Of a stretch of DNA of 64,000 nucleotides, positions 1 to 64,000 are shown in pieces. The notes beneath the pieces were generated by a model. The model saw only the letters and a program-made list of their open reading frames with translations. It was not told the origin of the DNA and did no database searches. The translations under genes were made by a program, and so were the position numbers. Numbering within the stretch: position 1 is the stretch's first letter; each line of letters starts with the position of its first letter. Source of the stretch: Candidatus Omnitrophota bacterium. GTDB lineage: Bacteria; Omnitrophota; Gorgyraeia; B26-G9; JBDRCZ01. The DNA is taken from positions 15,947 through 79,946 of the forward strand of contig JBDRCZ010000017.1 in NCBI GenBank assembly GCA_043821285.1, in the 5' to 3' direction.

Positions 1-1
1 G

Positions 2-982
2 GATACCCTGAGGATACTTTCAAAAATACTTGCTCATTCACCCGTTCCCGTTGGAACCGTACCGATATACCAGTCCGCGGTAGCGATGAAACAAAAGAAA
101 AAAAAGATTATCGATATGACGGCAGAGGATATGATCGCAGCGGTAGAAACCCATGCCAAAATGGGTGTGGATTTTATGACCATTCATTGCGGTGTCATTC
201 AGGAAACAGTAGCGCGGCTTAAGGCGGAAGGCCGGATTTTAGATATTGTTAGCCGCGGCGGGTCATTTCTCCTGGAATGGATGGTCCATAACAAAAAGGA
301 AAATCCTTTCTACCGGTATTTTGATAAAATATTGCAGATTGCCAGCAGATATGACATGGTTTTAAGCTTAGGTGATGGATTAAGACCAGGGGCAATTATT
401 GATTCTACGGATCGGGCACAAATCCAGGAATTAATCATCTTGGGAGAACAGGCAAAAAAGGCGCAGGAACGCGGAATACAGGTAATTATTGAAGGTCCCG
501 GACACCTCCCGCTTTCTGATATTGAAGCGAACGTTTTGTTGGCAAAAAAGATTTGCCATGATGCACCTTTTTATGTTTTAGGACCGTTGGTTACGGATGT
601 TGCTTTAGGATACGATCATATCTGCGGAGCAATTGGGGGAGCAATTGCCGCAATGCACGGGGCAGATTTTTTATGTTACGTAACCCCATCCGAACACCTG
701 CATTTGCCAGATGCCGATGATGTAAAAGAGGGGGTAATTGCTTCACGGATTGCGGCGCATGCAGCAGATATTGCCAAGAATGTCCCTGGCGCCAAAGACT
801 GGGATTTAAAAATATCTTTAGCCCGCAGAAAGCGGGACTGGAAAACGCAGATAAAACTATCCCTTGACAAACAACGTGCAAAGAAATACCATAATAAGTC
901 TTCAGCCAGCCATACGGATGTATGTACGATGTGCGGGGAATATTGTTCGATAAAAATAGCCGAAAAGAATTTGCGGGGATAA
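2..982 (+). CDS. thiC: phosphomethylpyrimidine synthase ThiC, C-terminal part (5' end off window)
   Basis: Frame is open from base 2 (DTLRILSKILAHSPVPVGTVPIYQSAVA...) and joins the listed ORF. ThiC-like blocks VPVGTVPIYQ and IIEGPGH, and a C-terminal Cys cluster CTMCGEYCS. Confidence 0.85.
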   Translation, partial: DTLRILSKILAHSPVPVGTVPIYQSAVAMKQKKKKIIDMTAEDMIAAVETHAKMGVDFMTIHCGVIQETVARLKAEGRILDIVSRGGSFLLEWMVHNKKENPFYRYFDKILQIASRYDMVLSLGDGLRPGAIIDSTDRAQIQELIILGEQAKKAQERGIQVIIEGPGHLPLSDIEANVLLAKKICHDAPFYVLGPLVTDVALGYDHICGAIGGAIAAMHGADFLCYVTPSEHLHLPDADDVKEGVIASRIAAHAADIAKNVPGAKDWDLKISLARRKRDWKTQIKLSLDKQRAKKYHNKSSASHTDVCTMCGEYCSIKIAEKNLRG

Positions 983-1047
983 TTCAGGGGCAGAATGCAA
1001 GCTTCCCAAGCTTGACGTCGCGGGTTCGAATCCCGTTCCCCGCTCCA
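973..1047 (+). tRNA. tRNA-Gly (anticodon CCC)
   Basis: Hand-folded cloverleaf: acceptor GCGGGGA/TCCCCGC, D arm ATTC-AGGGGCA-GAAT, anticodon arm CAAGC-TTCCCAA-GCTTG, variable loop ACGTC, T arm GCGGG-TTCGAAT-CCCGT, discriminator T, encoded CCA. The first 10 nt overlap the thiC stop. Confidence 0.85.
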
Positions 1048-1121
1048 GTAAAGATAGTGTACAATGAACTATTTATAGTTTACAGCAGGAGAACCAGAAA
1101 AAATGGTTTTTAGGGAAAAAG

Positions 1122-1343
1122 ATGCCAATATATGAATTTGAATGTTTTAACTGTCATAAAGAATTTGAGCAGTTTTTTCATTCGGCAAATCAAGAGTTGA
1201 GCATACAGTGTTCTCATTGTAATTCAAGAAAAATTAAACGAATTTTTTCAATTTTTGGATTTAAATCAAAAGATAAAAGCTCTGGTAGTAATAGTTCAGG
1301 ATGCACGTCATGTACCACTGGTAATTGTAGTAGCTGTCAATAA
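1122..1343 (+). CDS. FmdB-family zinc-ribbon protein
   Basis: N-terminus MPIYEFECxNC plus a second CSHC pair (two CxxC knuckles); Ser/Cys-rich tail. Confidence 0.7.
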   Translation: MPIYEFECFNCHKEFEQFFHSANQELSIQCSHCNSRKIKRIFSIFGFKSKDKSSGSNSSGCTSCTTGNCSSCQ

Positions 1344-1408
1344 ATTATTGCCTTCAGCACTAATTTATTGACTACCTTTTCTTTTTCAAAGAAAAGAAAA
1401 AATAAAGT

Positions 1409-1562
1409 AACGGATTAACACTGATTAAACACAGACCTCGCCTATGCAGAGCTTCGGCGGGTATTTTGGGTAGTATTACTGTTAAGCAGGGGTCCATTAA
1501 AAATCCGTGCAACATCTGTGGCTAAAAAATATATGAAATTCACGCATTATTCAGAATAATCT
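1409..1562. repeat. CAC[ATG]GAT word array pair plus shared 30-nt block
   Basis: AACGGATTAACACTGATTAAACACAGAC (1409-1436) faces AAAATCCGTGCAACATCTGTGGC (1499-1523). AAATTCACGCATTATTCAGAATAATCT (1534-1562) matches 16468-16498. Confidence 0.65.
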
Positions 1563-1593
1563 CCTATAAAATTGTGGAAATCTGTGTATAAAT

Positions 1594-3228
1594 ATGTTTA
1601 GCGAGCCAGTTATAAAAGAAAAATTTTTCGGGCGCAAGCTGCTTCTGGACTTATTGAAAAAACGAATTGAGGCTTTTAAAAATGACTATCGCCAGAATGT
1701 TGCGCTGCTTGGACCGGAATTAATTGGTAAAACTTCCCTGGTATTAGAATTACTTAATCAACATAACGACAAGACGATTATTCCGGTTTATGTAGAGGTT
1801 AAATCAGAACCCCTGCAGTTTTTTGTGCAAAAATTCATTGGTGTCTTTTTAAACCGCTTTATCACCACGGTTGAACATCAATCTCCCGAAGATCTAAATT
1901 TGCTGATTAAAAAATGCCGCCAGCATGCCAGCAAAACTTATCTTGGAATTAAAGATGTTTTTTCCCATTTAGAAAATAATAATAATAATGAAGCCTTTGT
2001 TCGGTTACTGCAATTGCCGGTAATATTTTATGCCGAGACAAATAAACGCTGCCTGATTGCAATAGATGAGTTTCAGAATTTGGAAACTTTAAAAATCAAT
2101 AATCCATTTAAGGTCTTAAGTAATGCAATTATGATGCAAAAGACAACGATGTATATCATTACCAGCTCCTGGGAGGCAAAGGCCAGGCAAATATTGTCCG
2201 AAAAGCTTAGTCTGTTATTTGGAAATTTTGAAACCCTGCATATCACTTCATTTGATATGCCGACCAGTAAGTTTTTTTTGGATAAAAAACTTATGGATAT
2301 CGAAATGCAGGACCTGTGCAAGAAATTTTTATATAATTTAACCATGGGGAAACCATTTTATTTAGATTTGATTGTCGAACGTTTAAAACGCCTTTTTGCC
2401 GCAGATAAAACAAAAAAAATGACCAGAGAATTAATTATCGATGCATTAAATGATCTCTTGTTTGACCCGCGTGGCATATTACATCAGTACTTTGAACATC
2501 ATATCGGAACGTTTTTACAGAATCGTACGTACTGCACATTTTCTTTAATTTTAAATGCGCTTGCCGATGGACAAAAAAGGACAGCCGGTATTTCAAAATA
2601 TACCAATCGGCCGGTAAAAGACATCACACAACATCTCTCGCAATTGATCAATATGGAAATTGTTCAACGTAGCGGAAGCTTTAACCGCTTGCATGATCCG
2701 ATGTTGAAATTATGGCTGAAATATGTATATAAAACACGGCAACAGAATTATTCGACTAATCCACAGATGCTTTCTACCGCATTCAATATGGCGATTGATG
2801 ATAATTTTACCGCTTTTTGTGATACGGACCGTAAAAATTTAGGGGAAATTCTCTTGACACTTTTTGAATCTTTTGGCAATGAAATTGTAGAAATTGGCAA
2901 AAAAAGATTCAAATTGTCAAAATTTAAAAAAGTTGAATTAAAAAATCAATCGGGGTTCTGCTATATTATTGCTACTCCAGCCTCATCACAAAAACAATGG
3001 ATCTGCCTCTTGGAAAATAAACTGATTACGGAACAGGATATTATCGATTTTAGTCAATATCTGCGTAATGCTAAACTGCGCCCAATACGCAAGATTATTG
3101 TTACAATTCGCACGTTGGATGTTAATGCAAAACTGAAAGCATTAGAAGATAAGTTTATAATCTGGGAAATTGAAACTTTGAATTCGCTTTTGGATTTATA
3201 CAGCCGATGCGGCGTTGTTAGGTGGTAA
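1594..3228 (+). CDS. AAA-type ATP-binding protein (archaeal-ATPase-like, C-terminal extension)
   Basis: Walker A-like GPELIGKTS and Walker B-like CLIAIDEFQ in a 544-aa ORF. The family call is tentative. Confidence 0.55.
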   Translation: MFSEPVIKEKFFGRKLLLDLLKKRIEAFKNDYRQNVALLGPELIGKTSLVLELLNQHNDKTIIPVYVEVKSEPLQFFVQKFIGVFLNRFITTVEHQSPEDLNLLIKKCRQHASKTYLGIKDVFSHLENNNNNEAFVRLLQLPVIFYAETNKRCLIAIDEFQNLETLKINNPFKVLSNAIMMQKTTMYIITSSWEAKARQILSEKLSLLFGNFETLHITSFDMPTSKFFLDKKLMDIEMQDLCKKFLYNLTMGKPFYLDLIVERLKRLFAADKTKKMTRELIIDALNDLLFDPRGILHQYFEHHIGTFLQNRTYCTFSLILNALADGQKRTAGISKYTNRPVKDITQHLSQLINMEIVQRSGSFNRLHDPMLKLWLKYVYKTRQQNYSTNPQMLSTAFNMAIDDNFTAFCDTDRKNLGEILLTLFESFGNEIVEIGKKRFKLSKFKKVELKNQSGFCYIIATPASSQKQWICLLENKLITEQDIIDFSQYLRNAKLRPIRKIIVTIRTLDVNAKLKALEDKFIIWEIETLNSLLDLYSRCGVVRW

Positions 3229-3229
3229 A

Positions 3230-3718
3230 ATGAAAATTGGTATTTTATCGGATACACACATACATCTGCCAAAAGATAAAATCCCGGCAGCTTTAATTGA
3301 TGGACTAAAAAACGTTGATTTAATTTTGCATGCGGGTGATATATTGGATTTGGCGGTGATTAGAAAATTAGAAAAAATTGCCCAGGTTAAAGCAGTACAG
3401 GGAAATATGGATACCCCAGTGCTTAAAGAGATATTGCCGGAGAGAGAATTAATACGCGCGGAACAGATTAAAATCGGGTTAATCCACGGCTGGGGGCCGC
3501 CGGTCGGCCTATTAGATCGGGTAAAAGAGCTGTTTTATACAATGAAGGTGGATGTAGTTATATTTGGACATTCACATACCCCGATGATAAAAAAAATAGA
3601 TGGAGTTTTGTTTATAAACCCGGGCAGCCCGACAGATAAAATTTTTGCCCCTTACAATTCATATGTTGTTTTAGAGGTCAAAGGGAATAAAGCAGAAGCG
3701 CAGATTGTTAAGATATAA
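3230..3718 (+). CDS. YfcE/MJ0936-family metallophosphoesterase
   Basis: Motifs ILSDTH, HAGD, GNMD, GHSHTP. ATG 3230 is preceded by AGGTGG and starts 1 nt after the upstream stop (the track ORF begins at 3215). Confidence 0.8.
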   Translation: MKIGILSDTHIHLPKDKIPAALIDGLKNVDLILHAGDILDLAVIRKLEKIAQVKAVQGNMDTPVLKEILPERELIRAEQIKIGLIHGWGPPVGLLDRVKELFYTMKVDVVIFGHSHTPMIKKIDGVLFINPGSPTDKIFAPYNSYVVLEVKGNKAEAQIVKI

Positions 3719-3832
3719 CAACAATTAACAGTTTACGGTTTACAGTGAGATCGTGATGCGTAACTGTTGGCCAGGCAGAAATAAGTTATAACTTATAGGT
3801 AGTGTCAAAAATAAAATGAAAAACCGGAAAGC

Positions 3833-3904
3833 AACCACAGATTACGCAGATAGTTATAAAGATTTTAAGAGGGGAGAAAATCTGTGGTGAATGGATCAGT
3901 GGTG
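3833..3904. repeat. CCACAGAT-type word array, inverted pair
   Basis: Forward words AACCACAGATTACGCAGAT (3833-3851) face reverse words AAAATCTGTGGTGAATGGATCAGTGGTG (3877-3904). Confidence 0.6.
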
Positions 3905-4103
3905 AAAGAAAGAGAAAAAGATTTTCCATATTCAAGGAGATAATATACAAGATAATTGGTGCGGCAATGGAAGTCCACAAGTAGTTAGGATGTGGAATTC
4001 TTGAAGCAGTAGATGAAGAAGGAGTAAGTAGAGAATTTAGAAGAAAATGATTATTATTTAACATAGGTAGAGTTTCTTTAGAATATAAGAGAGTAATAAG
4101 GTA
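3904..4103 (+). pseudogene. GxxExxY-family (PD-(D/E)XK-like) gene remnant
   Basis: Translation ...FKEIIYKIIGAAMEVHK*LGCGILEAVDEEGVSREFRRK*LLFNIGRVSLEYKRVIR* follows the N-terminal pattern of GxxExxY proteins (xIIGAAxEVHxxLGxGxLExVY-like). It has two in-frame stops and is truncated. Confidence 0.5.
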
Positions 4104-4117
4104 GAAAATACACTTAT

Positions 4118-4196
4118 AACCACAGATTAAATCACCACAGATTTATACAAATAATTTAAAAGAATAAAATCATTTTAATCTGTGAAATCTGTGGTT
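4118..4196. repeat. CCACAGAT-type word array, inverted pair
   Basis: AACCACAGATTAAATCACCACAGATT (4118-4143) faces AATCTGTGAAATCTGTGGTT (4177-4196). Confidence 0.65.
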
Positions 4197-4257
4197 GCTT
4201 TAAAAGATATACGAAAGATTTTTGACAGAACCAACTTATAAACAAGGGGTAGTCGTA

Positions 4258-5079
4258 ATGAATATAAATGGTAACATCCCGGTATTTTTGGTTCAGGGTG
4301 AGACTCTCCCTGAAGTTTGGGAGCGCGCGGTTATTAAAATCTGGGAAAATGGGGTTGATATTAAAACAGAATATGATAAAAAAGACGATCCGCCAAGTAA
4401 AGATGCAACAATGACAATGGTTGTCAATCAACCTTTTTCCGAGCCAAGAATTCACCGTGCGTTTCCCGCAGGGCTGGAGGACCTTGAAATTTACAAGCAA
4501 GAGGTCGTCTATGGCGTTCATGACCATTGGATAAATCCAGAAGAAGGTAAATGGACATATACCTACCATAAACGTTTATTTGAATATGAAATCGAGCAGG
4601 AAATAATCAGACAAATAGATTATATTATTAAAAAATTATCACAAAACGGCTATTCCCGCCGTGCACAAGCAATAACATGGAATCCAAAACTTGACCCGCA
4701 GACTGATGATCCTCCGTGTCTGCAGAGAATTTGGTGCCGGCTTATGACCAATAGCGATGGAAAAAAGGTATTGAACATGAACACCCATTGGCGAAGCCGA
4801 GATGCGTATAAAGCAGCATTTATGAATATTTTTGCCTTGACGGAACTGCAGAAGCTGATTGCCGATAGAATATCCGAAATATTAAAATTCGAAGTTATTG
4901 TTGGCCGCTATGTAGATATAAGCGATAGTTTTCATATCTATGGTTCTTATTATCAGGAATTTCAGAAATTTTTAAATCTTGTTAAAAACCGAACATTTGC
5001 CGAGCGCACCTGGACGACGGAATTTGCCCAGAGTTTTTTTGACGAAGCTGACAAAAAACTACATGATCGTGCGGTGTAG
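4258..5079 (+). CDS. thyA: thymidylate synthase (ThyA) family protein, divergent/archaeal-like
   Basis: Collinear with ThyA core blocks: SRRAQAITWNP, PPCLQRIW (catalytic Cys context), HWRSRDAYKAAFMNI, DSFHIYGS. ATG 4258 is preceded by AAGGGG; the track start TTG 4222 is possible. Confidence 0.7.
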   Translation: MNINGNIPVFLVQGETLPEVWERAVIKIWENGVDIKTEYDKKDDPPSKDATMTMVVNQPFSEPRIHRAFPAGLEDLEIYKQEVVYGVHDHWINPEEGKWTYTYHKRLFEYEIEQEIIRQIDYIIKKLSQNGYSRRAQAITWNPKLDPQTDDPPCLQRIWCRLMTNSDGKKVLNMNTHWRSRDAYKAAFMNIFALTELQKLIADRISEILKFEVIVGRYVDISDSFHIYGSYYQEFQKFLNLVKNRTFAERTWTTEFAQSFFDEADKKLHDRAV

Positions 5080-5112
5080 AACATCAAAAATAATAAAAAA
5101 GAAAAAGATAAT

Positions 5113-5201
5113 GCCACAGATTTTCACTGATTGAACACGGATAAAAAACAAAAGACAAATATTAAATAAAAATCCGTGTTTCATTCGTGTGAATCCGTGG
5201 C
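5113..5201. repeat. CAC[ATG]GAT word array, imperfect 30-nt palindrome arms
   Basis: GCCACAGATTTTCACTGATTGAACACGGAT (5113-5142) versus ATCCGTGTTTCATTCGTGTGAATCCGTGGC (5172-5201). 22 of 30 positions are complementary by hand count; words are phased 10-11 nt. Confidence 0.7.
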
Positions 5202-5313
5202 TAAAAAAATAGTTAAACTACGCGTAACACAAATTAACACGAACAGCAAAGGCTTTATTCTTAAAAGGGTAGGTAATTTTTGACAGAACTTGCTGTCACA
5301 GCGGAGAAGATAC

Positions 5314-5796
5314 GTGGATAGGCTTTGGGCACCATGGCGGATAGCTTATGTTAACAAAAGGGTAAAGAGAAAATGCATATTTTGTATAGAAGCTAAAAAG
5401 ATAAATCTTAGAAAAAACTATATTGTTGAAACAGGCAGGTACAGTTTTGTGATTTTGAATATTTTTCCCTATAACAATGGACATTTGATGATTGTACCAT
5501 ACCGGCACTTGCCTGACGTCTCTATACTGAGAACTGAAGAGTGGAATGAAATGTTAAAATTTATTAAAATATATAAATCTTATCTCTCAAAAATACTTAA
5601 TCCCGACGGCTATAATCTGGGTATAAACATTGGACGCGCGGCTGGGGCCGGTTTTGCCAACCATGTGCATTTACATATTGTTCCGCGCTGGATCGGGGAT
5701 AGTAATTTTATGCCCGCGATAACAAAGACTAAGATAATCTCTCAGTCACTCGATGAATTGTATAAGCAGTTAAAAAAATGGCAGAAAAAGAAGTAA
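5314..5796 (+). CDS. HIT-family (histidine triad) nucleotide hydrolase/transferase
   Basis: Histidine triad [10 protein letters not shown] and an N-terminal LWAPWR block. GTG 5314 is preceded by GGAGA; a longer ORF from TTG 5290 is possible. Confidence 0.75.
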
Positions 5797-7322
5797 TATT
5801 AATTCTTGATTTTGGCTCTCAATATACCCAGTTAATTGCCAGACGCGTGCGGGAACTGGATGTTTATTCAGAGGTCTTACCGGCAAATGCCGCATTTAAT
5901 CTTATAAAAAAACATAATCCTTGCGGGATAATCCTCTCTGGCGGACCGGCTAGTGTTTATAAAGATTGTGCGCCAGAGTGCCATAAGGAGATCCTGCACT
6001 TAGGAATTCCGATTTTAGGCATCTGTTATGGCATGCAGTTAATCGTAAAATTTTTTGGCGGGCAAGTAATATCAGGACATAAACGGGAATATGGGCCAGC
6101 CAAACTCAAAATTATAGATAAAACGGATTTGTTTTATAAAATTGATACAACAATAAGCTGCTGGATGAGTCATGGTGACCGGGTCAATACTTTACCGGAT
6201 GATTTTAAGGCGCTTGCTTACACGGATAATTCTCGATATGCAGCAATTGCTAATAAAAGGCTTAATATTTACGGCGTACAGTTTCATCCGGAGGTTGTCC
6301 ATACCCCCTGTGGAAAAAAAATTATTCATAATTTTTTATATAAAATCTGCAGCTGTCAAGGTGCATGGTCAGTAACATCTTTTATTAAGGAAAAAATAAA
6401 AGAAATTAAATCAACCGTAAAAAACTCAAAAGTTATCCTGGGATTAAGCGGCGGAGTCGATTCCGCGGTTGCGGCAGTATTAATCCATCAGGCGATTGGC
6501 CGACAGTTAACCTGCATCTTTGTCGATAATGGACTGTTAAGACTTGGCGAGCTGAAAAAGGTTAAGGAAACATTTACCAGAAATTTTAATATAAATTTGC
6601 ATTGTCTGGATGCCCGCAGGCAGTTTTTGAAGAAACTTGCCGGGATTACTGATCCGGAACAAAAACGGAAAATAATTGGTAAGCTGTTTATCCGCGTATT
6701 TGAACAGGAAGCAAGAAAAACCGGCAACATCGAATACCTTGCCCAGGGCACGTTATATCCGGATGTCATCGAGAGCCGTTCCGTGTTTGGCGGACCGACC
6801 GCTAAAATAAAATCCCATCATAATGTCGGCGGGCTTCCGGAAAAGATGCATTTAAAATTGCTGGAACCGTTTAAATTTTTGTTTAAAGACGAAGTACGGC
6901 AAGTCGGTAAAAAAATGGGACTGGCTGCGGAAATTATCTCCCGTCAGCCGTTCCCCGGTCCGGGGCTAGCCGTTAGAATTATTGGTGCGGTAACTGAAAA
7001 TAGACTCGATATTTTGCGAAAGGCAGACCGGTGTGTGCTCGAAGAGATAAAAGCCAGTGGCCTTTATCAGCAGATATGGCAGGCATTTGCCGTGCTCTTA
7101 CCAATAAAAACAGTCGGGGTAATGGGCGATGAACGTACATATGAGAATGTTATTGCATTAAGGGCCGTTACCAGTTTAGATGGGATGACCGCAGACTGGG
7201 CAAGATTACCGTATAATGTCCTGGAAAAGATTTCCAATCGTATTATCAATGAAGTTAAAGGTGTTAACCGGGTAGTATACGACATTAGCACAAAACCACC
7301 GGCAACGATTGAGTGGGAATAA
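5778..7322 (+). CDS. guaA: GMP synthase (glutamine-hydrolysing)
   Basis: GATase block [18 protein letters not shown]...CYGMQ, ATP-PPase SGGVDS, conserved C-terminus ...PPATIEWE. Overlaps the HIT gene by 19 nt. Confidence 0.95.
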
Positions 7323-7331
7323 GTAATAAAA

Positions 7332-7361
7332 AGTATTGCGTATCGAGCATTGCGTATTGCG
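7332..7361. repeat. heptad array TATTGCG/TATCGAG/CATTGCG/TATTGCG
   Basis: Four consecutive 7-mers, the reverse complement of the array at 7479-7522. Confidence 0.7.
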
Positions 7362-7478
7362 TTTCTTTAAGATAAGAATTTTAATTTTTTTGCTTTTACT
7401 GTTAGCTGCTTGCCCCCAGGATAGGGGTAAACTGAACAGCATGCTCTGTACCCTTTGCTTTATGCTTTGCGTTTTATT

Positions 7479-7522
7479 CGCAATACTCAATACTCAATAC
7501 TCAATACTTAATACGCGATACG
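7479..7522. repeat. heptad tandem array CGCAATA-(CTCAATA)x3-CTTAATA-CGCGATA
   Basis: Six consecutive 7-mers read directly from the sequence. The array ends 6 nt before the dnaE ATG. Confidence 0.8.
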
Positions 7523-7528
7523 AAAAAA

Positions 7529-10500
7529 ATGAAGCATTCCGATTTTGTGCACTTACATGTGCATACACAATATAGTCTTTTAGATGGGGCCTGTATGATC
7601 GATAATTTGGTCGATCAGGCTTATCAGCTGAAAATGCCGGCCTTAGCCATGACCGACCATGGTAACATGTTTGGCACAATTGAGTTCTATCAAGCCGCAA
7701 TGAATAAAGGGGTAAAACCAATAATTGGATGTGAGGTATATATTGCACCGGAAAGCCGTTTAAAAAAAACATCCAAGGCCGGGCGGGATACCGCATATCA
7801 TTTATTACTCTTAGCTAAAGATGAACAGGGATACAAGAATTTAATGAAGCTTGTATCAATTGGTTATCTTGAAGGATTTTATTATAAACCGAGAATAGAT
7901 AAAGAAATCCTGGGAAAATATGCCAAAGGTTTGATTGGTCTGAGCAGCTGCCTTAAAGGAGAAATTCCGGTGTTGATTGCCTCCGGATTAATTGAACAGG
8001 CAAAAAAAACAACCGCAGAATTTATTGATATTTTTGGTAAAGACGATTTTTATTTAGAGCTGCAGGATTCCGGCATCACTCAGCAAAGAACGGTTAACCG
8101 GCACTTACTCGAATTTGCCAGACAATTTGAAATTTTACCCGTTGCTACAAACGATGTGCATTATTTACTTAAAGAGCATGCGCAGGCACATGAAATATTG
8201 TTATGTATCCAGACACAAACAACATTAGCTGATCCCGGTCATATGCGTTTTCAAACCGAAGAGTTTTATCTTAAAAATCCTCAAGAAATGCATAGTTTAT
8301 TTTCGGATGTCCCGCAAGCGCTGAGAAATACCTTGGCGATAACAGAAAAATGCAATTTAGAACTGGATTTTAGCAAAGTTTATTTGCCGAAATATAAGGT
8401 TCCCGACGGAAAAAAACCAGAGATTTATTTATCGGAGTTATGCCACCACAATTTAAAAACACGCTATCCGGAGCCTACGGAGATTATCTGTAACCGCCTA
8501 ATGCATGAATTAAAAGTAATCAAAGATTTAGGTTATGCCAGCTATTTTCTTATTGTTTGGGATTTTATAAATTTTGCAAAACAAAAATCTATCCCTGTCG
8601 GGCCGGGCCGGGGGTCGGCCGCCGGAAGTATCGTTAGCTATCTCTTAGGGATCACGGATATTGATCCTTTAAAATATGACCTATTATTTGAGAGATTTTT
8701 AAATCCCGAAAGAATCAGTTTACCAGATATTGATATTGATTTTTGTTACGAAAGACGGGAAGAGGTTATTAAATACGTTACCGAGGTGTATGGAAAGGAA
8801 AATGTTGCGCAGATAATTACTTTTGGCACGATGGCCGCTAAAGGGGTAATCCGTGATGTTGCCCGGGTTATGGGACTACCCTACGTAGATGCCGACCGTA
8901 TTGCTAAACTTGTTCCTTATGATATCAATATTACCTTGCAGGATGCAATTAATAATGTTTCTGAACTAACAAATTTATATAAAACAGACCCAACCATAAG
9001 ACAACTTTTGGATACATCTTTATCACTTGAAGGGCTTACGCGTCATGCCTCAACGCATGCGGCGGGGGTGGTGATTAGCAGTGATCGTTTGACCGAGCAC
9101 GTGCCATTGTTTAAGCCTAATGACGCGGGCCAAATTTCCACAGGATATCCCATGGGGGCACTTGAAAAAATAGGCCTTTTAAAAATGGATTTTTTGGGGC
9201 TTAAAACTTTAACCGTTATTGATCAAACACTCAAAATTTTAAAACGTACCGGTAATCTTGAGTTAATAATAGAACATATCCCCCCGGATGATAAAAAGAC
9301 ATATCAGATGCTCTCTGAGGGGAATTCCACCGGAGTATTTCAGCTTGAGAGTTCCGGGATGAGGGAAATATTACGGAAGTTAAGGCCAGAAATGTTTGAG
9401 GATTTAATTGCCATATTAGCGTTATATCGGCCGGGACCTTTAGGCAGCGGAATGGTTGATGATTTTATAAAACGTAAACATAATAAGACAAAAATAAAAT
9501 ATGATCACAAACTGCTGGAACCTATTTTAAAAGATACATATGGGATTATTATTTATCAGGAACAGGTGATGCGGATCGTAAATATTTTAGCCGGGTTTAC
9601 CCTCTCGCAGGCAGATACCATCCGCCGGGCAATGAGCAAGAAAATACCGGAGGTTATCGATCAGCTTCGTAATTCTTTTATCGAGGGTGCAGTAAAAAGA
9701 AATATTAATAAACGGATTGCAGAAAAGATATTTAATTTGATTGAATATTTTGCCGGTTATGGTTTTAATAAAAGTCATTCTGCCGCTTATGCGCAAATAT
9801 CATATTATACGGCCTATTTAAAGGCAAATTACCCGGTTGAATTTATGGCCGCATTGCTGACCAGTGAAAAAGATAATACCGATAAGATTGCTTTGTATAT
9901 TGATGAATTGAAAAGAATGAATATAAAAATCTTGCCGCCTGATATAAACGAAAGTTTTGGTAAATTTACCGTAGTTGGCGGCGCAATAAGATTTGGACTT
10001 TCCGCGGTAAAAAATGTTGGCATCGTTGCGGTCGATGCAATCGTGCGTTCGCGTATTGAGAAAGGTGCGTTTACATCACTTTATGATTTTTCTGAGCGAG
10101 TTGATTTGAGAACGGTTAACCGAAAAGTTATTGAGAGTCTGATAAAATGCGGCGCTTTTGATAGCTTTAAAAAATCAAGGGCATGTCTAATAACATCTAT
10201 CGATAATGCACTGGAAGTGGCGACTTCCATGCAGAAAGATAAACAAAATGGACAATTGACCTTTATCGATAACTTCGGGTATAGTTTATTTAATAAAAAA
10301 GAGAATGACAATATCGAGGTTAAGGAATGGCCGCAAGGTCAGCTGCTTTCGTTCGAAAAGGAGATGCTCGGATTATATATCACCGGACATCCCTTAGCAC
10401 AATATGCCAAGATCTTAAGCAAATTTAATCATTGTTCTTTAAAAAATATTGCCGAATTCAATAATAATGACGTTATGCTTGGCGGTTTAATTGTAAAAGT

Positions 10501-10969
10501 TAAGTTTACGGTGACAAAAAGAAAACAGGAAAAAATGGCAGTAATTAAACTGGAAAATCTTGACGGAGCTATCGAAGTAGTGATTTTTCCGGAAACGTTT
10601 AAAAAGGTACAAAATAATGTTCGTGCAGACGCAATAGTATTTGTTAAAGGTAACGTAAACGTTCAGGAGGGATTACGTCCGAAAATCATTGCCCGTGATT
10701 TAATTCCGCTGGAAGATGTATCTTCTTCTCTTACTCAGTCAATAAGTTTACAGGTCGACCGGATAAACCATGAGGAATGTTTAATAAAAATAAAAAACAT
10801 TGTTAGAAATCATCCGGGAAAAGTACCCCTTTATTTAAATTTCAACAGTAGTGTACGCACCCCAACACAAATACTTACGGGAATGAAAGTTAAACCGACG
10901 GAAAAGCTGCTCAATGAGTTAGAAGACCTCATCGGAGCAGATAATATAAAATTCGAGCTCTCTCAATAA
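7529..10969 (+). CDS. dnaE: DNA polymerase III alpha subunit
   Basis: PHP domain FVHLHVHTQYSLLDGA, polymerase core GPGRGSAAGS and LPDIDIDF, 1146 aa. Confidence 0.95.
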   Translation: MKHSDFVHLHVHTQYSLLDGACMIDNLVDQAYQLKMPALAMTDHGNMFGTIEFYQAAMNKGVKPIIGCEVYIAPESRLKKTSKAGRDTAYHLLLLAKDEQGYKNLMKLVSIGYLEGFYYKPRIDKEILGKYAKGLIGLSSCLKGEIPVLIASGLIEQAKKTTAEFIDIFGKDDFYLELQDSGITQQRTVNRHLLEFARQFEILPVATNDVHYLLKEHAQAHEILLCIQTQTTLADPGHMRFQTEEFYLKNPQEMHSLFSDVPQALRNTLAITEKCNLELDFSKVYLPKYKVPDGKKPEIYLSELCHHNLKTRYPEPTEIICNRLMHELKVIKDLGYASYFLIVWDFINFAKQKSIPVGPGRGSAAGSIVSYLLGITDIDPLKYDLLFERFLNPERISLPDIDIDFCYERREEVIKYVTEVYGKENVAQIITFGTMAAKGVIRDVARVMGLPYVDADRIAKLVPYDINITLQDAINNVSELTNLYKTDPTIRQLLDTSLSLEGLTRHASTHAAGVVISSDRLTEHVPLFKPNDAGQISTGYPMGALEKIGLLKMDFLGLKTLTVIDQTLKILKRTGNLELIIEHIPPDDKKTYQMLSEGNSTGVFQLESSGMREILRKLRPEMFEDLIAILALYRPGPLGSGMVDDFIKRKHNKTKIKYDHKLLEPILKDTYGIIIYQEQVMRIVNILAGFTLSQADTIRRAMSKKIPEVIDQLRNSFIEGAVKRNINKRIAEKIFNLIEYFAGYGFNKSHSAAYAQISYYTAYLKANYPVEFMAALLTSEKDNTDKIALYIDELKRMNIKILPPDINESFGKFTVVGGAIRFGLSAVKNVGIVAVDAIVRSRIEKGAFTSLYDFSERVDLRTVNRKVIESLIKCGAFDSFKKSRACLITSIDNALEVATSMQKDKQNGQLTFIDNFGYSLFNKKENDNIEVKEWPQGQLLSFEKEMLGLYITGHPLAQYAKILSKFNHCSLKNIAEFNNNDVMLGGLIVKVKFTVTKRKQEKMAVIKLENLDGAIEVVIFPETFKKVQNNVRADAIVFVKGNVNVQEGLRPKIIARDLIPLEDVSSSLTQSISLQVDRINHEECLIKIKNIVRNHPGKVPLYLNFNSSVRTPTQILTGMKVKPTEKLLNELEDLIGADNIKFELSQ

Positions 10970-10996
10970 AAAATTTCTTTTACGAGAAATTTTTTA
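10970..10996 (+). terminator. putative intrinsic terminator after dnaE
   Basis: AAAATTTCT-TTTACG-AGAAATTTT followed by Ts. The stem is entirely A/T, so it is weak. Confidence 0.4.
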
Positions 10997-11082
10997 TGTA
11001 TTTTTTACTAAAACCTGTGTTCAAAAGGGCTTGACCAAGTTAGTAAAATCTGCGATCATCCTGTGTTATTGTGTTATTTAGT

Positions 11083-11111
11083 TTGACAAATTAACAGTAA
11101 TAACTTATTAT
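11083..11111 (+). promoter_or_regulatory. sigma70-like promoter upstream of the pilT leader
   Basis: TTGACA (11083-11088), 17-nt spacer, TATTAT (11106-11111). Confidence 0.5.
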
Positions 11112-11270
11112 AGTTATTGCTGAAAAACCCCAGCAATGACTTGATTACAGTGATATTCGTCCTTTACCTTTGCTGAAAGGTCATTGCTTGAACTAATGCC
11201 AAGTTACATCAAGGGAAAAAGCTGCAGCACTTAGAGAAAGCTTGAAAACCGTAGGTTCTAATATCACAAG

Positions 11271-11319
11271 CTGGACGAGTCAAAAGCAAGCATGATAAAG
11301 AATAATTTGACTCGTCCAG
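11271..11319 (+). promoter_or_regulatory. 14-bp perfect hairpin abutting the pilT start
   Basis: CTGGACGAGTCAAA (11271-11284) pairs with TTTGACTCGTCCAG (11306-11319), with a 21-nt loop. It ends 1 nt before TTG 11321. Confidence 0.6.
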
Positions 11320-11320
11320 T

Positions 11321-12718
11321 TTGAAAAAAACTACGATTATGAGAATTGAAAGTAGAAAATCTACGCGGCTCCGTACGCGCTTACGAATTAAATATCAGAT
11401 TGTTGCCAGTGACGACAGTTTATCAGGTCCAGTATATACAACTAACCGTGATATAAGCGCAAGCGGGATGCTGTTTGAAAGCCCGCGATTAATACCAATT
11501 GATACAGAACTTTACATAACTTTTAATATCCCGGGAATTGATCATCCCTCCCATGTTAAAGGAAGAGTTATCCGCATTGAAGAAAAAGAATTGGGTAAAT
11601 GGTTTTTAATTGGGGTAATTTTTACGGAAATAACGGATGATAATAAAAATGAGATAATCCGCCGCATCGAATTAATGGATATAATGCGGTTATTGCAGGT
11701 TACACATCAACGGCATGCCTCAGATTTACATTTAACTTATAATCGGCCGCCAATCTTGAGAATACATGGAAATTTAAAATTACTGGAGATGGAACCATTA
11801 GATTGTGATGATTTAAAAAACATGATCTATAGTATAATGACAGATGATCATATAGACAGATTTGAAAAACTTAAAGAATTAGATTTTGCATTTTCCCCTA
11901 ATCCGGAACTGCGTTTTCGCGTTAATGTACATCAGCAGCGCGGTAATATTGAAGCAGCTTTTAGAGCGATTATGCCAGAAATACGCTCGATCAGAGAATT
12001 AGGACTGCCATCGGTAGTTGAAAATTTAGCCAGAAAAAAGAAGGGAATTATTGTAATTGCCGGAGCAACCGGAACGGGAAAAACAACAACCTTAGCATCA
12101 ATGGTTGACTTAATTAACAAAGAAAGAGAAACAGTAATAATTTGCCTGGAAGACCCGATTGAATATGTGCATACTAATATTAATAGCATTGTTAAGCAAA
12201 GAGAAATCGGAACCGATACCCTGTCTTTTGCCGGCGCCCTAAAACAAGCGCTACGGCAGGACCCTGATGTGATTATGATTGGAGAGATGTTAGATGCCTC
12301 AACGGTTCGTACCGCAATAACCGCCGCAGAAACCGGGCATTTGGTAATTACTTCTTTGCATGCACCGGATACGGTACAGGCAATTGATCGATTAATTAAT
12401 ATCTTTCCGCCGCAGCAGAAACATCAATTCAGTTTTCAACTCTCTAATTGCCTCGAAGGAATTATTACCCAACTTTTACTCCCGCGTCGGGACAGGGAAG
12501 GCCGGGTGGTAGCAACCGAGGTTATGACGATTACAGATGCTGTGCGCAATCTAATCCGCGATTGTAATACCGTACAAATTCCTTCTGTTATCCAAACCGG
12601 GGCAAAATATATGATGCATACAATGGCCGAATCCATAAAAAGATTGTATGAAAATGGGTTGATTACCAAACGTGTGGCAATTGACCATTGTCCTGAACTT
12701 GAAGAAATTTTATCTTGA
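11321..12718 (+). CDS. pilT: PilZ domain fused to PilT-type type IV pilus retraction ATPase
   Basis: N-terminal PilZ motifs RKSTR and DISASG. PilT core ASDLHLTYNRPPILRIHG, Walker A GATGTGKTTT. ATG 11339 is an alternative start. Confidence 0.85.
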   Translation: MKKTTIMRIESRKSTRLRTRLRIKYQIVASDDSLSGPVYTTNRDISASGMLFESPRLIPIDTELYITFNIPGIDHPSHVKGRVIRIEEKELGKWFLIGVIFTEITDDNKNEIIRRIELMDIMRLLQVTHQRHASDLHLTYNRPPILRIHGNLKLLEMEPLDCDDLKNMIYSIMTDDHIDRFEKLKELDFAFSPNPELRFRVNVHQQRGNIEAAFRAIMPEIRSIRELGLPSVVENLARKKKGIIVIAGATGTGKTTTLASMVDLINKERETVIICLEDPIEYVHTNINSIVKQREIGTDTLSFAGALKQALRQDPDVIMIGEMLDASTVRTAITAAETGHLVITSLHAPDTVQAIDRLINIFPPQQKHQFSFQLSNCLEGIITQLLLPRRDREGRVVATEVMTITDAVRNLIRDCNTVQIPSVIQTGAKYMMHTMAESIKRLYENGLITKRVAIDHCPELEEILS

Positions 12719-12773
12719 CATATATAATTTTATTATGATATATTAATATAACAACTAATAAAATCAAAAGTTT

Positions 12774-13262
12774 ATGATAAGTAAAGCGCTAGAAAATAAA
12801 ATCCAGGCAGTAGAAGAATATTTGGAATTGTGGCTGCGTTTTCACGACTTGTATAAAGAAGTTACACAAACGCAGGTAGTTAACCCCACTAAAGAAAAAG
12901 AATTTATGGATTTAAAAAGCTTGCTAACCCGTAAATATCAGGGACTGTTGGATACTTTAAATATACAATTAACTACGGAAGACCGCACTTTTGATGTTGT
13001 ATCACAACTCCTTTCTTTAAAAGATGTTATAAATATTTCCGAACTGCAAATGCAGAAAATTGAAACAGAATGGCATAATTCATATATTTCCTTAAATAAG
13101 ATGCTCGGGTCATTAGAAAATAGAAAAACAGAACTTGCCAATATAAGCCATGTAAAAGTAATTATTAACAAAATATTTTCTGGCCCATTGGTTTCGTTAT
13201 TATCGGTAATTATTGCCATTATTATCTTTTACTTGATTTATACAAAATTTTTTAATTACTAA
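12774..13262 (+). CDS. hypothetical protein with C-terminal transmembrane helix
   Basis: 162-aa ORF with hydrophobic tail PLVSLLSVIIAIIIFYLIY. No recognisable family. Confidence 0.4.
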   Translation: MISKALENKIQAVEEYLELWLRFHDLYKEVTQTQVVNPTKEKEFMDLKSLLTRKYQGLLDTLNIQLTTEDRTFDVVSQLLSLKDVINISELQMQKIETEWHNSYISLNKMLGSLENRKTELANISHVKVIINKIFSGPLVSLLSVIIAIIIFYLIYTKFFNY

Positions 13263-13382
13263 TGGAGAACCACGAGTATAACCCGTGATTTATCCATATT
13301 CAAAAAATGTTTCGCATTTTTGGGTTAGCTTAACCAATAATTATACAGTAGCAAAAAATACAAGAAAGGAGGCGGGTAATCT

Positions 13383-13655
13383 ATGACAAAAAAAGATATT
13401 GTGATAAAAATCTCGAATGAAACAAAAATAAAACAGCTGGAAGTAAAAAGGGTTGTGCAGAAAATACTTGATGTGATTATTGAAAGTTTAGTAAACGGGC
13501 AAACAGTTGAACTGCGAAATTTTGGCGTTTTTAAGGTAAAGTCCCGCAGAGGACGCACGGGCAGAAATCCGCGTACTGGTGAAGTAGTACCGGTTCCGCC
13601 AAAAAAGATTGCGGTGTTCAAACCCGGGCTGGAAATGAAAAAACAGGTAAAATAA
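13383..13655 (+). CDS. HU/IHF-family DNA-binding protein
   Basis: Blocks VELRNFGVF and GRNPRTGEVVPVPPKKIAVFKPG; RBS AAAGGAGG upstream. Confidence 0.85.
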   Translation: MTKKDIVIKISNETKIKQLEVKRVVQKILDVIIESLVNGQTVELRNFGVFKVKSRRGRTGRNPRTGEVVPVPPKKIAVFKPGLEMKKQVK

Positions 13656-13770
13656 ATACGCGATATCGAATTACTATTTATTTATCAATAGGTTAAGATA
13701 AAAGATATTCGTAAAATATAAGAACCCCAATGCATTAATTGGTATGGCAATGGGGTATTTTTCTAATTAA

Positions 13771-15063
13771 ATGAAGGAAATTAAGCGGTTAAAAGGTATC
13801 AATGATATATTGCCAGGGGAGGCCGTTGCCTGGCAGTTTATAGAAGATAATGCCCGTACTATTTTTGAGCATTATGGATATGAACAAATCCGCCTGCCGC
13901 TCATTGAATATTTGGATTTATTTACCCGCAGTATTGGCGAAACTGCAGATATTGTCCAGAAGGAAATGTATCGCTTTACAGATCGTGCCGGTAGAGTTAT
14001 TGCCCTGCGGCCGGAAGCAACTGCGGGTGTAGTCCGGGCATATATAGAAAATGATCTAAAACGGGAAGGATTAAAAAAATTATACTATAGCGGAGCAATG
14101 TTTCGCGGAGAAAATCCTCAAGCCGGCAGATATCGTCAGTTTCATCAAATCGGGGTAGAGGCAATTGGGTCATCTAGTCCATATCTTGACTGTGAAATTA
14201 TTGTCATGCTGGATAACTTTTTGCAAAAAAATACCCTGACAAATTATGAAATCATTTTGAATAATGTTGGCTGTTTACAAGATCGAGAGAAATTTTCAAA
14301 GCATTTAAAACAGATTCTTAATCCACAAATTGATCTTCTTTGCATAGATTGTAGAGTCCGTCTTACAAAAAATCCCTTGCGAATTTTCGATTGTAAAAAT
14401 GCGCCGTGCAAAAAATTGCTGCAAAACCTGCCGAAAATTTCTGAAAATATCTGCCCTGACTGTGCCGCACATTTTACAACTGTTACAAAACTTTTGACAG
14501 ATTTAAATATTCGATATATTATTGACCATAATCTTGTAAGAGGATTAGATTATTATACAAAAACCGTGTTTGAAATTACCCATAAAGAATTAAGCGCACA
14601 AAATGCAATATGTGCCGGAGGACGTTACGATAATCTCATCGCAGAACTTGGCGGGACAGCAACTGGCGCATGCGGCTTTGCCCTTGGGGTTGAAAGATTG
14701 ATTATCGCACTTAAAAATACCGGTTTTGGTAAGTTAACGTACAATTATCCCAAAGTATATATTGCCACCTTAGGTGATCAGACAGTAAATGAAGGATTTA
14801 ATATCTGGCATGCCTTACATCAGGAAACTATTTCTACGACAATAAATTATGAAGGAAAATCATTAAAAGCTAAATTACGGCTGGCAAATAAACAAAATGC
14901 ATTATTGGTAATTATTCTTGGGGAAAATGAAATGTCCGCGGGAACCGTCATGGTAAAAGATATGCATACTAAATCACAAGATGTTGTTGCACGGGAAAAT
15001 CTTGTTTCTTATATAAAGGATCGTCTGAATATCCCCCCAATTTGCCGCAGTACTGGTGGATAA
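13771..15063 (+). CDS. hisS: histidine--tRNA ligase
   Basis: Class II aaRS blocks MYRFTDRAGRVIALRPEATAGVVRAY, RQFHQIGVE, GGRYDNL. Confidence 0.95.
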   Translation: MKEIKRLKGINDILPGEAVAWQFIEDNARTIFEHYGYEQIRLPLIEYLDLFTRSIGETADIVQKEMYRFTDRAGRVIALRPEATAGVVRAYIENDLKREGLKKLYYSGAMFRGENPQAGRYRQFHQIGVEAIGSSSPYLDCEIIVMLDNFLQKNTLTNYEIILNNVGCLQDREKFSKHLKQILNPQIDLLCIDCRVRLTKNPLRIFDCKNAPCKKLLQNLPKISENICPDCAAHFTTVTKLLTDLNIRYIIDHNLVRGLDYYTKTVFEITHKELSAQNAICAGGRYDNLIAELGGTATGACGFALGVERLIIALKNTGFGKLTYNYPKVYIATLGDQTVNEGFNIWHALHQETISTTINYEGKSLKAKLRLANKQNALLVIILGENEMSAGTVMVKDMHTKSQDVVARENLVSYIKDRLNIPPICRSTGG

Positions 15064-15111
15064 GACCGGGGATAAATTCTCTTCGCCAAAAAGCATAGCC
15101 GGTTATTAAAA

Positions 15112-16263
15112 ATGTTAAGTATCGATAAAATTTATAATATAGAAGAGTTGACGTTAGCGCCCTATGCGATGAAATCGAAAGACAGTCGCGGCCGGGGACA
15201 TAAGGAAAAAGAGCATGCCTACCGGAGTATTTATCAACGGGACCGAGACAGAATTGTCTATTCTACGGCATTTCGACGTTTACAGTATAAAACCCAGGTT
15301 TTTGTTAATTATGAAGGGGATCATTACCGTACACGCTTAACCCATACATTGGAAGTTGCTCAAATTGCAAGATCAATTGCCCGGGCACTACAATTAAACC
15401 AGGATTTAACCGAGGCGATTGCCATGGCACACGATATCGGGCACACGCCGTTTGGTCATGCTGGTGAAGCAGAGCTTCACGAATTAATGAAAGATCATCG
15501 CGGGTTTGAACACAACCGGCAAGGATTAAGAATCGTCGATCTGCTGGAAAAAAAATATCCAAACTTTACGGGACTAAACCTTACATGGGAAGTGCGTGAG
15601 GGGATAATAAAACACCAGACATTATATGACCGGCCGGAAGCAAAAGAATTTGAACCAAACAAGTTTCCTACACTCGAAACGCAAGTGGTCAATTGTGCAG
15701 ACGAAATTGCATATGACAATCATGATTTGGATGATGGGCTGCGCAGTGGTTTGATTTCGATTGCGGAGCTTAAAGATATCAGTCTCTATAAAGACATGTC
15801 AATGCAAATGAAGAATAACGATTTTGATGGTTCTTCGGATATATACCGGCATCAATTGGTACGTAATTTAATAGATTTTCAAATAAATAATCTCCTAATT
15901 TATTCTGAAAAAATATTAAAAGAACTAAAAATAAAATCTGTTTTAGATGTACGAAATGCAAAAAAAACATTAATTACTTTTACTCCGAATATGCTAAGTA
16001 AAAGAAAATATTTACAATCTTTTCTCATGGAAAAACTTTATAAAAATTATAAAGTAATGCGCATGTCTGATAAAGCGCGGCGTTTTATAAATCAGTTGTT
16101 TAAGGTGTATCTTGCAAAACCAAAACAACTCCCGCCAACTGTTCAGCAATGGATTAAGGCAGAATCAAAATACAGAGCAATATGTGACTATATTGCCGGA
16201 ATGACTGACCGTTATGCCCTTGATGAATACAAAAAGCTTTTTACCCCTTACGAGCGTGTCTGA
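15112..16263 (+). CDS. dgt: dGTPase-like HD-domain triphosphohydrolase
   Basis: YQRDRDRIVYSTAFRRLQYKTQVF, RLTHTLEVAQIAR, AHDIGHTPFGH. Confidence 0.85.
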   Translation: MLSIDKIYNIEELTLAPYAMKSKDSRGRGHKEKEHAYRSIYQRDRDRIVYSTAFRRLQYKTQVFVNYEGDHYRTRLTHTLEVAQIARSIARALQLNQDLTEAIAMAHDIGHTPFGHAGEAELHELMKDHRGFEHNRQGLRIVDLLEKKYPNFTGLNLTWEVREGIIKHQTLYDRPEAKEFEPNKFPTLETQVVNCADEIAYDNHDLDDGLRSGLISIAELKDISLYKDMSMQMKNNDFDGSSDIYRHQLVRNLIDFQINNLLIYSEKILKELKIKSVLDVRNAKKTLITFTPNMLSKRKYLQSFLMEKLYKNYKVMRMSDKARRFINQLFKVYLAKPKQLPPTVQQWIKAESKYRAICDYIAGMTDRYALDEYKKLFTPYERV

Positions 16264-16421
16264 TACACAGATGATCAGGAATAATGCGTGAAAACACTAT
16301 TTTTAATAGCCTTTTCAGACGACAACTGTGTAAAAGTTTTTAGCAAAAGTGTAGAATTTATCGAAACTTGATTTTTTGCATGCTCTTAAATGCAAAGGCT
16401 GATGAAACAGGGAAAGATAAA

Positions 16422-16498
16422 GCCACGGATTAACACTGATTGCACTCGGATAAAAAAAGACGAGGCCTAAATATTAAATTCACGTATTATTCAGGATA
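16422..16498. repeat. CAC[GT]GAT word array plus shared 30-nt block
   Basis: GCCACGGATTAACACTGATTGCACTCGGAT (16422-16451). The block AAATTCACGTATTATTCAGGATAATCT recurs at 1534-1562 with 2 mismatches. Confidence 0.65.
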
Positions 16499-16525
16499 AT
16501 CTGTGTTTTAAGTGGTTTAAAGGGC

Positions 16526-16554
16526 TTGACAAAATATATTGCAAGTGTTAATAT
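16526..16554 (+). promoter_or_regulatory. sigma70-like promoter of the PilZ/HD-GYP operon
   Basis: TTGACA (16526-16531), 17-nt spacer, TAATAT (16549-16554). Confidence 0.6.
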
Positions 16555-16738
16555 TAAAATATGAAGTATAAGTTGTAATTAAAGATTTAAAAAGTGTGTT
16601 GTATTCAAAAAAGGGGGATAAATTTCCCGTAAAAGGAACAGGGCGGATCATCAAAGAAGTGCGCGTGATATCCGCCTAACAAACTGGCGGATTAAATTCC
16701 CCGCCAAAAGACATGGCGGGTCATTTAAAGGAGGGGGA

Positions 16739-17125
16739 ATGAAAAAGGGAGGACCAATTGCAGAAAAACGGAAGTTTAACCGTATTATCACCGCGGATGT
16801 TGCTGTAAGCTATAAGCTGTATAATACACAAACACTTCCCATGTATCAAGAAATGATCGAAGAAGATGCAAGAAATATAAGTTTAGGTGGTATTGCATTT
16901 AAAACCCATGCGTTACTGCCTGTTGATACACCAATTGGTTTAACTATTCGTTTTGGAAAAACAGCTCCAATAAAAACTTTTGGCCGTGTTGCATGGATAA
17001 GTCAATCAGAAGGATTATCTCAATATAATGTGGGAATTCGTTTTTCCTGGTGGGTGTCAAATGAAGATCGGAAAATCCTGAACAACTATATTGACAAACA
17101 ATTGCCACCAGGAAGTTCAAACTAA
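16739..17125 (+). CDS. PilZ domain protein
   Basis: RKFNR and NISLGG motifs. The stop overlaps the next start (TAATG). Confidence 0.7.
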   Translation: MKKGGPIAEKRKFNRIITADVAVSYKLYNTQTLPMYQEMIEEDARNISLGGIAFKTHALLPVDTPIGLTIRFGKTAPIKTFGRVAWISQSEGLSQYNVGIRFSWWVSNEDRKILNNYIDKQLPPGSSN

Positions 17126-18621
17126 TGAGAAATAAATATCAGGAAGAATTATTTAATAAAATCTTTGAATTAAGTGAATGGAAAAAGACACAGCAGCTTA
17201 TTACAACCTATCTTGGTAAAGAAGGAAGATGGTGGTTCATTCCCAAGATTAGCAGAAAAACCCTATATTTGCTTAAAAATACGGTCTGTGTTCGCCAGCG
17301 GATTGCGAGTTGTATCACCAGATGGCTGCGATACCTGCAAACTGCAAAACGTAAACATACCCCGGTAATATTCACTTGTAACAATAGATATGTTTACTGT
17401 TTCCCCTTATGCCGCGGAGATAAATTATATGGCTACGTGGGCACTTGTAATGTCCGAGCAAAGATTTCAGACAATCTTCTCGAGTTTTTTGATCTACTTA
17501 TAAAAACAATCATTGAAAATGCACAAAAAGAGTTGGAACTTTCAAAGTTGTACGAAACAATTCGTCCGCGGGCAATTGCCCTTTCAACGATACATACGGT
17601 AAATCGTATTATCAGCGCAAATCTTGACCTGGATAATTTATTACCGCGTATTGCTAGATTAACTCTGCAGGTTATTAAGGCACAACGTTGTTCGATAATG
17701 TTACTGGATTCAGATAAAGATCAATTACGTCCGATGGCCGTTATTGATCTAAAACAAAAAATAGTAGATCTAAACAAAAAAGTTTTTTTAAAGAAGGGAT
17801 TGCCGGCAAAGGTTGTTCGAACGGGTAGGGCGATATTTAAAAATCAATATATATCAATTCCCATGGTCAGTGACGAAAAAATCATTGGGGTGATAACTGT
17901 TTCTAACAACATTAATAAAAAATCATTTAATTTGTTTGACTTTGAAATACTTTCAACCCTCACCGAACAAGCAGTTATTGCGATAAAAAATGCCAAACTT
18001 CATACGAAACAAAAAGAGATAACCTATGGCAGTATTAAAGCGCTGGCATCAGTTTTAGATATTGGCATGAATGATCGTTCAACTTCACCCGCGATTTTTA
18101 TAAATGTTACTATAGCAATCGCCCGGGAGCTAAGAATGCCAGAATCGGAAATGAAAATTTTGTATTTTGCATCTATGCTGCATCATGCCGGAAAAACAAG
18201 TATCCCGGAAAAAATAATCAAAAAAAGATCGCCGCTTACGGGGAAGGAACTGAACATTATAAAAAAACATCCTATTGTTGGCGCACAGATTATCCAGCCG
18301 TTAGACGACTTAGAGCCAGTGATCCCGATTATTTTACACCACCATGAACGCTATGACGGTACCGGATACCCGCAGGGATTAAAACAGAATGAAATCCCAT
18401 TTGGTGCAAGAATAATGTCGATTGCAGATTCTTTTGAAGCAATGATTTCAAAACGTCCATATCGTAAACCCATGACGGTTAAGCAGGCAATGTTGGAAAT
18501 CACCAGACATAGCGGAACACAGTTTGATCCGCAAGTGGTCGATGCATTTTGCCATGTTATTAAAAGAACCAATTACAAAAAAATATTATACAACGAGAAG
18601 TATTTTCAGAATTTTCTATAA
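17125..18621 (+). CDS. GAF domain + HD-GYP domain protein (HD dyad reads HH)
   Basis: C-terminal HHHERYDGTGYPQGL and FDPQVV blocks. The usual LHDIGK position reads LHHAGK (codons CAT CAT). The central region is GAF-like. Confidence 0.8.
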   Translation: MRNKYQEELFNKIFELSEWKKTQQLITTYLGKEGRWWFIPKISRKTLYLLKNTVCVRQRIASCITRWLRYLQTAKRKHTPVIFTCNNRYVYCFPLCRGDKLYGYVGTCNVRAKISDNLLEFFDLLIKTIIENAQKELELSKLYETIRPRAIALSTIHTVNRIISANLDLDNLLPRIARLTLQVIKAQRCSIMLLDSDKDQLRPMAVIDLKQKIVDLNKKVFLKKGLPAKVVRTGRAIFKNQYISIPMVSDEKIIGVITVSNNINKKSFNLFDFEILSTLTEQAVIAIKNAKLHTKQKEITYGSIKALASVLDIGMNDRSTSPAIFINVTIAIARELRMPESEMKILYFASMLHHAGKTSIPEKIIKKRSPLTGKELNIIKKHPIVGAQIIQPLDDLEPVIPIILHHHERYDGTGYPQGLKQNEIPFGARIMSIADSFEAMISKRPYRKPMTVKQAMLEITRHSGTQFDPQVVDAFCHVIKRTNYKKILYNEKYFQNFL

Positions 18622-18910
18622 GGACTTGTACGCCAATTATATCAATCGGCAAAAAAAATTTTTGGTGCTACCAGCTTGACATAATACCCTGCAGTTTTGC
18701 TGAGTGATAGTTAAGCTGAAGGAAATTTTTTATATCTATTTTAATGTTTTATTAAAAGCCTTATTATGATATACTAATAATCCGGGCATAAAAAGGGTAA
18801 TTAAATTGAGTGAGAATTAGAAAAACTTATTCCCAGATGCTTTCTAATGAAAGCAAAACCGTGGAACAAAATTCCCGCGAAAAGGCATTGTGGGAATTTA
18901 GGAGATTAAG

Positions 18911-19534
18911 ATGCATTTTTGGAAAAATGAAATCCAGCCTGATTTGTTTAAAAATGTAGATTCCTCAAAAAAACAGGGACTACGTAATTTTATTTTTAGC
19001 AAAAAAATGGAGTTGACAATACAATATGATTCTATTGTTGTTTTAGTTATCAGTTTTTTAATGATTAATATTGTTGTATATACGTTAGGCGTAGAACGCG
19101 GCAAGAGAATGTCAGGTATTCCTGATTACATTGCTGATTTAAAACATATTGTAGAAAATAAAAAAGATAAAAAAAATATTAATTGCAATCCAACAACGGA
19201 GCAAAAGGAAGATGCTATAAATATAAAAACAACACAACCAGTAGAAAAGAAGAAAATAAAAACAATGCCGGCTGATTCGATTACGGTTAAACAATCCGAT
19301 ACCTGCTACTCAATACAGGTTGCAACATATTTGTCGGATAACTATGCGCGGACAGAAGAATTAAATTGGCGGAAAAACGGGCATAAAACGTTTATTATTA
19401 AAAAGGGGAAATATTACGTGCTTTGTATTGGTGATTTTATAAGTAAAAATGTTGCATCGAACGAGCTTAAAAATTTTAAAAAACGCTTCAAAGATTGTTT
19501 TATCAGAACGATAGCAAAAGAAGATGAAGTTTGA
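18911..19534 (+). CDS. SPOR-domain membrane protein
   Basis: TM helix IVVLVISFLMINIVVYTL and a C-terminal SPOR-like YSIQVATY...YYVLCIGDF segment. Confidence 0.6.
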   Translation: MHFWKNEIQPDLFKNVDSSKKQGLRNFIFSKKMELTIQYDSIVVLVISFLMINIVVYTLGVERGKRMSGIPDYIADLKHIVENKKDKKNINCNPTTEQKEDAINIKTTQPVEKKKIKTMPADSITVKQSDTCYSIQVATYLSDNYARTEELNWRKNGHKTFIIKKGKYYVLCIGDFISKNVASNELKNFKKRFKDCFIRTIAKEDEV

Positions 19535-19778
19535 TTAAAAGCATGCAGCATTGACCCTGCCGAGAGTATGGAAGGCGTATCCTTTTAAGTACAGTTGTGT
19601 CGCAAATAACAGTCTGGAAAATACATTGCATATTATGTGTTTAGCCGTGTTAGGAATTATTTTCATAGGTAATACTAATTAGGGTCTGATCGATAAAATT
19701 TATGTTTGTTGTAAAAGTTTCTGTATGCTCCGTTATTTTTTGGTTTTAGCACGTCTATGTTAGGAGGTGTAAACAGTT

Positions 19779-20033
19779 ATGTCTATTCATACGAGTTTAT
19801 CGGCAAAAAAAGGCAGTAAGCACCGTAGTGTGCTGAAAAGATATGAGCGGATTCAATGTTTAAAAAAGAAAGAAAAATGGACAGAAGAAACTTCGGCATA
19901 TAATCTGCCAAAGATTAAAAATATTAAGGTAAAGATAAAGAAGACAAAGACCGCGGCAGCAAAAACAGAAACACCGGCAGCTACTGCCTCTACGAAAGAA
20001 GGCAGCGGGGCAAAAGCAGCAGGCAAAAAATAG
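19779..20033 (+). CDS. small basic protein (Lys-rich, 84 aa)
   Basis: MSIHTSLSAKKGSKHRSVLKRYERI... resembles the 'small basic protein' family seen in PVC-type bacteria. Recalled from memory, not searched. Confidence 0.5.
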   Translation: MSIHTSLSAKKGSKHRSVLKRYERIQCLKKKEKWTEETSAYNLPKIKNIKVKIKKTKTAAAKTETPAATASTKEGSGAKAAGKK

Positions 20034-20041
20034 CGGTTAAA

Positions 20042-20992
20042 ATGAAAAACAGTAAATCTTTAATTTTGGCATTAATATTTATTTTTCTTGATCCGGCGCA
20101 CCTGGTTGCCGCATCGGATAAATTTGCCGGTATGGTTTGTGCTGACCGGGTTAATGTCCGTGCCGGGCCAAGTACTAATTTTGAGCCGCTGTTTCAATTA
20201 GAGAAATCAGCAATTGTTAAGGTGCTGGGAGAAAATTCCGATTGGTACCGGATTGTCCTTCCAGAAGAGGCATCATGTTTTATTAGCGCTAAATATTTGG
20301 AAAAAATAGATAATAATTATTTTAGAATTACCGGTAAAAATGTGAATGTCCGAGGTGGCCCGAGCACAAACTATAATGTTCTTTGTCAGGTAAATACCGG
20401 TGATACAATTTTTGTTAGAGAAATTAAAGACGATTGGGCAAAAATTTATCCGCCGCAGGACTCAGCGGGATGGATACATAAAGACTATGTAAAGTATTAT
20501 ACTACGCTTGCCAGATATGCAATCGAAGAGCAGAAAGAGCAGGAAACTGTTCAACTGTTTGCTGCCGCTGAAGAAGAATATTGCAAAATGCAGAAAAAGA
20601 CAATGCTTGATGCAGATTTTTCCAGTCTGCTTATCAAATACAAACAGATTTTAGATAAATATAACCCTACGGCAGAACAATCAAGGCTTATCCAACAGAG
20701 AATAGACGAGCTTTGTAATAAAGCAAAAGAGATTGCCTTGCTTAAAAATGATTTATATACCCGTCATACGCCATTGGCGGTCGGGAAAATACAGGATTTA
20801 GGGTGGTATATTAAACGGCCAGGAACGCATAAATTAATTGATCATAATAAAAATACATTATATTATTTAAAAGGCGACCGGAAACTTTTAAATCAATATG
20901 CCAATGAATATGTAAAAATATGGGGCACATTAGAACAAGAAAGACGTTATAAACATTCAATAATTATTGTTGAAAAGATCGAACCAATGTAG
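20042..20992 (+). CDS. secreted protein with two bacterial SH3 domains
   Basis: Signal-like N-terminus. Two SH3b-like repeats (RVNVRAGPSTNFE...DWYRI and NVNVRGGPSTNYN...DWAKI). Confidence 0.6.
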   Translation: MKNSKSLILALIFIFLDPAHLVAASDKFAGMVCADRVNVRAGPSTNFEPLFQLEKSAIVKVLGENSDWYRIVLPEEASCFISAKYLEKIDNNYFRITGKNVNVRGGPSTNYNVLCQVNTGDTIFVREIKDDWAKIYPPQDSAGWIHKDYVKYYTTLARYAIEEQKEQETVQLFAAAEEEYCKMQKKTMLDADFSSLLIKYKQILDKYNPTAEQSRLIQQRIDELCNKAKEIALLKNDLYTRHTPLAVGKIQDLGWYIKRPGTHKLIDHNKNTLYYLKGDRKLLNQYANEYVKIWGTLEQERRYKHSIIIVEKIEPM

Positions 20993-20996
20993 CAAA

Positions 20997-21569
20997 ATGA
21001 ATAGTATTGCCAGATATATTACCACATTACCGGCCTTTTTAACCGCGGTTGTAATACACGAATATGCCCATGGCTGGATTGCTTATAAATTAGGCGATAA
21101 TACGGCAAAAGACAGCGGAAGACTGACCTTAAATCCACTAAGCCATATTGATCCGATCGGGACAGTAGTATTACCACTATTTTTAATACTAACACGTTCA
21201 CCGATTGTGTTTGGCTGGGCAAAACCTGTCCCAGTTAATATTTATAATTTAAGAAACCCAAAACGTGACATGATTTGGGTGGGATTAGCTGGACCGCTGG
21301 CTAATTTTTTAGGCGTATTTATTTTTTACAACTTTTTCCGCTTACAGATATTTCCTGAATTTAGTGCTGCGGCATATTTTTTAGAGACAGCTGTAGTGAT
21401 TAATTTAATTTTGGGGATTTTCAATCTTATCCCTATGCCTCCTTTGGATGGTTCAAAAATAGTAATTGGACTGTTGCCAAGGAGACTGGCTTATAATTAT
21501 AGCCGTATCGAACCATATGGAGTTGTTATCTTAATCCTGCTTTTGTTATTATTACAATCAATATTTTAG
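20997..21569 (+). CDS. M50/site-2-protease-family membrane metalloprotease
   Basis: HExxH as VIHEYAHGW, multiple hydrophobic helices. ATG 20997 chosen (the track ORF starts at 20967). Confidence 0.75.
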   Translation: MNSIARYITTLPAFLTAVVIHEYAHGWIAYKLGDNTAKDSGRLTLNPLSHIDPIGTVVLPLFLILTRSPIVFGWAKPVPVNIYNLRNPKRDMIWVGLAGPLANFLGVFIFYNFFRLQIFPEFSAAAYFLETAVVINLILGIFNLIPMPPLDGSKIVIGLLPRRLAYNYSRIEPYGVVILILLLLLLQSIF

Positions 21570-21672
21570 CTTGTGGAAACGAAATAGCATTTGACATTTT
21601 CGTGCTTTAAAAACCGCGTGAACATACCTTGTTATTTTTGATTATAATCTGTCCAAACATGGAGAGATAGCC

Positions 21673-22758
21673 GTGATTAGGGTTAAATTAAATAGCCGTA
21701 GTTATAATATTGTTGTTGAATCGGATAATTTAAAAAAATTTGCAAAAATTGCAAAAAGATTAAGCCTGGGACCGGATGCAGTCATTATAACTAATAATCA
21801 GATAAGACAGTATTATGGACAAAGACTTACAAAAGTATTAATGTTAGAAAAATTTAATACATTTTTTATAACAGTTTTGGATTCGGAAAAAAGTAAATCT
21901 TTGGACATATACAAAAGTGTTATTTCAAAAATTACCCGTTTAGATAAAAAACGAAAACTTTTTCTTATCGCATTTGGCGGAGGGGTAATTGGGGATCTTA
22001 CCGGGTTCATTGCCGCAACGTATAAACGTGGTATTCCATATTTACAACTTCCGTCAACCTTACTTGCCCAGGTTGACTCGGCAATTGGCGGTAAAACGGG
22101 CATTGATTTACCTGCAGGTAAAAATTTAGTCGGGGCAATTTACCAGCCACGCGTGGTATTTTCTGATATTTCACTGCTTAAGACCCTGCCACGAAGACAA
22201 ATTATCAGCGGGATGGCCGAGGTTATCAAATACGCAGTTATTTTTGACCGGAATTTATTTATTTTTTTGGATAAGAACGCAAAGGAAATCCTGAACCTTA
22301 AGCCAGATAAAATCTTATATATAGTTAAAAGATGCAGCCAGCTAAAGGCAGAAGTTGTATCGAGAGATGAATTTGAGAAAAAGGGCTATCGTACTCTGCT
22401 CAATCTGGGACACACCATCGGCCATGCAATTGAGGCGGCAGGTAGTTATTCCTCATCTTACAGCCATGGTGAGGCAATTGCGGTGGGTCTAATCTGCGCC
22501 GCAGAAATTTCACACGCATTGGGAATTATGGAAAAGGGAGAGCTTAACCGTATTGAGGAGTTAATCTTAAAATATAATCTACCAAATAAAATTAAACATT
22601 GTAGCATAAAAGCAATTATGCGTGCGCAGATGCATGATAAGAAATACATACACCGGAAAAACAGATTAGTACTACCGGCTAAAATCGGCCATACCATCGT
22701 CGTAGAAGACATTTCCGAGAAGCTGATTAAGAAAATTATTCAGCAACACAGAGTTTAA
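21673..22758 (+). CDS. aroB: 3-dehydroquinate synthase
   Basis: GGGVIGDLTGFIAATYKRGI, GGKTGIDL, LNLGHTIGHAIE blocks. Confidence 0.9.
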   Translation: MIRVKLNSRSYNIVVESDNLKKFAKIAKRLSLGPDAVIITNNQIRQYYGQRLTKVLMLEKFNTFFITVLDSEKSKSLDIYKSVISKITRLDKKRKLFLIAFGGGVIGDLTGFIAATYKRGIPYLQLPSTLLAQVDSAIGGKTGIDLPAGKNLVGAIYQPRVVFSDISLLKTLPRRQIISGMAEVIKYAVIFDRNLFIFLDKNAKEILNLKPDKILYIVKRCSQLKAEVVSRDEFEKKGYRTLLNLGHTIGHAIEAAGSYSSSYSHGEAIAVGLICAAEISHALGIMEKGELNRIEELILKYNLPNKIKHCSIKAIMRAQMHDKKYIHRKNRLVLPAKIGHTIVVEDISEKLIKKIIQQHRV

Positions 22759-22759
22759 G

Positions 22760-23155
22760 ATGATTAGTTTTGAAGTTTCAACTCGATCACGTATAGAATT
22801 TATAGATATCACTGCAAAGATCAATCAAATTATCCAAAAAAATAGCATCAGTGAAGGGATATGTGTGATATTTGTACCACATACAACCGCCGCAATAACA
22901 ATTAATGAAAAAGCCGACCCGGCGGTAGTAAAAGATATAATCAAATATTTAAATAAAACCATTCCTAAAGATGGCGATTATCGTCACATAGAGAGCAACT
23001 CTGACGCACATATAAAATCAACACTTATCGGCAACAGTCAATCCATCGCTATTCATAATTCAAATCTCGCCTTAGGTACCTGGCAGGGGATATATTTTTG
23101 CGAATTTGATGGGCCACGTCGAAGAAAGGTTTGGGTCGAGACTGTTTCTGTTTAA
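22760..23155 (+). CDS. yjbQ: YjbQ/UPF0047 family protein
   Basis: VPHTTAAITINE and DAHIKSTLIG blocks. Confidence 0.8.
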   Translation: MISFEVSTRSRIEFIDITAKINQIIQKNSISEGICVIFVPHTTAAITINEKADPAVVKDIIKYLNKTIPKDGDYRHIESNSDAHIKSTLIGNSQSIAIHNSNLALGTWQGIYFCEFDGPRRRKVWVETVSV

Positions 23156-23390
23156 AAAATTGTACCATAATTTCCTGAGGTAATTGATCAGTATTGTAAT
23201 GTGGCAATTAAAGACGGAGCATAGATATCCACCACTAAGATTGACGAATTAAATTCGTATAAATAATTTACGCCGCTTTTTACTCCGTAAATTATACACT
23301 CAATGAAGCTACCCTGCAGCAAGAGACGTGGTATCTTCATACACGGAAAATGCAAGCATTTTTCGGTCATCCGGCCTAGAGGCGATGCAA

Positions 23391-23439
23391 GCGAAATTGT
23401 CTTCGCCCCGCCACGGCGGCGGATCTTCGACAATTTCGC
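23391..23439. repeat. 11-bp perfect inverted repeat enclosing a GC-rich nested hairpin
   Basis: GCGAAATTGTC (23391-23401) pairs with GACAATTTCGC (23429-23439). The interior contains CCCGCC-AC-GGCGG and the word GGCGGATCTTCGA. Confidence 0.6.
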
Positions 23440-23505
23440 AAAAAACAAAAACCTTTTACCCTGTACAAGCTACAGGTAATACTCAAGTTTAAGGAGGTGA
23501 AAAAG

Positions 23506-23976
23506 ATGTCGCTTGCAATTAAGGAATTTGAATCATGTTATGGATTGGCGGTGAGAAAATTAATCCTGAAAATTTTATTATCGGAATTTCCAGAAACAAT
23601 GGTAGCCTATCCAAGTACAGATCTGGAAGATATTACTGGTAATTATGGCGGCAAACGGGAAAGATTTTTTATTGCATTAGATGAGGAAAAAGTAGTCGGA
23701 ACAATTGCCGTCAAAGAAGATGATAAAAAAAATGCACTACTCCGGCGTATTTATGTACATCCTAATTATCGGAACAAAGGCTACGGCAAAATGCTGCTTA
23801 AGACCGCCATAGATTTTGCTAAAAGCCAAGGTTATCGCCGAATCGTTTTTCGTTCCACAGATAAAATGTCACTTGCTAATTTACTTTGTAAAAAAAACGG
23901 TTTTAATGAAGTATCTCAGGTAGGTTTTGGGGGAATAAAAATCGTGGAATTTGCCCATATTTTTAAGAACAAATAA
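23506..23976 (+). CDS. GNAT-family N-acetyltransferase
   Basis: RRIYVHPNYRNKGYGKMLL acetyl-CoA-binding block. AAGGAGG lies 8 nt upstream of ATG 23506. Confidence 0.8.
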   Translation: MSLAIKEFESCYGLAVRKLILKILLSEFPETMVAYPSTDLEDITGNYGGKRERFFIALDEEKVVGTIAVKEDDKKNALLRRIYVHPNYRNKGYGKMLLKTAIDFAKSQGYRRIVFRSTDKMSLANLLCKKNGFNEVSQVGFGGIKIVEFAHIFKNK

Positions 23977-24064
23977 TTACGATATAACTGGCCTGACCAA
24001 AAATCCCCAGTTTTCCCGTACAAACCAACGTAATCAAATTAACAGGTTATGCACAGGAGATATA

Positions 24065-24107
24065 TAACTGCTATAACTTATTTAAAATAAACAAGTTATA
24101 GCAGTTA
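24065..24107. repeat. 15-bp perfect hairpin
   Basis: TAACTGCTATAACTT (24065-24079) pairs with AAGTTATAGCAGTTA (24093-24107). Confidence 0.6.
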
Positions 24108-24200
24108 ATCGCTAATATTGTAGTTAACATAAGATACATTATAGGAAGTTAAGGATGGGCCAAGCAAGGCTGGGTTTGCTTGGGTATTTCGGAGTTTTGA

Positions 24201-25373
24201 ATGAAAAAATATTTAAAAACCTGGTCAAAATCACTGCCAGAACTCCTATTTTCCATAATATTCTTGGCCGGCATCATATTTCGGCTCTTAATGCTGCTAA
24301 AGTATAAAAATGTCCCACTGACATTTGATGCTAAAGGATATTATGACATGGCAGTTAACATGACCAATTTCTATGCAGCAAGCTTTCGGGAGCCTTTTTA
24401 CATTTTAATTGTTAAAATGTTTGTTAAGTTAACCGGATTAGGTGAGTTTGCTGTGCGCATTCAATCTTTTACCTTTTCTGTTTTTAGTATACTAATATTG
24501 TATTTATTAGGGCTAAGATTATTTAACCGTTTTGTCGGTATATGTTCTGCTGTATTCCTGTCCTTAAACCCCTTTTTAATTTACAATTGTACCCGCGGCC
24601 TGCGTACAGAAATTACAATTTTTCTATTACTTATTTTTACCTTTATTGCATTTCCCCTGAACTTTTTGTGCAATAACGCAAAATTAATAATTCTGACATT
24701 TATTGCGGCCGCCTTATCCCTTATAAAAATTTATTATTTACCAATTATGATTTTGCTTATATTTTATATATTTTTTAAAGAAAAATGTCCCGCTTGGTTT
24801 TTAAAAACAATGATTGCATTTATTGTCGTAATTTTATTAGTTATGCCGTTTCTTATCAGCAATAAAAATACATATAATGACATGTTCTGCATTTCTAATA
24901 TGAATGCTGTTTTTTGGCGTAATCAGGAATTTGCTGGTAAACCCGGGTTCCCCACTATTGCAGAAGTCAAAAAAAATCCTTACATTGGGCCAAAAATAAC
25001 TACATTTGATTATTTATTTAAACTGCACAGCATTAGGGAAGTTATTATGCGGTTTATACAAGGGTATTATTTTTGCATCTTTAAATATATTTATCAAACA
25101 ATGTGGATTTTTAGCCCGCTGGTTTATTTTGGTATGATCGGCATAATTGCTATGCTTTTTACCGACAAAAGATTATTTGTTTTATTAATGCTCATTGTAA
25201 TTTTGCCGAATGTATTTATATTACCAATCAATACGATTGGATATATCAGAGTCGACCGTCGTTTTGCAATGGTCATGTACCCATTTTTTTCCATATGTAT
25301 CAGCTATGGGATTTATTTTGTGTTTACAAAAATAAAGAATTTTAGGGATAGCAATGCTAAATTAAAAGCCTAA
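24201..25373 (+). CDS. polytopic membrane glycosyltransferase (GT39/ArnT-like)
   Basis: 390-aa ORF with many hydrophobic helices and layout like PMT/ArnT-type enzymes. The family call is tentative. Confidence 0.5.
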   Translation: MKKYLKTWSKSLPELLFSIIFLAGIIFRLLMLLKYKNVPLTFDAKGYYDMAVNMTNFYAASFREPFYILIVKMFVKLTGLGEFAVRIQSFTFSVFSILILYLLGLRLFNRFVGICSAVFLSLNPFLIYNCTRGLRTEITIFLLLIFTFIAFPLNFLCNNAKLIILTFIAAALSLIKIYYLPIMILLIFYIFFKEKCPAWFLKTMIAFIVVILLVMPFLISNKNTYNDMFCISNMNAVFWRNQEFAGKPGFPTIAEVKKNPYIGPKITTFDYLFKLHSIREVIMRFIQGYYFCIFKYIYQTMWIFSPLVYFGMIGIIAMLFTDKRLFVLLMLIVILPNVFILPINTIGYIRVDRRFAMVMYPFFSICISYGIYFVFTKIKNFRDSNAKLKA

Positions 25374-25575
25374 ATTTTCATCGCTTTGAGGATTAAACTT
25401 GATTATTCCCTGTAGTTTGGCTATATGGTGATCTATTGGATGGAAAGTTTGAAAACCGTAGGTTTTCAAATGGATAAAAAATTTCCGTTGCTGCATTGCC
25501 TCATCAGCTTGGCAAAAGACCCTGTAATCTTGCTACAGGGATGGTCAAGCTAATGGAAATTTTTTATTAACCGAT

Positions 25576-26667
25576 TTATTTAGATTTTGTCATTTGGATT
25601 TTGGAATTAGTTTGTGGATTTTCCTGCGTTTCATTAATTGCCCTTATTGGATATGGTATAATTATGCCTTCTTTGGCATAGCGCGCGTGCAGCGCCTTGA
25701 TAAATTCATGTTTTATCAGGTAATTATCGACAAATTCCTTTGCCCGCAGGATGACGGTAAAATCAATACTATAGGCATTAAACGTGTGATAGCGGATAAA
25801 CGGCTTAAAATCAGCAACTCCGCCGGTAACCGTTTTCATAATTTTCTCCCCGACTTCAATCGTAACCCGCTCCACCTGTGTTAGGTCGGAGTCATAATGC
25901 ACGCCTACCTGTACAAGCACCGCCAAGTCAGTTGACGGATAATAATAATTGAGCACTTTGGAGTTGACCAAGACCTTATTCGGGATAACCACAATATTAT
26001 TTGGCAGCATTTTCACCCAGGTAGACCTCCACCCGATCTTTTCAACATACCCCTCTTCCCCTGAGTCAAGCTTAATAAACTGCCCTTTTTGTATTGGCTT
26101 ATCAATAACAATTTGTACCCCCGAGAAAAAATTTTCCAGTGTTGGCTGAAGCGCCAATGCCACGGCTAAAGAACCAATACCTAAAGAAGCAATCAGCGGT
26201 GTAATCGATATACCAAAACTATCCATTAATATAAGAATACCAATAACAATGACAATTGCGCGGACAACTCCCTGGGTAATACTCCCGGAGGTTTTTAATA
26301 TTTCTACTTTTTCAGAATATAGCTGAATTAAGTTTTTAAGTAATTTATCTAAAAAAATAATTACCGCGACAATGGTTGTTGCCTTAAACGCAACAAAGAT
26401 ATATTTTGTAAGTTCGGCGTCTTTTGCCAGTGGGGAGAACTGTTGCAACACCAGTCCCCCGCTAACATAGATAAATAGTGTCAAGGGAAATTGTAATGCG
26501 GCAATAAAGATATCATCAAGCTGGGTATGCGTTCGTTGGGCAAAGCGTTGAATACGGTTGAATACAATCCGGCGGACAATAAAAAGTCCACTTACCCAGA
26601 CAAAATAGATTACTGGTGCATATATCCATGCCGGCACGGAAATTCCAAATAATACTAAGTTTTTCAT
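25576..26667 (-). CDS. MscS-family mechanosensitive channel
   Basis: FSGVQIVIDKPIQKGQFIKL...GYVEKIGWRSTWVKMLPNNIVVIPN block after N-terminal TM helices. Confidence 0.85.
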   Translation of the reverse strand: MKNLVLFGISVPAWIYAPVIYFVWVSGLFIVRRIVFNRIQRFAQRTHTQLDDIFIAALQFPLTLFIYVSGGLVLQQFSPLAKDAELTKYIFVAFKATTIVAVIIFLDKLLKNLIQLYSEKVEILKTSGSITQGVVRAIVIVIGILILMDSFGISITPLIASLGIGSLAVALALQPTLENFFSGVQIVIDKPIQKGQFIKLDSGEEGYVEKIGWRSTWVKMLPNNIVVIPNKVLVNSKVLNYYYPSTDLAVLVQVGVHYDSDLTQVERVTIEVGEKIMKTVTGGVADFKPFIRYHTFNAYSIDFTVILRAKEFVDNYLIKHEFIKALHARYAKEGIIIPYPIRAINETQENPQTNSKIQMTKSK

Positions 26668-26700
26668 TTTTTTAGAATAATATATTTGCTGACGCGGTTT

Positions 26701-26970
26701 TCATGGACAATGGGTCAGGTCGGGTTCTAGTTTTAACGCTAATTCCTCGATCTTAGGAAGAATTGCATTCAAATATCCTGCTATTTCTGAGTGTTCAGCC
26801 CGGGTTATCATGATCAAGAGATTTTCCCGTGGGATAGGATTAATATTTTTAGTGTCATACGGGGGGATCAGCGGCTGAACATGGTCTATACTAAAAAAAA
26901 CACCCTGCGCCTGGGCTACCAGAGGTATAAAAACAAATACAAACAGTAATACAAGGGATATCTTTTTCAT
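26701..26970 (-). CDS. small secreted hypothetical protein
   Basis: Signal-like MKKISLVLLFVFVFIPLVAQA; RBS AGGAGGGG upstream. Confidence 0.35.
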   Translation of the reverse strand: MKKISLVLLFVFVFIPLVAQAQGVFFSIDHVQPLIPPYDTKNINPIPRENLLIMITRAEHSEIAGYLNAILPKIEELALKLEPDLTHCP

Positions 26971-27147
26971 TTTCCCCTCCTATTATTTTTTGGGGTTCTG
27001 TCAAAACTTACCTAAACTTTTAATAAGCAATGCAGATTACAAACGACTAATTATATTATATACTTATTTTCAATGGAAAGTCAAGAAAATAATGCCCTAC
27101 GTGACTTAGGAATATCAAATGTTTAATGACAAATCTCAAATGAATTT

Positions 27148-27954
27148 TTAAATAACTTCAAAGCTAAGCCCCCAGCATAGCTGGGGGCTTAGCTTTGAAG
27201 TTATTTTTTTCTTTTCCTTATCAGATATGCTATTTTCTTCAGTTATAAGTTTCAAAATTAACTGAGAGGGCTTAACGGATTGTTTTAATTTTCTTAGATC
27301 CGGCAAGTCACGTACCTTTTTATTTGTATCTACATATTTATTTTTTATTTTCATGGCAAACGCTTCATCTCCCAGAATACAGCCTTTTAACGTCAGTTTT
27401 TGCAAAGGGAATTTTTCTTTTAACATTCCTGCTGCAACAAACTGCCGATATGATTTTTTGCTCTCAAAAGAAGCCATTATGGTTTTTGTTTCCATGTAGT
27501 TAGGCAATATTTTTGAACCAACATAGTAATGATAACTGCACCAGGGATATTCATAAGGTGTATTAGATAATCCGGCAGCGACGGCGTTAAGATGTATGTA
27601 GCGTGACAGTTCATTAAGGTATGCATCTTTATCAACAACAATTGCTTTATATCTGCCTTGAAAGAGGTGTCCTACCCTCTTTTGTGCTTTATTATAATAT
27701 GTGGTGTAGCTTGAATTTATATACTGCATGCACCGGCTTAAATTAGCATATGGAGTTTCCATAAGCAAGTGATAATGATTAGGCATTAAACAATAGGCAT
27801 GAATTATAAAGCTAAAACGCAGGTATGCATTTTTAATATAAAATAAAAACTTATCTTTATCATAATCAGTAGTAAATATTTCATTTTTATCATTTCCTCT
27901 GGCACTGATATGATAAAAGGCTCCTGGATATTCAATTCTTAATGGTCTAGCCAT
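27148..27954 (-). CDS. IS200/RAYT-like Y1 (HUH) transposase family protein
   Basis: YHISARGN, HUH motif PNHYHLLMETP, and GHLFQGRYKAIVVD with the catalytic Tyr context. The last ~18 codons are encoded by the hairpin at 27151-27205. Confidence 0.75.
   Translation of the reverse strand: MARPLRIEYPGAFYHISARGNDKNEIFTTDYDKDKFLFYIKNAYLRFSFIIHAYCLMPNHYHLLMETPYANLSRCMQYINSSYTTYYNKAQKRVGHLFQGRYKAIVVDKDAYLNELSRYIHLNAVAAGLSNTPYEYPWCSYHYYVGSKILPNYMETKTIMASFESKKSYRQFVAAGMLKEKFPLQKLTLKGCILGDEAFAMKIKNKYVDTNKKVRDLPDLRKLKQSVKPSQLILKLITEENSISDKEKKKITSKLSPQLCWGLSFEVI
27151..27205. repeat. 26-bp perfect hairpin (3-nt loop)
   Basis: AATAACTTCAAAGCTAAGCCCCCAGC-ATA-GCTGGGGGCTTAGCTTTGAAGTTATT, followed by a T-run on the plus strand. 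Confidence 0.85.
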
Positions 27955-28035
27955 AACCTCTCTTTCTGATGATAATAACCTTCGTATATATTATAGGCGT
28001 TATAGTCAATTTTGGCAAATGGCGAGGTCTGACCC

Positions 28036-28449
28036 CTACTTATTTTTATTTACTACTGATACCAGCTTTTTATTATCATGGGAGTCAATAATTATCATAC
28101 AGGTGTTAGAGTTTGTACATTTACAGGTTGTACCGTATATGTAATTAATATTAATTCCCGCGGCCTTTATTTTTCCGGCCATTTGTGCGGCTTGTCCGGG
28201 TTTATCTTCCAACTGTATTAAGACTACCTCCTGTTCGCTGATCGCATAATCTTTGGCTTTTAATGCGGACGCTGCTTTTCTGTTATCAGAAGTAATTAAG
28301 TAAAAATGTGCTTTATCTTGCATTGCGTAGGCACAGATTGCGGATATATTTGCACCAGCTGCGGATATTGCCAGACTTACCTCTTGCAGTATGCCAACCT
28401 TATTTTCCGTAATTACCGTTAGTTGTTTTATAATTTCTGCCTTAGCCAT
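28036..28449 (-). CDS. ACT-domain protein
   Basis: Two ACT-like halves (LTVITENKVGILQEVSLAISAAGANI; VVLIQLEDKPGQAAQMAGKIKAAGINI). Confidence 0.65.
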   Translation of the reverse strand: MAKAEIIKQLTVITENKVGILQEVSLAISAAGANISAICAYAMQDKAHFYLITSDNRKAASALKAKDYAISEQEVVLIQLEDKPGQAAQMAGKIKAAGININYIYGTTCKCTNSNTCMIIIDSHDNKKLVSVVNKNK

Positions 28450-28633
28450 ATCTCTCCCCCCTTATTTTTTGCTCCGCAAAAAATAGAGCAATTGAAAATA
28501 GATAATGGAACATAGAGAAATTTTCTATTGTGGTCTATTGTTCAATTTTCTATTTTCAAAACCCTTTTCATGACCTGCCACAATATTATCAGATCTTCGA
28601 CTTGTTAATCAGAAAATGCAACGCATTTTCTAT

Positions 28634-28930
28634 CTATTGTTTAGTACTACTATATAAGTCATCATACCTAAGCTTAAAATCCGCGTTAAGATTTCTAAAT
28701 TCTAAGATAATTGCTCTTAGAGGAATTCTTGCTAAATTACTATACGCAGAGAAGCTATCGGATAATTTTCTCAGTATGGTCCGTTCATCGCCTTTATAGC
28801 TAAGCACGTTACCTTGCTCATTCACTTGAAGCCCCTGAATTTTTAAAACAGCATTGAACGTTTTTTCTTCTCCCAGTAAACGCAGTTCTCTTTGTATCAC
28901 CGCCGTAAAAAATGCCTTATAGTCAGTCAT
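28634..28930 (-). CDS. hypothetical protein
   Basis: 98-aa ORF co-oriented and closely spaced with the H-NOX-like gene. No recognisable motif. Confidence 0.3.
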   Translation of the reverse strand: MTDYKAFFTAVIQRELRLLGEEKTFNAVLKIQGLQVNEQGNVLSYKGDERTILRKLSDSFSAYSNLARIPLRAIILEFRNLNADFKLRYDDLYSSTKQ

Positions 28931-28968
28931 TATCCTAACCCTTTTTTTATTTTTCCGGTACTAAATAA

Positions 28969-29508
28969 TTATTTATTAAACTTGATTATGACCTTACAAT
29001 AATCGTCGCCTTTTTTTATACATAAAGGTTCTTCAATCGTTCCTTCTTCCTGATAAGCGTCAAGGGTGAACTGGACAAGGGATTTTAAAAAAACACAAAG
29101 TTTATTTGGCGAGTTATACATATAGGTTAGCTCATTCTCTGTTTCTTTTAAAATTGTAAGTTTTGCGGTTGGTGTGCCGGCTAACGTTGGCAGTTCAATA
29201 TGATGCCCGGGAACACGGCGCAGCGCCTCTTTAGCACTCCCGGCATCTTCAAAATATCCGGGAAAAGTATTGCTGATCACTTGTCCGGCAAATTTGCCAA
29301 ATTTATCTTCAACTACTTCCGGTGCTTCGCTAAAACATGCCGCGGCTTCTCGATAAAGTTTTTGAAACTCTACTTCCGGATATATTCTTTCATCCTGATA
29401 TTTATCAGTTATCCCTATTTTTTTCATCAGGTCGTTTTTTTTATCCGGTCCCTTTTCTTTTTCCACAAAGGCAAGCAATATATTATTGACTATTCCCATC
29501 ATCAGCAA
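28969..29508 (-). CDS. H-NOX (heme NO/O2-binding, HNOB)-like domain protein
   Basis: Collinear with the HNOB pattern: MGIVNNxLLxFV..., FGKFAGQ, a His-containing segment RRVPGHHIEL, YxSxR-like YNSPN (R not conserved), and C-terminal GDDYCKVIIKF. Confidence 0.5.
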   Translation of the reverse strand: MLMMGIVNNILLAFVEKEKGPDKKNDLMKKIGITDKYQDERIYPEVEFQKLYREAAACFSEAPEVVEDKFGKFAGQVISNTFPGYFEDAGSAKEALRRVPGHHIELPTLAGTPTAKLTILKETENELTYMYNSPNKLCVFLKSLVQFTLDAYQEEGTIEEPLCIKKGDDYCKVIIKFNK

Positions 29509-29628
29509 TCCCCCCTTTGTACATGGTTTATTAGATTTTAACAGGATTAGAGGTGATTGTCAAGGATATATCGTGAAAAAGTAAGAAAAATCGTATTGTG
29601 TATTGAGTATTGTGGTTAAGAAATCTAT

Positions 29629-29794
29629 CCACGAATGGTACAAAAAGCAGCGTTAATGACGAATGACGAAATCAGAACATTAAAATAAAAAACTCAAAAA
29701 AAGAAAATTAAATTTTAGCCACGAAATACACGAATCGCACGAAAAAAGAAAAGAGAATAAAAAGAAAAATATTTAACCACGAAGATCACGAAGT
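29629..29794. repeat. CCACGAA/CACGAA word arrays
   Basis: CCACGAA (29629), GACGAATGACGAA (29658-29670), GCCACGAAATACACGAATCGCACGAA (29718-29743), AACCACGAAGATCACGAAG (29776-29794). Phasing is 9 nt. Confidence 0.65.
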
Positions 29795-29832
29795 TTTTTT
29801 GTGAGAATAATTTTTTGTCATAAGACAAAAAA

Positions 29833-32820
29833 TTATATTGCTTGCTCTATAAATGTCAGGTTTTGGAATTGCGGTTTTGGAATTGCTGTTGTACTAGGGG
29901 GAAAATTAGGAAGTGGTGGATATCCAAAAAATTCTCTGGCAGTTGGATTTTGAATAGATTCAAAAGTAATCATACTTGGTGTCCCTCTATAAGTAGCTAT
30001 TTCTCCATTTAATTTTATTGTATTTTCATTATAATCATATGTAACAATTACCTGCAGTCTCTTACCTCTCTCTCCGCTTCTTGTGAGAACTAAGACGACA
30101 TTTAGTTCTGTAATTCTGCTTTGCATGGTATAAACTTGTATGCTTCCAATACTTTCAGGTATTTTAAGCTCTTTACTCCCAATTTTTTTACTCTCACTTA
30201 TAACTTCTTCTTCAATAATCTCTAAGCCTTCTGGCGCGTGAATTTCTCGTATCGCTTTCATCACTTCTTGCTTTAAATCTGGTGACAAATTTTGTACTAC
30301 TTCACTATTTTCTATAAATCTTATTTCCCTTGGATCAGTCCTCCGGCGTTCTTTGCCTTTTTTATCATCAAGTTCAAGAAATAGATATCCCCCGGTCGCG
30401 GAATTCCACGAAATCCTTGTTTGACCTTTATCATTGGCAGAAAAATTAATAGTAACATAGTTATTCGGACTGATTGTTAATATTGTTCCTTCACCAAATG
30501 ACGCGTGTTTCACCGTATCCCCTGCCCGCAATAGTGTTCCGTCAGGCAAAATAAGAGTAGGTCGAGCTAAGTTATTAATTACACTTCGTAACGCTATTTG
30601 TAGGTTTCCCTGGGAATTATTTTCAATATCAGGATAATTTTCAAAAAAGTCGTTTTGTGCCTTTTGTATTGCATTATAATGGCCTAATACTGAACAAATA
30701 GCTCCGTGATAGATGTATTCCTGGCGAATTAATGGATTATCCTGTTCACAAATTTGCCTTGATAACACTAAAGCCGGTTCAGGAAATAATTCGTTAAATT
30801 TCGCCTCACCTAAAATATTAATAATCTCTTGTTTTGTTTCTTCTGCATGTGAATAGAATTCAAGCACATAATCATCTTCTTGATTAAACACAACAGCATC
30901 AGTTACAATAATGCGTAATGGTATCTCACTTCCTGCAGTAGTATGCAAATACTTCCTTATTCTTTGTTCTATTTGTTCTATATCTTGCTTAAGATCATCA
31001 GTTTCATCGCGATACTGCCTATGGGAAAGATTATAGAGCATTTGTTTAAACGCACGGTCACCTTTGCGGATAAAGCCGCCTTCATTGTCTGTCGGATTAT
31101 TTTCTTTTGATCCTTCTCCTAATTCAGGAAGAAGGTGATATTGTTCAATTATTGCGGCTATTTCTTCAGGGTCATTTAGATTTCTGTTCCTAATTTTTTC
31201 ATAAACATCCGAATGCCAATTATCAATAGCATCACCTATAGCCTCATTTGACAACTCGCTACCTTGCGTTCGGGTAACTAAAAACATATACGATAATAAT
31301 GATAGTTTCATAGAATTTGGCAGAGTAGGTTCTTTGAGCATTTCTAATGGGGGTAACATACGGTTTTCTAAAACAGTTTTTACTTGTTCTGGAAAATCCT
31401 TCATAATAATAGGCCACAGCTTTAAAAAATTAACCAATGCTTCTTGATTTATTCTTTCAGGTGGAAACGCCTGGGAGTTTTTTTCAACTATTCTTTCTAT
31501 AAAATACAAAACTGCTCTGAGAGAGAAAATTTCTATGTTTGCATTTTGCGGAATTTCAACAGAAGAATTAACCCGTTCTCCATTAACAAGAATTATTGAT
31601 TTTTCAAAAGATAAGTCGTTTGCCTGGTATGTGGCTGAAATATAAGTAAGTAGTTCTGCTACAGTACTGCCTTTAGCAGGAATTCTAATTAATTCGTCAT
31701 TCCTACTGCCAATAAGTGAAGCAGAGATTCCTATTGTGTAAGGTAAAAGACAAACACTTATCCTTTCTTGATAAATTTGGCGTGTCTGTTTAGTTATAAT
31801 TATAGGTTTGCCAGCATTATCCCTTACTTCTACCCTACCCTCGTGTACGGCATGAAGAAGATTAAGAAAATCATCTGTGCTTTTAATTAAATTTTTATCT
31901 TTAGAAGCTAAATCATTCATAAGGCTAAGGGCATTAAGAAGATTTGCCCTATCATAAAGAGGAATCAAGCCTTCATTAATGCAGCGCTCGAGGTCTTCTG
32001 GTGTTTGAATAAATCTTGTATTAACATGAATCTCAAGTATCTTTTTAAGCGGGGCCCCGAGCGGTTCGTATTTACCAAAGATAAAGTTAAGCCCGCTTAT
32101 ATTATACATAGGAATATTCTTTGATATTCTAACTAAAGCATTACCGTATCCAATAAGACAGATTTTGGTCTCTTCAAAATCTTCTCTAGCGATTAAATCC
32201 TGAACCTGTATTAACCCCCTAAGCACCGCCTCTCTCCGAATATCTTGAATGTGTACTATTTCCTCGCGGATTTGCCGCATCGATCCTATCTTGCGCAAAA
32301 TTTGAGTTAATATTTTGGTATAAATTATAAAATGTAATAATTGGTCATCAGCTTCAACAATACCTTGTTTTTCCATTAAATACTGGATTAAAAATGCCCC
32401 ATGTTCAAACACATACTTGTCTTCATCAGAAACGCTATAAAATCTAACCAACCATTTATTAAGCGAACGCTTAAAAGACGATAAGGTATCAAAGCGTTGT
32501 ATAACATTTTTTGTTGCTAACAGGGCACTAAAGATAAGATTATGGATAATGTGACTAATGCCAGTTCTCTTGTTTTCTTGTAAAAGTTTATCAGCATCGA
32601 CTATTATTTTAGCTTCAGCAGATTCTTTTGCTAAAGTATCCGTTGCTTCGCCAGGATCACTAATATCTTTTGCAAAAATATCGCTATTTATGCTTAAGGG
32701 AGGGGCAAGATGGGTGTGTAGGCCTTTTAAATTGTTGCCGGCGGCCCAGGAGAGGTCGAGGCAGAAAAAAGCGTTAATTAGCATAATAACTGTTAGTTTA
32801 AACCAAATACTGCGTTTCAT
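29833..32820 (-). CDS. giant-family protein G1 (995 aa), function unknown
   Basis: N-terminus MKRSIWFKLTVIMLINAFFCLDLSWAAGNNLKGLHTHLAPPL; C-terminus ...NLTFIEQAI. Internal beta-grasp-like ILVNGERVNSSVEIPQNANIEIF and Tudor/UvrD-C-like AGDTVKHASFGEGTILTI. Confidence 0.8.
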   Translation of the reverse strand: MKRSIWFKLTVIMLINAFFCLDLSWAAGNNLKGLHTHLAPPLSINSDIFAKDISDPGEATDTLAKESAEAKIIVDADKLLQENKRTGISHIIHNLIFSALLATKNVIQRFDTLSSFKRSLNKWLVRFYSVSDEDKYVFEHGAFLIQYLMEKQGIVEADDQLLHFIIYTKILTQILRKIGSMRQIREEIVHIQDIRREAVLRGLIQVQDLIAREDFEETKICLIGYGNALVRISKNIPMYNISGLNFIFGKYEPLGAPLKKILEIHVNTRFIQTPEDLERCINEGLIPLYDRANLLNALSLMNDLASKDKNLIKSTDDFLNLLHAVHEGRVEVRDNAGKPIIITKQTRQIYQERISVCLLPYTIGISASLIGSRNDELIRIPAKGSTVAELLTYISATYQANDLSFEKSIILVNGERVNSSVEIPQNANIEIFSLRAVLYFIERIVEKNSQAFPPERINQEALVNFLKLWPIIMKDFPEQVKTVLENRMLPPLEMLKEPTLPNSMKLSLLSYMFLVTRTQGSELSNEAIGDAIDNWHSDVYEKIRNRNLNDPEEIAAIIEQYHLLPELGEGSKENNPTDNEGGFIRKGDRAFKQMLYNLSHRQYRDETDDLKQDIEQIEQRIRKYLHTTAGSEIPLRIIVTDAVVFNQEDDYVLEFYSHAEETKQEIINILGEAKFNELFPEPALVLSRQICEQDNPLIRQEYIYHGAICSVLGHYNAIQKAQNDFFENYPDIENNSQGNLQIALRSVINNLARPTLILPDGTLLRAGDTVKHASFGEGTILTISPNNYVTINFSANDKGQTRISWNSATGGYLFLELDDKKGKERRRTDPREIRFIENSEVVQNLSPDLKQEVMKAIREIHAPEGLEIIEEEVISESKKIGSKELKIPESIGSIQVYTMQSRITELNVVLVLTRSGERGKRLQVIVTYDYNENTIKLNGEIATYRGTPSMITFESIQNPTAREFFGYPPLPNFPPSTTAIPKPQFQNLTFIEQAI

Positions 32821-33140
32821 ATTACATATATGCTTTCATTCTCGTATTGAGTATCGCGTATTAATGTTTTAAATTCGAAATCCGAATATCTAAATGTTTA
32901 GAATTTGCCATTCGTCATTATAAGTGTTTTATTTTATCTATCTAGTTGATCCTGTCTAATTCGTTCTCGTATTGCGTTTTTTTATTGTCGTCTACTTGTT
33001 TTTATACTCAATACTCGATACACAATACACAATGCGTTGTTTAATCATTTCTCTCCGTGTTCTCTGCGGCTCTGTGTGATAAATTTTAGCTTTTATTTTC
33101 TGTCTTCTGAATTCTGATTTCTGTTTTCTGCTGTTAACTG

Positions 33141-36100
33141 TTAGATTGCTTGCTCTGCTATAAATATATTAGGTACTGTTATTTCTCCGGCACTTGGTAT
33201 ATCTTCAAGTAATGTGTCCGGTGCAAATACATTTTCATTAGCAGGATTGGCTCTTGTGGCTATATCTTTAGCGTTTATAACACGTTGTGAGCGTCTGTCC
33301 TTATGAGCACTAGTGTCATTCGTTTCCTTTTGTAATTTTGCAAGAAGAACCGGATTATCTTTTATTTCACGGTGATTTTTGACGTTGGGAAAAAAACCTG
33401 TTGTCAGTTTTCTTGCGGCGGTTAAATCATCAACAGTTTGAATAATCATTCCTAATTCACCATTTAAATCTTCGCTATGAACAACACCAGCTTCTAATCT
33501 TACCTGCATGCCTAATTCTGAAATCACTTCATTAACTTTGATTTCGATCGCTTTCAAAGTAGCGGCAATTTTTTCCGAAGTAATTATCCCATCATCTTCT
33601 CTATAAGCTCCTGCAAATTGATTATAAACATTGTTATTAATTGATAGAATTACATCATTTCCAACATTGTGGCCAAATACATCATTAATAACCTTAAATC
33701 CAAAATGCAATTGTGCAAATTGTGCATCTCCATTTAAGTCTGTTTCTCTGTAAAACTCTCTGTTGCCGCTTGCTCTTATGAAATCATTTATATTTATGGA
33801 TGTAGAACTAACTATATAATGTGCTGATAGTTTTATCAGTTGTACACGGTTATTTTCTCTTTTTATAACGAGGTAGAACTTATCAGGCCGTTCATGTACA
33901 ATACTGATTGAAACAGCAGATTTGCCGTCTAAAATGTTTTGAATGGTTTTGCCCAACTTATCTCTTTCTATTACCGGGTAAAACTTGTCTAAATCTTCTT
34001 TCGAAATACCCGCATCTATCATTTCCTGACGTATTCTTTCTCCTTCAACTCCTAATTGAAATTTTTTATCGTCAGCTATTTTAATCGGTGATTTTCTCTC
34101 TTCGCGCTCAGGATCTGGGCGTTCGGATAATCCTATTCCTACTAACTTGTTGGCATATTTAGTCCTGCGCTGGGTGTATTCCGCCTCATCTCTAGCAATT
34201 CTTAGTTGTTCCAATAGACTCATTTGGGAAATATTAGGTATATCACTTATTTTTACTGCTCCTACCGGGGCAAAGGGAACATAAACAGGAAAATAAATCT
34301 TACCATTAATATCAATGTCAAGACATTTAAGATTAGCGAGTATCTCGGATAGAACAGTGTTTTCATCCTCTTCTACATCTTTAGTGAACAGTATAAATGT
34401 TTCCTTAGAAGCCTTTTCTTCTTCTGGCGTTAAAAATACTGATTTTGTGACCGTAGTAATGTTTCTTTTTTTATTTTCTCTTAATTTTTCTATCAACGCA
34501 TCTCTGTTACTATCATTTATATTTTTTAGGATTGCAAAAACGTATTTTCCTTCAATCCGTTCTATGACCTTGCGTTGAATTTGTACGAGAAAGTGCTCAA
34601 TAACTTCTTTTGGCAACATAGGTGGTAACAAACCAACAACCTCATCACCACTAACATGATAAACTGTTCTACCTCTTTCTTCAATTTCTTTACGAGCTGC
34701 CTCAATTAATGTGTTAATTGCAAGTATATTCACATTTTCCCAGCCATATACATCATTTCTACCCCTTAGTTCGCTGATGTCAAAGAATATCACCCAAGCA
34801 TTGTCGTCGTGTCTACCTAAAAATACCACTGCTTCTTTTTCCCATTTTTGTGCATTTTCTGGATAGGCTTCATTAAGAAAGTTTCTTACGCGTGTTGTAT
34901 TATCAAATAAAGTGGTTAAATACATTATAAACTCTTGCAGTTCGTTATAGGGTTCGTCAGTATCTTTTCTACTTAAAAGAACATCTATCACCTTAGTAGC
35001 CGCGTCCCTAAATTGCTGATCATTAATATTTTGGTTAATAATTTTTCTCCACTTCTCACCTAAACGCTTTATTTCAGCCTTCAGAAACATTTCTATTGCT
35101 TCCTCATCTTCGCCTTGTTCTTTACACCTATCTACTTCTAATATTACTTTTTCTACATCTGCGCCCAACTCAAAAGCAAAAAATTCCCCATCTCGTTCCT
35201 GACTGGAATTTTCTCTTGGCAAAATGCTTGCCATACCTAAGCTAAATGCTGCGATTAAACCTGCGGTTCCTCCTCCCATCCCTGATTGAAGCATTGATGC
35301 TGCGGAAAATTCTGGTTGAGATGGGAAATAACCAAGTGCTCGCATTAATGTTCCAATAGATGCTGCTAAAAGCACGATGGATATTTTAGGTTTATTTCCA
35401 AACCATGCAACTAACCTCCTAATTAGCGTACCTAACCTGTTCTCATGGGAAGGACTTTTGTTTAATGCCCTCCAACCAGTTGGATGCATAAATGCTACAT
35501 TAGTTGCTTTGCGTCTACGATGAAGAAGTCCGCTTATATTTGCAGGAAATATTATTTTTCTGCTTATCCACTTTTTTACCTCATAAGCAATATATATTAA
35601 TGTTAAAATTATGCCCAAACCAGGTATTACCATACAATCGCTAATAAAATTATTCCACTGTTTAACACGAGCATAACCTTCTCTTACAGTAAAACTATCA
35701 ATAAAAAACTCTTCTCCCATCGGTGGCATGATACCAAACTTAGCAATAAAATCTGCCTGGTTTTTAAATGCTTCTGTTGTTTCTGGATTGATATCAAAAA
35801 AAGGAATAACTAATCGAGCAATGTTAAAAATCAACGTTACTGGGTTATGTTTTATAAGAAATTCCATTGGGTTTTTAGGCAAATTATCGACATGATGACT
35901 TAAACGCACTAATGTAACAGCGTATTCAAAAATTCCTCGCTTAGTAAAGAAATTTAATCCAATATTAGGATTACCCCATGTTCCATTCCATCTTGAACCA
36001 TAGACAATATCAAAATTGCTTTCACGGATAGGTGGATTATTTGTCATAAGAATTTGGTAAGTTTCGGGAGAAACTAATTTTATCAAAAATAGCGCTGGTC

Positions 36101-39100
36101 CAATATGTTCTGCTCCTTCAGTTCCATCTCTTCGCTCAATAAAATCGTCCAACATGCCCGCAGCTTTATATTCATTGTAAAGTTTAATTACGGCTGTATC
36201 GATTTCCTGAGCTCTTTTTCGTGCTGTTGATTCTATAAATGATCCCGTGTTTTCATCAATTTTTGATGCAAGTGGAGAGTTTTGAAATGTTTCAATTAGA
36301 TTATGGAATTCATTTAAAGCTATTTGTAATTCTCCATTATTTTCTTGTAATGATACAGGTTGTGGTAATTCATTAAGTTTTAAACTGTCAGCTGGTGTTG
36401 GCTGTACTAATCCACTTTTTCCAACTGGTTCTAAAGATACAATGTTTAATGGTGCAGCAATTCCGATTGGTGCTAATATGGTCTGTGATCCGATAGCGAG
36501 GATAGTGAGTAAAGGCAATACTACCTTACGTGCAAAAGAGAAGTTAACACTGTGTTTAAAACCCCAGCCAAAAATAGCTAATCCTATCAGTCCTATTGCC
36601 GCAATTACAGCACCTGGCAAACCAAAAAATAACCCTGCAAACCCAATTGCCATAATTAACCCATCGATTGAAAGTGCTGTGGTTCCATTAGGTAACCTAC
36701 GGCTGGAATTATTATCCGGCGCAGTAATCTCTACATTATCTCCATGATTAAACGTCTGTTCTAAGTCTTCTACGCTTCTGGGCAAGCCGTTAACTTTTAA
36801 CACCAACTCCCCAGACTGGAGCATTTTTTGTGTGGTTAGGATGGCTTTGCGATTACGATCATTATAATAAGAAATCTGTGAAGTAATAGTCTTAATAAAT
36901 AAATATGCCAGCAGATCATAGATATTTGTTGCGGGAATCTGTTCTGCTGATATCAGTTCTCTAATACCATCTTGTTGACTATTACTGGCTTCTTTAGTTA
37001 TTGTTAATTGGATTAATGCTTTTTGTTCTTCTTCTTGCAATTTTTGAGTTTGCTGAGTTATTTCATCCTCTAAAAGAGCTAATCCAGCCCTATGCTGCTC
37101 TAAGATATCTTTTTCAGGATCAAATTCCCCTTCAGCACAAATTATTAACCCATTTGGCATAATATAGTAGACTATATTGAGATAGCCATGTGTGCTTTTG
37201 CCGATCATCAGTGAGTTTTTATTATTTAGCCAACCTTCGTACCTTTCCTTATGAAGCATAATTTGTTGGCTATGTGTATAATATCTTAACGTTGCATTAA
37301 TAAAACCTTGCGCATCGGCTTCCTCTTCTTTACGATAAGTAAGTGTTGTTCCATGCCCAATGAAACCATTTTTATAATGTTCAGGTAAGTTCTTCCATTC
37401 TTTGTTCAAACCACTTTCAATCCTTTGATGCAGTGATTTGTTTCCAGGAGCCGGTATGACACGTTCTGGCTCTGATGCTAATATCTCAAAGCTCGTGAAG
37501 GCATAAAAAATATTTTCTCTATCTGTCGCAATACCCATGCGTGTTTGACCCAAATTATCAGTTACTACCTGCCAGGTTGTTAATCCTATTTCTCGAGTAT
37601 ATGCAATTAGCGCCAGTTCGTATATTTCTTCTGTTAATAGTCCATCATTTACCATCCGCACAAAAAGCTTAAGAAATTCGTTGCTGTGATATATAAACCC
37701 GACCAATATTACTAAAGAAATTTTTCTTAATCTTTCTGTTGCGTTCTCTTCCTTTTTGAGTTTACAATAGATTGCTTCTATTGCAGTAACACAATCACTT
37801 TTGTATTCTGAGCCTATTGGATCGTCTTCTAACAAGATATTCCCTAATATCTGAACCGCGTATTCTGTTCCAATATCACCTAAAAGGTTTTTAACAGCCC
37901 TTAGGCGTAAGTAAAGCGGGTTAGTTTTATCATTCAACGCATTTGTCACAAGTTTTTCTGCAGGTTCACCAATTCCTCTTATAATCTCCTCACCAAGCAA
38001 AAGTAAGTTGGTTAAGTTCATATTAATTATATATCTATTTGGTTGTTGAATTAATGTTCTCATTCGCTTAATACAAGATTCAATCACATGTGCTCCCAAT
38101 ATCTCTTTCCTGCCAATTTCAACTAAATAGTCCTTTAAAAGTTCTTTTCTTATGTTAGCAAGCTCATAAGCTGAATGAAAAAATAAAATTATTAAACTAT
38201 CAGTTATTTTATCAACCATTTGTTTAATAATATTGTTTTGGTTTTCTGCTCTGGGATTTATTTTTAATGCATTGGCAATTTCAGTTATAAACTGTCTATC
38301 TCTATCTGATAATTCATCCTGTTGAATTCTATTGTATAAGACGAATAAATATCTTATAAAATAATTGAGTACCTCAATAACAGTTCTAAGAAAATCTAGT
38401 TCAGTTTCGTTAAATACTTCTTTTTTTTCAAATTTTTCCTGTGTCATTTGCTCAAATATTTCTTTTATCAATATAACCACTCGTATTTCATTACGTTCTT
38501 TAAGTATGTTAATAAGTAAACGTCTTATCCTCAGGTCAGAAGATTGAAGCACGTATTCTCTTATGTGGGGAAATGCCCGCTCGACAATATTACCTAACAC
38601 CGAAGAGGCAATTGTAACACGTGTTCCGCGATATATTAATCCCTGTTCACTTAATTCTGTAACAGCAGATTGAAGATTATCTTCTGATTTTTTTGCAATC
38701 TCCGTCAAAATATCAATAATCACATCTTGTTTTTTTTCTCCATGATCAAGCAGGTGCCGGATAGCTTTTACGCCAAACCCTTTAACCAAAATATCTTTAA
38801 TATCAGATGTTATTTCACGATCTTCACTATGAGCTGATAAGGCATCTGTTAAAAGGTCCATTGCCGTTGCAATTGTATCTTCATCTCTATTAGCAAATTC
38901 ACCAAGTTCAGCCATATTATCAGTACGTGAAGCGCGATCTCTATACGTAGCTAACTTATTAATCACATCCTGTATGTAAGCTCTCGTTGTACTATTATAA
39001 CTATTTCTATTGCTAAAATGCTTTGTTGTATCTTCTCCCGGATTGCCCCAATCTTGTAAACTAGAAAAAGGTAACTTTAATCCACCTATTCCGGCAAATG

Positions 39101-39581
39101 TCAGTTTAGGGTTTATGCATTGCCAAAATAAATAAACTACCCCTGTTATCATTAACAATACATAAGGATTATTAAAATAACCATGAGGTATATTAGAAGA
39201 TAAGGAAATAATTATTTGCTTAAGTGGGTATAAGATTGTGCTTAGCGGTATTATATTGCTTATTACCAACACAGAAAATATTGCTAAAGCAGTTATACCG
39301 GCAATATAAGCTAATGTTCTGAATCTGTTTAAAAAGATTGGTGATTCTGTTGTAGGTTGTTTTGTTGTGATGGTAGCTGGGGCATGAGGTGTCATTTTTT
39401 CTCCTGAAATTATGAAAGCATGTTCCGTTACGGAATTAGCTATTTGCAATTCAGGGGCAAGGTGGGTGTGTAGACCTTTTAGATTGCCGCCGGCGGCCCA
39501 GGAAATGTCCAGGCATAAAAAGGCATTGATTAATATTATGGAAATTAGTCTAAAATAAATTTTACGTGTTAAATTATTCAT
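33141..39581 (-). CDS. giant-family protein G2 (2146 aa), multi-pass membrane, two GGDEF-like segments
   Basis: N-terminus MNNLTRKIYFRLISIILINAFLCLDISWAAGGNLKGLHTHLAPEL; C-terminus ...NIFIAEQAI. Several long hydrophobic stretches. Confidence 0.8.
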   Translation of the reverse strand: MNNLTRKIYFRLISIILINAFLCLDISWAAGGNLKGLHTHLAPELQIANSVTEHAFIISGEKMTPHAPATITTKQPTTESPIFLNRFRTLAYIAGITALAIFSVLVISNIIPLSTILYPLKQIIISLSSNIPHGYFNNPYVLLMITGVVYLFWQCINPKLTFAGIGGLKLPFSSLQDWGNPGEDTTKHFSNRNSYNSTTRAYIQDVINKLATYRDRASRTDNMAELGEFANRDEDTIATAMDLLTDALSAHSEDREITSDIKDILVKGFGVKAIRHLLDHGEKKQDVIIDILTEIAKKSEDNLQSAVTELSEQGLIYRGTRVTIASSVLGNIVERAFPHIREYVLQSSDLRIRRLLINILKERNEIRVVILIKEIFEQMTQEKFEKKEVFNETELDFLRTVIEVLNYFIRYLFVLYNRIQQDELSDRDRQFITEIANALKINPRAENQNNIIKQMVDKITDSLIILFFHSAYELANIRKELLKDYLVEIGRKEILGAHVIESCIKRMRTLIQQPNRYIINMNLTNLLLLGEEIIRGIGEPAEKLVTNALNDKTNPLYLRLRAVKNLLGDIGTEYAVQILGNILLEDDPIGSEYKSDCVTAIEAIYCKLKKEENATERLRKISLVILVGFIYHSNEFLKLFVRMVNDGLLTEEIYELALIAYTREIGLTTWQVVTDNLGQTRMGIATDRENIFYAFTSFEILASEPERVIPAPGNKSLHQRIESGLNKEWKNLPEHYKNGFIGHGTTLTYRKEEEADAQGFINATLRYYTHSQQIMLHKERYEGWLNNKNSLMIGKSTHGYLNIVYYIMPNGLIICAEGEFDPEKDILEQHRAGLALLEDEITQQTQKLQEEEQKALIQLTITKEASNSQQDGIRELISAEQIPATNIYDLLAYLFIKTITSQISYYNDRNRKAILTTQKMLQSGELVLKVNGLPRSVEDLEQTFNHGDNVEITAPDNNSSRRLPNGTTALSIDGLIMAIGFAGLFFGLPGAVIAAIGLIGLAIFGWGFKHSVNFSFARKVVLPLLTILAIGSQTILAPIGIAAPLNIVSLEPVGKSGLVQPTPADSLKLNELPQPVSLQENNGELQIALNEFHNLIETFQNSPLASKIDENTGSFIESTARKRAQEIDTAVIKLYNEYKAAGMLDDFIERRDGTEGAEHIGPALFLIKLVSPETYQILMTNNPPIRESNFDIVYGSRWNGTWGNPNIGLNFFTKRGIFEYAVTLVRLSHHVDNLPKNPMEFLIKHNPVTLIFNIARLVIPFFDINPETTEAFKNQADFIAKFGIMPPMGEEFFIDSFTVREGYARVKQWNNFISDCMVIPGLGIILTLIYIAYEVKKWISRKIIFPANISGLLHRRRKATNVAFMHPTGWRALNKSPSHENRLGTLIRRLVAWFGNKPKISIVLLAASIGTLMRALGYFPSQPEFSAASMLQSGMGGGTAGLIAAFSLGMASILPRENSSQERDGEFFAFELGADVEKVILEVDRCKEQGEDEEAIEMFLKAEIKRLGEKWRKIINQNINDQQFRDAATKVIDVLLSRKDTDEPYNELQEFIMYLTTLFDNTTRVRNFLNEAYPENAQKWEKEAVVFLGRHDDNAWVIFFDISELRGRNDVYGWENVNILAINTLIEAARKEIEERGRTVYHVSGDEVVGLLPPMLPKEVIEHFLVQIQRKVIERIEGKYVFAILKNINDSNRDALIEKLRENKKRNITTVTKSVFLTPEEEKASKETFILFTKDVEEDENTVLSEILANLKCLDIDINGKIYFPVYVPFAPVGAVKISDIPNISQMSLLEQLRIARDEAEYTQRRTKYANKLVGIGLSERPDPEREERKSPIKIADDKKFQLGVEGERIRQEMIDAGISKEDLDKFYPVIERDKLGKTIQNILDGKSAVSISIVHERPDKFYLVIKRENNRVQLIKLSAHYIVSSTSININDFIRASGNREFYRETDLNGDAQFAQLHFGFKVINDVFGHNVGNDVILSINNNVYNQFAGAYREDDGIITSEKIAATLKAIEIKVNEVISELGMQVRLEAGVVHSEDLNGELGMIIQTVDDLTAARKLTTGFFPNVKNHREIKDNPVLLAKLQKETNDTSAHKDRRSQRVINAKDIATRANPANENVFAPDTLLEDIPSAGEITVPNIFIAEQAI
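33400..33790 (-). other. GGDEF-like segment 2 of G2 (degenerate)
   Basis: LHFGFKVINDVFGHNVGNDVIL...AYREDDGIITS. The FKxINDxFGHxxGDxxL block is kept, but the signature is degenerate (EDDGI). Confidence 0.5.
34350..34830 (-). other. GGDEF-like (nucleotidyl-cyclase fold) segment 1 of G2
   Basis: VIFFDISELRGRNDVYGW...TVYHVSGDEVVGLLPP parallels DxDxFKxxNDxxGH...RxGGDEFxxxLP. The signature reads SGDEV. Confidence 0.55.
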
Positions 39582-40054
39582 AAGTTAATAGCCTATCAGT
39601 TAATTCCAAATGTTCCGCCTATCAAACCGGCGGACAGGCAAATAATAAAATCCAAATGACAAATGAATCATTTAATATCTCAATCTAAAAATCAAAATGA
39701 TATATTAAAATTCAAATATTTTTCTCTTTGACAGGATTTACAGGATTAACATGATTTTTTATCCAGTTAATCCTGTCTATTTTCTTATTTTCTCTGTGAA
39801 CTTTGTGTTCTCTGTGGTTATAAATTTTTTTATTTTTTTTAATCGTAATACTCAATACATGCTACTCAATACGCATTACTTTTTATAGTGTGCTCTCTGT
39901 GGTTAAAATATTTTTTGTTTTTTTATCTACATAATCATCCGTATTCTACGCTCTCTTTTATATGCACTATTTTCATTACAATCATACATATTGTAACCGC
40001 TAATAATTACAATCTGTTAAATATATTTATAACAATTTTAATATATACAAGTAA

Positions 40055-40082
40055 AGTATACCATATTTTTCTGATTTTTCAA
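40055..40082 (-). promoter_or_regulatory. sigma70-like promoter for G2(-G1)
   Basis: Minus strand reads TTGAAA, 16-nt spacer, TGG-TATACT (extended -10). Near-identical to 59561-59589. About 470 nt upstream of the G2 ATG. Confidence 0.6.
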
Positions 40083-40421
40083 GGATTTTGCTAAAAAAAT
40101 ATAGAAAATAACAGATTAAAAGATTCAGGTGATCACGGTTTTAAAACAGTATCAAGGCATTATTTATAACTTATTTATTTATAATATATTATAAAATAAT
40201 TATCGAATATGCCTACATGTTAATTATTCGTGAAATTCGTGTAATTTGTTGTTTAAAAATAAGCAGTTAAAGTTTTTCTTTGTGTGATAAATTTTATTTT
40301 TTACCGCAGAGAAAATCTAAAAGAAATCTCGTTCACAGATGTATGTAAGTTACATCCACTTTCTATTCTTAGTGCGTTACGTAAACGGTAAACTGCCTGC
40401 CTCCCGTTAGGGAGGTAAACT

Positions 40422-40446
40422 AAAAAATTGCCATAGGCAATTTTTT
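40422..40446 (-). terminator. terminator hairpin after G3
   Basis: Minus strand reads AAAAAATTGCC-TAT-GGCAATTTTTT then AGTTTACC. Overlaps the stop codon by 2 nt. Confidence 0.55.
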
Positions 40447-43400
40447 AAATTGCCCGTTCAATTTCAAACAAATCTGCTATCTCTCTCTTCTCCAGTTTTG
40501 TATCTGATCCATTTATGCCTACCCTATAGCCAGTGTGTCTTTCTTGGGGAGCAACTATTAGAGAATAAAGAGCGTGTAGTAACAGCATATCAGAATCAGA
40601 AATATGAGGGTCTATATTTTTTGCTTCTAATATTGATTCATCATCGCTTATTATTTCTTGTATAATTGTTTTTACTATATCTCTATCTTCAGCTCTGCAT
40701 TTTTCATGAATTGCATTCAGACATTGTTCAAAAAATGGTCTGAGCATCATAAGCTGAACATTATCTTCTTGTGTATATGCATTGGCAACTGCTTTTGTAA
40801 CTGTTTCTAAAACAGTTTGCCGGTAATCTGGTCTTACCGTATAGATATTATCAAAAAAGATAAAAGTCCCGGCTGCGGCTTGTGGCATTATTGTCTTGTT
40901 TAGTATCTCATTAATAACATTTCGAGGAAAATATACTAAAATACTTAATAATTTATCTATTGTAGTATTACTTGGGGTTAAACCTTGCTGCTGGATCAAC
41001 TCTTGATATTTTCTTCCTATGATTCTATGCATAGATTCAAGACTTCTTCTATTTGCATTTATCATTAAATTATTTCCTTTAACTGCTGTAACTAAGTCCG
41101 TTAATTCGCTTCGTATCATTTCTCGTTCTTTCTCAAATACATCCGTATCTTCGTTCCTCTGAGATATAAATAACCCTAAAAATTCAAGTTCTAATGCTTT
41201 TTTAAAGGCATCTTCCGAAGTAAATGCGTTTAATCTAACAGTAATATTTTCTAACAACATTAGCTCAAAGCTGGTACCTTGACGAAAAATATGTTTTAGA
41301 AATTTTTCTGCATTAGTAAATTCGGGTGAAAAGATGATTTCTCCACTGACACCATCTACTGTTTTCTCCATCACTTCATTTATCAAATTACCTACTGAAT
41401 CTAAGTTGTGAAACTCGTTTAATCTATTTTCATCTTGTATAACAGCTCTTAAATAAACCTCCATTCTTAAAAGGTAATCAGCCAAAAAAACACCATCAAT
41501 TGCAAAACGTATATTTTCATTCGTATCTTGAGTTCTTGCAGTCAAGGCTTGATAAAGAAAATCATCTATATCGGTCAACATTCTATAAAAGATTTCCATT
41601 GCTGTTTCCTTATCCTGTTTTAGAGCAAGTTCGAGGACATTATTAACATTTGAAAAATCTCGTGAAATATACTCCTTAATTACATCACATAACGCATTGA
41701 ACAGTGGTTTTTTATCACGACGGTAAATAGCAAAACTTAGCCTAATAAATGCTGCTAATATCTCATGGGAATTAAATCCTGAATTTATTAAATAACTTTG
41801 CTCCTTTTCTATATAGATTGGTATAATTTTAGAAACGTCATATCCCGCAATAACTGTGTAAGCAACTGCAGCAAAAATAAGATTATGTGTTTCTGCATCA
41901 TGTTTAGGAATGTTTATTCGTTGTAAGATTTCTCCTAATACTTCTCCTGCCTCAGTAGTTCTCTCCTCTTTTCCTTCAATCTGCGCTTTTATTTTATTAG
42001 TAAAAAATTCAAAAACAAAATCAGGTTCTGCCTTAAGATACGCTTCTATTGTTTCCCAATCTGCTGCTAATAAATTACGCAGTTTTTGGATTTTATCTTG
42101 AACCACGATTAAGTTATTTCGTAGATTGCTTATTTTTTTCTGATTTTTTCTCGTTTGTTTTTGCTCTTTGTTTATGGTTTGCTGAATAGTTCTTTCATTG
42201 CTTTGGCGACGATTAAGTGCCTGCGTCCTTGTAATAACTCCTTCTAAGAGGATTGTTACTTCAGAGAGTTTTTCTCTACGCGCTTTTACTGCCGGGGGCA
42301 TATCTAAAAGTAGAGGTTCCCTTGTTGTCACTGGAGCCTGCCATGCTGGAAGTTCTTCAGATGCTACTTGCATAGCAGCAGCGCCTTGAAGGACCTGAGG
42401 ATATAATGAATGTTTTTGCATTGGGTCTTCAACTAACATAAGCTCACAACTTTGAGGCGGTTTGAGAGCATTAATTCTATTTTGGATAACTACTCCCAAT
42501 CCCCAAGCCCATTCTGCTTGACTTTTATATAAATCAACTAAGGCTTCAATATCCTCACTTTCGTTTATAATTGCGGTTATTCTCTCTACCAGAGGAGCCC
42601 GGCTGTTTCTGTTAGGATAGGTATTAAGCATTTGATATAATTCAGGTATATTACTTAAATCATTATAACCGAGTAATCTTTTTCTCAGTACCTCTGCTAT
42701 TACCCCCCTTATTTGCTTACATCCGTAGGTATATTTATTTATAGAATTATCTGTAAGTAAACGAAGCAGGTTTTCGATATCTAAGGAAAACACTTGCCTG
42801 ATAATACCGAAAATAATATATATTTCTACTTCAGAGTGAATTTTTTTACTAAGTAAATTAGCTAATGCAGCAAGTGCCTCGCCCCCCCATTTACTAACCA
42901 TCTCCTGAGCAATAGCTTGAGCTTGTGTTTTGTCATTATTTTCTGCTTGCTGACGTTTAAATCTATCGGAAATTGCGGTTAATCGTTCAATGCCATCTTC
43001 AATCGAAGAAACAGTTAGGTGTATTTCTGATATTTTTCCTTGAGAAGCAATACTATTACTTAATTGTGCGGCTGCTGCTTGCTTTGTTTTCTGGGGTAAC
43101 CTTGGATTTCGTGACCACTCTGAAAGCAAGCGATCATTTACTTCTGCTAATCTTTTTGCAGTGCTTAACGCCTTAATTCTATACCAAAGATAATTATTCC
43201 AGTATTCATCGTCCCATTCTTGGCTTAGATACACATCAACTAAGGCAACAATATCTTGATTATTTTTTATTATATGTTTCATCCTTCTTCTTGCCAGATC
43301 TTTAATGTCTTCGTTCGGACATAATGTTTCATTATTAATAACATAATATAATGCAGAAATACTTGTTACGTTTCGAGGAATGCTAACAGTTTTTATGATA

Positions 43401-46400
43401 ATTATGCTTTTAATCATACCTCTGGTAACTTCAGCTCCTTTAGTTTCTTGCTGATTCATCGCAGTATATAAATAAAATATTTCTGTAACAGACATTGAGT
43501 TAAGACAATTACCAAGTGCCGACATAGTTATTTCTATTGCTTCTTCATTAAGAAGATTCGTATCAATTTGCTCAGCAAATTGTTTAATAATTTCTAAAAA
43601 CTCATCTTTATCCTTTGTGTTATACATTTCTGTTATAATATTTTTAACTTCTTGAGGAGCGGATGCAATAAAGGCTTGTATTTCTTCGGGTGTCTGATAA
43701 TAATCAGCCAACTCTTTCTCCAGCTTTTCTATTTGTGACGCAATTGTCGTATCTAGTTCTGGTTTATTAATTCGCAGCCACTCTATTATTCTTTTTCTTA
43801 CTGTCCGATCTTGGATGCCAATCAATAATCCTAGTACATGCACTACCTCGTTTTCTAAACACATGTATTGTGACAAGATGTCGTTAAGTTCCGTATTCGC
43901 TGCATTGCTAAAGAATAGGTATATAGTACCAGCAATATGTTTTTGTATGCCCGTAAGTCTAAGGATTTTTTCACTCAAAATATTTCTTATGCTCGAACCC
44001 CAGCTTCTTTCTAAATATAATTCTACTGCTGTCTTTAAATTATCACATTCATTAACCAGTTCTCTTATTCTCATCCTTAGCAGTGCCCGGGTTCCTTCAT
44101 GGTACTCTCTATCATTGAGCAAATCTTGCAGTGGTTCGATACTAGCAATGCCTTGATATTCAGCAAGGCGCTGTTTGATCGCTTCTATTAATTGACTACT
44201 ATTGTCCCCATGATTTAACCTACGCAATAGTTCCTCTAAGGTGAGAGTTTTTATGGGGTCAAAATCTGCTAGTAGTTCTGCAAAAGTTACTTGATTATCA
44301 GAAGGCGCTGCAACTTCTCTTGTCGGGGGGGCATCCCTGTTGGTGTCGGCTCTTTGATTAGCGTTTCGCCATGCTGCTCTTAAGGCACGTGTATCTGACT
44401 GTGATGGTGGCTCTGGAAAATGTACCACCTGAGCTGCATTCGACGGAGCTGTTGTTCGTACAAACCTATCTGGAGGGGATAGTGATAGATCGAAAGCAGC
44501 TGCTAGTTTTTCTAATGAGTTTAGAGTCAAAGGGTTATTGTTTCCTGATGGAGGAACTGTATCTTTTGGTAAAGCAACTTCTGCTGTGTCAGTCCCTTCC
44601 TTTTCTGGTTGTCGCAAGTCACCTGATTGTAATGGTACGGTGTATGCTTGAGGGTTATTTTCTTTTTCCCTTTCCCTTTTCCTTTTCTTTCTTGCAATAG
44701 GAGGACTATCTGCTCTATATTGTTTACGTGCTTTCCTTTTCATTAATACAACTTTATCTTCTTCTTCATCATCATCATATTGGTCACTATCATCTATTGC
44801 ATTTATTAACTCCTCTATTATGAGCATTAAAGCAATCCGTATATTTTCTTCTGATAATTCACCCGAACCCTCTTGCATCAATTGCTCAATTTCTTCCTCT
44901 GACAAAGTTAAATCGTTTATAACACCAATGAGCTGTTCAATGATTTGACCATTCTCGTGTGCGCTTTCAATTATATTATCTATAGCATCTTTTAACGCTT
45001 CATGATATGTATCTTCATCAAGTAGTAAATAAGTTTTTACTAAAAAACTAAGATCTATTTCTAAAGCACTATTTCTCGTTGATCTTACGCCGGTACTACC
45101 AAGCAAGCATAGTAAACTAAATCCCCAAGCCAACCCCTTCCAAATAAAAAATGCCAGTGCATCTGGTCTTGCGGCAACAAAGTGTACTACTGGATATAAT
45201 AATCCTTCATGTCGTGCAAGAGAATTTATGATTGTAAATTCGATGTAGTCGATAATAATGAGCATAGCTGATTTAGCACCAGTAACCGCCTTTTTAACTA
45301 ATTCCCAAACATTTGGTATAAATTGTATCTGCGGTTGTATATATAAAGGAAAGGTCATTATTAAGGAAAGACCTAATATAGCGTGTATTGGTAAATGCCC
45401 TAAGTTTACACTAACCGGGATGCCCGTGATATTACTGATTACCTCTAATATAAAAGGTGCAATCAATAATAAAAAGAGGCCATTTATTAATGGATGGGAA
45501 TTCAGGGTAACACTCTTACCAGCATTACTTTCTTGATAAAATTCTCTTACCGCTCTATTTGTTTTTATTAAAGCACGTAAATCAATAATGATATTTCCAT
45601 TTCTATCTTTACGAAGGTCATGTTTATTTTCCTTGTCAGATAAAAATATCTTATCATCTTCTTTCACAATTTTATATTCCACGTTACCAATCCAAATAAT
45701 ATCATTTTCCCTGAAAGTTACTTCTTTCCTTAAAATATCAATGATTAATTCCTTGCTGTTTGCTTCGTTACGCAGAAGAATAGTATTACCAGCTATTGCA
45801 TATTTTGTATTATCTATCATTCTGTCTTGATGCCACCATGCTATTCTGAGTTTGTAACCATCACCCTTTCCCTCAGTTTTTATTTTTTTTAGACCATCTG
45901 TTGGGAAAAATTCTAACCGTTCTCGTAAACGCTGGATTTTAGTATTGTATTGTCTTATATCTAAAATTCGCTTGTTATGAATGTTCTGAATTACAGCTAA
46001 TAACTCGTTGTCCTTAATACTTGCTAATAATGCGCCATAAAAGGCCAGACCTAAGCTATCTACTCTTAAAACTATTCTTTCTATTTCTGTGTGTTTGTTT
46101 TTGTTAAATAGAGTTGTTAAATAATTAGCCAATATCAGTACAAATTCCCCGCCCCACCACTTTATAACCTCAACCAATTGACCAAGAGACTGCGGTGTAA
46201 TATTTTGATGTTCATTCAGGAGATTTTCAATAATTTGTAATACTGCAGAAACTGAATATACACCAAATTGTTCGGCCAAAGCTTTGATTATTGCCAATCT
46301 TTGCGTTTCATCAAAATTATTAAGATTAGCTTCTTTTTCTTTCATCATCTTAATATAATTTTCGGCTGAATCCCAATCTTGAGTAGACTTATTAGTATCC

Positions 46401-47536
46401 CAATACTGTACTGGTTTGCGATACACTGCTTTTGCTGCTACTAATATATTTTTTTCTTTCTCTGTAAGTGCGGTGTCATCATTTGTCCATATCCTAATCA
46501 TTCCGTGTCTTGGTGCTGTTATATAAAATGAAATTTTTGACGCAAGAAACTCTTCCCATTCTTCTGGAGAAGGCACAGTTGATAAATCAGCACGTAAACG
46601 TATAAAACGGTTATAGTTTTTATTTTCGTTATTAATTATGTCTGCCGGAAGCAGCCGCCGGCCAACATGAATTTCTATATTAGAGTTTTCTGGTATTGGT
46701 TGGGTATAACGGCTTCGATCAGGGGTTGAAACATTCCAGTAGTTTTGTGTTGATATACCAAATCTCAAAGATTCGTTATCTATTTTTATGCTCTCGGGAG
46801 CAAAAAACATCATCATAATTGCATGCGCAGGTAAACGTATTGCATCAATCCAGTAGTGAATTCCTTTACGATAACTATACTCAAGGATAATTTTAATACC
46901 ACGTTCAAACAGAACTTTTAATCCGGGTAAAAAGGCAATATTATTAAATACGCTGTTGGTATTTAATCTAAAGACTTCCATATCCCTGGGGACAGTAAGC
47001 ACTATTCGCGGAGACGCACCTTTAATATCTATTTTTCCATAAGTAGTAATTTCACTTTGCAAATCACGCGCCAACCCAAGCAAACTTAGAAAGTCAATTT
47101 CTTTTAGAACCGGGGGTATTCTTTCAACCGTCTCATCATCTGGACAAGGTATTTCTGGAATTTCCCTAATATTTAATTGATTGTTTTTTTTAGAAATTAC
47201 ATAAGAACGTTGTTTACCAGCTGCGCCTGTTGTTACAAACAATACTATCGAACCATCATTCGCAAATCTTTTCTCGCATGCATCAAACTCAAACTTATCT
47301 TTAATATAACTTACGCCAACATGTCCTTCTGCCCAAGTATATGCATCACTTATTTTTTTGTAAAGCATAATATTTTCTGCAAATAGAGGGTCATTTACTT
47401 CCAAAGGCGGGGCAAGATGGGTATGTAGACCTTTTAGATTGCCGCCGGCGGCCCATGAGATGTCTAAGCATAGAAAGGCATTGATTAATATTATGGAAAT
47501 TAGTCTAAAACAAATTGTACGTGTTAAATTATTCAT
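40445..47536 (-). CDS. giant-family protein G3 (2363 aa), function unknown
   Basis: N-terminus MNNLTRTICFRLISIILINAFLCLDISWAAGGNLKGLHTHLAPPL; C-terminus ...DLFEIERAI. Contains a TM cluster and an acidic then basic/Pro-rich low-complexity segment. The C-terminal ~500 aa are paralogous to G6. Confidence 0.8.
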   Translation of the reverse strand: MNNLTRTICFRLISIILINAFLCLDISWAAGGNLKGLHTHLAPPLEVNDPLFAENIMLYKKISDAYTWAEGHVGVSYIKDKFEFDACEKRFANDGSIVLFVTTGAAGKQRSYVISKKNNQLNIREIPEIPCPDDETVERIPPVLKEIDFLSLLGLARDLQSEITTYGKIDIKGASPRIVLTVPRDMEVFRLNTNSVFNNIAFLPGLKVLFERGIKIILEYSYRKGIHYWIDAIRLPAHAIMMMFFAPESIKIDNESLRFGISTQNYWNVSTPDRSRYTQPIPENSNIEIHVGRRLLPADIINNENKNYNRFIRLRADLSTVPSPEEWEEFLASKISFYITAPRHGMIRIWTNDDTALTEKEKNILVAAKAVYRKPVQYWDTNKSTQDWDSAENYIKMMKEKEANLNNFDETQRLAIIKALAEQFGVYSVSAVLQIIENLLNEHQNITPQSLGQLVEVIKWWGGEFVLILANYLTTLFNKNKHTEIERIVLRVDSLGLAFYGALLASIKDNELLAVIQNIHNKRILDIRQYNTKIQRLRERLEFFPTDGLKKIKTEGKGDGYKLRIAWWHQDRMIDNTKYAIAGNTILLRNEANSKELIIDILRKEVTFRENDIIWIGNVEYKIVKEDDKIFLSDKENKHDLRKDRNGNIIIDLRALIKTNRAVREFYQESNAGKSVTLNSHPLINGLFLLLIAPFILEVISNITGIPVSVNLGHLPIHAILGLSLIMTFPLYIQPQIQFIPNVWELVKKAVTGAKSAMLIIIDYIEFTIINSLARHEGLLYPVVHFVAARPDALAFFIWKGLAWGFSLLCLLGSTGVRSTRNSALEIDLSFLVKTYLLLDEDTYHEALKDAIDNIIESAHENGQIIEQLIGVINDLTLSEEEIEQLMQEGSGELSEENIRIALMLIIEELINAIDDSDQYDDDEEEDKVVLMKRKARKQYRADSPPIARKKRKREREKENNPQAYTVPLQSGDLRQPEKEGTDTAEVALPKDTVPPSGNNNPLTLNSLEKLAAAFDLSLSPPDRFVRTTAPSNAAQVVHFPEPPSQSDTRALRAAWRNANQRADTNRDAPPTREVAAPSDNQVTFAELLADFDPIKTLTLEELLRRLNHGDNSSQLIEAIKQRLAEYQGIASIEPLQDLLNDREYHEGTRALLRMRIRELVNECDNLKTAVELYLERSWGSSIRNILSEKILRLTGIQKHIAGTIYLFFSNAANTELNDILSQYMCLENEVVHVLGLLIGIQDRTVRKRIIEWLRINKPELDTTIASQIEKLEKELADYYQTPEEIQAFIASAPQEVKNIITEMYNTKDKDEFLEIIKQFAEQIDTNLLNEEAIEITMSALGNCLNSMSVTEIFYLYTAMNQQETKGAEVTRGMIKSIIIIKTVSIPRNVTSISALYYVINNETLCPNEDIKDLARRRMKHIIKNNQDIVALVDVYLSQEWDDEYWNNYLWYRIKALSTAKRLAEVNDRLLSEWSRNPRLPQKTKQAAAAQLSNSIASQGKISEIHLTVSSIEDGIERLTAISDRFKRQQAENNDKTQAQAIAQEMVSKWGGEALAALANLLSKKIHSEVEIYIIFGIIRQVFSLDIENLLRLLTDNSINKYTYGCKQIRGVIAEVLRKRLLGYNDLSNIPELYQMLNTYPNRNSRAPLVERITAIINESEDIEALVDLYKSQAEWAWGLGVVIQNRINALKPPQSCELMLVEDPMQKHSLYPQVLQGAAAMQVASEELPAWQAPVTTREPLLLDMPPAVKARREKLSEVTILLEGVITRTQALNRRQSNERTIQQTINKEQKQTRKNQKKISNLRNNLIVVQDKIQKLRNLLAADWETIEAYLKAEPDFVFEFFTNKIKAQIEGKEERTTEAGEVLGEILQRINIPKHDAETHNLIFAAVAYTVIAGYDVSKIIPIYIEKEQSYLINSGFNSHEILAAFIRLSFAIYRRDKKPLFNALCDVIKEYISRDFSNVNNVLELALKQDKETAMEIFYRMLTDIDDFLYQALTARTQDTNENIRFAIDGVFLADYLLRMEVYLRAVIQDENRLNEFHNLDSVGNLINEVMEKTVDGVSGEIIFSPEFTNAEKFLKHIFRQGTSFELMLLENITVRLNAFTSEDAFKKALELEFLGLFISQRNEDTDVFEKEREMIRSELTDLVTAVKGNNLMINANRRSLESMHRIIGRKYQELIQQQGLTPSNTTIDKLLSILVYFPRNVINEILNKTIMPQAAAGTFIFFDNIYTVRPDYRQTVLETVTKAVANAYTQEDNVQLMMLRPFFEQCLNAIHEKCRAEDRDIVKTIIQEIISDDESILEAKNIDPHISDSDMLLLHALYSLIVAPQERHTGYRVGINGSDTKLEKREIADLFEIERAI

Positions 47537-47854
47537 ATGTTAATACCCTGTTAGTTAATTCCAAATGTTCTAATTCAAGATTTAAAAATTCCAAGATTCC
47601 AGATTCTAAAATTATAAAATTCCCCGCTACAAGGTCGAAGATCCGCCATCGTATTAGTGAAGAACGCTGGCGAACAGGCAAATTCTCTAACCTTCGGCAA
47701 GTAAAACGTTTTGAATCGTTAAATCTTAAAATATTCAAATTTTGGAATTGTTTGTTTTATTCTTCTGTCTTCTATTCTCTACCTTCTGTTTTCTGCTTTC
47801 AATCAGCTGTATCAGTAAACGGTAAACTGCCTGCCTTCCATTAGGGAGGTAAAC

Positions 47855-47879
47855 TAAAAAATTGCCGCAGCAATTTTTT
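47855..47879 (-). terminator. terminator hairpin after G4
   Basis: Minus strand reads AAAAAATTGC-TGCG-GCAATTTTTT then AGTTTACC. Confidence 0.55.
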
Positions 47880-50800
47880 AGATTGCTTGTTCTACTGCCA
47901 ACATTTCATTCCACTCTAACTCTGTAAGTGCAGGGGGTTGTTTAGGCATTGTTGTCAATTGTCCTGGGTTATTATCATGAGGATCCAGTCTTTGCTGCTC
48001 TACAATCTTTATTGCTGCTTCAATAATCGCTGCAGTGTCCATCTTATGTGCACGGTATAATATCTCGTGACTTCTTGCGGATTGTCCCCAACCTTGGATT
48101 CCTAACGAAGTTACAGTTGAACCAGTTGTAAGCAGAGATGAAGTTACTACCTTACTTACTGCTCCGCTTAATATTTTTGGAGAAGCGTCTTGAACAGTAA
48201 TTATTGGCACTCCCCGTTCAAGAAGAGGTGGTAAAGCTTCATCGATTAAATCCAATCTGGTCAAATTTATTACTTTTGCGGTAATATCTTGACTTTCCAA
48301 TTGTTCGCTCGCGGCAATTGCAAATTCCACCATTGCTCCGGCAGCAATAATAATAATATCGCTATTTTGTCCGTTTTCTCTTGGATCTTTAATTACATAA
48401 GCACCTTGTTCTGGACTGGGATTTTCTCCTCTATTTAAAACTGGAACATTTTGACGGGTAAGCTGAAGATAAGAAGGTCCTTTACCATCTAATGCCCTGT
48501 GCATAGCAAAATCTACTGCTTCTTCAGCCTCACGGGCATCTGCAGGTATAAAACCAGTCATTTTTTGCAAAAAAGAAATATAGCGAATAACGCCAGCAAC
48601 GATTACTGACTGATGAGTAGAACCGTCTGGCCCAACGCCTAAGCCGGCATGACTTAACGCAACAATTACCGGTAGTTTTGCCCGGGCAATCACAATTATT
48701 TGACTAATCATTCGGTTAGCAAAACAATCAAAGGTTGCGATAACTGGTATCTTACCATATAATGCTAATCCAGCAGCAATTCCTGCCATTGCTTGTTCTC
48801 TTACTCCGGATGGAACGTATCTTCCATTGGTGTTATGACGAGAAAAAATGCCAAAGTCCCTAGCAAACCAATTCAGTCTTGTAGAACTGGCAATGTCCGC
48901 GCAGAAAGCAATAATCTTTTCGACGCGTTTTCCCCAGTCAAGCATCCTGTTACCAAAACCATCACGTGTAGCAAAATTCCTATTTGCTTGGTATCTAATT
49001 TCTGCCGGTGTTTGTAGCATTGTCATTTGAACCGGCTCTGGCTCTTGTGTTTGTTTAATGTTGCTATAAATAAGCAGATTGAATTCCCCAATCTTATAAG
49101 GAACCATTCCATTCAATGCTTCCATAATTGTTGTGGCCATGATGTGTTCATCAAAACCCCGGGTAATAATTAAAACAGGTTTTCCTGTATTATCCTTGTT
49201 TAGCTGTTCAAAGGTTTGACCTAAGATTTCAGCCTGTTCTTGATTATTATTAGCATTGAGCTCAATCACTCTCCAACCATAAGCTTGCCAAATATTAACT
49301 AATTCCGTGTTTGTCTCTGAAGCTTGAAGGACTAAGCAGAGATTATCTATGCCATTGTGTGCGGCGAATCTAGCTGTTTCTGCAAACTGACCTTCTCTTT
49401 CTTCTTTTTCCGTGGCTAAAGCAATAACTCTGCCAGATGCTGTATCCATTTTAGCTCCAAAAGCTATACCTGCGGCCAGAGAAAGACGCATACCCGCAGG
49501 GAATATTTCTTGAGGACTAAAATCTATTTTCATAAGCCCGTCCGTGGGTTTTTCTTTTCCATCAACTAATTCTTTTGCTACTTCTATTATATTTTCAATA
49601 TCCTTGTCACTCATGGACCAAACAACGGAACCTGCGGTTTTAGAAGATGAAGTTACAGTCCTGCTTACCGCATCACCTAAACATACTGGCAATCCATCAT
49701 AAATTGTAAGAATACGGCTTCCTGGCTCAATATACTCTAAGAGCTCACTTCCTGCACCTAATGAGTCTAATTGCGTAACATTTATGATCTTAGTCATCGT
49801 ACCTTGTGATTCTAACTCATTACTGACTTTTATGGTTTGATGAAGACTTTTACCTGAAGAAATAAGAATAACCCTCTTTTTTGCCGTGTCCCACCCTTCA
49901 GATTGACTTATAACATAGGCACCTTGCTCTGGCTGGGGATTTTCTCCTCTATCTATAACCGGAAGATCTGCAGAACTTAAACGAATATAAGAAGCAGTGT
50001 ACTCATCTGGGATATTAAGTGATGTAGGGGCTTTATTTGTTATTTTAGCCAATAATAATGCATTTTTTATTGCCATATCAGTCAACTCATTAGTTTCATT
50101 AGGATCCCCTGGTTCTAACGCAATTACATTATGCATCAGGTCCATAACTCCTGGGGTAAAACTTAACTCTTCAGATTCAGCCGCTAAAATAAACGGTACC
50201 CTTGCCTGAGCATTTATCCTTAATTGGTCTAACATTTTCATCGCATCATTTTCCGGCAGAAAGACAATCGGCAGCATACCCGAATAACCAAACCCAGCAG
50301 CAAAACTGGCTAAGTGCTGTTCTCTATCCTCAACTAAGAAACATCGCTCGATGAGTTTATTTCTTATATCTTCATCAGTAATCTGTGCAATAAATTCATC
50401 AATAAATCTTTGTTTAGAATCGGAATTATTAAAAATAAATACTATCCGTTCATCTTTTTCTGCCCACTGGAGTAGTCTATTTTTAAATGCAACAGATGGA
50501 GAGACTTCCTCATCCTGTGCATAGTTGGTTCTATCTGGTATTGTTGTCGTGTCTGTTTTTTGTAGAGTACTCTCTTTTGATAAATTGTTTTCTTCTTGTT
50601 CTGTCATTTGGTTATCTGAAATAAATCTATCTACATCTGTTGAAAATCCATAAAAATTCATTTGTTGACTAATATTTTCAATTGTGTTTTCTATTTGGGG
50701 GATAGCTTCAGATAGTTCTTTATCATTTAATGCTCTACCGTGAAACGCGGTTGGATCATCTTCCATAAAATCTACGCCTTTACCTTTTTTTGTCTTGGCA

Positions 50801-53553
50801 ATAATTGCTGTTGGCTTGTTTTTAATGTTTCTTGCTTCTTCACAAGCCGCGATAATTTCTAATGGTTCATGGCCATTAATTTCAATAACATGCCAGCCAC
50901 AACCTCTCCACGAACCTGCGACATCCGCACTATCTACTTCTTTAGTCAAGCTATCAATTTGTGCGCCATTAGCATTTACAAATAAGGTAAGATTATCTAA
51001 CCCTAATTCCGCAATATGCCTGGCAGCCTCTGCATATTGTCCTTCCTGTTCTTCCCCATCACCGGCAATAGCAAAGACGTTGGAGTCACGTCCATGCATT
51101 TTAGCTAGAAGCGCCATACCCGCGGCATTGGAGAGTCCCATACCTAAGGAACCGGTCAAGGCTTCTATACCACGAGTACAAATCCAGTCAGTATGTCCAG
51201 GAAGTCCACTGTTTAACTCTCTTAAATGGGATAATTGCTCTTTTGAAATATAGCCAAGTTTAGCTAAAATAGAATAAACTGCTGGCGCTATATGCCCTTC
51301 AGAAATAACTAACCGGTCACGGTCTGGCCAGCGCGGGTCATTTGGTGTATGATTCATAATCCGCGTTCCATCGGAATATCGTCCAAGATATAAAGTGACC
51401 AGTATCTCAGCCGCAGAGAGCGAACCTCCTGGATGTCCTGAACCAGCTATATTAATCATCTCCAGAATATCATTACGGCACATTTCTGCGATTTTCTTTA
51501 ACATCAAGCTTTGGCGCTGCTGTTCTATATAGTCTTTTCGCCAAAAAGCACCAATTATCAAAACACCAACAAGAAATATAGTATATGCGATCAATAAATG
51601 TATTGGAGATTGAAACAGTGTCATTATTGGTATTGAAATGGTTTCAAAACGATGGCTAAATGTTTTTAGTAGTTCGACAAAAGCTAATAAAATCGCACCA
51701 ATTGTGCCCAATAAGGCATAGGGGTTGAATTGTCGAAGGGTTAAATCTTGAGGAAATATATCTGAATTGTGGGGTGAAACATTAGAATCATCCCCTTTCC
51801 TTTTTAAATATTCTATTGCTCCATTAACCACCAAAAGAGCCCTAAAATATGCCTCTAAATAATCTTCTGCTGTTGTAAGAATAATTTTTTGATCATCTAA
51901 TCCAGAACGTGCTATCGGGTGACCTAAAATGTTTTCGTTTTCAGCCATTCTTTGTGAAGCAATCTTCCGCATATGTGTCCAGTTATGAAGTTGATTTACG
52001 CCTTTCAGCGGTAATAAGAGAGGGTTTCTTATACCCTGTGAGGTATAAAATTTTTCAACATCCTCGTCTTTGAGACCTGTCTGCTCTGGCACAAAATGAG
52101 GAGTATCACTAGGATATGCAGCCTCTGCCAAAAAAACATTTGCTGTTATTCTCCCCGAAGAATAATGTTCTGTTACACATTTTAGGTAAAAAACCAATGT
52201 TCCATTTAAAGCAGAGTCAATAAAGCATACTTGCGATGTATTATTATCAATAATTCCTTCATCAATTAACTGCTCATAAGTTTGTTTTGCTTGTTCAGCA
52301 AAAACCGTGTTTGTTTTTAATGTTTCTTCAAAGGATTGTCTTAATTGTGGATAGAAATTTTCCGGATCTCCTTGTTCTGTAGTATTGCGGCGAACTTTTC
52401 GCAATGTGTCTTCAATAATCTTAAAATTGTCGCGTTTTCTTTTTTCCGGAGTAGGATGATCATCTCCTATATAACCTAACATTTTTCGATCAAGATAAAA
52501 TACAAAAGAATTATCAGGGGGAGCCCCTTTTGTCAAAAGACTCAAATAATACTCGGACTCATAGTAAATTGCTCCATCACGTGCTAAATAAACTCTTCGT
52601 CCTTCAGCAGGTAATTGTTCTAATAAATAAGGGATGATTTTAGCTGTGCCTATTAACCACATAAAAGAATCTTTTTTTTGTCTTGAAGTCAAAAAATGGC
52701 AAAGGCTTCTTAGCTTTATATTCAAACTTCCAGTAAATAAGCCTTGATTTCTTACACCTTGTTCTGTCATTACCAATAACTCTTGCTCTCTTCTTCGTAA
52801 TTCTTCTGCTATTTCTACGTTACTTCTCCATCTCAATTGGTCTGGTTTAAGAACTTGATAATGCGTGCGTACCTCATGCCCTTCGATCGGGCTTAAAAAA
52901 TGTATCGGAAATGTTGGACTTATTTCTGGTACATTAATAGAGGTTAACATCATTTCTAAATCCATGGCTATACCTTCTTCGCCGAGTGGATGTCTTAATA
53001 CTGATAATGCGCGCTCTTTAACTTTATCATTGGGGTCTTCCAATATTATTTTTTTCAAAAATTCAACAACCTTTGTTTTAGCTGTCTCACTTTTGTTCCC
53101 AACAATTCCCAAGAGCCGTATTAAATTACTGCGTGGATTGTCTAACACAACACCACCACGATAAAGAAGATCATCAGGGTCAATAATGGTTGGATCATCC
53201 CAAGCAGCGATTAAGGCATTTATCAGTATAATAGCATCGAGACTTAATAATTTTGGAGCTTCATTTCGTCTCCAAATATTAAACTGCGAAAAAGTTAATC
53301 TTAAAACTTGCGTTAGTTCTTCCCTTTTTATCTCTATAGGGTACTTATTTACTGATTGTGTAGATATACCAAGTGTATTTTGTTCAAAAGGCTCTGTAAG
53401 TGAAGACTTACTTATCTCTAAAGGAGGCGAGAGGTGGGTGGACAAATTTTTCAAATTACTATTTGCCGCCCATGAAATGTCAAGACATAAAAAAGAGTTG
53501 ATTAATATAAAGGCTGTTAGTTTGAATAAAATGTCCCGTTTTATTTTTTTCAT
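47878..53553 (-). CDS. giant-family protein G4 (1891 aa) with two tandem split-type transketolase units
   Basis: N-terminus MKKIKRDILFKLTAFILINSFLCLDISWAANSNLKNLSTHLSPPL; C-terminus ...EMLAVEQAI. TM cluster at aa 612-671, transketolase-like sequence from aa ~685 to ~1850. Confidence 0.85.
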   Translation of the reverse strand: MKKIKRDILFKLTAFILINSFLCLDISWAANSNLKNLSTHLSPPLEISKSSLTEPFEQNTLGISTQSVNKYPIEIKREELTQVLRLTFSQFNIWRRNEAPKLLSLDAIILINALIAAWDDPTIIDPDDLLYRGGVVLDNPRSNLIRLLGIVGNKSETAKTKVVEFLKKIILEDPNDKVKERALSVLRHPLGEEGIAMDLEMMLTSINVPEISPTFPIHFLSPIEGHEVRTHYQVLKPDQLRWRSNVEIAEELRRREQELLVMTEQGVRNQGLFTGSLNIKLRSLCHFLTSRQKKDSFMWLIGTAKIIPYLLEQLPAEGRRVYLARDGAIYYESEYYLSLLTKGAPPDNSFVFYLDRKMLGYIGDDHPTPEKRKRDNFKIIEDTLRKVRRNTTEQGDPENFYPQLRQSFEETLKTNTVFAEQAKQTYEQLIDEGIIDNNTSQVCFIDSALNGTLVFYLKCVTEHYSSGRITANVFLAEAAYPSDTPHFVPEQTGLKDEDVEKFYTSQGIRNPLLLPLKGVNQLHNWTHMRKIASQRMAENENILGHPIARSGLDDQKIILTTAEDYLEAYFRALLVVNGAIEYLKRKGDDSNVSPHNSDIFPQDLTLRQFNPYALLGTIGAILLAFVELLKTFSHRFETISIPIMTLFQSPIHLLIAYTIFLVGVLIIGAFWRKDYIEQQRQSLMLKKIAEMCRNDILEMINIAGSGHPGGSLSAAEILVTLYLGRYSDGTRIMNHTPNDPRWPDRDRLVISEGHIAPAVYSILAKLGYISKEQLSHLRELNSGLPGHTDWICTRGIEALTGSLGMGLSNAAGMALLAKMHGRDSNVFAIAGDGEEQEGQYAEAARHIAELGLDNLTLFVNANGAQIDSLTKEVDSADVAGSWRGCGWHVIEINGHEPLEIIAACEEARNIKNKPTAIIAKTKKGKGVDFMEDDPTAFHGRALNDKELSEAIPQIENTIENISQQMNFYGFSTDVDRFISDNQMTEQEENNLSKESTLQKTDTTTIPDRTNYAQDEEVSPSVAFKNRLLQWAEKDERIVFIFNNSDSKQRFIDEFIAQITDEDIRNKLIERCFLVEDREQHLASFAAGFGYSGMLPIVFLPENDAMKMLDQLRINAQARVPFILAAESEELSFTPGVMDLMHNVIALEPGDPNETNELTDMAIKNALLLAKITNKAPTSLNIPDEYTASYIRLSSADLPVIDRGENPQPEQGAYVISQSEGWDTAKKRVILISSGKSLHQTIKVSNELESQGTMTKIINVTQLDSLGAGSELLEYIEPGSRILTIYDGLPVCLGDAVSRTVTSSSKTAGSVVWSMSDKDIENIIEVAKELVDGKEKPTDGLMKIDFSPQEIFPAGMRLSLAAGIAFGAKMDTASGRVIALATEKEEREGQFAETARFAAHNGIDNLCLVLQASETNTELVNIWQAYGWRVIELNANNNQEQAEILGQTFEQLNKDNTGKPVLIITRGFDEHIMATTIMEALNGMVPYKIGEFNLLIYSNIKQTQEPEPVQMTMLQTPAEIRYQANRNFATRDGFGNRMLDWGKRVEKIIAFCADIASSTRLNWFARDFGIFSRHNTNGRYVPSGVREQAMAGIAAGLALYGKIPVIATFDCFANRMISQIIVIARAKLPVIVALSHAGLGVGPDGSTHQSVIVAGVIRYISFLQKMTGFIPADAREAEEAVDFAMHRALDGKGPSYLQLTRQNVPVLNRGENPSPEQGAYVIKDPRENGQNSDIIIIAAGAMVEFAIAASEQLESQDITAKVINLTRLDLIDEALPPLLERGVPIITVQDASPKILSGAVSKVVTSSLLTTGSTVTSLGIQGWGQSARSHEILYRAHKMDTAAIIEAAIKIVEQQRLDPHDNNPGQLTTMPKQPPALTELEWNEMLAVEQAI
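48004..49521 (-). other. G4 transketolase unit 2: truncated/degenerate PP part, intact Pyr + C-terminal domains
   Basis: The PP remnant has TEKEEREGQ where GDGExxEGQ is expected. The Pyr domain has ATRDGFG, VREQAMAGIAAGLA, GPDGSTHQ. The C-terminal domain has IIIIAAGAMV...AKVINLTRLD. Confidence 0.75.
49564..50511 (-). other. G4 transketolase unit 1, Pyr + C-terminal domains, degenerate
   Basis: Collinear with the unit 2 Pyr domain (shared DRGENPQPEQGAYVI / NRGENPSPEQGAYVI), but the GxDGxTHQ position reads ESEELSFTPGV. Confidence 0.6.
50719..51501 (-). other. G4 transketolase unit 1, TPP (PP) domain, motifs intact
   Basis: SGHPGGSLSAAEILVTLY, DRDRLVISEGH, GSLGMGLSNAAGMA, GDGEEQEGQYAEAARHIAELGLDNLTLFVNANG. 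Confidence 0.8.
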
Positions 53554-53751
53554 GATTTGTAGATATGTTTATCCATTCCAGATTTTAAAATTCCCCGCCA
53601 TAATGCGTTGACAGGCAGATTCAAAATTTAAATATTTTCTTTGAAACAAGTGTCACATGATTAATCTGATTTTTTATCCTTCTTTATCCTATTAATCCTG
53701 TCTATTTTTTCTGCTTTTTTGTCTTCCAAATTCTGACTTCTGTTTTCTATC

Positions 53752-55232
53752 ACAGTACTTTGTTAAAAATCAGGTCTTTTCAAAAAAATCATTTACGTAA
53801 GTCGTGAAAACTCATAACTTATGTAATTTCAATACTTTACGTTAATTTTTTCCTTGACAATATCCACAACTCCTGCTATGGTATATAGTTGTAATCAAAC
53901 CACCGTAACACACAACAGGAGGTGGATATGGGTATTTTTAATCTCACTATTTCGGTAATCAATAATTTCTTATTTCGTTTTAAACCTGCCTTCTCAAAAA
54001 AACAATTTATCGTTTTCTCCTTCCTGATCTATGCTTTGTTTAAAGACTACAAGAGAAATTCCCTTTATGCCCTCGCCTCTAAAACTCCAATCAACTATCA
54101 GGCTTGTCAGTACTTCTTATCTGAAGGAAAATGGAGTATCGATGATCTTAATAATATAAGGTTAAAAATTATTGAACATCAAAGAACTACTTCTGCTACT
54201 TCCTCCGGCGTCTTAGTTATTGATGATACTTCTCCTAAGCCTTTTGCTAAAGCTACCGCCGGTGCTAAACGTCAACACTGTGGTGTCTTAAATCGTGAAG
54301 AAATCTGTAATGTTGCTGTATTCTCTGCCTTCGCCTCCAAAACTAAACGCTTCCCGATAAACCTTAAATCTTATCTCCCCGCTGAAAAATTCTTATTTGG
54401 CAAAGAGGATGTAGATTTTAAAAGTAAGCTCGATCTTGCCCAAATATTAGTCGATGATGCCTTAGAAAGAAAAATTAAATTCTCTTCCCTCGTCATAGAT
54501 GCATGGTATGCTCAGTCTTCACAATTCCTTGAGTTTGTTCACTGCCAGAGAAAACTGCCCTTCATTGGTGAATTAAAGTCCAATCGTAACATCTTCTTTT
54601 ACCATCCGCTAAAGCGGAAACACTGCTGGATCCAGCAGGATGAGCTGGTGAAACTCATCAAAAAACATTATCCGCATAAGTGTAGGTTTTTTACCTCCAC
54701 GAGCAAAGATGGTAAGAAGAAGTCTTGGGTCTTCTACACCTTCAAGGGACTGCTGAAAGATTGTTCTGTTCCCTTAAGCATAGTGGTGATCTTTGGTAAG
54801 TGGGATAATCAGGATGATAAGAATGTTCATATCCTTATCTCCAATCAGACCCGCCTGGCTACTAAGACCATCATTTCCACCTACCTGCTTCGTTGGGGAA
54901 TAGAGCTTATCTTCAGGGAGCTCAAGGATGTCTTCTCCTTTGACCAATACCAGGTTAGACATACCAAACAGATCGAACGTTACTAGACACTATGCCTTAT
55001 TGCATGGAGCCTGTTATATTGGGTCAAACAAAATGCCTATCTTACCAAAATCCTTGAGCATAAACCTGCTACCTTCTATGACTACAAACAGGCCATTGAC
55101 TCCTTACTCCTTTATGATGCTCATCAGTCTCTTTCAAAGAACAGTCATCTTGCTCAGAAATATTTTAAAATTAAATCGGATAATTTTAAACAGCAAATCG
55201 CTCGCGTTGCCTGATTTTTAACAAAGTCCTGT
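53752..55232 (+). mobile_element. IS4/IS701-like insertion sequence (1481 bp)
   Basis: 23-bp terminal inverted repeats ACAGTACTTTGTTAAAAATCAGG (53752-53774) and reverse-complement ACAGGACTTTGTTAAAAATCAGG (55210-55232), 1 mismatch. Direct 6-bp flanks TCTATC (53746-53751 and 55233-55238). Confidence 0.8.
53922..55214 (+). pseudogene. DDE transposase (IS4/IS701-like) interrupted by an in-frame TAG
   Basis: VLVIDDTS, LVIDAWY, YLLRWGIELIFRELK blocks. TAG at 54984-54986, after which the same frame continues 75 codons (TLCLIAWSLLYWVKQN...QQIARVA) to TGA 55212-55214. Confidence 0.65.
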
Positions 55233-55287
55233 TCTATCATTTAAAACATATAGTAGACAGCAAACTGTACACTGTAAACGGTAAACT

Positions 55288-55312
55288 AAAAATTGCCGAT
55301 GGCAATTTTTTT
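55288..55312 (-). terminator. terminator hairpin after G5
   Basis: Minus strand reads AAAAAAATTGCC-ATC-GGCAATTTTT then AGTTTACCGTTTAC. Confidence 0.55.
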
Positions 55313-58300
55313 AGATTGCCTGTTCCACGGCCAAAACCGTATTCAATCCTACTCCTTCAAGTAGCGGAAGTAAAGACATCAATTTCTGCATAGGCTTTTC
55401 ACCCTGCTGTCTGCAACCATCTGGAGTGTCTTTTCTTTCTCCATCTTCCATGAAACTCTGAGAAGCTAAATATCTCATTAGTTCTCCTGTTTGATTAGGA
55501 TTGGTTACTCTTACTATCGTAATATTTTCAACTTTAAGAACTAATCGATCATTACCTCCACTCCAAAATTCATCACCAATATATATGTCAGCTGCTGCAT
55601 CTATTACAGCCGCGGCTTTATCTTCTAAGTTTTCAGTATGTTCTTCTACAAAATCTCCCATTTTTTCATCATAGATGAATTTATGATACCCCGGTTCAGA
55701 GGATATGGTATAAAGAACAAGATTTTTTAATAAACCCTGCTTATCTTTCGGGATAGCAAATAATACCTGGCCTTTTACATTAAATATGTTTCCGCCAGTA
55801 ATTATTCTTAGCTTATATCCAACCTCAAGTAAGTTAAGGAATGCATCCAGATTATCTTCTCCGATTATTCCCCAGTAAGGAACAAGTGTGCCATCCATAT
55901 CTATTCCTATAACCTGAATTTCTTCTAACGGTACATGGCCATTTATAATATCATGGACATTTAATGGAGTATTTTGGGTTGTATCTACTGGGGATAGCGT
56001 GCCAAGTGTTTGTTTTGGGACAAAACTGTTTTCTTGCTCACGCTTTGCTATAAATTTACGGTGTGCAAGGACAATAAAGGTAGAAAGTGCAAGACCTTTA
56101 CCCTGCAATTCTTCTACTGTTTCACGGTTATCTTTAAGCTGCGGATCTAAATATGCCGCCAATAATTGCATAAGCAAAGGTTCATTAAGTAATAAATCTA
56201 CTCCCACGTTAACTTCTTGATAAAGTTTTTTTGCCTTTACATAGTCTGAAAAAAGTTCTCCTAATAACGAGGATTCATTGGTTAATTCCGCATACAAATT
56301 ATCGAATATTTCTTCTACAGATATTAATATATCATTGTACATTTCATCAGAAAGATGGCTTCTTAAAAATTCTTCTTGTTCTTGTACTTTCCACGGAGGT
56401 AGATATTTACTTCTCAAACCGTATTGATTTAAACATTGCTCTAACTTATAAAAGATTATTTGTTCAAGAACACTCTCATTATCAACTTTACTGATCAAAT
56501 TTTCTGGCAAGCGGTTTTTAATAAGATTTTTAAGCAGTGTACCAGTCGCCGATGTACTCAATCCGGTTCCATCAGCAAGTGAGTTTGGTGTCCATTCAAA
56601 AGGCAGCCATTCTGACACAACTATTCCGTGAAGATACTCTCTTCCAAAAGATATTCTTCCTCTTGTTCCTAAACCAAAAGTGTGAAGTTGAATGCCAAAT
56701 TGTTCGTTAAGCTTAGCATTTGTAACAGTGGAAGAGTCAGAATTTTTAAGAAGAGCAGCGAAATGTGCTTCAACCTCTGCTAATGAATCAAGCAAACACC
56801 TTGCTTTATGAAGAGTTACACCAGTTTCAACAATATCATCAATTATAAGAACGTTGCGGTGTTCTCTGAGATACTCGACGACCTTTGTATCATTTAGAAA
56901 TAACCGCAGGTCTTCAGGAGAATCTAAAGAGTATACATCTCTTTCAAAACCCAAACGCACCCTTTCAGCTTCTGTCAATAATGACCAAATTATTGTTGTT
57001 AAATTTAACTTTTGAGTAATAATCCAACTTTGGAATTCAGGTATTTCCTTATTAAATAAGTTATTCGCTTTTAACTGAGTAAGCAAAATTTCCAATGCTT
57101 TGGCAATTGGATCAGCTCCTTTTGAGGGAAAGATAACTAAATTTATATCGTGTTGGATTAAATATTTAACAATAGGAAGAAGTATAGGAGCAAATTGCAA
57201 AACTTGTATGTCTGTTCCTAAAGAATCTATGTCTCCAATTTCTTCACCTAATGCAGCTTCGACCGCCTGCCGAAGCTTTCCAGTATATCTGGAGCGATAA
57301 GGACTACGCAGATATCCTTCAATCGTTGGCAAGTTTTTTGCGATCTCCTTTTCAAGCTCTTCTTCAGCCCTCAAAAACATCTGATGCCCTGTTTCTGTCC
57401 TGAATAAAGTTTCACCCAGAAAATTGCCGTCATCTTTGCCTGATTTTTCATAAAGTCTATACTCTTCTTCAAGGCGCTCTTTATTAGTTTTAAATCTGGC
57501 TCGGATCTGTTCAGGTGTTATTTCTATTCCCGCAGCTTCTAAATCAGCAATAATCCCTTGATAAGTACACATAAATAATCTGTCTGCCTCACGCCATACT
57601 GTTATTAATCTATAAAAAGAAGAAGCATTAGCAAAAGGCCCTTCAAAATTAAACAAAAACTGTCCTTTTTCATATAAAGAAGTATCAACACCCATATTTC
57701 TAAGCTCTACTAAGGCCTGTTCAATAGAAGGATTATCATGAGCTTTTACCACACCACAGATTAAATTTACATTTACATCAGTTGCACTTAAAATACCGGT
57801 TGAAATTAATTGTTGGATTAATTCCCTAATCATTTCGGGGGCTTTTTTCATATGCGCAAGCCTAAACGCGATTGTGTTCTGCGCTAATTCTTTTGCCTTT
57901 AACGAATTTCTCTGTTCAATTTTCTTGCGTATTTGAATAATTCTTGCCCGTGAGCCTTCTAACTTGGCGTACCCAATATCATGTAATAAGGCTAATATTG
58001 CTGCGTTTTTAAATTCTTCATAGGTAAAATCTTCTCCTAATCCAATCTGCACCGCGTTCTCTAAGACTTGAGTATGATGATTTACAGGGTTGCCATTTGC
58101 TCCAGCTTTAAAATGAGGTAAGGCGCTCCAAAAAAGTGTGAAGAGAATATTTTGAATTTCTTGTTTTTGCTGGTCTGTAAATGTGCGGTCTTTTTCAATG
58201 CGGCTTAGTGCATTTTCCAAATTCTGAACTGCTAAACTTTTCTTACACTGAACAAGATAGTAGCCATTCTTTTCTTCAATTACTGCTTCTAATCCATTGT

Positions 58301-59036
58301 CTGTAAGAAATTGTTCAAATTCTGCTTTATTAGAAAAACTAAATCGACCACGTCCAGCGTTTATTGGTTCGGCAATCAATATTTCACCTTCTGAACTAAC
58401 TGCCCGAATATACTCCTTTAATAACTGATCACGTTCTTCACGATTACTAAACATGGTAAAGAACCGAATGCTGACCACTTTAGAAAAACTTCCGTCTTTA
58501 AACCGCATGTCCAAGGCACTGGCTTTTACCAAATCAACATTTTTGCTATCTTGCTTTCTATTTTGAGCAATGTTAAGTAAAATTTCATTGGTATCTAACC
58601 CTGTTATATGTTTGCAAAATTGAGAAATATAAAAAGTGAAATGTCCGGAACCACAACCTATTTCTAAAACTTCATCATCATTATCAATATTAGCTTCAAG
58701 CCAGTCTTTAGGGAAGTCTACAAGATAAGATGCAAGCGTACGATCATAAAAATAGGAAAAATATATCTTTTTGAGCCAATCAACGAGTCTTTCAGTCCAA
58801 GACCTGTGAGGAGAAATATCTCGTGTATCGTTAGGCAGCTTTAGCTGAGTTATATTTATTGTTTCTGCAACGTGTTCTTTAAGAATAGAATTATTTATTT
58901 GCAAAGGCGGAGCAAGGTGGGTGGACAAATTTTTTAAATTACCATTAGCAGCCCAGGAAATATCTAAGCATAAAAAGGCGTTAATTAATATAATCGCTGT
59001 TAGTTTGAATAATATATTTTTTTTAATGTTCAACAT
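55311..59036 (-). CDS. giant-family protein G5 (1241 aa): methyltransferase-HD-PRTase-HAD fusion
   Basis: N-terminus MLNIKKNILFKLTAIILINAFLCLDISWAANGNLKNLSTHLAPPL; C-terminus ...NTVLAVEQAI. GGAGA lies 8 nt upstream of the ATG. Confidence 0.85.
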   Translation of the reverse strand: MLNIKKNILFKLTAIILINAFLCLDISWAANGNLKNLSTHLAPPLQINNSILKEHVAETINITQLKLPNDTRDISPHRSWTERLVDWLKKIYFSYFYDRTLASYLVDFPKDWLEANIDNDDEVLEIGCGSGHFTFYISQFCKHITGLDTNEILLNIAQNRKQDSKNVDLVKASALDMRFKDGSFSKVVSIRFFTMFSNREERDQLLKEYIRAVSSEGEILIAEPINAGRGRFSFSNKAEFEQFLTDNGLEAVIEEKNGYYLVQCKKSLAVQNLENALSRIEKDRTFTDQQKQEIQNILFTLFWSALPHFKAGANGNPVNHHTQVLENAVQIGLGEDFTYEEFKNAAILALLHDIGYAKLEGSRARIIQIRKKIEQRNSLKAKELAQNTIAFRLAHMKKAPEMIRELIQQLISTGILSATDVNVNLICGVVKAHDNPSIEQALVELRNMGVDTSLYEKGQFLFNFEGPFANASSFYRLITVWREADRLFMCTYQGIIADLEAAGIEITPEQIRARFKTNKERLEEEYRLYEKSGKDDGNFLGETLFRTETGHQMFLRAEEELEKEIAKNLPTIEGYLRSPYRSRYTGKLRQAVEAALGEEIGDIDSLGTDIQVLQFAPILLPIVKYLIQHDINLVIFPSKGADPIAKALEILLTQLKANNLFNKEIPEFQSWIITQKLNLTTIIWSLLTEAERVRLGFERDVYSLDSPEDLRLFLNDTKVVEYLREHRNVLIIDDIVETGVTLHKARCLLDSLAEVEAHFAALLKNSDSSTVTNAKLNEQFGIQLHTFGLGTRGRISFGREYLHGIVVSEWLPFEWTPNSLADGTGLSTSATGTLLKNLIKNRLPENLISKVDNESVLEQIIFYKLEQCLNQYGLRSKYLPPWKVQEQEEFLRSHLSDEMYNDILISVEEIFDNLYAELTNESSLLGELFSDYVKAKKLYQEVNVGVDLLLNEPLLMQLLAAYLDPQLKDNRETVEELQGKGLALSTFIVLAHRKFIAKREQENSFVPKQTLGTLSPVDTTQNTPLNVHDIINGHVPLEEIQVIGIDMDGTLVPYWGIIGEDNLDAFLNLLEVGYKLRIITGGNIFNVKGQVLFAIPKDKQGLLKNLVLYTISSEPGYHKFIYDEKMGDFVEEHTENLEDKAAAVIDAAADIYIGDEFWSGGNDRLVLKVENITIVRVTNPNQTGELMRYLASQSFMEDGERKDTPDGCRQQGEKPMQKLMSLLPLLEGVGLNTVLAVEQAI
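55482..55919 (-). other. G5 HAD-superfamily phosphatase-like segment
   Basis: Motif I VIGIDMDGTL and motif IV-like IYIGDEFWSGGND. Confidence 0.6.
56637..57239 (-). other. G5 phosphoribosyltransferase-like segment
   Basis: PRPP-binding-type motif NVLIIDDIVETGVTL preceded by LVIFPSKGADPIA. Confidence 0.65.
57717..58094 (-). other. G5 HD-domain segment
   Basis: HHTQVLENAVQIG...AAILALLHDIGY. Confidence 0.6.
58242..58754 (-). other. G5 class I SAM-dependent methyltransferase segment
   Basis: VLEIGCGSGHFTFYIS (motif I), ITGLDTN, ALDMRFKDGSFSKVVS. Confidence 0.75.
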
Positions 59037-59560
59037 AATAAATATCTCCAGTTATTTAATTTTAAATGTCCCGCCTATCAAACCGGCGACAGGCAAATGA
59101 ATCATTAAATAATTCAATCTTTAAAATTTATTTATGTAATTTGTGTGATTTGTTGTTAATAAAATAAGTACTTGAAATCTTTCTTTGTGTGCTCCGTGTC
59201 TCTGTGTGACAAATCTAATATTTTTGTTTCGCTTGTCCGCCGTGCTCTGTTTGGCGGGTCATTCTGGTTTCGTTATTCGTTATTAAATTATCCTGTCTAT
59301 CATCCACAATGATTGGCGGATCTTCAATTTTTTATATTTTCTCTGTGAACTTTGCGAGCTCTGTGGTGATAAATTTTTTATTTTTTTTTACCGCGATACT
59401 CAATACTCATTGCTTTTTATAGTGTGCGCTCTGTGATGATAATTTTTGTTTTGTTTTTTTAGCCACAATGCTCAATACACAATACCCGATACTTAATCAT
59501 ATTACTTTTCATAATGCCTTGTTATAAATAAATTTATAACATCTTTTAAATAGTTTTATA

Positions 59561-59589
59561 AGTATACCATATAATTACGCAATTTTCAA
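59561..59589 (-). promoter_or_regulatory. sigma70-like promoter for G5(-G4-G3)
   Basis: Minus strand reads TTGAAA, 17-nt spacer, TGG-TATACT. About 520 nt upstream of the G5 ATG. The flanks match the G2 promoter region. Confidence 0.6.
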
Positions 59590-59935
59590 GGGTTTGGGGA
59601 AATTTTTTTTGATTTTGTGATTTCTATGCTTATTGTTTTAACTATTTGGTATTAAAAAAGATATGGCATAGAAAATTAACAACAGCATTATTTAGGCAAG
59701 AATTGATTATATTTTTATTAAAGAAATAAATTGTAAGAGAAAATAATTATTACGATTAGATTTTATTGATTCTAAAATTTTAAATAAATTTTAACTTTAT
59801 TTTTCACCACAGAAAACACTGAGCCCACAAAGAAAAACTTGATACAAATCATACAAATATTTACATGCATAGCCTTCTTCCGTATAATCTGATTCTGCCT
59901 GCCTCCGGTAGGACGGTAAACAGTAAACGGTTAAC

Positions 59936-59960
59936 AAAAAGTTGCCATAGGCAACTTTTT
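59936..59960 (-). terminator. terminator hairpin after G6
   Basis: Minus strand reads AAAAAGTTGCC-TAT-GGCAACTTTTT then GTTAACCGTTTACTGTTTACC. Confidence 0.55.
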
Positions 59961-62900
59961 AAATTGCCTGTTCTATAGCATACACCATATCTAATTCAAA
60001 CAAGTTAATCTCTGGCGCATCATCCGGTTGAGATACAATCATTAGAGCAGTGCTTGGTTTTATAGGAGGATTATTTTGATCTAACTCATCTGGGTCATTG
60101 CGGAAAGACCCATATTCATCTTCGCTCCAGGGATAACAATATATTGAAGTTCCCCCATCCTTTTTTTTCTCAAGAAGACCGTATTCTGATAATCGATTAA
60201 GAACTGTCCTTACCCTGTCTGTGCCCATATATCTATAATTGCGGAATTCATCTCTCAATACCTCAGCAACCTCTGATGCTTTAAACTCCCTACCGTTAGC
60301 AAAATTCGCCCAGACTGTACGAAGTATAACTTTTTCATTACCGGGCTGATTGTTCTCCTGTAGTGTAATATTGTCCCAGTAAGATAAATATGATTGGTCA
60401 AATTCCTCTTTTGACAAATCCCGCAATTCCCGTTTATGTTCTTGGTCAATTGCTGCCATCTCACGATATACAATGCATTTGTTTAAGTGTGCGAGTGACA
60501 GCAATAACGGCACATTTTTTATCTGCCCCTTGTTTATTCTTTGCGTTTCTGATATTCTTAAAATCTGTTTATAATATTCTATTGTTTTGTCATAACACGA
60601 TAGTGCTTTTATATATTCTTCTTTATCATTTTGCTCAAAACCATTTTCCGCATATTCAGCGCCTTCTTCAGCATACCATGCAGCTGCTTCTGTAAAAATA
60701 TCTACTGCACCAGCAAAATATTTTTCCTTAATATATTTACTAGCTAACGCTTTATAAACATTAGCGGACATTGGCATACTGCTATCTGGATAAAATTGTT
60801 TTCCTGTTGACTGGTTACTAGTTCTCGTGTGTGATGGTATTATCATTCTTGCAGGTGTGCTACTTTGGGGAGAAACTCCATTATATGTTGTATCAAAACC
60901 CCTAGTATATGCGAATTGCCATTTTTGTGGTATGATATTTCGTAATACCTCCGCGATAAAGGCAGGTGGGGTTAAAATCCAATTTGCTACCTTGATTAAG
61001 GCTTCAGAATATCTTTTACCTTCTAATTTATCCTCCATCCATTTTAGTACTGTAGCGCGCTGCCAGAAGCCAAGATATTCTCCAAAGAAATAGAAAAATA
61101 CTACTGCTGCCCATCCTCCCACACCCGCCAGGTCAAAAGGTATAATTAAACGGCCCGCACCTCTATTTCTGAGTCTATCTTGTATAACAAAATGCGGCAG
61201 TGGGACATTAAACCTTAATATCTGCCTTTCTCTACTTAATATTAAATCAGCATTGCCTAAATTTGCTTTACCGATAACTTCATCTATAATACTCCTCACA
61301 ATCACTTTTTCTCGATTATTACACCCGCGGTAAATCGCTCTAAAATATTCTCTTAGTAGAGAACGGATCATTATAAGCTGAACATTGTCTTGTCTTATGT
61401 ATACTTCAGCAGCTGAACGTACTGCTATTTCAAGTGCTTCTTGTTTGTGCGCTGGCAATATTCTGTATGTCTGATTAGCCACTGTGCCCCTATCTTGTGT
61501 GACATAAGGGGCTATCACTTTAAAAAGTACATGCCGTGCATCTGCTTGAGAAAGATATACTAATCCTTTTAATGTGTCATCCATGACCGCTTTAGTTAAC
61601 GGGTGTTGTCCTGGATTTTGAATAGAACTGTAAATTCTAGCGATAATTTCTATATTAATTCTCTCTATAGGTGTAGAATCTATTTTAAATTCATAGCTTC
61701 CTACATCGTCTTTTCTAACGGTCTGCACAATTTCATTTACTTTTTGAATAATCTCTTGTCTTTCATCTTTTAAAAGGCCTATATCTTCTCTTGATAAAAA
61801 GCTTGCTAAAAACTCCAGTTCTAATGCTTGCTGAAGAGCATTTTCTGGAGAAAAATTATTAATCCCTTGTTTAAGAGCATCCATCATGGAAACTTCTAAG
61901 TTTATACCAGGGCGATAAGTGTGTAAAAAAAACCTTTTGATATTGATAAATTCTGGCAAAAGAATAACCTCTTTAGTGTCTAAATTTATAGTCTCATTTA
62001 TAGTTTCTTCTAATATAGAGCTAAACGGGCGAAGAAGTACTAATCTTTCATAAAGAGTCTCATCTGAATGAAAAAATGTTAAATAGATCACAAGTCTTAA
62101 ATAATAATCCGCCAGAAAAACACCATCTACAGTAAACTCTATGTTACCATCTTTATCTCTACGGCTTACAGTTAAACATTTGTACAAAAAATTATCTATC
62201 TCTGTAAGCATCCGATATAAGATTTCCATCGCGGTTTCTGTATTCTGTTCTAAGGCAAGCTCAAGAACATTAGTGACATTTGAGAAATCTTGCAAAACAA
62301 CATATTCTTTAAGAACACCCCATAGACTATCAAACAACTCATGGTCTTCACGATGATAAGCAAATGCAGCCAGGCCAACAAATGACGCTAAGTTTGCTTT
62401 TAAATTTAAACCGGTATTTATCAAATAGCTTATTTCCTTTTCTATATAAATGAGTATAATTTTAGAAACATCACCTCCGGCAATAAAGGTATAAACAATC
62501 ACTGCAAAAAGGGCGTCGTGTAATTCCTCATCTTCCGGAGATATATTTAATCGTTGAAGTATTTCAGCCAACACTGCTATTACCATATCAATTTCTTCGA
62601 TATTATCTTGTATATGCACGCGCATTTTATTAATAAAAAATACCAAAACATGGCGAAGTTCATTTTTTAGATGACTGTCCAATTTTTCCCAGTCTCCTTC
62701 TTCCGTTTCTGTTAAACTTTGTATTTCAGCTTGGACACGGTCTAATTCTTCATTCAACGAGTTTATTCTTTCTGTATTTGAAGGGGCCGGACTTCTCTGT
62801 CTCTGTCTTTGTCTCTGCCGCCTTGAGCTTCTTGGTTCTGACCTACGCTGTAAGTTTTGTATTTCCCGGGTAATCTCTTGCTCTCGCCCTTTCAGCGCCG

Positions 62901-64000
62901 TTAGTTCTTTTCTGCTGGCAATAATATGCTCTAATAAATTGCTTATATCTGTTTGTAATCGGTCATCTGCTGGTCTAACGACCGATGGTTGCTTATCTTC
63001 AGCAGTTGGTTGTTCTGTAGGAATTAATGCTATTGATACTTTTATCGGGTCATCAAACGGCCAATCAATACTTTGGCTTAGCATTCTCTGAAACTCCACA
63101 AATAATTCTTTACTGTTTTTTTGCCCATTAACCTGCTCTGCAAAAATTTCAAACATATCTTCTCTGGTAAGACTACCTTCAATTAACGGTCTAATATCGG
63201 CTGTAGATTCTACAAGAATCATACTAACCGAGCGCAGTGAATTTTCGATTGTATCAGCCTTAATAACCCTATCTTCTTTATCTTGCAAATATTCTCTGAT
63301 TAAATATTGCAGTGCTTCTCGGTTAACACTAAGGGTTGAGCTGGCAAAATACATTACTATCTCTAAATAGTACATCCGCATCTCTTGCTTTCTTGCCCCG
63401 GCAATTTTTTTGATAATTTCTTCAAAATAATCTTTATCCTCCTCAAGTTTATCTTGCCAGAGATTTGCTAACTGGTAAAGAGCCGTCCTTCTTGTATTTT
63501 CATCTCTACTTTCTCTTAGTTTTCTGATAAGCTGTGCTTCGCGCTGTGTAGCAAGATTTTGATAGATTTCATCTATTTCAAACAATATCTCCAATTTTTC
63601 TCTTAATTTTATTCTTTCATTACCCAAACGGCCATCATCCGTGCCTTGGAGAACTAAATTCCCTAATATCTCAATGGCACATCTCTTGCGCATCTTATTA
63701 AGCGGTGTGAAGTTATTAAAGGATGCTTCTATTAATACTAAACCCATTCTTTCTAAAGAAGCGCCTTGAGCAAAAAGGGTTCTAAAATATAGACCGATAT
63801 TATAGTGGTCCGGCGGCAGTTCTGTAAACATCTCTATTTCAGAACGGTCAACAATCTCTTGAAACAATATTTCGATTAAGATAGTTAGCAATCTGTAACG
63901 TCTATTTTCAACCCCAGTAAGATAGAGTACTAAACTATTAGTAAACTCCGCTAGACCAATTATTACTTCTTCTGGTAATTCGGCTGTTTTCAGTTCGGGT
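59959..64000 (-). CDS. giant-family protein G6 (>=1346 aa, N-terminus off window)
   Basis: The reading frame stays open from 63891 to the window edge (...PELKTAELPEEVIIGLAEFTNSLVLYLTGVENRRYR-LLTILIE...). C-terminus ...DMVYAIEQAI. The middle is paralogous to G3. A TM stretch and a winged-helix-like segment lie near the C-terminus. Confidence 0.8.
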   Translation of the reverse strand, partial: PELKTAELPEEVIIGLAEFTNSLVLYLTGVENRRYRLLTILIEILFQEIVDRSEIEMFTELPPDHYNIGLYFRTLFAQGASLERMGLVLIEASFNNFTPLNKMRKRCAIEILGNLVLQGTDDGRLGNERIKLREKLEILFEIDEIYQNLATQREAQLIRKLRESRDENTRRTALYQLANLWQDKLEEDKDYFEEIIKKIAGARKQEMRMYYLEIVMYFASSTLSVNREALQYLIREYLQDKEDRVIKADTIENSLRSVSMILVESTADIRPLIEGSLTREDMFEIFAEQVNGQKNSKELFVEFQRMLSQSIDWPFDDPIKVSIALIPTEQPTAEDKQPSVVRPADDRLQTDISNLLEHIIASRKELTALKGREQEITREIQNLQRRSEPRSSRRQRQRQRQRSPAPSNTERINSLNEELDRVQAEIQSLTETEEGDWEKLDSHLKNELRHVLVFFINKMRVHIQDNIEEIDMVIAVLAEILQRLNISPEDEELHDALFAVIVYTFIAGGDVSKIILIYIEKEISYLINTGLNLKANLASFVGLAAFAYHREDHELFDSLWGVLKEYVVLQDFSNVTNVLELALEQNTETAMEILYRMLTEIDNFLYKCLTVSRRDKDGNIEFTVDGVFLADYYLRLVIYLTFFHSDETLYERLVLLRPFSSILEETINETINLDTKEVILLPEFINIKRFFLHTYRPGINLEVSMMDALKQGINNFSPENALQQALELEFLASFLSREDIGLLKDERQEIIQKVNEIVQTVRKDDVGSYEFKIDSTPIERINIEIIARIYSSIQNPGQHPLTKAVMDDTLKGLVYLSQADARHVLFKVIAPYVTQDRGTVANQTYRILPAHKQEALEIAVRSAAEVYIRQDNVQLIMIRSLLREYFRAIYRGCNNREKVIVRSIIDEVIGKANLGNADLILSRERQILRFNVPLPHFVIQDRLRNRGAGRLIIPFDLAGVGGWAAVVFFYFFGEYLGFWQRATVLKWMEDKLEGKRYSEALIKVANWILTPPAFIAEVLRNIIPQKWQFAYTRGFDTTYNGVSPQSSTPARMIIPSHTRTSNQSTGKQFYPDSSMPMSANVYKALASKYIKEKYFAGAVDIFTEAAAWYAEEGAEYAENGFEQNDKEEYIKALSCYDKTIEYYKQILRISETQRINKGQIKNVPLLLSLAHLNKCIVYREMAAIDQEHKRELRDLSKEEFDQSYLSYWDNITLQENNQPGNEKVILRTVWANFANGREFKASEVAEVLRDEFRNYRYMGTDRVRTVLNRLSEYGLLEKKKDGGTSIYCYPWSEDEYGSFRNDPDELDQNNPPIKPSTALMIVSQPDDAPEINLFELDMVYAIEQAI

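Follow-up and report, generated by a model that had tools for sequence, protein, structure and literature searches.

Putative paralogous promoter and leader modules built from dispersed intergenic repeats in a giant-gene array of an Omnitrophota bacterium

Sigma-70 promoters of the extended -10 class carry the motif TGnTATAAT. RfaH/ops, LoaP leaders and EAR let RNA polymerase cross terminators in long surface-structure operons. In invertible promoters such as fimS and those of Bacteroides capsule loci, which precede variable surface-type genes, the promoter sits between inverted repeats separated by a few hundred bp. The STRR (short tandemly repeated repetitive) heptamers of heterocystous cyanobacteria, reportedly described by Mazel et al. 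in 1990, comprise several tandem 7-nt families confined to intergenic DNA, at times as inverted arrays, and we know of no function assigned to them. REP/BIME sequences are also short dispersed extragenic elements and are often intergenic hairpins. The locus described here shares traits with each of these systems.

The analysed window is a 64-kb stretch of an Omnitrophota metagenome-assembled genome, 86.5% coding, in which at least six paralogous giant genes (G1 to G6) stand in tandem. Their products are variable giant proteins, probably surface or secreted, that belong to one paralogous family, and the 5' ends of G2 (locus tag ABH952_01580) and G3 are 89% identical over 175 nt (repeat family D1). 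No relatives of the family were found when N-terminal peptide patterns were compared with genome and metagenome collections, and exact-protein look-ups of G1, P0003, P0005 and P0004 gave no match; a preprint on Omnitrophota giant genes mentions neither promoters nor intergenic regions. The spacers G2-G1, G3-G2, G4-G3, G5-G4 and G6-G5 measure 320, 863, 341, 1757 and 922 nt, respectively. As claimed in a preliminary description of this DNA, the G5-G4 spacer shrinks to 270 nt once an insertion sequence of 1479 bp is removed. This IS701-family element (53753-55231, plus strand; transposase gene 53922-54986) has 22-bp terminal inverted repeats and an 8-bp target duplication, TGATAGAA.

The same description had placed a promoter for G2 and a promoter for G5 in the two long spacers, and both were recovered at its coordinates. 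The pattern TTGAAA N{12,15} TGGTATACT has two matches in 64 kb, at 40055-40082 and 59561-59589 on the minus strand, and none in 100 shuffles. Each combines TTGAAA with TATACT and its TGG extension; the 16 and 17 nt given earlier are the distances between these two hexamers, the distance from TTGAAA to TGGTATACT being 13 and 14 nt. Ten of the 12 hexamer positions match the consensus in both promoters, five of six in the -35 and five of six in the -10, and TG lies one base upstream of the -10 in both copies. In local alignment, the -35 block CCTTGAAAA is identical at 9/9 positions and the extended -10 block ATATGGTATACTT at 13/13, with only ~5/11 identities and a 1-nt indel between them; the downstream sequence TGTTATAAAT..ATTT..TAACA occurs at both. 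The flanks are similar as previously noted (40088-40018 versus 59595-59525, 75% over 73 nt, BLAST). The functional blocks were kept while the spacer drifted, so both sites resemble genuine sigma-70 promoters.

General consensus promoter-like sites are not enriched in this AT-rich window (85 found versus 78 expected in shuffles). Sites of the stricter class (at least 10/12 hexamer matches plus TG) lie upstream of genes elsewhere in the window too: window-wide, six of seven fall between genes and precede a gene on their own strand, which argues that both are probably real extended -10 sigma-70 promoters. To our knowledge, no promoter of this type has been mapped in Omnitrophota. Predicted starts at ~40048 and ~59554 give unusually long leaders, of ~467 nt for G2 and ~518 nt for G5. 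Between -10 and ATG lie 474 nt (G2) and 525 nt (G5), versus 27-185 nt for the other promoters of the class in the window. A pattern search found no copy of the promoter in the short G spacers, in line with the earlier claim, and nonetheless several of the supposed leader modules are present there. The TAGACAGGAT and TTGAAT modules of the short spacers were considered as sites of a conserved secondary promoter, which was rejected because a good -10 is confined to the G1 copy.

Both leaders (~470-520 nt) are untranslated and A-rich (42-43% A). A candidate operator or 5'-terminal RNA hairpin, the imperfect palindrome TGTTATAAATATATTTAACA (40015-40034, minus strand), lies about 14 nt past the predicted G2 start; the equally placed palindrome of the G5 promoter, TGTTATAAAT-TT-ATTTATAACA (59520-59541, minus strand), has perfect 10-nt arms. 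The shared leader block reported before was confirmed by BLAST (39931-39776 versus 59467-59324, 77% over 159 nt, E = 5e-30; families D5 and D9). Its G2 version (39788-39931, minus strand) contains two units of an A-run plus (T)TAACCACAGAG nonamer array, at 39889-39931 and 39788-39845, separated by GTATTGN heptads (39846-39888). On the same strand, the G5 version (59337-59492) starts with heptads (59461-59492), followed by an A-run plus CACAGAG unit (59423-59460), further heptads and an A-run plus ACCACAGAGCTCGCAAAGTTCACAGAGAAAA (59337-59392). The T-runs read directly from the sequence are T7+T8 versus T6+T9, as stated earlier, with a total of 15 in each copy.

Other pieces differ in their placement. 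The block ATCACACAAAGAAAAAC...CACGAATAA (40224-40286, minus strand) is 81% identical over 64 nt to 59128-59191 (BLAST). In a BLAST map of all spacers it appears translocated: in the G2 spacer (40286-40224) it precedes the promoter, and in the G5 spacer (59191-59128) it is part of the leader, where an additional array (CACACAGAGACACGGAGCACACAAAG) extends the module to 59128-59230 on the minus strand. This differing position and the inverted arrays around the promoters had both been missed by the preliminary description. A local hairpin, GACAGGATTAAC...GTTAATCCTGTC (39730-39777, minus strand; -18.5 kcal/mol, z -4.8), contains a TAGACAGGAT module with copies also upstream of G1, G4 and G5. The best-conserved piece is a previously noted hairpin word, TTTGCCTGTCCGCCGGTTTGATAGGCGGAACATTTGG, at 39600-39643 on the minus strand, which ends 18 nt before the G2 ATG and has a G5 copy at 59056-59098 on the same strand (39643-39600 versus 59098-59056, 91% over 44 nt, BLAST). 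Degenerate versions occur upstream of G3 (47640-47680) and G4 (53585-53615), and an orthologue search with its DNA pattern returned one chance match, in a spirochaete. Folding of the whole leaders is only mildly better than that of shuffles (z -3.5 and -2.4), and local hairpins drive both values. At gathering thresholds, the only Rfam match in the window is a tRNA, and under permissive settings both spacers yielded nothing beyond chance matches to miRNA-hairpin models.

Many of these modules are not restricted to the two leaders. Repeat families D1-D18 are common to several spacers. For instance, modules seen in the long leaders, here CAGAAAN heptads, the array ATCACACAGAGCCGCAGAGAACACGGAGAG and GTATTGN heptads in this order, make up the start of the G2-G1 spacer (33043-33140, minus strand), which lacks the shared promoter. 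GTATTGN heptads also occur beyond the G array, at 7333-7364 and 7476-7521 and at 29593-29614 (guaA-dnaE spacer; upstream of an H-NOX gene), while period-7 arrays were located at 7333-7362, 7481-7514, 29593-29614, 33004-33033, 33097-33130, 55262-55287, 59269-59284 and 59464-59485. CCGCC-loop-GGCGG hairpins number five versus 0.13 expected, every one upstream of a gene, including PilZ and GNAT leaders, and GGCGGATCTTCGAC is common to the G3 and GNAT leaders. CACRRAG arrays, on the other hand, are confined within the window to the G-array spacers (8/8, none outside), so a G-related role for them is possible. The long, repeat-filled leaders had originally been taken to suggest that the G genes are regulated at the RNA level or through DNA binding; such dedicated regulation is not supported, since the modules also occur in promoter-less and unrelated spacers. 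The contrary outcome named at the time, that the leader blocks are generic intergenic repeats, is largely what was found, with heptads, CCGCC hairpins and CACAGAG arrays all extending beyond the G leaders.

The heptads resemble the STRR families in their tandem, intergenic and sometimes inverted arrangement. However, their unit sequences differ (GTATTGN, CAGAAAN, GTTTACN) and the host belongs to a different phylum; the nonamer array moreover has a fixed 7-nt core, variable 2-nt linkers, a TTAAC-type prefix and a cross-phylum spread. In contrast to REP/BIME, the arrays are tandem nonamers found across phyla rather than single GTAG-headed palindromes. Against the REP-associated transposase model NF047646, a Y1 transposase-like gene (27148-27954) reaches 75.7 bits, below the cut-off of 80, and Pfam Y1_Tnp matches it at 2e-14. 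A link to such REP-associated transposases was rejected, as no array or heptad adjoins this gene.

CACAGAG arrays were also found in Bacteroides, Nostocales (plasmids of Nostoc, Anabaena and Calothrix), Gemmatirosa, Pseudoalteromonas and more than 120 contigs of a viral collection. A 32-nt array pattern has exact matches in two GC-rich metagenome contigs, and arrays with variable linkers number 116 unique cases in the viral collection versus three for a reversed-word control. Most arrays elsewhere are solo (126/153 without a partner within 600 nt); inverted pairs that form hairpins between genes are also common. The heptad GTATTGN x4 has 28 loci in the viral collection, many of them giant-virus tandem repeats. 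In Bacteroides fragilis, a gene of a capsule locus has a similar array just ahead of it, 3' of its invertible promoter (primer, PMC3090145). In the literature searched, the array sequence turned up only in PCR primers and was not found described, and the arrays tested match no Rfam family. A pair of arrays around a 'GxxExxY protein' gene in Bacteroides raised the possibility of a decayed small-gene cassette between the inverted arrays. This was rejected, as the protein had no tblastn match in the window better than noise (E >= 2) and array pairs in viral contigs enclose ordinary genes. With its preferred position and orientation at gene boundaries, the CACAGAG array looks like a widespread intergenic element.

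Hairpins followed by T-runs end G1, G3, G4, G5 and G6 (-9.5 to -13.7 kcal/mol, z -3.2 to -6.0), and all are weak and A/U-rich. The terminator-like hairpin of G3, AAAAAAUUGCC-UAU-GGCAAUUUUUU (40420-40448, minus strand), has the stop codon within its 5' arm and is homologous (family D3) to those of G4 (47854-47881), G5 (55288-55310) and G6 (59929-59958); G1 has a different hairpin (~29803-29836). G2 has no terminator, the folding energy directly after its stop codon being 0. The transcription units proposed in the preliminary description hold to different degrees. With neither a terminator between G2 and G1 nor a comparable promoter in their short spacer, a unit running from the first promoter through G2 and G1 is plausible. 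A unit covering G5, G4 and G3 is possible, the short spacers again having no comparable promoter, provided that the weak terminators leak.

Our preferred reading, with a probability of roughly 0.6, is that the long spacers are paralogous promoter and leader modules built from dispersed repeats and heading two transcription units. Their similarity would stem from duplication and gene conversion of gene 5' regions, and further from the spread of generic intergenic repeats, not from selection for one folded regulatory RNA. The leaders themselves are a mosaic of A-run plus CACAGAG arrays, GTATTGN heptads and local hairpins, with modules shuffled between the copies. The promoters would drive G2-G1 and G5, and read-through of weak terminators whose stems overlap stop codons would carry transcription on to G4 and G3. 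The arrays would most likely be generic transcript-boundary or leader elements and not G-specific sensors, and they may form hairpins once paired with an inverted copy, as they appear to do elsewhere. Two observations run counter to a neutral mosaic: the 91% conservation of the hairpin word hints at constraint, and the inverted arrays around the promoter in both copies form an arrangement that such a mosaic does not predict.

A dedicated cis-regulatory RNA or DNA element in the leader, such as a device for processive antitermination or Rho protection that is loaded where the unit begins and lets RNA polymerase cross the giant-gene terminators, appears rather unlikely. As in RfaH/ops-JUMPStart, LoaP, EAR and the Bacteroides UpxY 5' UTRs, a long leader would head a long unit for large, probably exported proteins with terminators inside. 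Only these two promoters of their class have such long leaders, terminators follow G3 to G6 with no strong promoter in the short spacers, the window's arrays lie in G spacers only, and both the conserved hairpin word and the Bacteroides fragilis capsule array would fit. The leaders, however, contain no ops-like GGCGGTAGnnTG; its two one-mismatch matches both lie outside them, at the chance rate. In contrast to the antitermination systems, the leaders match no Rfam family and no NusG paralogue was found among the genes of the window, and the hairpin word is no stabler than shuffles (z -1.3 to -1.5). The modules are also shuffled between copies and common to promoter-less and unrelated spacers.

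The inverted arrays suggest a second alternative. Upstream of the G2 promoter, TCTGTGAAC...TTCTCTGCGGT (40296-40339, minus strand) can pair with 39790-39825 through gapped arms of ~44 nt, the duplex reaching -24.9 kcal/mol versus -10.7 +/- 2.8 in shuffles. Upstream of the G5 promoter, a 38-nt array (59799-59836, minus strand) is 74% complementary to 59337-59374, 424 nt away (-42.3 versus -19.1 +/- 3.3 kcal/mol). Transcripts reading through from G3 or G6 could fold into an interrupted stem of ~35-40 bp around the promoter segment, possibly an RNase III target, while those from the internal promoter would carry only the downstream arm. Such an insulating stem gains from the presence of arms in both spacers, 424 to ~470 nt apart, from duplex energies beyond shuffles in both, from the hairpins formed by array pairs elsewhere and from the guaA-dnaE spacer, which repeats the layout with heptads. 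It nevertheless seems improbable, as the arms are merely 74-79% complementary and arrays elsewhere are mostly solo.

The same bracketing of the promoter in both spacers, upstream of paralogous, variable, probably surface or secreted giant proteins, recalls fimS and the Bacteroides capsule promoters and would allow a segment of ~430-480 bp to flip, toggling G2-G1 and G5(-G4-G3). We regard this phase-variable promoter as highly improbable. Unlike the known cases, the repeats are imperfect (longest exact stretches 9-10 nt) and generic, belonging to an array that many genomes carry in dispersed, mostly unpartnered copies; both promoter copies are in the ON orientation, and Pfam and NCBIfam ORF scans of the 64-kb window found no serine or tyrosine invertase gene, its only recombination genes being the IS701 transposase and the Y1 REP-type transposase-like gene. 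Finally, a hidden small gene, whether a plus-strand hydrophobic peptide (39751-39888 / 59309-59422) or an MIHL upstream ORF just before G2 and G5, is scarcely credible despite similar small-ORF translations in both spacers, and these ORFs were rejected on codon-position and frame evidence: plus-strand substitutions are even across codon positions (7/5/5), the frame offset shifts between aligned blocks, a 1-nt indel puts the two MIHL copies in different frames after LPV, G3 and G4 have no corresponding upstream ATG, and the T-rich strand is naturally stop-poor.

Read as paralogous promoter and leader modules, the finding is fairly ordinary, and the cross-phylum array is its interesting by-product. 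The array core is the same in Omnitrophota, Bacteroides, Nostocales, Gemmatimonadota, Pseudoalteromonas and many phage-like contigs, and this by-product may outweigh the main result. It is a tentative and rather doubtful idea that A-run + (T)TAACCACAGAG-nn-CACAGAG-nn-CACAGAG is a discrete, functional cis-element across bacterial phyla and their phages, which would make the G leader a means to separate or extend giant-gene transcription. If so, the array would work at gene boundaries, at the RNA or DNA level, perhaps as the platform of a conserved binding protein or as half of a processing or termination stem; inverted copies around the promoters and sense copies in the leaders would together be the separating or extending device. 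Bacteroides would be a tractable host for its study. For the giant-gene family of this uncultured phylum, the analysis gives a testable map of transcription units and suggests that extended -10 sigma-70 promoters are used in Omnitrophota, and it illustrates that conserved blocks of paralogous spacers can be dispersed generic repeats instead of riboregulators.

The conserved elements upstream of G2 and G5 are real, and their best explanation is a pair of paralogous modules, each a promoter with its leader, within a family of giant genes that undergoes recombination. The giant genes lie in tandem on the minus strand, between 29.8 kb and the end of the window (36% G+C): G1 (29833-32820, 995 aa), G2 (33141-39581, 2146 aa), G3 (40445-47536, 2363 aa), G4 (47878-53553, 1891 aa, transketolase domains), G5 (55311-59036, 1241 aa, methyltransferase domain) and G6 (from 59959 past the window end). 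All G proteins have in common a conserved, signal-anchor-like N-terminal segment, ..F.L..I.LINAFLCLDISWAA..NLK.L.THLAPPL, and a C-terminal ..EQAI. The family counts at least six proteins (995-2363 aa), whose enzyme-like middle parts (transketolase, methyltransferase) are unrelated. Only two further family members, both from Omnitrophota, were found among 5.8 billion clustered proteins, and a protein search matched G2 to hypothetical protein ABH952_01580 from a metagenome-assembled genome of Candidatus Omnitrophota. G2 and G3 have 5' ends with 89% DNA identity, a similarity that suggests gene conversion.

The promoter motif TTGAAA-N13/14-TGGTATACT occurs on the minus strand at 40055-40082 (G3-G2 spacer, hereafter G2 spacer) and 59561-59589 (G6-G5, hereafter G5 spacer), nowhere else in the window and in none of 100 shuffles. 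Both promoter sites of the preliminary description are thus present, and the short spacers (G2-G1, G4-G3, G5-G4) lack them, as it had stated. Between the two copies, CCTTGAAAA (9/9) and ATATGGTATACTT (13/13) are identical, while the bases between these boxes are about half identical and differ in length by one base. The boxes are followed by TGTTATAAAT..ATTT..TAACA, which in the G5 copy forms a perfect 10+10 palindrome. Matches to a loose sigma-70 pattern show no enrichment (85 versus 78 expected from shuffles), so a single match carries little weight in such AT-rich DNA. Seven sites satisfy a stricter definition (TG and at least 10 of 12 hexamer positions) in the window, which is 86.5% coding; six are intergenic and lie 5' of a same-strand gene (a hypothetical ORF, PilZ, IS transposase, H-NOX, G2 and G5). 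This placement and the contrast between unchanged boxes and a diverged spacer mark the G2 and G5 sites as probable promoters. From the -10 box to the ATG there are 27-40 nt at three of the six sites, 185 nt for PilZ, and 474 and 525 nt for G2 and G5, so the leaders of these two are exceptionally long.

The sequence after G2 is wholly unstructured (0 kcal/mol), which makes G2-G1 co-transcription plausible. Of the two units proposed earlier, the one running from the promoter through G2-G1 is reasonably supported, as is the promoter assignment, and G5-G4-G3 is putative; no conserved second promoter was found in the short spacers. The ends of G1, G3, G4, G5 and G6 each carry a hairpin of -9.5 to -13.7 kcal/mol with A- and T-runs at its flanks. 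Each stem has only 3-4 G-C pairs and holds the stop codon in its 5' arm, so that a terminating ribosome could interfere with stem folding, which fits the leaky terminators suggested previously. At the ends of G3-G6 (40420-40454, 47854-47890, 55288-55320 and 59929-59966), the last codons GCA ATY TAA (Ala-Ile-stop) are complementary to the 5' arm of the following terminator, the stop lying inside the stem, and the segments GGCAAU, AUUGCC and GGCAAU permit alternative pairings. Translation could accordingly modulate termination there, and the conserved C-terminus of the G proteins may be under constraint as nucleic acid.

An IS701-family element (53753-55231, 1479 bp), with 22-bp inverted repeats carrying one mismatch, interrupts the G5-G4 spacer in its heptad region. 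Its 8-bp target duplication (TGATAGAA) is intact, which suggests a recent insertion. The transposase gene is antisense to the G genes, and the element should be polar on G4-G3 if these depend on the G5 promoter.

The leader features described earlier were all recovered: the shared block is 77% identical over 159 nt (E = 5e-30), the hairpin word, a CCGCC-loop-GGCGG element before the ATG, 91% over 44 nt, and the T-runs are T7+T8 versus T6+T9, summing to 15 in each copy. The reported spacer lengths, including ~270 nt for G5-G4 without the IS, likewise match measured values. All-against-all BLAST and repeat families resolve each G spacer into a mosaic of few modules. A terminator with GTTTACN heptads (tandem 7-nt units) follows G3, G4, G5 and G6; CAGAAAN heptads lie upstream of G1, G3 and G4; and arrays of an A-run with CACAGAG-type nonamers lie upstream of G1, G2 and G5, with an inverted copy downstream of G1. 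GTATTGN heptads occur in the G spacers, the TAGACAGGAT hairpin at G1, G2, G4 and G5, and the TGCCTGT-CGCC...GGCGG hairpin word at G2-G5. Module order varies: a 64-nt block that sits within the leader in the G5 spacer precedes the promoter in the G2 spacer. Rfam models matched nothing in leaders or spacers. Whole-leader folding gains modestly over shuffles (z -3.5 and -2.4) owing to local hairpins, and the hairpin word is unremarkable (z -1.3 to -1.5). An ops-type element in the leaders and small ORFs in the G2 and G5 spacers were rejected.

Several modules also occur outside the G spacers. CCGCC-loop-GGCGG has five copies in the window against 0.13 expected, all 5' of a gene. The PilZ leader has two of them, accompanied by the GGCGGGTCATTTAAA seen in G5, and one is upstream of a GNAT gene, whose leader has GGCGGATCTTCGAC in common with that of G3. 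CCGCC-N9-GGCGG hairpins followed by (G/A)NCATTT or ATCTTCGAC, at 16660-16738 (185-nt PilZ leader) and 23405-23440 (5' of GNAT), are near-identical to parts of the G2-G5 hairpin word, which makes this a genome-wide family of leader hairpins. A Y1 transposase-like ORF (27148-27954, minus strand, 268 aa) scored 75.7 bits against the NCBIfam REP-associated tyrosine transposase (cut-off 80); its 3' end crosses a perfect 21-bp palindrome at 27155-27200 (CTTCAAAGCTAAGCCCCCAGC/tatg/GCTGGGGGCTTAGCTTTGAAG). Modules recur in unrelated spacers and organisms, so the outcome that the preliminary description named as refuting its regulatory reading (generic intergenic repeats) is largely what is seen, with the caveat that nonamer arrays in the window are confined to G-array spacers. 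The shared leader blocks are best read as STRR/REP-type repeats scattered through intergenic DNA rather than as a dedicated regulator, and a regulatory role of the leader is putative.

Both promoters are flanked by inverted array copies, a feature absent from the preliminary description, at 59799-59836 and 59337-59374 in the G5 spacer (38 nt, 74% complementary, 424 nt apart) and at 40296-40339 and 39790-39825 in the G2 spacer. As a minor alternative, read-through transcripts might fold through these arms into a long-range stem, with predicted duplexes of -24.9 and -42.3 kcal/mol versus -10.7 and -19.1 for shuffles. The layout also resembles an invertible promoter, again a minor possibility, but the window contains no invertase gene, the flanking repeats are imperfect, and they represent a generic element that is usually solo. 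GTATTGN heptads form a similar inverted pair enclosing a central segment in the guaA-dnaE spacer (GTATTGC x4 and, ~120 nt off, CAATACT x5; 7333-7364 and 7476-7521), with further copies 5' of the H-NOX gene.

The dispersed-repeat reading extends to other genomes through the nonamer array. Units with the core CACAGAG (variants CACAAAG, CACGGAG and CACGAAG) are separated by 2-nt linkers that vary, behind a TTAAC/TTCAC prefix, with an A-run ahead of the array or a T-run behind it. Sites are at 39788-39931, 59176-59460, 33043-33100 and 29756-29795 in the window, and in comparison loci L002 (2538-2663), L003 (1686-1770), L125 (1503-1690), L126 (1350-1760) and L216. In the Bacteroides finegoldii L216 records, one inverted pair 437 nt apart (15188-15640) encloses a gene for a 125-aa GxxExxY protein, whereas the remaining pairs are hairpins with no gene inside. 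The window has no detectable homologue of that gene, and a decayed small-gene cassette between the arms around the G2 and G5 promoters was rejected. No Rfam family matched the array examples tested, and no description was found in the literature searched, where the sequence is printed only as a B. fragilis primer just 5' of a capsule-locus gene. Two metagenome contigs (62% and 56% G+C) contain exact matches to ACCACAGAGnnCnCAAAGTTCACAGAGAAAAT, a 32-nt pattern derived from the G2 and G5 leaders, in both as one arm of an intergenic hairpin directly 3' of a stop codon. At least 120 viral-collection contigs matched CACAGAGnnCACAGAGnnCACAGAG; among the matches listed, 116 of 137 unique arrays have differing linkers, most with a TTAAC, TTCAC or TTGAC prefix, whereas 52 of the 55 arrays found with a reversed-word control are plain perfect tandem repeats. 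Arrays in viral contigs co-occur with other heptad arrays, and solo arrays tend to sit a short way 5' of ORFs and in sense (58 same-strand versus 30 opposite, naive ORF calls). BLAST against plasmid records found the array, as inverted pairs between genes or solo, in Bacteroides (16 records), Nostoc, Anabaena, Calothrix, Pseudoalteromonas and Gemmatirosa, the last at 22 and 15 sites on two megaplasmids. This CACAGAG array, common to several phyla, is the most interesting lead.

Follow-up and report, generated by a model that had tools for sequence, protein, structure and literature searches.

Genes G3, G4, G5, and G6 share sequence directly 3' of their stop codons far above chance, and to judge from the sequence this stretch of ~67 nt is probably a composite whose two elements differ in their history, namely a family-specific terminator and a REP/BIME-like repeat. 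The DNA (64 kb, hereafter the window, i.e., the whole stretch that was analyzed) belongs to a contig of an Omnitrophota MAG in NCBI, the proteins of which include MFH1776220.1 and MFH1776242-47 (locus tags ABH952_). The composite is a fairly ordinary genome feature because the terminator is fused to a short intergenic repeat that is also present elsewhere. The initial annotation had described a single conserved 3' module of the G family; its four minus-strand 3' reads (G3, G4, the short G5, and the rearranged G6) are all present as quoted, and the sharing of non-coding 3' sequence by these four co-oriented genes was confirmed. The module is neither a single unit nor a G-family signature and is thus not supported as stated: the terminator is indeed confined to G genes (four of six), but the GTTTAC/hairpin/CAGGCAG part also occurs after a phosphoesterase gene, in antisense orientation in the guaA-dnaE spacer, and in metagenome contigs. 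Within the window, GTTTACNGTTTAC gave 8 matches with up to one mismatch versus 0.29 expected (0 of 100 shuffles reached 8), GGAGGCAGGCAG gave 7 matches with up to two mismatches versus 1.44 expected, and the terminator pattern gave 4 matches with up to three mismatches versus 0.01 expected, while the bare heptamer GTTTACC was barely enriched (12 matches versus 6.4 expected). A scan of the window and 17 metagenome loci against Rfam 15 returned nothing relevant at the gathering threshold or at E values up to 1.

The first part of the composite consists of the following features.
40422 to 40447, minus strand: predicted intrinsic terminator of G3, TAAAAAATTGCC-TAT-GGCAATTTTTT (RNAfold, -9.6 kcal/mol)
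47856 to 47880, minus strand: predicted terminator of G4, with loop TGCG
55288 to 55313, minus strand: predicted terminator of G5
59936 to 59961, minus strand: predicted terminator of G6, with a compensatory A-U to G-C change in the stem
40447 to 40454, minus strand: arm 1 of G3, GGCAATTT, which runs from the third base of an Arg codon through the Ala and Ile codons to the stop codon's first base

In all four genes the 5' arm of the terminator starts at the TAA stop, in the sense orientation and at the 3' end of the transcription unit; for G3 (ORF 40445-47536) the first three bases of the terminator are the stop codon itself. Each copy has the form A-run, hairpin, T-run, with an A/U-rich stem of 10 to 11 bp in which a TTGCC/GGCAA core is lengthened by A-T pairs, a loop of 3 to 4 nt, and an immediate run of 5 to 6 T, i.e., at least the five T of an intrinsic terminator. 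The loops vary (TAT, TGCG, ATC, and TAT) while the stems stay intact, and the fold energies range from -8.8 to -11.9 kcal/mol. The compensatory stem change, AAAAAGTTGCC/GGCAACTTTTT in G6 versus AAAAAATTGCC/GGCAATTTTTT in G3, concerns only one pair among four sequences. The G proteins end in a conserved C-terminal tail, ERAI in G3 and EQAI in five others, and the terminator follows it in these four genes; within the window G1 and G2 are without the terminator. As a Rho-independent terminator, part 1 is most likely where transcription of G3, G4, G5, and G6 stops. Arm 1 of G3 is complementary to the 5' arm of the terminator and allows an alternative hairpin of -6.7 kcal/mol, and G4 shows a matched double change relative to G3 (AGCAAT in arm 1, ATTGCT in arm 2). 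Since the last codons (GGCAAT) could pair with the terminator 5' arm, translation up to the stop codon may affect terminator folding. A simple terminator scanner made no call at the G3-G6 sites on the minus strand, presumably because the T-run is folded into the stem against the A-run, leaving no T-tail. Scanning GTDB representative genomes for the terminator together with GTTWACC yielded one match, by chance, in Acidithiobacillus.

In the second part, between one and three GTTTAC(C) heptamers are followed by a short GC hairpin, the sequence of which varies, and by GGCAGGCAG; copies of this part, together with the whole forms at G4, G5, and G6, are located as follows.
40414 to 40420, minus strand: first GTTTACC heptamer of G3
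40400 to 40415, minus strand: hairpin 2 of G3, CCTCCC-TAAC-GGGAGG, lengthened by GUUU:AGGC pairing
40393 to 40401, minus strand: 3' box GGCAGGCAG of G3, equal to the 3' arm of the full metagenome palindrome
40381 to 40393, minus strand: tandem heptamers GTTTACC GTTTAC of G3, at the end of the block common to G3 and G4
40415 to 40420, 40388 to 40393, and 40381 to 40386, minus strand: GTTTAC words of G3
47815 to 47880, minus strand: whole composite of G4, with terminator, GTTTACC, CCTCCC-TAAT-GGAAGG (one mismatch), GGCAGGCAG, and GTTTACCGTTTAC
47849 to 47854, 47822 to 47827, and 47815 to 47820, minus strand: GTTTAC words of G4
47827 to 47835, minus strand: GGCAGGCAG of G4, preceded by GA instead of GG
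55255 to 55313, minus strand: short form of G5, with terminator and then five degenerate heptamers
59895 to 59961, minus strand: rearranged form of G6, with terminator, GTTAACC GTTTACT GTTTACC, weak hairpin GTCCTACCGGAGG, and GGCAGGCAG
59935 to 59916, minus strand: words GTTAAC, GTTTAC, and GTTTAC of G6
59895 to 59903, minus strand: GGCAGGCAG box of G6
3731 to 3778, plus strand: non-G copy, with GTTTACGGTTTAC (3731-3743), hairpin ACAGT...ACTGT, and CCAGGCAG (3771-3778)
7406 to 7432, minus strand: degenerate copy between guaA and dnaE, reading GTTTACC-CC-TATCCT-GG-GGGCAAGCAG and oriented antisense to either neighbor

The composites of G3 and G4 are 96% identical across 52 nt, and the G3 segment from GUUUACC to GGCAGGCAG folds with -14.3 kcal/mol. 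The G5 heptamers read AGTTTAC CGTTTAC AGTGTAC AGTTTGC TGTCTAC (the first three words, GTTTAC, GTTTAC, and GTGTAC, lie at 55286-55267) and form a period-7 array spanning 55262-55287; the 3' region of G5 contains neither the GC hairpin nor GGCAGGCAG. The CCTCCC/GGGAGG hairpin, which had been presented as part of the conserved module, is perfect in G3 only; it has one mismatch in G4, is replaced by a different and weaker stem in G6, and is absent in G5. Between G3 and G4 the single stem difference in hairpin 2 breaks a pair, and no covariation supports the stem. The composite is absent from the 3' regions of G1 and G2, even though these belong to the same protein family as the other G genes and share the G-protein ends. 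A small ORF using GGGAGG as a Shine-Dalgarno sequence was rejected, there being no start codon 3' of GGGAGG; frameshifted or read-through frames past the stop in the G3 3' region close within ~13 codons. Truncation by an insertion sequence was likewise rejected as the cause of the short G5 form: the IS701 element (53753-55231), with its 8-bp duplication intact, sits downstream of the heptamers.

Outside the G genes, the copy at 3731-3778 begins 13 nt past the stop of a metallophosphoesterase ORF (3215-3718) and is without the terminator hairpin. A related word had been pointed out in the guaA-dnaE spacer; it was found there as GGGGTAAACTG at 7424-7434, where it is part of the fuller antisense copy at 7406-7432, and a covariance model built from the metagenome family (R1) matched 7402-7446 with an E value of 0.8. 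The non-G copy at 3731-3778, the lack of the composite in G1 and G2, and the imperfection of the hairpin outside G3 had gone unmentioned in the initial annotation. All six window copies are intergenic, five of them sense and one antisense; the five sense copies are placed 1 to 45 nt past stop codons, a placement that is also expected of a dedicated 3'-UTR element.

A motif scan of public metagenomes returned 93 loci, about the number expected by chance. In 16 of these there is, in addition, a 5' arm that was absent from the query (CCTGCCTGCC or a near match differing by 1 to 3 substitutions), so that the full palindrome in these 16 contigs reads CCTGCCTGCC-G-GTTTACC-TCCC-N4-GGGA-GGCAGGCAGG (~42 nt, fold energy -26.3 kcal/mol). 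The TCCC-N4-GGGA hairpin, as in G3, is present in 12 of the 16. At least 12 of the 16 copies are clearly intergenic, and among the 13 with an interpretable neighbor, six are sense-downstream of the nearest gene, four antisense-downstream, and three upstream. These relatives occur on unrelated contigs with no G gene nearby and lie among heptamer and octamer arrays (3.6 period-7 and 2.7 period-8 arrays per 10 kb of family contigs, compared to 1.2 and 0.45 in the chance loci); one 7.8-kb contig has 4 to 5 variant copies, mostly in spacers between genes, and the 64 kb of the source genome has 4 to 6. The window copies hold the inner hairpin and 3' arm only, without the 5' arm of the metagenome palindrome, and GUUUACC could replace this arm by pairing with GGCAGGC through G-U pairs. 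The R1 model scores the window copies at E values of 0.2 to 3. The putative homology between window and metagenome copies rests on a 24-nt match, much of it imposed by the search pattern, and on the shared hairpin position. Sharing of 11-mers between window spacers and family contigs was no higher than for coding DNA; the two share only a style, heptamer arrays, and the element itself.

Several further candidates were discarded. A split element, with the leader as the 5' half (GCCTGCCTGCCGGTTT), gave one match at two mismatches versus 0.18 expected, which is not significant, and its leader GGTTT sits in a loop that is not kept in G3 or G4. The full motif had no match in viral contigs; the 40 viral matches to CTGCCTRCCGGTTTACC are irrelevant, being largely one phage sequence common to ~35 contigs. 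The closest DnaE relatives are at most 62 to 68% identical and lie in compact loci (L002-L004, 4-7% intergenic DNA) from which the motif is absent.

The intergenic DNA of the window showed a periodic signal at lags of 7, 14, and 21 nt that was absent from coding DNA, and all six strong period-7 arrays are intergenic; tandem 7-nt direct repeats in the window are thus restricted to intergenic DNA. An ORF at 27148-27954 resembles RAYT (NF047646 at 75.7 bits, just below the cut-off of 80). Its flanks contain a different 27-bp palindrome and GGGTCAGACCTCGCC, and neither GTTTACC nor GGCAGGCAG, i.e., not the repeat that would flank a cognate RAYT. Elsewhere, in metagenome locus L016, a motif match without the hairpin lies 140 nt upstream of a RAYT homologue of 39% identity. 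Among the window ORFs tested were transposases of the IS701 and Y1 types but no integrase.

The G genes also share their 5' ends, as the initial annotation had stated: ~55 N-terminal residues are common to G1-G5, and a 175-nt block across each start codon, in which ~35 nt of leader precede a larger share of N-terminal coding sequence, recurs at 63 to 89% identity. A leader box complementary to GGCAGGCA, TTTGCCTGTY, is found upstream of G2, G3, G4, and G5. The spacers between G units are 320 to 920 nt long and contain promoter-like sites. The claim that whole unit ends are modular was supported because the ends are shared and conserved patches follow one another in the same order in the two long spacers (G3-G2 and G6-G5), with blocks of 87 to 96% identity. 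Identity between the G3 and G6 proteins is just 36% across 590 residues, and the remaining G bodies have no detectable mutual similarity. The G bodies match transketolase, methyltransferase plus PRTase, or nothing in Pfam; some otherwise unrelated bodies thus hold recognizable enzyme domains. A protein search with the G N-terminal profile found only P0001 (67 aa), from another contig of the same MAG, and the C-terminal 630 residues of G3 had no homologue in a protein search. A metagenome scan for the G N-terminus yielded 296 pattern matches, none of which was confirmed by tblastn. Seven genes of one MAG, orphans in a database of 5.8 billion proteins, have in common a signal-like N-terminus and a C-terminus reading EQAI.

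The difference between spacer blocks of 87 to 96% identity and proteins of 36% identity implies modules that are constrained or homogenized by gene conversion, and the block identity could equally reflect selection on function. We propose that the composite at G3-G6 was shared through segmental duplication of the G unit ends, which would have been copied together, and that these ends are probably homogenized by gene conversion. Part 2 would behave like an extragenic repeat of the REP/BIME type placed in intergenic DNA made of heptamer arrays. Its likeliest role would be that of a back-up stem-loop or 3'-end protection on read-through transcripts, or it may have none, as a selfish or neutral repeat.

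An explanation that we regard as unlikely, although it accounts for the placement of the copies, is that GUUUACC, hairpin 2, and GGCAGGCAG form a dedicated cis-acting 3'-UTR structure of the G mRNAs, bound by an RNA-binding protein or pairing with the conserved 5'-leader box UUUGCCUGUY, and thereby control how stable these very long secreted-protein mRNAs are and how they are processed or translated. Five of the six window copies are sense and within 45 nt of a stop codon; the GUUU:AGGC pairing works on the sense RNA strand only, since it needs G-U pairs; the inner stem varies (CCTCCC/GGGAGG, CCCC/GGGG, ACAGT/ACTGT) while the flanking motifs are kept; and the non-coding blocks are far better conserved than the adjoining coding sequence. 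However, the window copies were found using these very motifs, so the pairing is partly built into the search, and the complementarity of the leader box before G2-G5 to GGCAGGCA amounts to just 8 to 9 nt and is not statistically distinctive (15 matches versus 10 expected). The element is also positioned downstream of a good predicted terminator, so that most transcripts may not contain it; the hairpin and GGCAGGCAG box are missing in G1, G2, and G5, the G3-to-G4 change in hairpin 2 is uncompensated, and the orientation of the metagenome relatives is mixed, some of them lying upstream of genes. A broader version, decidedly unlikely in our estimation, would make the constant ends of the G units one cis-acting system, specific within this Omnitrophota lineage to a family of orphan proteins that are large and probably secreted. 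Its 5' components would be the leader box UUUGCCUGUY with its hairpin and the signal-like 55 N-terminal residues, and its 3' components the EQAI codons, the three-arm terminator, and the GUUUACC/hairpin/GGCAGGCAG element. A palindrome found intact elsewhere has the 5' and 3' boxes as its two arms; in this version the boxes would base-pair, across either the mRNA or the spacer, to control processing, stability, or translation-coupled termination, and the constant ends would let recombination swap in unrelated enzyme bodies.

The same pair of inverted boxes, CTGCCTGYC in the leader and GGCAGGCAG at the 3' end, would bracket each G gene and might mark boundaries of recombination or mobility, resembling terminal inverted repeats or attC-type sites with G bodies exchangeable as cassettes. 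This is very improbable: the bodies are mutually unrelated with both ends in common, the boxes correspond to the two arms of one palindrome in the metagenome copies, and an IS701-family element and the RAYT-like gene lie in or beside the G array, but homology overruns the boxes, extending upstream of the leader box by at least ~30 nt and, in G3/G4, past GGCAGGCAG by 12 nt. Moreover, GTTTACC mismatches the attC core GTTRRRY, the long spacers bear promoter-like sites, and no integrase was among the ORFs tested. We give hardly any credence to a replication-linked polar DNA sequence or protein-binding site with copies pointing with the leading strand toward a switch near 24-25.5 kb. GC skew sign and gene strand do both switch near that position, and five of six copies are on the inferred leading strand; however, strand cannot be separated from gene direction in the window, there are six copies only (four paralogous), a 7-bp repeat spacing is unusual for DNA-binding sites, and metagenome copies have mixed orientation relative to co-directional genes.

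If the preferred reading, a terminator fused to an extragenic repeat, is true, it mostly adds housekeeping knowledge and a terminator signature for one gene family, and would be the first description of a REP/BIME-like palindrome with heptamer-rich mosaic spacers in an Omnitrophota genome; a full-text literature search found no description of REP/BIME-like repeats for Omnitrophota. The repeat is unsuitable as a marker of G genes, and, with metagenome copies found on contigs of 1 to 5 kb, it is probably one cause of such assemblies being fragmented. Conservation of non-coding blocks far above the adjoining coding sequence points to selection or active homogenization. More interesting than the repeat is its context, orphan G genes with shared ends and unrelated bodies.

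Among known systems, integron attC sites resemble the composite as imperfect palindromes with a GTT triplet that end each of a set of co-oriented genes whose bodies are unrelated, but the RYYYAAC/GTTRRRY cores are missing here, GTTTACC is unpaired in the full element rather than in a stem, and the long spacers with promoter-like sites, as well as the lack of an integrase among tested ORFs, are unlike promoterless cassettes with an IntI integrase close by. Cyanobacterial STRR repeats are heptamer direct repeats. Direct repeats of the heptamer TAACTGA are known in Beggiatoaceae, Cyanobacteria, and Bacteroidetes, mostly just upstream of start codons, and a post-transcriptional binding-site role has been proposed (PMC4679880). 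The G-gene arrays are likewise tandem 7-nt intergenic direct repeats with few copies per set; they differ in the unit, GTTTAC(C), which is one of many here (CAATACT, CAGAAAN, and others), and in being placed just after stop codons rather than before starts. As in Rho-independent terminators, including the bidirectional A-run/T-run and stop-overlapping forms, a sense hairpin and T-run directly follow the stop, and the G3-G6 stem is conserved with a variable loop and one compensatory change. Unlike typical intrinsic terminators, the stem is mostly A-U (a core of only 4 to 5 pairs, 3 of them G-C), the last G codons contain a third complementary arm, and one sequence recurs at four paralogous genes instead of having evolved individually. 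REP/BIME and REPIN-RAYT elements of Proteobacteria are short extragenic imperfect palindromes, often just 3' of genes and in either orientation, and REP/BIME have several copies per locus, joined with other short motifs into mosaic spacers. The present repeat differs from them in sequence, in its asymmetric GTTTACC bulge, in the half-elements of the window with one arm missing, and in a RAYT-like gene without the flanking repeat; it resembles them in that window and metagenome copies are extragenic, occur in either orientation, and often lie near gene 3' ends, and in that the window also includes a RAYT-like gene.

The minus-strand reads that the initial annotation placed after the stop codons of G3, G4, G5 and G6 exist as written, and their common 3' sequence is far above chance, with four matches to the terminator pattern versus 0.01 expected in a scan of the window. 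The open reading frames concerned are the following.

40445-47536, minus strand: G3
47878-53553, minus strand: G4
55311-59036, minus strand: G5
59959 to past the window end, minus strand: G6 (N-terminus unseen, frame open at the window end)

Each composite (67 nt in G3) consists of a terminator (part 1) and a repeat (part 2), and we conclude that the proposed 3' module is not one element: a terminator specific to the G family is fused to one copy of a dispersed, REP/BIME-like repeat. Over 52 nt of the composite, G3 matches G4 at 96% identity; the two diverge abruptly past GTTTACCGTTTAC on one side and immediately before the last codons on the other.

G1-G5 correspond to NCBI singletons MFH1776242-47 (locus tags from ABH952_01575 on). 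Their N-terminal ∼55 residues are common to all five (consensus MNNLTRxIxFRLIxIILINAFLCLDISWAAGGNLKGLHTHLAPPL) and look like a signal peptide, and every one of the six G proteins has a hydrophobic C-terminal tail that closes with EQAI (ERAI in G3). The sole relation among the bodies is between G3 and G6 (36% identity over 590 residues). The G4 body contains a transketolase domain, and that of G5 a SAM methyltransferase and a phosphoribosyltransferase (PRTase)-like stretch; these enzyme domains are of cytoplasmic type. The family consists of orphans of 995 to >2363 aa spanning 29833-63891+, singletons of one MAG, with one further member among 5.8 billion proteins (P0001, 67 residues, on another contig of the same MAG). 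The window DnaE is 100% identical to an NCBI protein encoded on an 86-kb contig of a 'Candidatus Omnitrophota bacterium' MAG, and the next relatives in a protein search were only 62-68% identical.

In G3, part 1 is the palindrome TAAAAAATTGCC-TAT-GGCAATTTTTT, bases 1-3 of which are the stop codon, and it is built like an intrinsic terminator preceded by an A-run. All four copies preserve the stem, whereas the loop varies (TAT, TGCG, ATC, TAT), the G6 stem shows a compensatory change from A-U to G-C, and predicted fold energies range from -8.8 to -11.9 kcal/mol. The pattern scan found no such palindrome in the window beyond these four; G1 has a different A/T palindrome, and inspection of the G2 3' end revealed no hairpin. 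The terminator 5' arm ATTGCC is also complementary to the last codons GGCAAT; in G4 both differ in a matched double change (ATTGCT and AGCAAT), and the alternative hairpin is predicted at -3.6 to -6.9 kcal/mol. These features suggest that translation reaching the stop codon might modulate termination through this third arm.

Part 2, directly 3' of part 1, begins with 1-3 GTTTAC(C) heptamers, which are followed by a small GC hairpin and the box GGCAGGCAG. In the window, GTTTACNGTTTAC (≤1 mismatch) gave 8 matches versus 0.29 expected and GGAGGCAGGCAG (≤2 mismatches) 7 versus 1.44; the lone heptamer GTTTACC was hardly enriched (12 versus 6.4). In every copy, AGGC of the box is predicted to be able to pair with GUUU via G-U pairs. 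The CCTCCC/GGGAGG hairpin described in the initial annotation is perfect in G3 only: that of G4 has one uncompensated mismatch, a weak stem of different sequence replaces it in G6, and part 2 of G5 has neither hairpin nor box. Part 2 is not specific to G genes, because copies also occur at two other sites.

3731-3778: copy after the stop of a metallophosphoesterase gene (GTTTACGGTTTAC, hairpin, CCAGGCAG)
7406-7432: degenerate full copy in the guaA-dnaE spacer, antisense to both genes

The related word previously noticed in the guaA-dnaE spacer is a piece of the latter. The initial interpretation is partly supported: modular unit ends are upheld, but not a single G-specific 3' module.

A metagenome scan with GTTTACC-N6-12-GRAGGCAGGCAG matched 93 loci, roughly the chance expectation. 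Immediately upstream in 16 of these lay the arm CCTGCCTGCC or a variant (1-3 substitutions), which is absent from the query, revealing the palindrome CCTGCCTGCC-G-GTTTACC-TCCC-N4-GGGA-GGCAGGCAGG (predicted fold of -26.3 kcal/mol). The inner stem of G3 is present in 12 of the 16 copies, at least 12 are clearly intergenic, and three transitions separate GTTTACC from the arm GCCTGCC. One 7.8-kb contig (L063) carries 4-5 variants, most in intergenic spacers, and arrays of period 7 and period 8 abound on the palindrome contigs. In the window, a covariance model built on the complete element matched only weakly and partially (E 0.2-3), and the window copies are therefore half-elements; they are probably homologous to the metagenome family, though this is not proven. 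No Rfam family matched the window copies or the metagenome set.

A dedicated RNA role for the repeat part would fit the sense placement of the window copies and the strand specificity of G-U pairing, but we regard it as unlikely: the terminator stands upstream of the element, the element is absent from G1, G2 and G5, and the metagenome copies are in mixed orientation (6 sense-downstream, 4 antisense-downstream and 3 upstream among the 13 with an interpretable neighbor).

The dispersed repeat lies in heptamer-rich DNA. Window intergenic DNA shows 7-nt periodicity (lag-7/14/21 match 0.30-0.31 versus ∼0.285 at other lags), none being found in window coding DNA, and each of the six strong period-7 arrays falls in an intergenic region. 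Their units vary (CAATACT, GTATTGT, TTCTGAN, ACAGTTT), and the GTTTAC repeats belong to the same class; cyanobacterial STRR heptamers are similar. Short heptamer arrays of differing unit are numerous in the spacers, with examples at 7333-7362, 7476-7515, 29592-29614 and 33004-33132. Spacers make up ∼16% of the window, counting only ORFs ≥150 aa as genes, versus 4-7% in DnaE loci of the nearest Omnitrophota relatives. YAG-A-N3 arrays (e.g., CAGAAAA CAGAAAT CAGAATT...; ACAGAAG GTAGAGA ATAGAAG) lie 3' of G2, G4 and G5 (33097-33130, 47745-47800 and 53700-53756, minus strand), and their NAG triplets at 7-nt spacing may resemble HutP-type binding sites.

The G3-G2 (863 nt) and G6-G5 (922 nt) spacers are collinear in blocks of 87-96% identity. 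Identity between the flanking proteins does not exceed 36%, and spacers that had drifted neutrally for as long would no longer be recognisable; hence the blocks are either selected or homogenised by gene conversion between neighboring units. They contain promoter-like TTGAAA-N16/17-TGnTATACT; the matching sites (40055-40082 and 59561-59589, minus strand; TATACT with an extended -10 TG) precede the start codons of G2 and G5 by ∼470-520 nt, which implies long, repeat-filled leaders; G1, G3 and G4 showed nothing comparable. At ∼50-140 nt before the starts of G2, G3, G4 and G5, a conserved leader box, T(T/C)TGCCTGT(C/T), recurs on the minus strand, with a CGCC...GGCG hairpin of variable loop after it.

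39633-39642, minus strand: leader box, G2
47673-47682, minus strand: leader box, G3
53610-53619, minus strand: leader box, G4
59088-59097, minus strand: leader box, G5

With weak statistics, this box shows complementarity to both the 3' box GGCAGGCA and the C-terminal codons GAACAGGCAA, and matches the 5' arm and loop of a simple hairpin CCTGCCTGTCGGCAGGCAGG in L063.

The stretch from the G5 3' end to the G4 leader contains an IS701-family insertion sequence (53745-55239), whose insertion did not truncate the G5 module.

53922-54986, plus strand: IS701 transposase ORF
53753-53774 and 55210-55231: terminal inverted repeats, 22 bp
53745-53752 and 55232-55239: target duplication TGATAGAA, 8 bp

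At ∼24000-25600 the sign of the GC skew flips and genes pass from the plus to the minus strand (convergent), consistent with a replication terminus or simply strand-biased transcription.

Among known systems, integron attC sites do not match, either in their core sites or in context. A RAYT-like Y1-transposase ORF (27148-27954, minus strand, 268 aa) matches NF047646, 'REP-associated tyrosine transposase', at 75.7 bits, just below the cut-off of 80; a perfect 27-bp palindrome is located at its 3' end (27150-27206), and GGGTCAGACCTCGCC lies upstream (28021-28035). A homolog on the metagenome contig L016 (1347-2210, 39% identical) lies between inverted GGGTCAGGTCTA repeats, 140 nt downstream of a motif match, GTTTACCAAAGAGAGGAGGCAGGCAG (2351-2376), that is otherwise chance-like; this proximity has a roughly estimated chance probability of ∼1%, and the site has no hairpin. 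Membership of part 2 in REP is not established: the window copies are incomplete palindromes, and the window RAYT-like gene is not flanked by the part 2 repeat. For the heptamer repeats, a published parallel is provided by the TAACTGA repeats of Beggiatoaceae (PMC4679880).

Follow-up and report, generated by a model that had tools for sequence, protein, structure and literature searches.

The best explanation of our results, which we hold with moderate confidence, is that two adjacent-array genes of Candidatus Omnitrophota, G3 and G6, carry old copies of an orphan module of about 570-590 residues, composed of a helical hairpin and an alpha-solenoid, that would act as a non-catalytic interaction scaffold. 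G3 and G6 belong to a set of six adjacent long genes, G1-G6 (995-2363 aa, with G6 incomplete), in the 64,000-nucleotide stretch of a Candidatus Omnitrophota MAG that was analyzed here (the window). Because G6 is truncated by the end of the window, its N-terminus lies outside it and all comparisons are limited to the in-window part. The features of both genes are listed in Table 1.

Table 1. Features of G3 and G6, with positions in the window
Feature	Position	Strand	Basis
G3 gene	40445-47536	-	ORF translation, 2363 aa
G3 N-terminal leader: signal-peptide-like, then conserved GGNLKGLHTHLAPPL; common to G1-G5	47402..47536	-	sequence comparison
G3 region holding another helical module in 3-4 copies (aa 448-545, 1096-1183, 1314-1494, 1552-1726)	42359..46195	-	local alignment
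G3 copy of shared domain, aa 1734-2297	40646..42337	-	BLASTP vs G6, four-sequence alignment A3, AF2 model
G3 N-terminal antiparallel helical hairpin of domain, aa 1748-1836	42029..42295	-	AF2 helices and shuffle z
G3 66-aa tail after block, ending in ADLFEIERAI	40448..40645	-	translation; family C-terminal motif
G6 gene	59959 to beyond 64000	-	ORF still open at 63999
G6 full copy of shared domain	61270..63030	-	BLASTP and alignment A3
G6 (CAGAGA)x4 hexanucleotide repeat, encoding QRQRQRQR at hairpin tip	62794..62817	-	Tandem Repeats Finder, period 6, 4 copies
G6 second, diverged partial copy, HMM positions 281-411 of block	63577..63954	-	hmmsearch with A3 profile, hhalign, BLASTP
G6 436-aa extension after block, ending in DMVYAIEQAI	59962..61269	-	Pfam, hydropathy, AF2
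G6 hydrophobic stretch in extension	61093-61149	-	hydropathy scan
G6 SNAP/TPR-like helical region	60478-60801	-	Pfam SNAP 26.9 bits (cut-off 25)
G6 BlaI-type winged helix	60109-60336	-	Pfam Penicillinase_R 24.2 bits (cut-off 22.6)

The original prediction was that G3 and G6 share a paralogous block of about 500 aa, and it hinged on the similarity being significant beyond composition. The homology was borne out: composition-adjusted BLASTP aligned the two proteins with 338 bits and E = 6e-99 (212/590 identical, 36%), collinear across 590 columns and with long identical strings. The strings first quoted for the match are all present in the translations, except that QDNVQL.M.R should read DNVQL.M.R, as G3 has E instead of Q. 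In Smith-Waterman comparisons with shuffled sequences, the solenoid part scored z = 111 (0/100 shuffles); taken by itself, the upstream helical part reached z = 8.2 (0/500). The length had been underestimated, since the upstream helices belong to the homologous unit, which measures about 565-590 aa. Two further homologues, P0002 and P0003, complete a family defined by alignment A3, to which G3 and G6 belong by collinear whole-block homology beyond composition; across the six pairs of these four sequences, the solenoid gave z = 58-111 and the hairpin z = 6.8-16.8. G6 carries an additional partial copy, which the A3 profile recovered in an hmmsearch (E = 4e-13, 37.3 bits) and which was also detected by hhalign (93.7%, E = 1.9e-7) and by BLASTP against G3 aa 2018-2130 (E = 7e-4). 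The remainder of this second copy would fall past the window end. No further diverged copies were found in G1, G2, G4, G5, aa 1-1733 of G3, or the rest of P0002 and P0003.

The G3 copy begins with a Pro-rich linker, followed by the helical hairpin and then the alpha-solenoid. The Arg/Lys-rich segment upstream of the block had been taken for low complexity; it is instead the conserved hairpin of the domain, present in all four family members, and on its own it beats all 500 shuffles in each of the six pairs. AF2 places its two long helices at 15-60 and 66-103 (pLDDT 91-96), and hairpin positions 31, 35, 41, 51, 55, 72, 76, 79, 83 and 86 are invariantly L, I or V in a heptad-like pattern (alignment A3), as in an antiparallel coiled-coil hairpin. 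The tip, which in G3 holds QTINKEQKQTRKNQKKISNLRN, is basic in all four homologues (net charge +4 to +8, compared to -15 to -22 for the solenoid), its basic residues being conserved in character and not in position. The only true low complexity in the upstream segment is the QRQRQRQR run of G6, encoded by a hexanucleotide repeat that Tandem Repeats Finder detected; it lies within an insertion of 18-20 residues exclusive to G6, where the other three sequences are gapped. The G3 motif KRKARK...RKKRKREREK, which had been quoted along with the upstream segment, is at aa 915-959 (window 44660-44794), some 800 aa before the block begins; it is unrelated to the hairpin, and no counterpart was found in the in-window part of G6.

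The AF2 model of the G3 block is all-alpha (pLDDT 87.6, pTM 0.82) and predicts two long antiparallel helices forming a coiled-coil hairpin whose basic tip is conserved, followed by an acidic alpha-solenoid, apparently of HEAT/ARM type, which comprises about 25 helices. Foldseek against the PDB returned no match at E <= 1e-3; the matches were generic HEAT/ARM-like folds only, which spanned under half of the domain at high rmsd and reached TM values of 0.30 at most. A search of BFVD viral folds gave only noise, and a PDB sequence search with the block gave only coiled-coil noise. In all four family members the block had no match in Pfam, NCBIfam or PADLOC, even at E <= 5, including the HEAT/ARM profiles of Pfam (HEAT, HEAT_2, Arm, Adaptin_N etc.). 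Known HEAT/ARM scaffolds, such as Efr3, cohesin SA2/STAG2, importin-beta and the exportins, beta-catenin and NOT1, have no sequence similarity to the block, and these families lack its N-terminal, 90-residue, basic-tipped coiled-coil hairpin. The block also differs from them in being bacterial and, where taxonomically labelled, from Omnitrophota.

The domain is extremely rare. An hmmsearch of 1.84e9 (about 1.8 billion) representative proteins with the block profile gave three matches, scoring 267-1062 bits: G3 itself, the 3365-aa P0002 and the 1610-aa P0003. The annotated source is Candidatus Omnitrophota for both G3 and P0002. The independent homologues come from two other assemblies. No relatives were found in GTDB species genomes, JGI metagenome contigs or IMG/VR. 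A separate protein homologue search with the G3 block and with alignment A3 was also empty, but as it missed G3, P0002 and P0003, all present in the collection, this negative was given no weight. Judged by these searches, the domain appears to be unannotated and, so far, to be confined to long multidomain proteins; the three copies that have an annotation belong to uncultured Omnitrophota. Protein identity is 37.2% for G3-G6, 34.5% for G3-P0002 and 33.1% for G6-P0002, and quartet support is split 13:11:9. Since the copies in G3 and G6 resemble each other scarcely more than either resembles the copy from another MAG, they probably represent an old duplication or separate acquisitions and not recent gene conversion. 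GC3 of the G3 block dips only slightly (0.22 vs 0.26), and this compositional test gave no evidence of foreign origin. A scan with Rfam found only a tRNA.

The bodies of the array proteins are mosaics. All-versus-all BLAST of G1-G6 identified the block as the only body-level similarity, confined to G3 and G6; within the window, these two proteins have nothing else detectable in common except the C-terminal ending E[QR]AI. As first described, G6 runs on long after the block, by 436 aa compared to 66 aa in G3. The single-sequence AF2 model of this G6 region has low confidence (pLDDT 40), with residues 313-378 arranged as three helices and two strands, as in a winged helix. The internal helical module copies of G3 scored z = 11.7, 10.2, 7.5 and 4.1 against 200 shuffles in local alignment, and this module is not shared with G6 in the window. 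The block itself has the character of a self-contained module, with Pro-rich linkers at its borders, two occurrences in G6, and a position and partners that both vary. It occupies the C-terminal region in G3 (aa 1734-2297 of 2363), the N-terminal region in P0002 (135-672 of 3365), a late site in P0003 (918-1462 of 1610) and, apart from the extra partial copy, the middle of G6. Its partners are a TM cluster and other repeats in G3, TPR and wHTH in G6, ECF-sigma-like and methyltransferase modules in P0002, and VTT/DedA in P0003. That these bodies were built by module shuffling, as originally proposed, thus holds for their mosaic organization; shuffling as a process may be suggested by the architecture. 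Identity between the two copies is 37%, and no boundary left by recombination can be seen around the block in G3 and G6. By Pfam, G4 and G5 are enzyme fusions.

With the fold class of the model as the sole guide to function, the domain would most likely serve these membrane-associated long proteins as a non-catalytic interaction scaffold, situated on their cytoplasmic face. Partners would bind to the surface of the solenoid, and the basic-tipped hairpin would serve in dimerization or in contact with an anionic partner. A cytoplasmic location is suggested by P0002, which begins 90 nt past the previous gene, has no hydrophobic segment before the block, and contains sigma-70-like and SAM-methyltransferase modules. 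Two observations count against a set topology: three to five possible TM helices precede the block in G3, and in G6 a single hydrophobic stretch separates the block from a winged helix of DNA-binding type. If this stretch were a true TM helix, the block and the winged helix would lie on opposite sides of the membrane.

One alternative interpretation, which we consider unlikely, is that the block is a regulatory or anchoring module whose hairpin binds nucleic acid or anionic membrane lipids and thereby controls or positions the transcription-type modules fused to it, namely the winged helix of G6 and the ECF-sigma-like region of P0002. In all four proteins the domain is acidic apart from its basic tip, which would suit such a role, as would the membrane segments in G3, G6 and P0003, although the tip residues do not keep their positions. 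The BlaI-type wHTH of G6 is barely above its Pfam cut-off. In P0002, which bears the NCBI name "sigma factor", the sigma70-ECF-like match spans the full length of the region (E = 1.3e-7) but falls under the curated cut-off (31.4 vs 42.9 bits) and lies about 1400 aa away from the block, and neither G3 nor P0003 has a detectable DNA-binding module.

The ends of the array genes suggest a further possibility. A leader of about 50 aa at the N-terminus is the only further similarity among G1-G5, and at their 5' ends G2 and G3 have 89% identity across 175 nt, 5' UTR included. At the extreme C-terminus all six genes encode E[QR]AI; a Pro-rich linker leads into the final 10 residues, which are amphipathic and contain no TM helix. 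NCBIfam sorting-signal models (PEP-CTERM, LPXTG, GlyGly-CTERM etc.) matched neither terminus, scans of sequence collections with the leader gave no matches, and a literature search on sorting signals in Omnitrophota yielded nothing useful. Term searches of West-Roberts et al. 2023 and Nielsen & Lui 2026 found no description of the array leader or the E[QR]AI tail. The block could be a new domain dedicated to assembly or regulation within a protein-sorting family restricted to this lineage, in which the signal-like leader and E[QR]AI would direct the proteins to one sorting or tethering machinery and the hairpin-solenoid domain would join them into a membrane-associated complex, its basic tip contacting membrane or nucleic acid; we regard this as improbable.

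Other readings fare worse. Counting against the scaffold role, invariant acidic and polar columns could belong to a ligand-binding or active site: alignment A3 has about 64 invariant columns, including many acidic or polar ones (E149, H151, D167, K178, E179, D281, D287 and others), with conservation here and throughout judged from four sequences only (G3, G6, P0002 and P0003). Those in the first half of the solenoid (E-x-H, G-x-D, K-E and D-G-x-F-L-x-D), together with the neighboring enzyme fusions G4 and G5, would fit a cryptic all-alpha enzyme or ligand-binding domain, but Pfam, NCBIfam and the PDB sequence search revealed no similarity to an enzyme family, no known catalytic motif was recognized, and we consider this reading quite improbable. 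It is very unlikely that the block was exchanged recently between G3 and G6, by gene conversion or segmental duplication within the array. The 5' ends of the array are clearly homogenized, as between G2 and G3, but the block reaches about 70% DNA identity or less even in its best stretch, and both its low protein identity and its near-equal distance to P0002 disfavor recent conversion. That the similarity is compositional or an assembly or duplication artefact, as might be suspected of AT-rich helical genes (GC3 about 0.22-0.26) with a real low-complexity run in G6, has a negligible probability and is refuted by the composition-adjusted E value, the shuffle scores, the 590 collinear columns and the independent homologues, while the nucleotide identity excludes a mis-assembled repeat.

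Two broader classifications of the proteins were rejected. An anti-phage defense system was discounted, as neither G3 nor G6 had a PADLOC match; in G5, PADLOC gave generic methyltransferase/PRTase-type matches only. A giant protein of the archaeovorin/dockerin type was likewise dismissed, since G1-G6 lack dockerin, TSP3, C39 and SecA by Pfam and measure 995-2363 aa compared to >10 kaa.

Multigene families with a conserved 5' UTR and signal peptide and divergent bodies include the Mycoplasma variable lipoprotein families. The array resembles these in its near-identical 5' UTR and leader (up to 89% nt) and in bodies that are unrelated or share modules only. Unlike these lipoproteins, the array bodies are large enzyme/scaffold fusions with TM segments and not short repetitive surface antigens, and the genes have no lipobox and no evidence of phase variation.

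Published work describes the long proteins of Omnitrophota as mostly sequence-unique mosaics, in which HEAT/TPR scaffolding occurs together with duplications that are old and diverged (Nielsen & Lui 2026, bioRxiv 10.64898/2026.06.07.730766), and a small pilZ gene is reported beside giant genes (West-Roberts et al. 2023, bioRxiv 10.1101/2023.11.21.568195; Nielsen & Lui 2026). The proteins studied here are like the giants in phylum, in signal peptide and TM topology, in multi-enzyme and HEAT/TPR-type modules, in repeats from old diverged duplications and in being mostly unique in sequence, and a small pilZ gene lies directly 3' of P0003. They differ in length, since 1-2.4 kaa is far under the catalogue threshold of at least 10 kaa, in lacking the dockerin, TSP3, C39 and SecA domains, and in having a common leader and E[QR]AI C-terminus and a block without a Pfam model.

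The shared block fits the known mosaic build of Omnitrophota long proteins. Taken alone it opens no long-standing question; more intriguing in this locus are the common leader and E[QR]AI tag, for which the block is only one cargo module. Our analysis adds to these poorly annotated proteins one well-defined, confidently modelled orphan domain, with four to five copies known, and provides a clean, small-scale example of old modules re-used at varied positions between constant ends.

The block common to G3 and G6, two of the six long genes (G1-G6) on the minus strand of the window, is a genuine homology, as the original prediction had proposed. BLASTP with composition-based statistics aligned the two copies at 338 bits (E = 6e-99, 212/590 identities, 36%), and local-alignment scores for the main part of the block reached z = 111 against residue shuffles, clearly beyond what composition would give. 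In an all-versus-all comparison of G1-G6 it was the only similarity between gene bodies; apart from it, G1-G5 have in common only an N-terminal leader of ~50 residues. In DNA, G3 and G6 reach 70% identity at best, over 238 nt, which rules out an assembly repeat.

A HMMER search of 1.84 billion cluster representatives with a profile of the two copies matched three proteins: G3 itself and two long proteins from other assemblies, P0002 and P0003. Scans of GTDB species-representative genomes, JGI metagenome contigs and IMG/VR added no homologue. An HMM derived from the alignment of all four copies (A3) was used to scan the rest of G1-G6, P0002 and P0003. Its only match lies in what is visible of the N-terminal part of G6 (63577-63954, profile positions 281-411, E = 4e-13), and G6 thus carries at least two tandem copies. 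The second copy is backed by hhalign (93.7%, E = 1.9e-7) and was also seen by BLASTP against G3 (E = 7e-4); this copy, the older or more diverged one, extends past the window edge.

The Arg/Lys-rich segment upstream of the block had been described as low complexity, but it is part of the domain. It aligns and is conserved in all four sequences of A3, with invariant hydrophobic positions at a spacing of 3-4 (L31, I35, L41, I51, I55, L72, L76, V79, I83 and L86), and alone it outscores 500 of 500 shuffles in every pair (z = 6.8-16.8). AlphaFold2 on A3 gave a confident model (mean pLDDT 87.6, pTM 0.82) with two long helices at residues 15-60 and 66-103 (pLDDT 91-96), which we read as a predicted antiparallel hairpin, followed by ~25 more helices. 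All four proteins combine a basic hairpin tip (net +4 to +8) with an acidic solenoid (net -15 to -22). In A3, RRSEPRSSRRQRQRQRQRSP of G6 is an 18-20-residue insertion placed exactly at this tip. The other basic run of G3, KRKARK...RKKRKREREK (aa 915-959), lies ~800 residues upstream of the block, within a charged linker that follows the TM cluster, and is without counterpart in G6.

The block of all four proteins had no match to any Pfam, NCBIfam or PADLOC model, and relaxing to E <= 5 gave only inconsistent coiled-coil noise. A PDB sequence search, Foldseek against PDB (E <= 1e-3) and a BFVD fold search likewise returned no match; the best Foldseek PDB matches, none above TM 0.30, were designed repeat proteins, cohesin SA2, CTNNBL1, beta-catenin and importins. 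The predicted fold class is a HEAT/ARM-like alpha-solenoid plus an added coiled-coil hairpin, with no specific relative in these searches.

Given this modelled fold class, a charge pattern conserved in all copies and no sign of an enzyme, the domain is most likely a non-catalytic interaction module. The hairpin could serve in dimerisation or in contact with an anionic partner, for example a membrane or nucleic acid. Judged on four sequences, a module with a regulatory role, or one that binds nucleic acid or lipid, to which the basic tip might be suited, appears unlikely, and a cryptic all-alpha enzyme, for which no signature was seen, is very improbable. The N-terminus of P0002 is complete, with no signal or TM segment ahead of the block and with cytoplasmic-type modules present, so the domain is probably cytoplasmic. 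One point is inconsistent: in G6, a single hydrophobic stretch lies between the block and a DNA-binding-type winged helix.

The position of the block varies from protein to protein. In G3, which also has a TM cluster and other repeats, it sits close to the C-terminus. In G6 it is internal and followed by 436 aa that contain a hydrophobic stretch, a region resembling SNAP/TPR and a winged helix of the BlaI type; in P0002 it lies near the N-terminus, and the ~2700 aa behind it include a methyltransferase and a region like an ECF sigma factor; in P0003 it comes late, preceded by a VTT/DedA membrane domain. The original reading is thus borne out in part: the mosaic is real, and module shuffling is a putative mechanism. 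The block shows neither a recombination boundary nor an anomaly of composition (GC3 0.22 versus 0.26). Pairwise identities (G3-G6 37.2%, G3-P0002 34.5%, G6-P0002 33.1%, P0003 pairs ~28%) and a split of 13:11:9 among quartet-informative columns indicate that the G3 and G6 copies date back about as far as their separation from the copy in P0002's MAG. G3 also holds 3-4 diverged internal copies of another helical module (motifs KWGGE..L.LAN.L and DI.ALVD[LV]Y.SQ.EW; z = 11.7, 10.2, 7.5 and 4.1, local alignment versus shuffles).

In contrast to the old, diverged block copies, G2 and G3 share 89% nucleotide identity over 175 nt covering the 5' UTR and leader, which suggests gene conversion there. 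The leader of G1-G5 (~45 residues, M..L.R.I.F.L..IILINAFLCLDISWAA.GNLK.L.THLAPPL, amino-acid identity 55-89%) is signal-peptide-like, with a SWA|A cleavage-type site and then a conserved 15-residue stretch; GTDB species genomes, JGI metagenome contigs and IMG/VR yielded no relatives. An [IVA]E[QR]AI-stop ending, with a Pro-rich linker and a short stretch of hydrophobic/amphipathic character ahead of it, occurs in all six long ORFs and in none other of the 58 window ORFs of at least 100 aa. Its wobble positions vary (GAA/GAG, CAA/CAG/CGG, ATA/ATC/ATT), indicating selection on the peptide, and it had no match to NCBIfam sorting-signal models. Conserved repeats occur between the genes of the array. 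Among them are a ~45-nt element immediately 5' of the G2 and G5 start codons, present in part at G3 and G4 too, and several repeats of 50-70 nt; terminator-like hairpins (AAAAATTGCC-N3-4-GGCAATTTTT) immediately follow the stop codons of G3-G6. The array combines constant, homogenised ends with old, heterogeneous bodies.

The window comes from a bacterial chromosome (GC of the segment ~36%), and its six long ORFs run from 29.8 kb to its end. Third-position GC is lower in the long genes (29833-63999; 0.25-0.28) than in GuaA, DnaE and HisRS (5778-15063; 0.30-0.39). Exact look-up places G1-G5, together with the housekeeping proteins, in NCBI as entries of one 85,997-bp contig of a Candidatus Omnitrophota MAG, G3 being MFH1776244.1 ("hypothetical protein ABH952_01585"). 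The G6 frame is open at 63999, so the window cuts this gene off and its N-terminus is unseen. No G6 protein or relative of at least 50% identity was returned among the 1.84e9 representatives, a collection that includes G1-G5; The G6 gene may have been marked as a pseudogene or left uncalled. In G4 the leader is fused to ~600 aa of unknown sequence, which include two hydrophobic segments, and to the N, pyrimidine-binding and C-terminal domains of transketolase. Its transketolase-type matches fall in more than one stretch. It contains an internal 58-nt repeat (48392-48449 versus 49910-49967, 83% identical), which suggests that its enzyme unit is partially duplicated.

Locations of the array, the block copies and neighbouring features (nt of the window, except P0002 and P0003)
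Feature	Location	Strand	Details
Housekeeping genes	86-25373	+	ThiC, GuaA, DnaE, PilZ-PilB-type ATPase, HisRS, AroB
tRNA	973-1044	+	sole Rfam match in window; overlaps final 10 nt of ThiC-like ORF (86-982)
PilB-like ATPase	11321-12718		N-terminus is sole PilZ domain within window
IS200-like Y1 transposase	27148-27954	-	just past array
H-NOX (HNOB) gene	28969-29508		after G1
G1	29833-32820	-	995 aa
G2	33141-39581	-	2146 aa
G3	40445-47536	-	2363 aa
G4	47878-53553	-	1891 aa; transketolase domains
DDE-type transposase	53922-54986	+	between G4 and G5, opposite strand
G5	55311-59036	-	1241 aa; methyltransferase, PRTase-like, HAD-like domains
G6	59959 to beyond 64000	-	
Block, G3 copy	40646-42337	-	BLASTP alignment, G3 aa 1734-2297
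Block, G6 copy	61270-63030	-	BLASTP alignment
Other helical module, G3	42359-46195	-	aa 448-545, 1096-1183, 1314-1494, 1552-1726
(CAGAGA)4 hexanucleotide repeat	62794-62817		encodes QRQRQRQR run within G6 tip insertion
Leader	G1 32695-32820; G2 39447-39581; G3 47402-47536; G4 53419-53553; G5 58902-59036	-	
E[QR]AI ending	29836-29865, 33144-33173, 40448-40477, 47881-47910, 55314-55343, 59962-59991	-	
Intergenic regions with repeats or hairpins	39582-39935, 47537-47802, 53554-53756, 59037-59470; 40381-40447, 47815-47877, 55288-55310, 59936-59958		
P0002	MDO8488725.1, GCA_030647935.1, Omnitrophota		3365 aa, partial; block aa 135-672
P0003	GCA_041643215.1		1610 aa; block aa 918-1462

Published work portrays the long proteins of Omnitrophota as mosaics of domains that include HEAT/TPR scaffolding and duplications of ancient, diverged type (bioRxiv 10.64898/2026.06.07.730766; bioRxiv 10.1101/2023.11.21.568195), and the build of the array agrees with this picture. 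A small PilZ-domain gene lies directly downstream of P0003 (L002 4882-5223), which fits a reported habit of Omnitrophota giant genes (bioRxiv 10.1101/2023.11.21.568195). The domain shared by G3 and G6 is new and very rare, and probably belongs to the helical-repeat scaffolds of the mosaic long proteins of Omnitrophota.

Follow-up and report, generated by a model that had tools for sequence, protein, structure and literature searches.

The window analysed here is a 64,000-nucleotide stretch of the Candidatus Omnitrophota contig JBDRCZ010000017.1 (positions 15,947 to 79,946). It contains G4, a single unbroken open reading frame (ORF) of 1891 amino acids (aa) that NCBI annotates as 'MAG: transketolase C-terminal domain-containing protein [Candidatus Omnitrophota bacterium]'. 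The features recognised in G4 are listed in Table 1.

Table 1. Features of the G4 ORF, with window coordinates (PP, diphosphate-binding domain; Pyr, pyrimidine-binding domain; TKC, C-terminal domain; ThDP, the cofactor).
Feature	Residues (aa)	Window position	Strand	Basis
G4 ORF	1891 aa + stop	47878..53553	-	
Leader module	1-47	53413..53553	-	Read directly from sequence
N-domain, no recognisable family	48-610	51724..53412	-	
Hydrophobic hairpin	611-673	51535..51723	-	Kyte-Doolittle scan
PP1, intact ThDP diphosphate-binding domain of unit 1	685-956	50686..51501	-	
Pyr1, degenerate pyrimidine-binding domain of unit 1	1014-1200	49954..50514	-	
TKC1, diverged C-terminal domain of unit 1	1209-1318	49600..49929	-	
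PP2 remnant	1354-1466	49156..49494	-	
Pyr2, intact pyrimidine-binding domain of unit 2	1527-1705	48439..48975	-	
TKC2, C-terminal domain of unit 2	1715-1849	48007..48411	-	
C-terminal tail, end AVEQAI	1850-1891	47881..48006	-	

The leader consists of a K/R-rich n-region, the hydrophobic core ILFKLTAFILINSFLCL, the motif DISWAA and then NLKNLSTHLSPPL. It resembles a signal peptide, having small residues at positions -3 and -1 (S-W-A before A), and the same module is common to five neighbouring large ORFs. All six large ORFs in the cluster likewise end in E-[QR]-A-I. The N-domain gave no significant match in Pfam and no match in NCBIfam. Nothing convincing was found for it among PDB sequences (top E 0.011), and it had no relative among the fetched proteins, the leader excepted; a single-sequence AlphaFold2 model of aa 31-610 was unusable (pLDDT 34). 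A Kyte-Doolittle scan placed hydrophobic segments at aa 8-30, 611-633 and 646-673, in agreement with the signal-like N-terminal module and transmembrane cluster claimed in an earlier reading of this DNA made without database searches (the sequence-only reading). The hairpin comprises YALLGTIGAILLAFVELLKTF, a loop of ~18 residues and IHLLIAYTIFLVGVLIIGAFW, and its two arms are probably membrane helices. PADLOC returned no match for G4.

Residues 685-1850 form two collinear transketolase units, each with the domain order PP-Pyr-TKC. They correspond exactly to window positions 48004-51501, the interval for which the sequence-only reading had claimed tandem units. Pfam models matched Transketolase_N at 686-949 (E 5e-51), Transket_pyr at 1527-1704 (E 3e-35) and Transketolase_C in two stretches, and purpose-built PP, Pyr and TKC HMMs were used for the full domain order. 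In unit 1, these HMMs matched PP at 685-956 (319 bits), Pyr at 1021-1164 (11 bits) and, weakly, TKC at 1212-1305 (24 bits); in unit 2, they matched PP at 1354-1466 (46 bits), Pyr at 1527-1705 (126 bits) and TKC at 1718-1847 (54 bits). The PP match of unit 2 is a remnant covering profile positions 116-234 only, with the first ~120 PP residues absent. The domain set of transketolase (EC 2.2.1.1; PF00456 + PF02779 + PF02780) includes a C-terminal TKC domain, of which G4 has two copies.

All motifs quoted in the sequence-only reading were found in place, both in unit 1 (SGHPGGSLS 705-713, SEGH 751-754, GDGEEQEGQ 831-839, NANG 860-863, ESEELSFTPGV 1126-1136) and in unit 2 (TEKEEREGQ 1381-1389, ATRDGFG 1528-1534, REQAMAGIAAGLA 1585-1597, GPDGSTHQ 1641-1648). 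The internal duplication that it had read from DRGENPQPEQGAYVI (1201-1215) and NRGENPSPEQGAYVI (1707-1721) was recovered by BLASTP, with the two units 30% identical over 530 columns (E 8e-51). The closest PDB sequences to G4 were a split-gene transketolase (6YAK/6YAJ) and human transketolase. Scored as a whole, G4 reached 478.8 bits against the NCBIfam transketolase equivalog NF004559, narrowly under the cut-off of 488, and fell further under the cut-offs of the remaining transketolase equivalogs.

Catalytic residues were mapped by aligning the G4 units with human transketolase and 15 homologues. The PP residues checked are all kept in unit 1 (H707, H754, H787, G801, D832, E837, N862, K923 and H938), which carries the ThDP motif GDG-X(~26)-N, with GDG at 831-833, together with the diphosphate and substrate histidines. 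Unit 2, in contrast, reads TEK (1381-1383) in place of GDG and S1412 in place of the metal-binding Asn; its remnant retains the acidic residues E1384, E1387 and E1392. The Pyr domains show the reverse. Unit 1 has lost human R318 (S1020), F389 (P1100), F392 (D1103), H416 (S1127) and R474 (S1194), the positions of human D424 and H428 are deleted along with the GxDGxTHQ loop, and E1078 is the sole cofactor or substrate residue left. Unit 2 keeps all nine Pyr residues checked (R1530, S1557, E1586, F1608, F1611, H1635, D1643, H1647 and R1700), among them the activating Glu and the stacking Phe, and it keeps the GxDGxTHQ loop. The human sugar-phosphate residues R318, S345, H416 and R474 correspond to its R1530, S1557, H1635 and R1700.

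The units thus neither both keep nor both lack a full catalytic set, and the proposed complementary loss (intact PP1 with lost Pyr1, lost PP2 with intact Pyr2) holds in the residue alignment. The sequence allows one complete PP/Pyr pairing per G4 chain, not the two equivalent sites of a homodimer. Because each unit is without the opposite catalytic half, one chain should form a single active site, versus two in ordinary transketolases; the residue map supports the earlier suggestion of one complete site per polypeptide.

The same pattern is repeated in P0123 (UCD14944.1, 3487 aa), encoded in the complete Omnitrophota chromosome CP070797.1. Its transketolase module is 51% identical to that of G4; the six domains follow the same order, and PP2 is truncated at the same point. 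The live-site residues checked in PP1 and Pyr2 are identical between the two proteins (nine of nine in each domain), whereas the dead Pyr1 positions read S/Y, E/G, P/S, D/N, S/A and S/E in G4/P0123, so that the position of E1078 is Gly in P0123. With live-site residues fixed and dead-site residues differing, selection is acting on one site and drift on the other. The channel glutamates E157, E160 and E165 are retained on both sides in both proteins. Identity between G4 and P0123 is highest in PP1 (66%, the most conserved region) and reaches 55% in Pyr2; in the dead half it is 48% for Pyr1, 36% for TKC1 and 42% for the PP2 remnant, compared with 19-28% in the linkers and 5-20% outside the transketolase module. 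Judged from these identities, the dead half remains constrained as a folded body. A regulatory role for the dead pocket was rejected, as its residues differ between orthologues.

These comparisons also bear on whether the module could be a catalytically dead scaffold (a pseudoenzyme) or a sensor binding ThDP or sugar phosphates. One half of the module has clearly degenerated, the whole of G4 scores just under the equivalog cut-off, and an exported module would be without cofactor and substrates. However, all 18 live-site residues checked are intact and identical in P0123 at 51% overall identity while dead-site positions drift, and PP1 is the best conserved region of all, which makes this reading very unlikely.

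A third member of the lineage, P0169, comes from a third genome. It has lost TKC1 but still has the remnants of Pyr1 and PP2, with ~50 residues connecting them; these are the parts that would oppose each other across a dimer interface. In TKC-domain distances, the first copies of G4 and P0123 group together, as do the second copies, and the next neighbour of each G4 copy is the other G4 copy. This grouping by copy indicates one duplication predating the divergence of G4 and P0123. A genome scan found the tandem only in CP070797.1, and a metagenome scan for patterns peculiar to the dead half revealed no additional tandem. The lineage has three known members (G4, P0123 and P0169). The two PP domains of P0145 belong to a Symbiodinium tkt product unrelated to this lineage.

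Among the database matches, P0003 and P0004 carry near-exact internal repeats and are clearly assembly or gene-calling artefacts. That the G4 tandem arose in the same way, from a collapsed or duplicated region, is extremely unlikely in our view, and we rejected it: the G4 units are only 30% identical, the ORF is unbroken, the architecture is found again in a separate complete chromosome, and a degraded form of it occurs in a third genome.

Structure prediction with AlphaFold2 covered aa 680-1860. MAFFT stacked all homologues on unit 1, which alone had alignment depth. Unit 1 was predicted as a complete transketolase fold (pLDDT ~95 for PP1 and ~85-95 for Pyr1), and Foldseek aligned it to human transketolase 4KXU/6HA3 with a TM-score of 0.81-0.82 and an rmsd of 3.3 Å. 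The PP2 remnant was modelled at pLDDT ~80 without any aligned homologues, and Pyr2, in the region without alignment depth, at pLDDT 25-50. The pTM of 0.68 exceeds what unit 1 alone (55% of residues) could yield. The sequence-only reading had named such a model as a check on whether PP1 packs on Pyr2: the fold of unit 1 is complete, but Pyr2 is of low confidence and a PP1-Pyr2 contact is not displayed. Since the model is informative only for unit 1, we infer the pairing of PP1 with Pyr2 within one chain.

Such a site could instead form between chains, in a swapped G4 dimer with two live sites and with Pyr1-TKC1-PP2 as a large structured insertion. Sites shared between subunits are the rule in ordinary transketolases, which are obligate dimers (PMC7661550), and membrane tethering would favour a high local concentration of chains; the missing PP1-Pyr2 contact in the model is compatible with such a dimer too. 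We nevertheless consider an inter-chain site unlikely: unit 1 is predicted as a complete protomer, Pyr1 included, the dead domains are conserved well above the linkers, and P0169 keeps exactly Pyr1 and the PP2 remnant, as expected for the core of an intramolecular pseudo-dimer.

Our preferred reading, which we hold to be likely, is that aa 685-1850 are an internally duplicated transketolase folding as a single-chain pseudo-heterodimer with one ThDP site. The two units would most likely pack as the protomers do in a normal transketolase dimer. In the live pocket, PP1 would give the ThDP diphosphate and metal ligands and the substrate histidines; Pyr2 would give the cofactor-activating Glu1586, the pyrimidine-stacking Phe and the sugar-phosphate-binding Arg/Ser/His/Arg set. 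Pyr1 and the PP2 remnant would form a dead pocket, its ligands lost, retained as a structural counterpart.

The residues that bind phosphate and carry out catalysis at the live site match those of true transketolases, so the enzyme probably transfers ketol groups from one sugar phosphate to another. Related Omnitrophota transketolase modules adjoin transaldolase domains (P0131, P0132 and P0133), which fits genuine pentose-phosphate chemistry. That the single site runs another ThDP reaction, either DXS-like or a carboligation or cleavage on a non-canonical substrate, seems highly improbable. The leader, membrane hairpin and N-domain are atypical for a housekeeping enzyme, and DXS and E1 models do match weakly, but far under their cut-offs (for DXS, 142.5 bits against 465.95 with TIGR00204 and 96 against 395 with NF003933), on which grounds a DXS or E1 identity was rejected. 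Moreover, the transketolase Arg/Ser/His/Arg set and the His/Asp catalytic residues are all present, and related modules are fused to transaldolase.

Placed behind a signal-like leader, a 560-residue N-domain and a two-helix hairpin, the module would be membrane-tethered. With a Sec-type leader and such a hairpin, the enzyme would lie beyond the cytoplasm, in a setting where neither ThDP nor sugar phosphates are expected. This counts against the single-chain ThDP enzyme that we prefer, as do the NF004559 score just under its cut-off and the small number of lineage members, three. The context, described as unusual in the sequence-only reading, is so for ThDP enzymes generally but ordinary among long Omnitrophota proteins. 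The 150 best relatives include 149 newly returned sequences; at least 25 of these reach 1200 aa or more and have embedded transketolase units, and many of the 25 begin with a signal-like N-terminus. According to a 2026 preprint, 39% of long Omnitrophota proteins combine a signal peptide with transmembrane helices (10.64898/2026.06.07.730766). As read from its sequence, G4 may belong to that class, with n-, h- and c-regions in its leader and hydrophobic segments at 611-633 and 646-673, although at 1891 aa it is far shorter than the proteins of at least 10,000 aa central to the preprint.

A more speculative and rather doubtful extension is that the tandem is a natural single-site ThDP enzyme whose place of work is not its producer's cytoplasm but the periplasm, the cell surface or the inside of a host or prey cell. 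On this view it would belong to a family of cargo proteins that are targeted by two signals together, namely the conserved N-terminal leader of ~50 residues and the C-terminal E-Q-A-I common to six adjacent genes. If so, the fusion of protomers would be an adaptation permitting assembly after export without a search for a partner.

In transketolase and other ThDP enzymes, dimers are obligatory and an acidic proton channel joins the two sites; whether the sites cooperate is still debated in terms of half-of-the-sites reactivity, a low-barrier hydrogen bond between Glu366 and Glu160, and cooperative ThDP binding (PMC6834573, PMC10308531, PMC10688766). A natural enzyme that is minus one site and retains the body of the partner would offer a ready test of what the second site contributes. 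The tandem is also a clean example of duplication followed by fusion and complementary degeneration, with three stages preserved in related genomes. Finally, G4 provides a concrete case for the puzzle of cytoplasmic-type metabolic enzymes that Omnitrophota carry behind signal-like leaders in long membrane-associated proteins.

Two fused transketolase copies with complementary loss are a layout apparently not described before. Enzymes in which duplication has left one half catalytic and the other degenerate include the mammalian adenylyl cyclase C1/C2 pair and the 100-kDa hexokinase I. Their folds and chemistry are unrelated to those of G4, but the logic is shared: a fused tandem of a homodimeric ancestor, asymmetric loss, and one working site beside a structural or regulatory pseudo-site. 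Unlike in these enzymes, the dead pocket of G4 has residues that vary from one orthologue to the other and so gives no hint of a newly conserved function. Human TKTL1 and TKTL2 are homologues of transketolase whose PP domains have deletions or substitutions and whose activity is debated; they are single-unit proteins, whereas G4 is an internal tandem with complementary loss.

The nearest relatives of Pyr2 after P0123 are single-unit modules in long Omnitrophota proteins (P0126, P0128, P0131 and P0132 among them). Their setting is like that of G4: the proteins are long and multi-domain, start with a signal-like leader and in some cases include a transaldolase. Unlike the tandem, each has one complete PP-Pyr-TKC set with all residues intact, and being complete, these modules presumably still dimerise.

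Canonical homodimeric transketolases (human TKT 3MOS/4KXU, E. coli TktA 1QGD and yeast TKL1 1TRK) have three domains in the same order as G4, and their cofactor, metal and substrate residues match those of PP1 plus Pyr2. They are built from two identical chains with two identical sites, whereas G4 has two diverged units in one chain, the second without the first ~120 PP residues of the canonical enzyme, and one completable site.

The split-gene transketolase of Carboxydothermus hydrogenoformans (ChTK-N/ChTK-C, 6YAK/6YAJ) is the best match to PP1 (E 5.5e-62) and a clear match to Pyr2-TKC2 (E 2.9e-29), and it resembles G4 in being a short-form enzyme without the long PP-Pyr linker. It assembles as an alpha2-beta2 tetramer, and separate polypeptides form its two equal sites (PMC7661550). 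In G4, PP and Pyr-TKC are not separate polypeptides, and all parts lie in one ORF. The tandem stands at the opposite extreme to this split enzyme, with four halves fused into one chain and two of them dead.

The contig that encodes G4 measures 85,997 bp and belongs to a Candidatus Omnitrophota MAG. Aa 685-1850 of the protein correspond exactly to coordinates 48004-51501, and all 11 peptide motifs quoted in the sequence-only reading were found where it had placed them. Pfam matched Transketolase_N (686-949, E 5e-51), Transket_pyr (1527-1704, E 3e-35) and, in two stretches, Transketolase_C. HMMs purpose-built for the PP, Pyr and TKC domains from 16 ordinary transketolases resolved two units (Table), and no further transketolase signal was present outside G4 in any frame of the window. 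The internal duplication noticed earlier was recovered: the units are collinear (30% identity, E 8e-51), the start of unit 2 corresponding to aa 804 of unit 1. The closest solved structures for PP1 and Pyr2-TKC2 were 6YAK and 6YAJ, respectively, both of the split-gene transketolase of C. hydrogenoformans, with human transketolase also among the best solved relatives. Pyr and TKC of unit 1, searched alone against the PDB, gave barely any match and are strongly diverged.

Table. Features of G4, its gene cluster and the surrounding window
Feature	Position	Strand	Details
Large cluster ORF (G4)	47878-53553	minus	1891 aa, uninterrupted
PP, unit 1	aa 685-956		319 bits; all kept: H707, H754, H787, G801, D832, E837, N862, K923, H938
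Pyr, unit 1	aa 1021-1164		11 bits; nearly all lost (human->G4): R318->S1020, F389->P1100, F392->D1103, H416->S1127, R474->S1194; D424 and H428 deleted; E1078 sole survivor
TKC, unit 1	aa 1212-1305		24 bits
PP, unit 2	aa 1354-1466		46 bits, profile positions 116-234 only; first ~120 residues absent, including positions of the three histidines; GDG->TEK (1381-1383); metal Asn->S1412
Pyr, unit 2	aa 1527-1705		126 bits; all kept: R1530, S1557, E1586, F1608, F1611, H1635, D1643, H1647, R1700
TKC, unit 2	aa 1718-1847		54 bits
58-nt near-repeat	48392-48449, 49910-49967		83% identical
Large cluster ORF	29833-32820	minus	
Large cluster ORF	33141-39581	minus	
Large cluster ORF	40445-47536	minus	
Large cluster ORF	55311-59036	minus	1241 aa
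Large cluster ORF	59959-63891	minus	listed from internal TTG
DDE transposase ORF	53922-54986	plus	Pfam DDE_5, E 6e-22
PilZ-T2SSE fusion	11321-12718	plus	~17 kb from cluster
ThiC, C-terminal part	86-982	plus	cut by window edge

Catalytic residues were mapped by aligning the two units to the human enzyme together with 15 full-length homologues. Residue roles are those of human transketolase, whose numbering was consistent with the 6RJB alignment. The cofactor ligands match those given for the split enzyme (PMC7661550). The proposed complementary loss was borne out, with PP residues intact in unit 1 and Pyr residues intact in unit 2, so that, as had been predicted, exactly one complete pocket would be possible per chain, from PP1 with Pyr2. 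The best explanation, which we consider probable, is that G4 would be a pseudo-heterodimer within one chain, whose only ThDP and sugar-phosphate site would be built from PP1 plus Pyr2, with the dead counterpart retained beside it. PP1 and Pyr2 might instead pair between chains by domain swapping, an unlikely arrangement that would leave the number of sites per chain unchanged.

AlphaFold2 was run on aa 680-1860, with alignment depth on unit 1 only (MAFFT stacked all homologues there), and gave a mean pLDDT of 75.8 and a pTM of 0.68. Unit 1 was modelled at pLDDT ~85-97, dead Pyr1 included, and superposed on whole human transketolase chains with a TM-score of 0.81-0.82 (rmsd 3.3 Å). The PP2 remnant reached ~80 without alignment depth and TKC2 ~50-95; Pyr2 was poor (25-50), the alignment covering only unit 1. 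The pTM is higher than a confidently modelled unit 1 could reach by itself, at 55% of the residues, which suggests that parts of unit 2 may lie against unit 1.

When aa 685-1884 were used as query in an exhaustive HMMER search, one match stood out: P0123 (UCD14944.1, 3487 aa), whose annotation is that of a TPR protein. It aligned in one continuous stretch over query residues 1-1164, with 51% identity. Its gene lies in CP070797.1, the complete chromosome of another Candidatus Omnitrophota MAG. By the custom HMMs, the six-domain order and the PP2 truncation point were the same in both proteins. Live-site residues were identical at 18/18 positions, while the dead Pyr1 positions differed (G4/P0123: S/Y, E/G, P/S, D/N, S/A, S/E). 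Such perfect conservation contradicts a pseudoenzyme, a reading we hold to be improbable. Identity was 66% for PP1 and 55% for Pyr2; it was 48%, 36% and 42% for Pyr1, TKC1 and the PP2 remnant, 19-28% for linkers and 5-20% outside the transketolase module. Because its parts are more alike than linkers and outside regions, the dead half is predicted to be a still constrained, folded body. TKC domains paired by distance across proteins, C1 with C1 and C2 with C2, so the duplication would predate the divergence of G4 and P0123.

The tandem lineage has a third member, P0169 (MFH1379313.1, 1573 aa), in which PP1 and Pyr2-TKC2 are intact. Its Pyr1 and PP2 remnants are short yet recognisable; within aa 330-715, TKC1 is deleted and the PP remnant has other residues in place of the channel glutamates E160 and E165. 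In P0169 the dead half thus seems to have eroded further. The lineage documents a series from duplication to complementary degeneration. The recurrence of the tandem and the low identity of its units rule out an assembly artefact, a reading to which we give almost no weight. Two database proteins that topped the word-index matches to unit 1, P0003 (482 aa) and P0004 (361 aa), carry near-exact internal PP repeats; their sequences suggest errors of metagenome assembly rather than biological tandems, and they are unrelated to the tandem of G4.

The 58-nt near-repeat encodes near-identical peptides, (D/N)RGENP(Q/S)PEQGAYVI, in units only 30% identical overall. It may be a short gene-conversion tract, because the corresponding P0123 segments are unlike each other.

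The context of G4, earlier called unusual for a TPP enzyme, is not peculiar to it, as long relatives with signal-like starts are numerous. Of the 150 best relatives, 149 were newly returned sequences, and at least 25 of these measured 1200-5448 aa; nearly all of the 30 scanned relatives of ≥850 aa held one complete transketolase unit. Many of the long relatives have a signal-like start, several are fused to transaldolase, and those named are Omnitrophota. These fusions, together with the phosphate-binding residue set of G4, argue against other ThDP chemistry at its site, which we regard as very improbable. A complete unit is fused to a transaldolase domain in P0131 (1958 aa), P0132 (1436 aa) and P0133 (1424 aa, partial), the last two named Omnitrophota; P0133 adds an M54 peptidase and a HAD hydrolase, and P0131 and P0132 have a signal-like leader. 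Non-oxidative pentose-phosphate enzymes thus appear to occur as fusions, at least two of which carry a predicted export signal. Signal-like hydrophobic N-terminal segments were seen in P0128, P0131, P0132, P0141, P0149, P0164, P0169, P0180, P0188 and others; these long transketolase-bearing proteins come from other genomes, and some are named Omnitrophota. In many of them the last residues are small or hydrophobic (..QAA, ..IAA, ..MAA, ..ISA, ..RSA), which may point to a broader C-terminal signature. Multi-enzyme metabolic content and a signal peptide plus TM topology are both reported to be common among long Omnitrophota proteins (10.64898/2026.06.07.730766); the word 'transketolase' is absent from that preprint and from the 2023 giant-gene preprint.

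Six large ORFs, G4 among them, follow one another on the minus strand (29833-63891; 995 to 2363 aa). Five share a ~50-residue N-terminal leader, a K/R-rich start followed by ILINAFLCLDISWAA and NLKxLxTHLAPPL; the ORF at 59959-63891 lacks it at its listed start, and its true start may lie further upstream. All six end in [hydrophobic]-E-[QR]-A-I (FIEQAI, IAEQAI, EIERAI, AVEQAI, AVEQAI, AIEQAI). Leader and ending look like a paired addressing signal on otherwise unrelated cargo. G4 has hydrophobic segments at aa 8-30, 611-633 and 646-673; a cleavable Sec-type leader and a two-helix hairpin would place the N-domain and the enzyme both outside the cytoplasm, a paradox for a ThDP enzyme that works on sugar phosphates. 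The neighbour at 55311-59036, with the same leader and an EQAI end, carries a class I SAM methyltransferase domain (aa ~112-236); a phosphoribosyltransferase (aa 725-767) and a HAD hydrolase (aa 1045-1087) are weakly indicated. Here too, enzymes of cytoplasmic type follow the leader. Between it and G4 lies the DDE transposase ORF, the sole plus-strand gene within the cluster, which looks like an IS insertion. The left half of the window is housekeeping (ThiC, GuaA, DnaE, a PilZ-T2SS-type ATPase, HisS). In the fusion ORF a PilZ domain is joined to a type II/IV secretion ATPase (T2SSE); according to the 2023 giant-gene preprint, secretion-system genes and pilZ homologues lie near giant genes of Omnitrophota. 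ThiC is the thiamine pyrimidine synthase, so the genome carries at least some of the thiamine pathway.

The G4 module has the residues of transketolase and, as predicted from sequence, its fold and chemistry; the whole protein scores 9 bits below the NCBIfam transketolase equivalog cut-off and, judged from its sequence, could not form the homodimer with two equal sites of ordinary transketolase. The channel glutamates E157, E160 and E165 are kept in both PP domains of G4 and P0123, and P0123 has Gly at the position equivalent to the far-end Glu366. No tandem or single-site transketolase was found described in the literature searched, and we therefore class G4 as a new form of the enzyme. Its value lies in offering a natural test of how active sites communicate.
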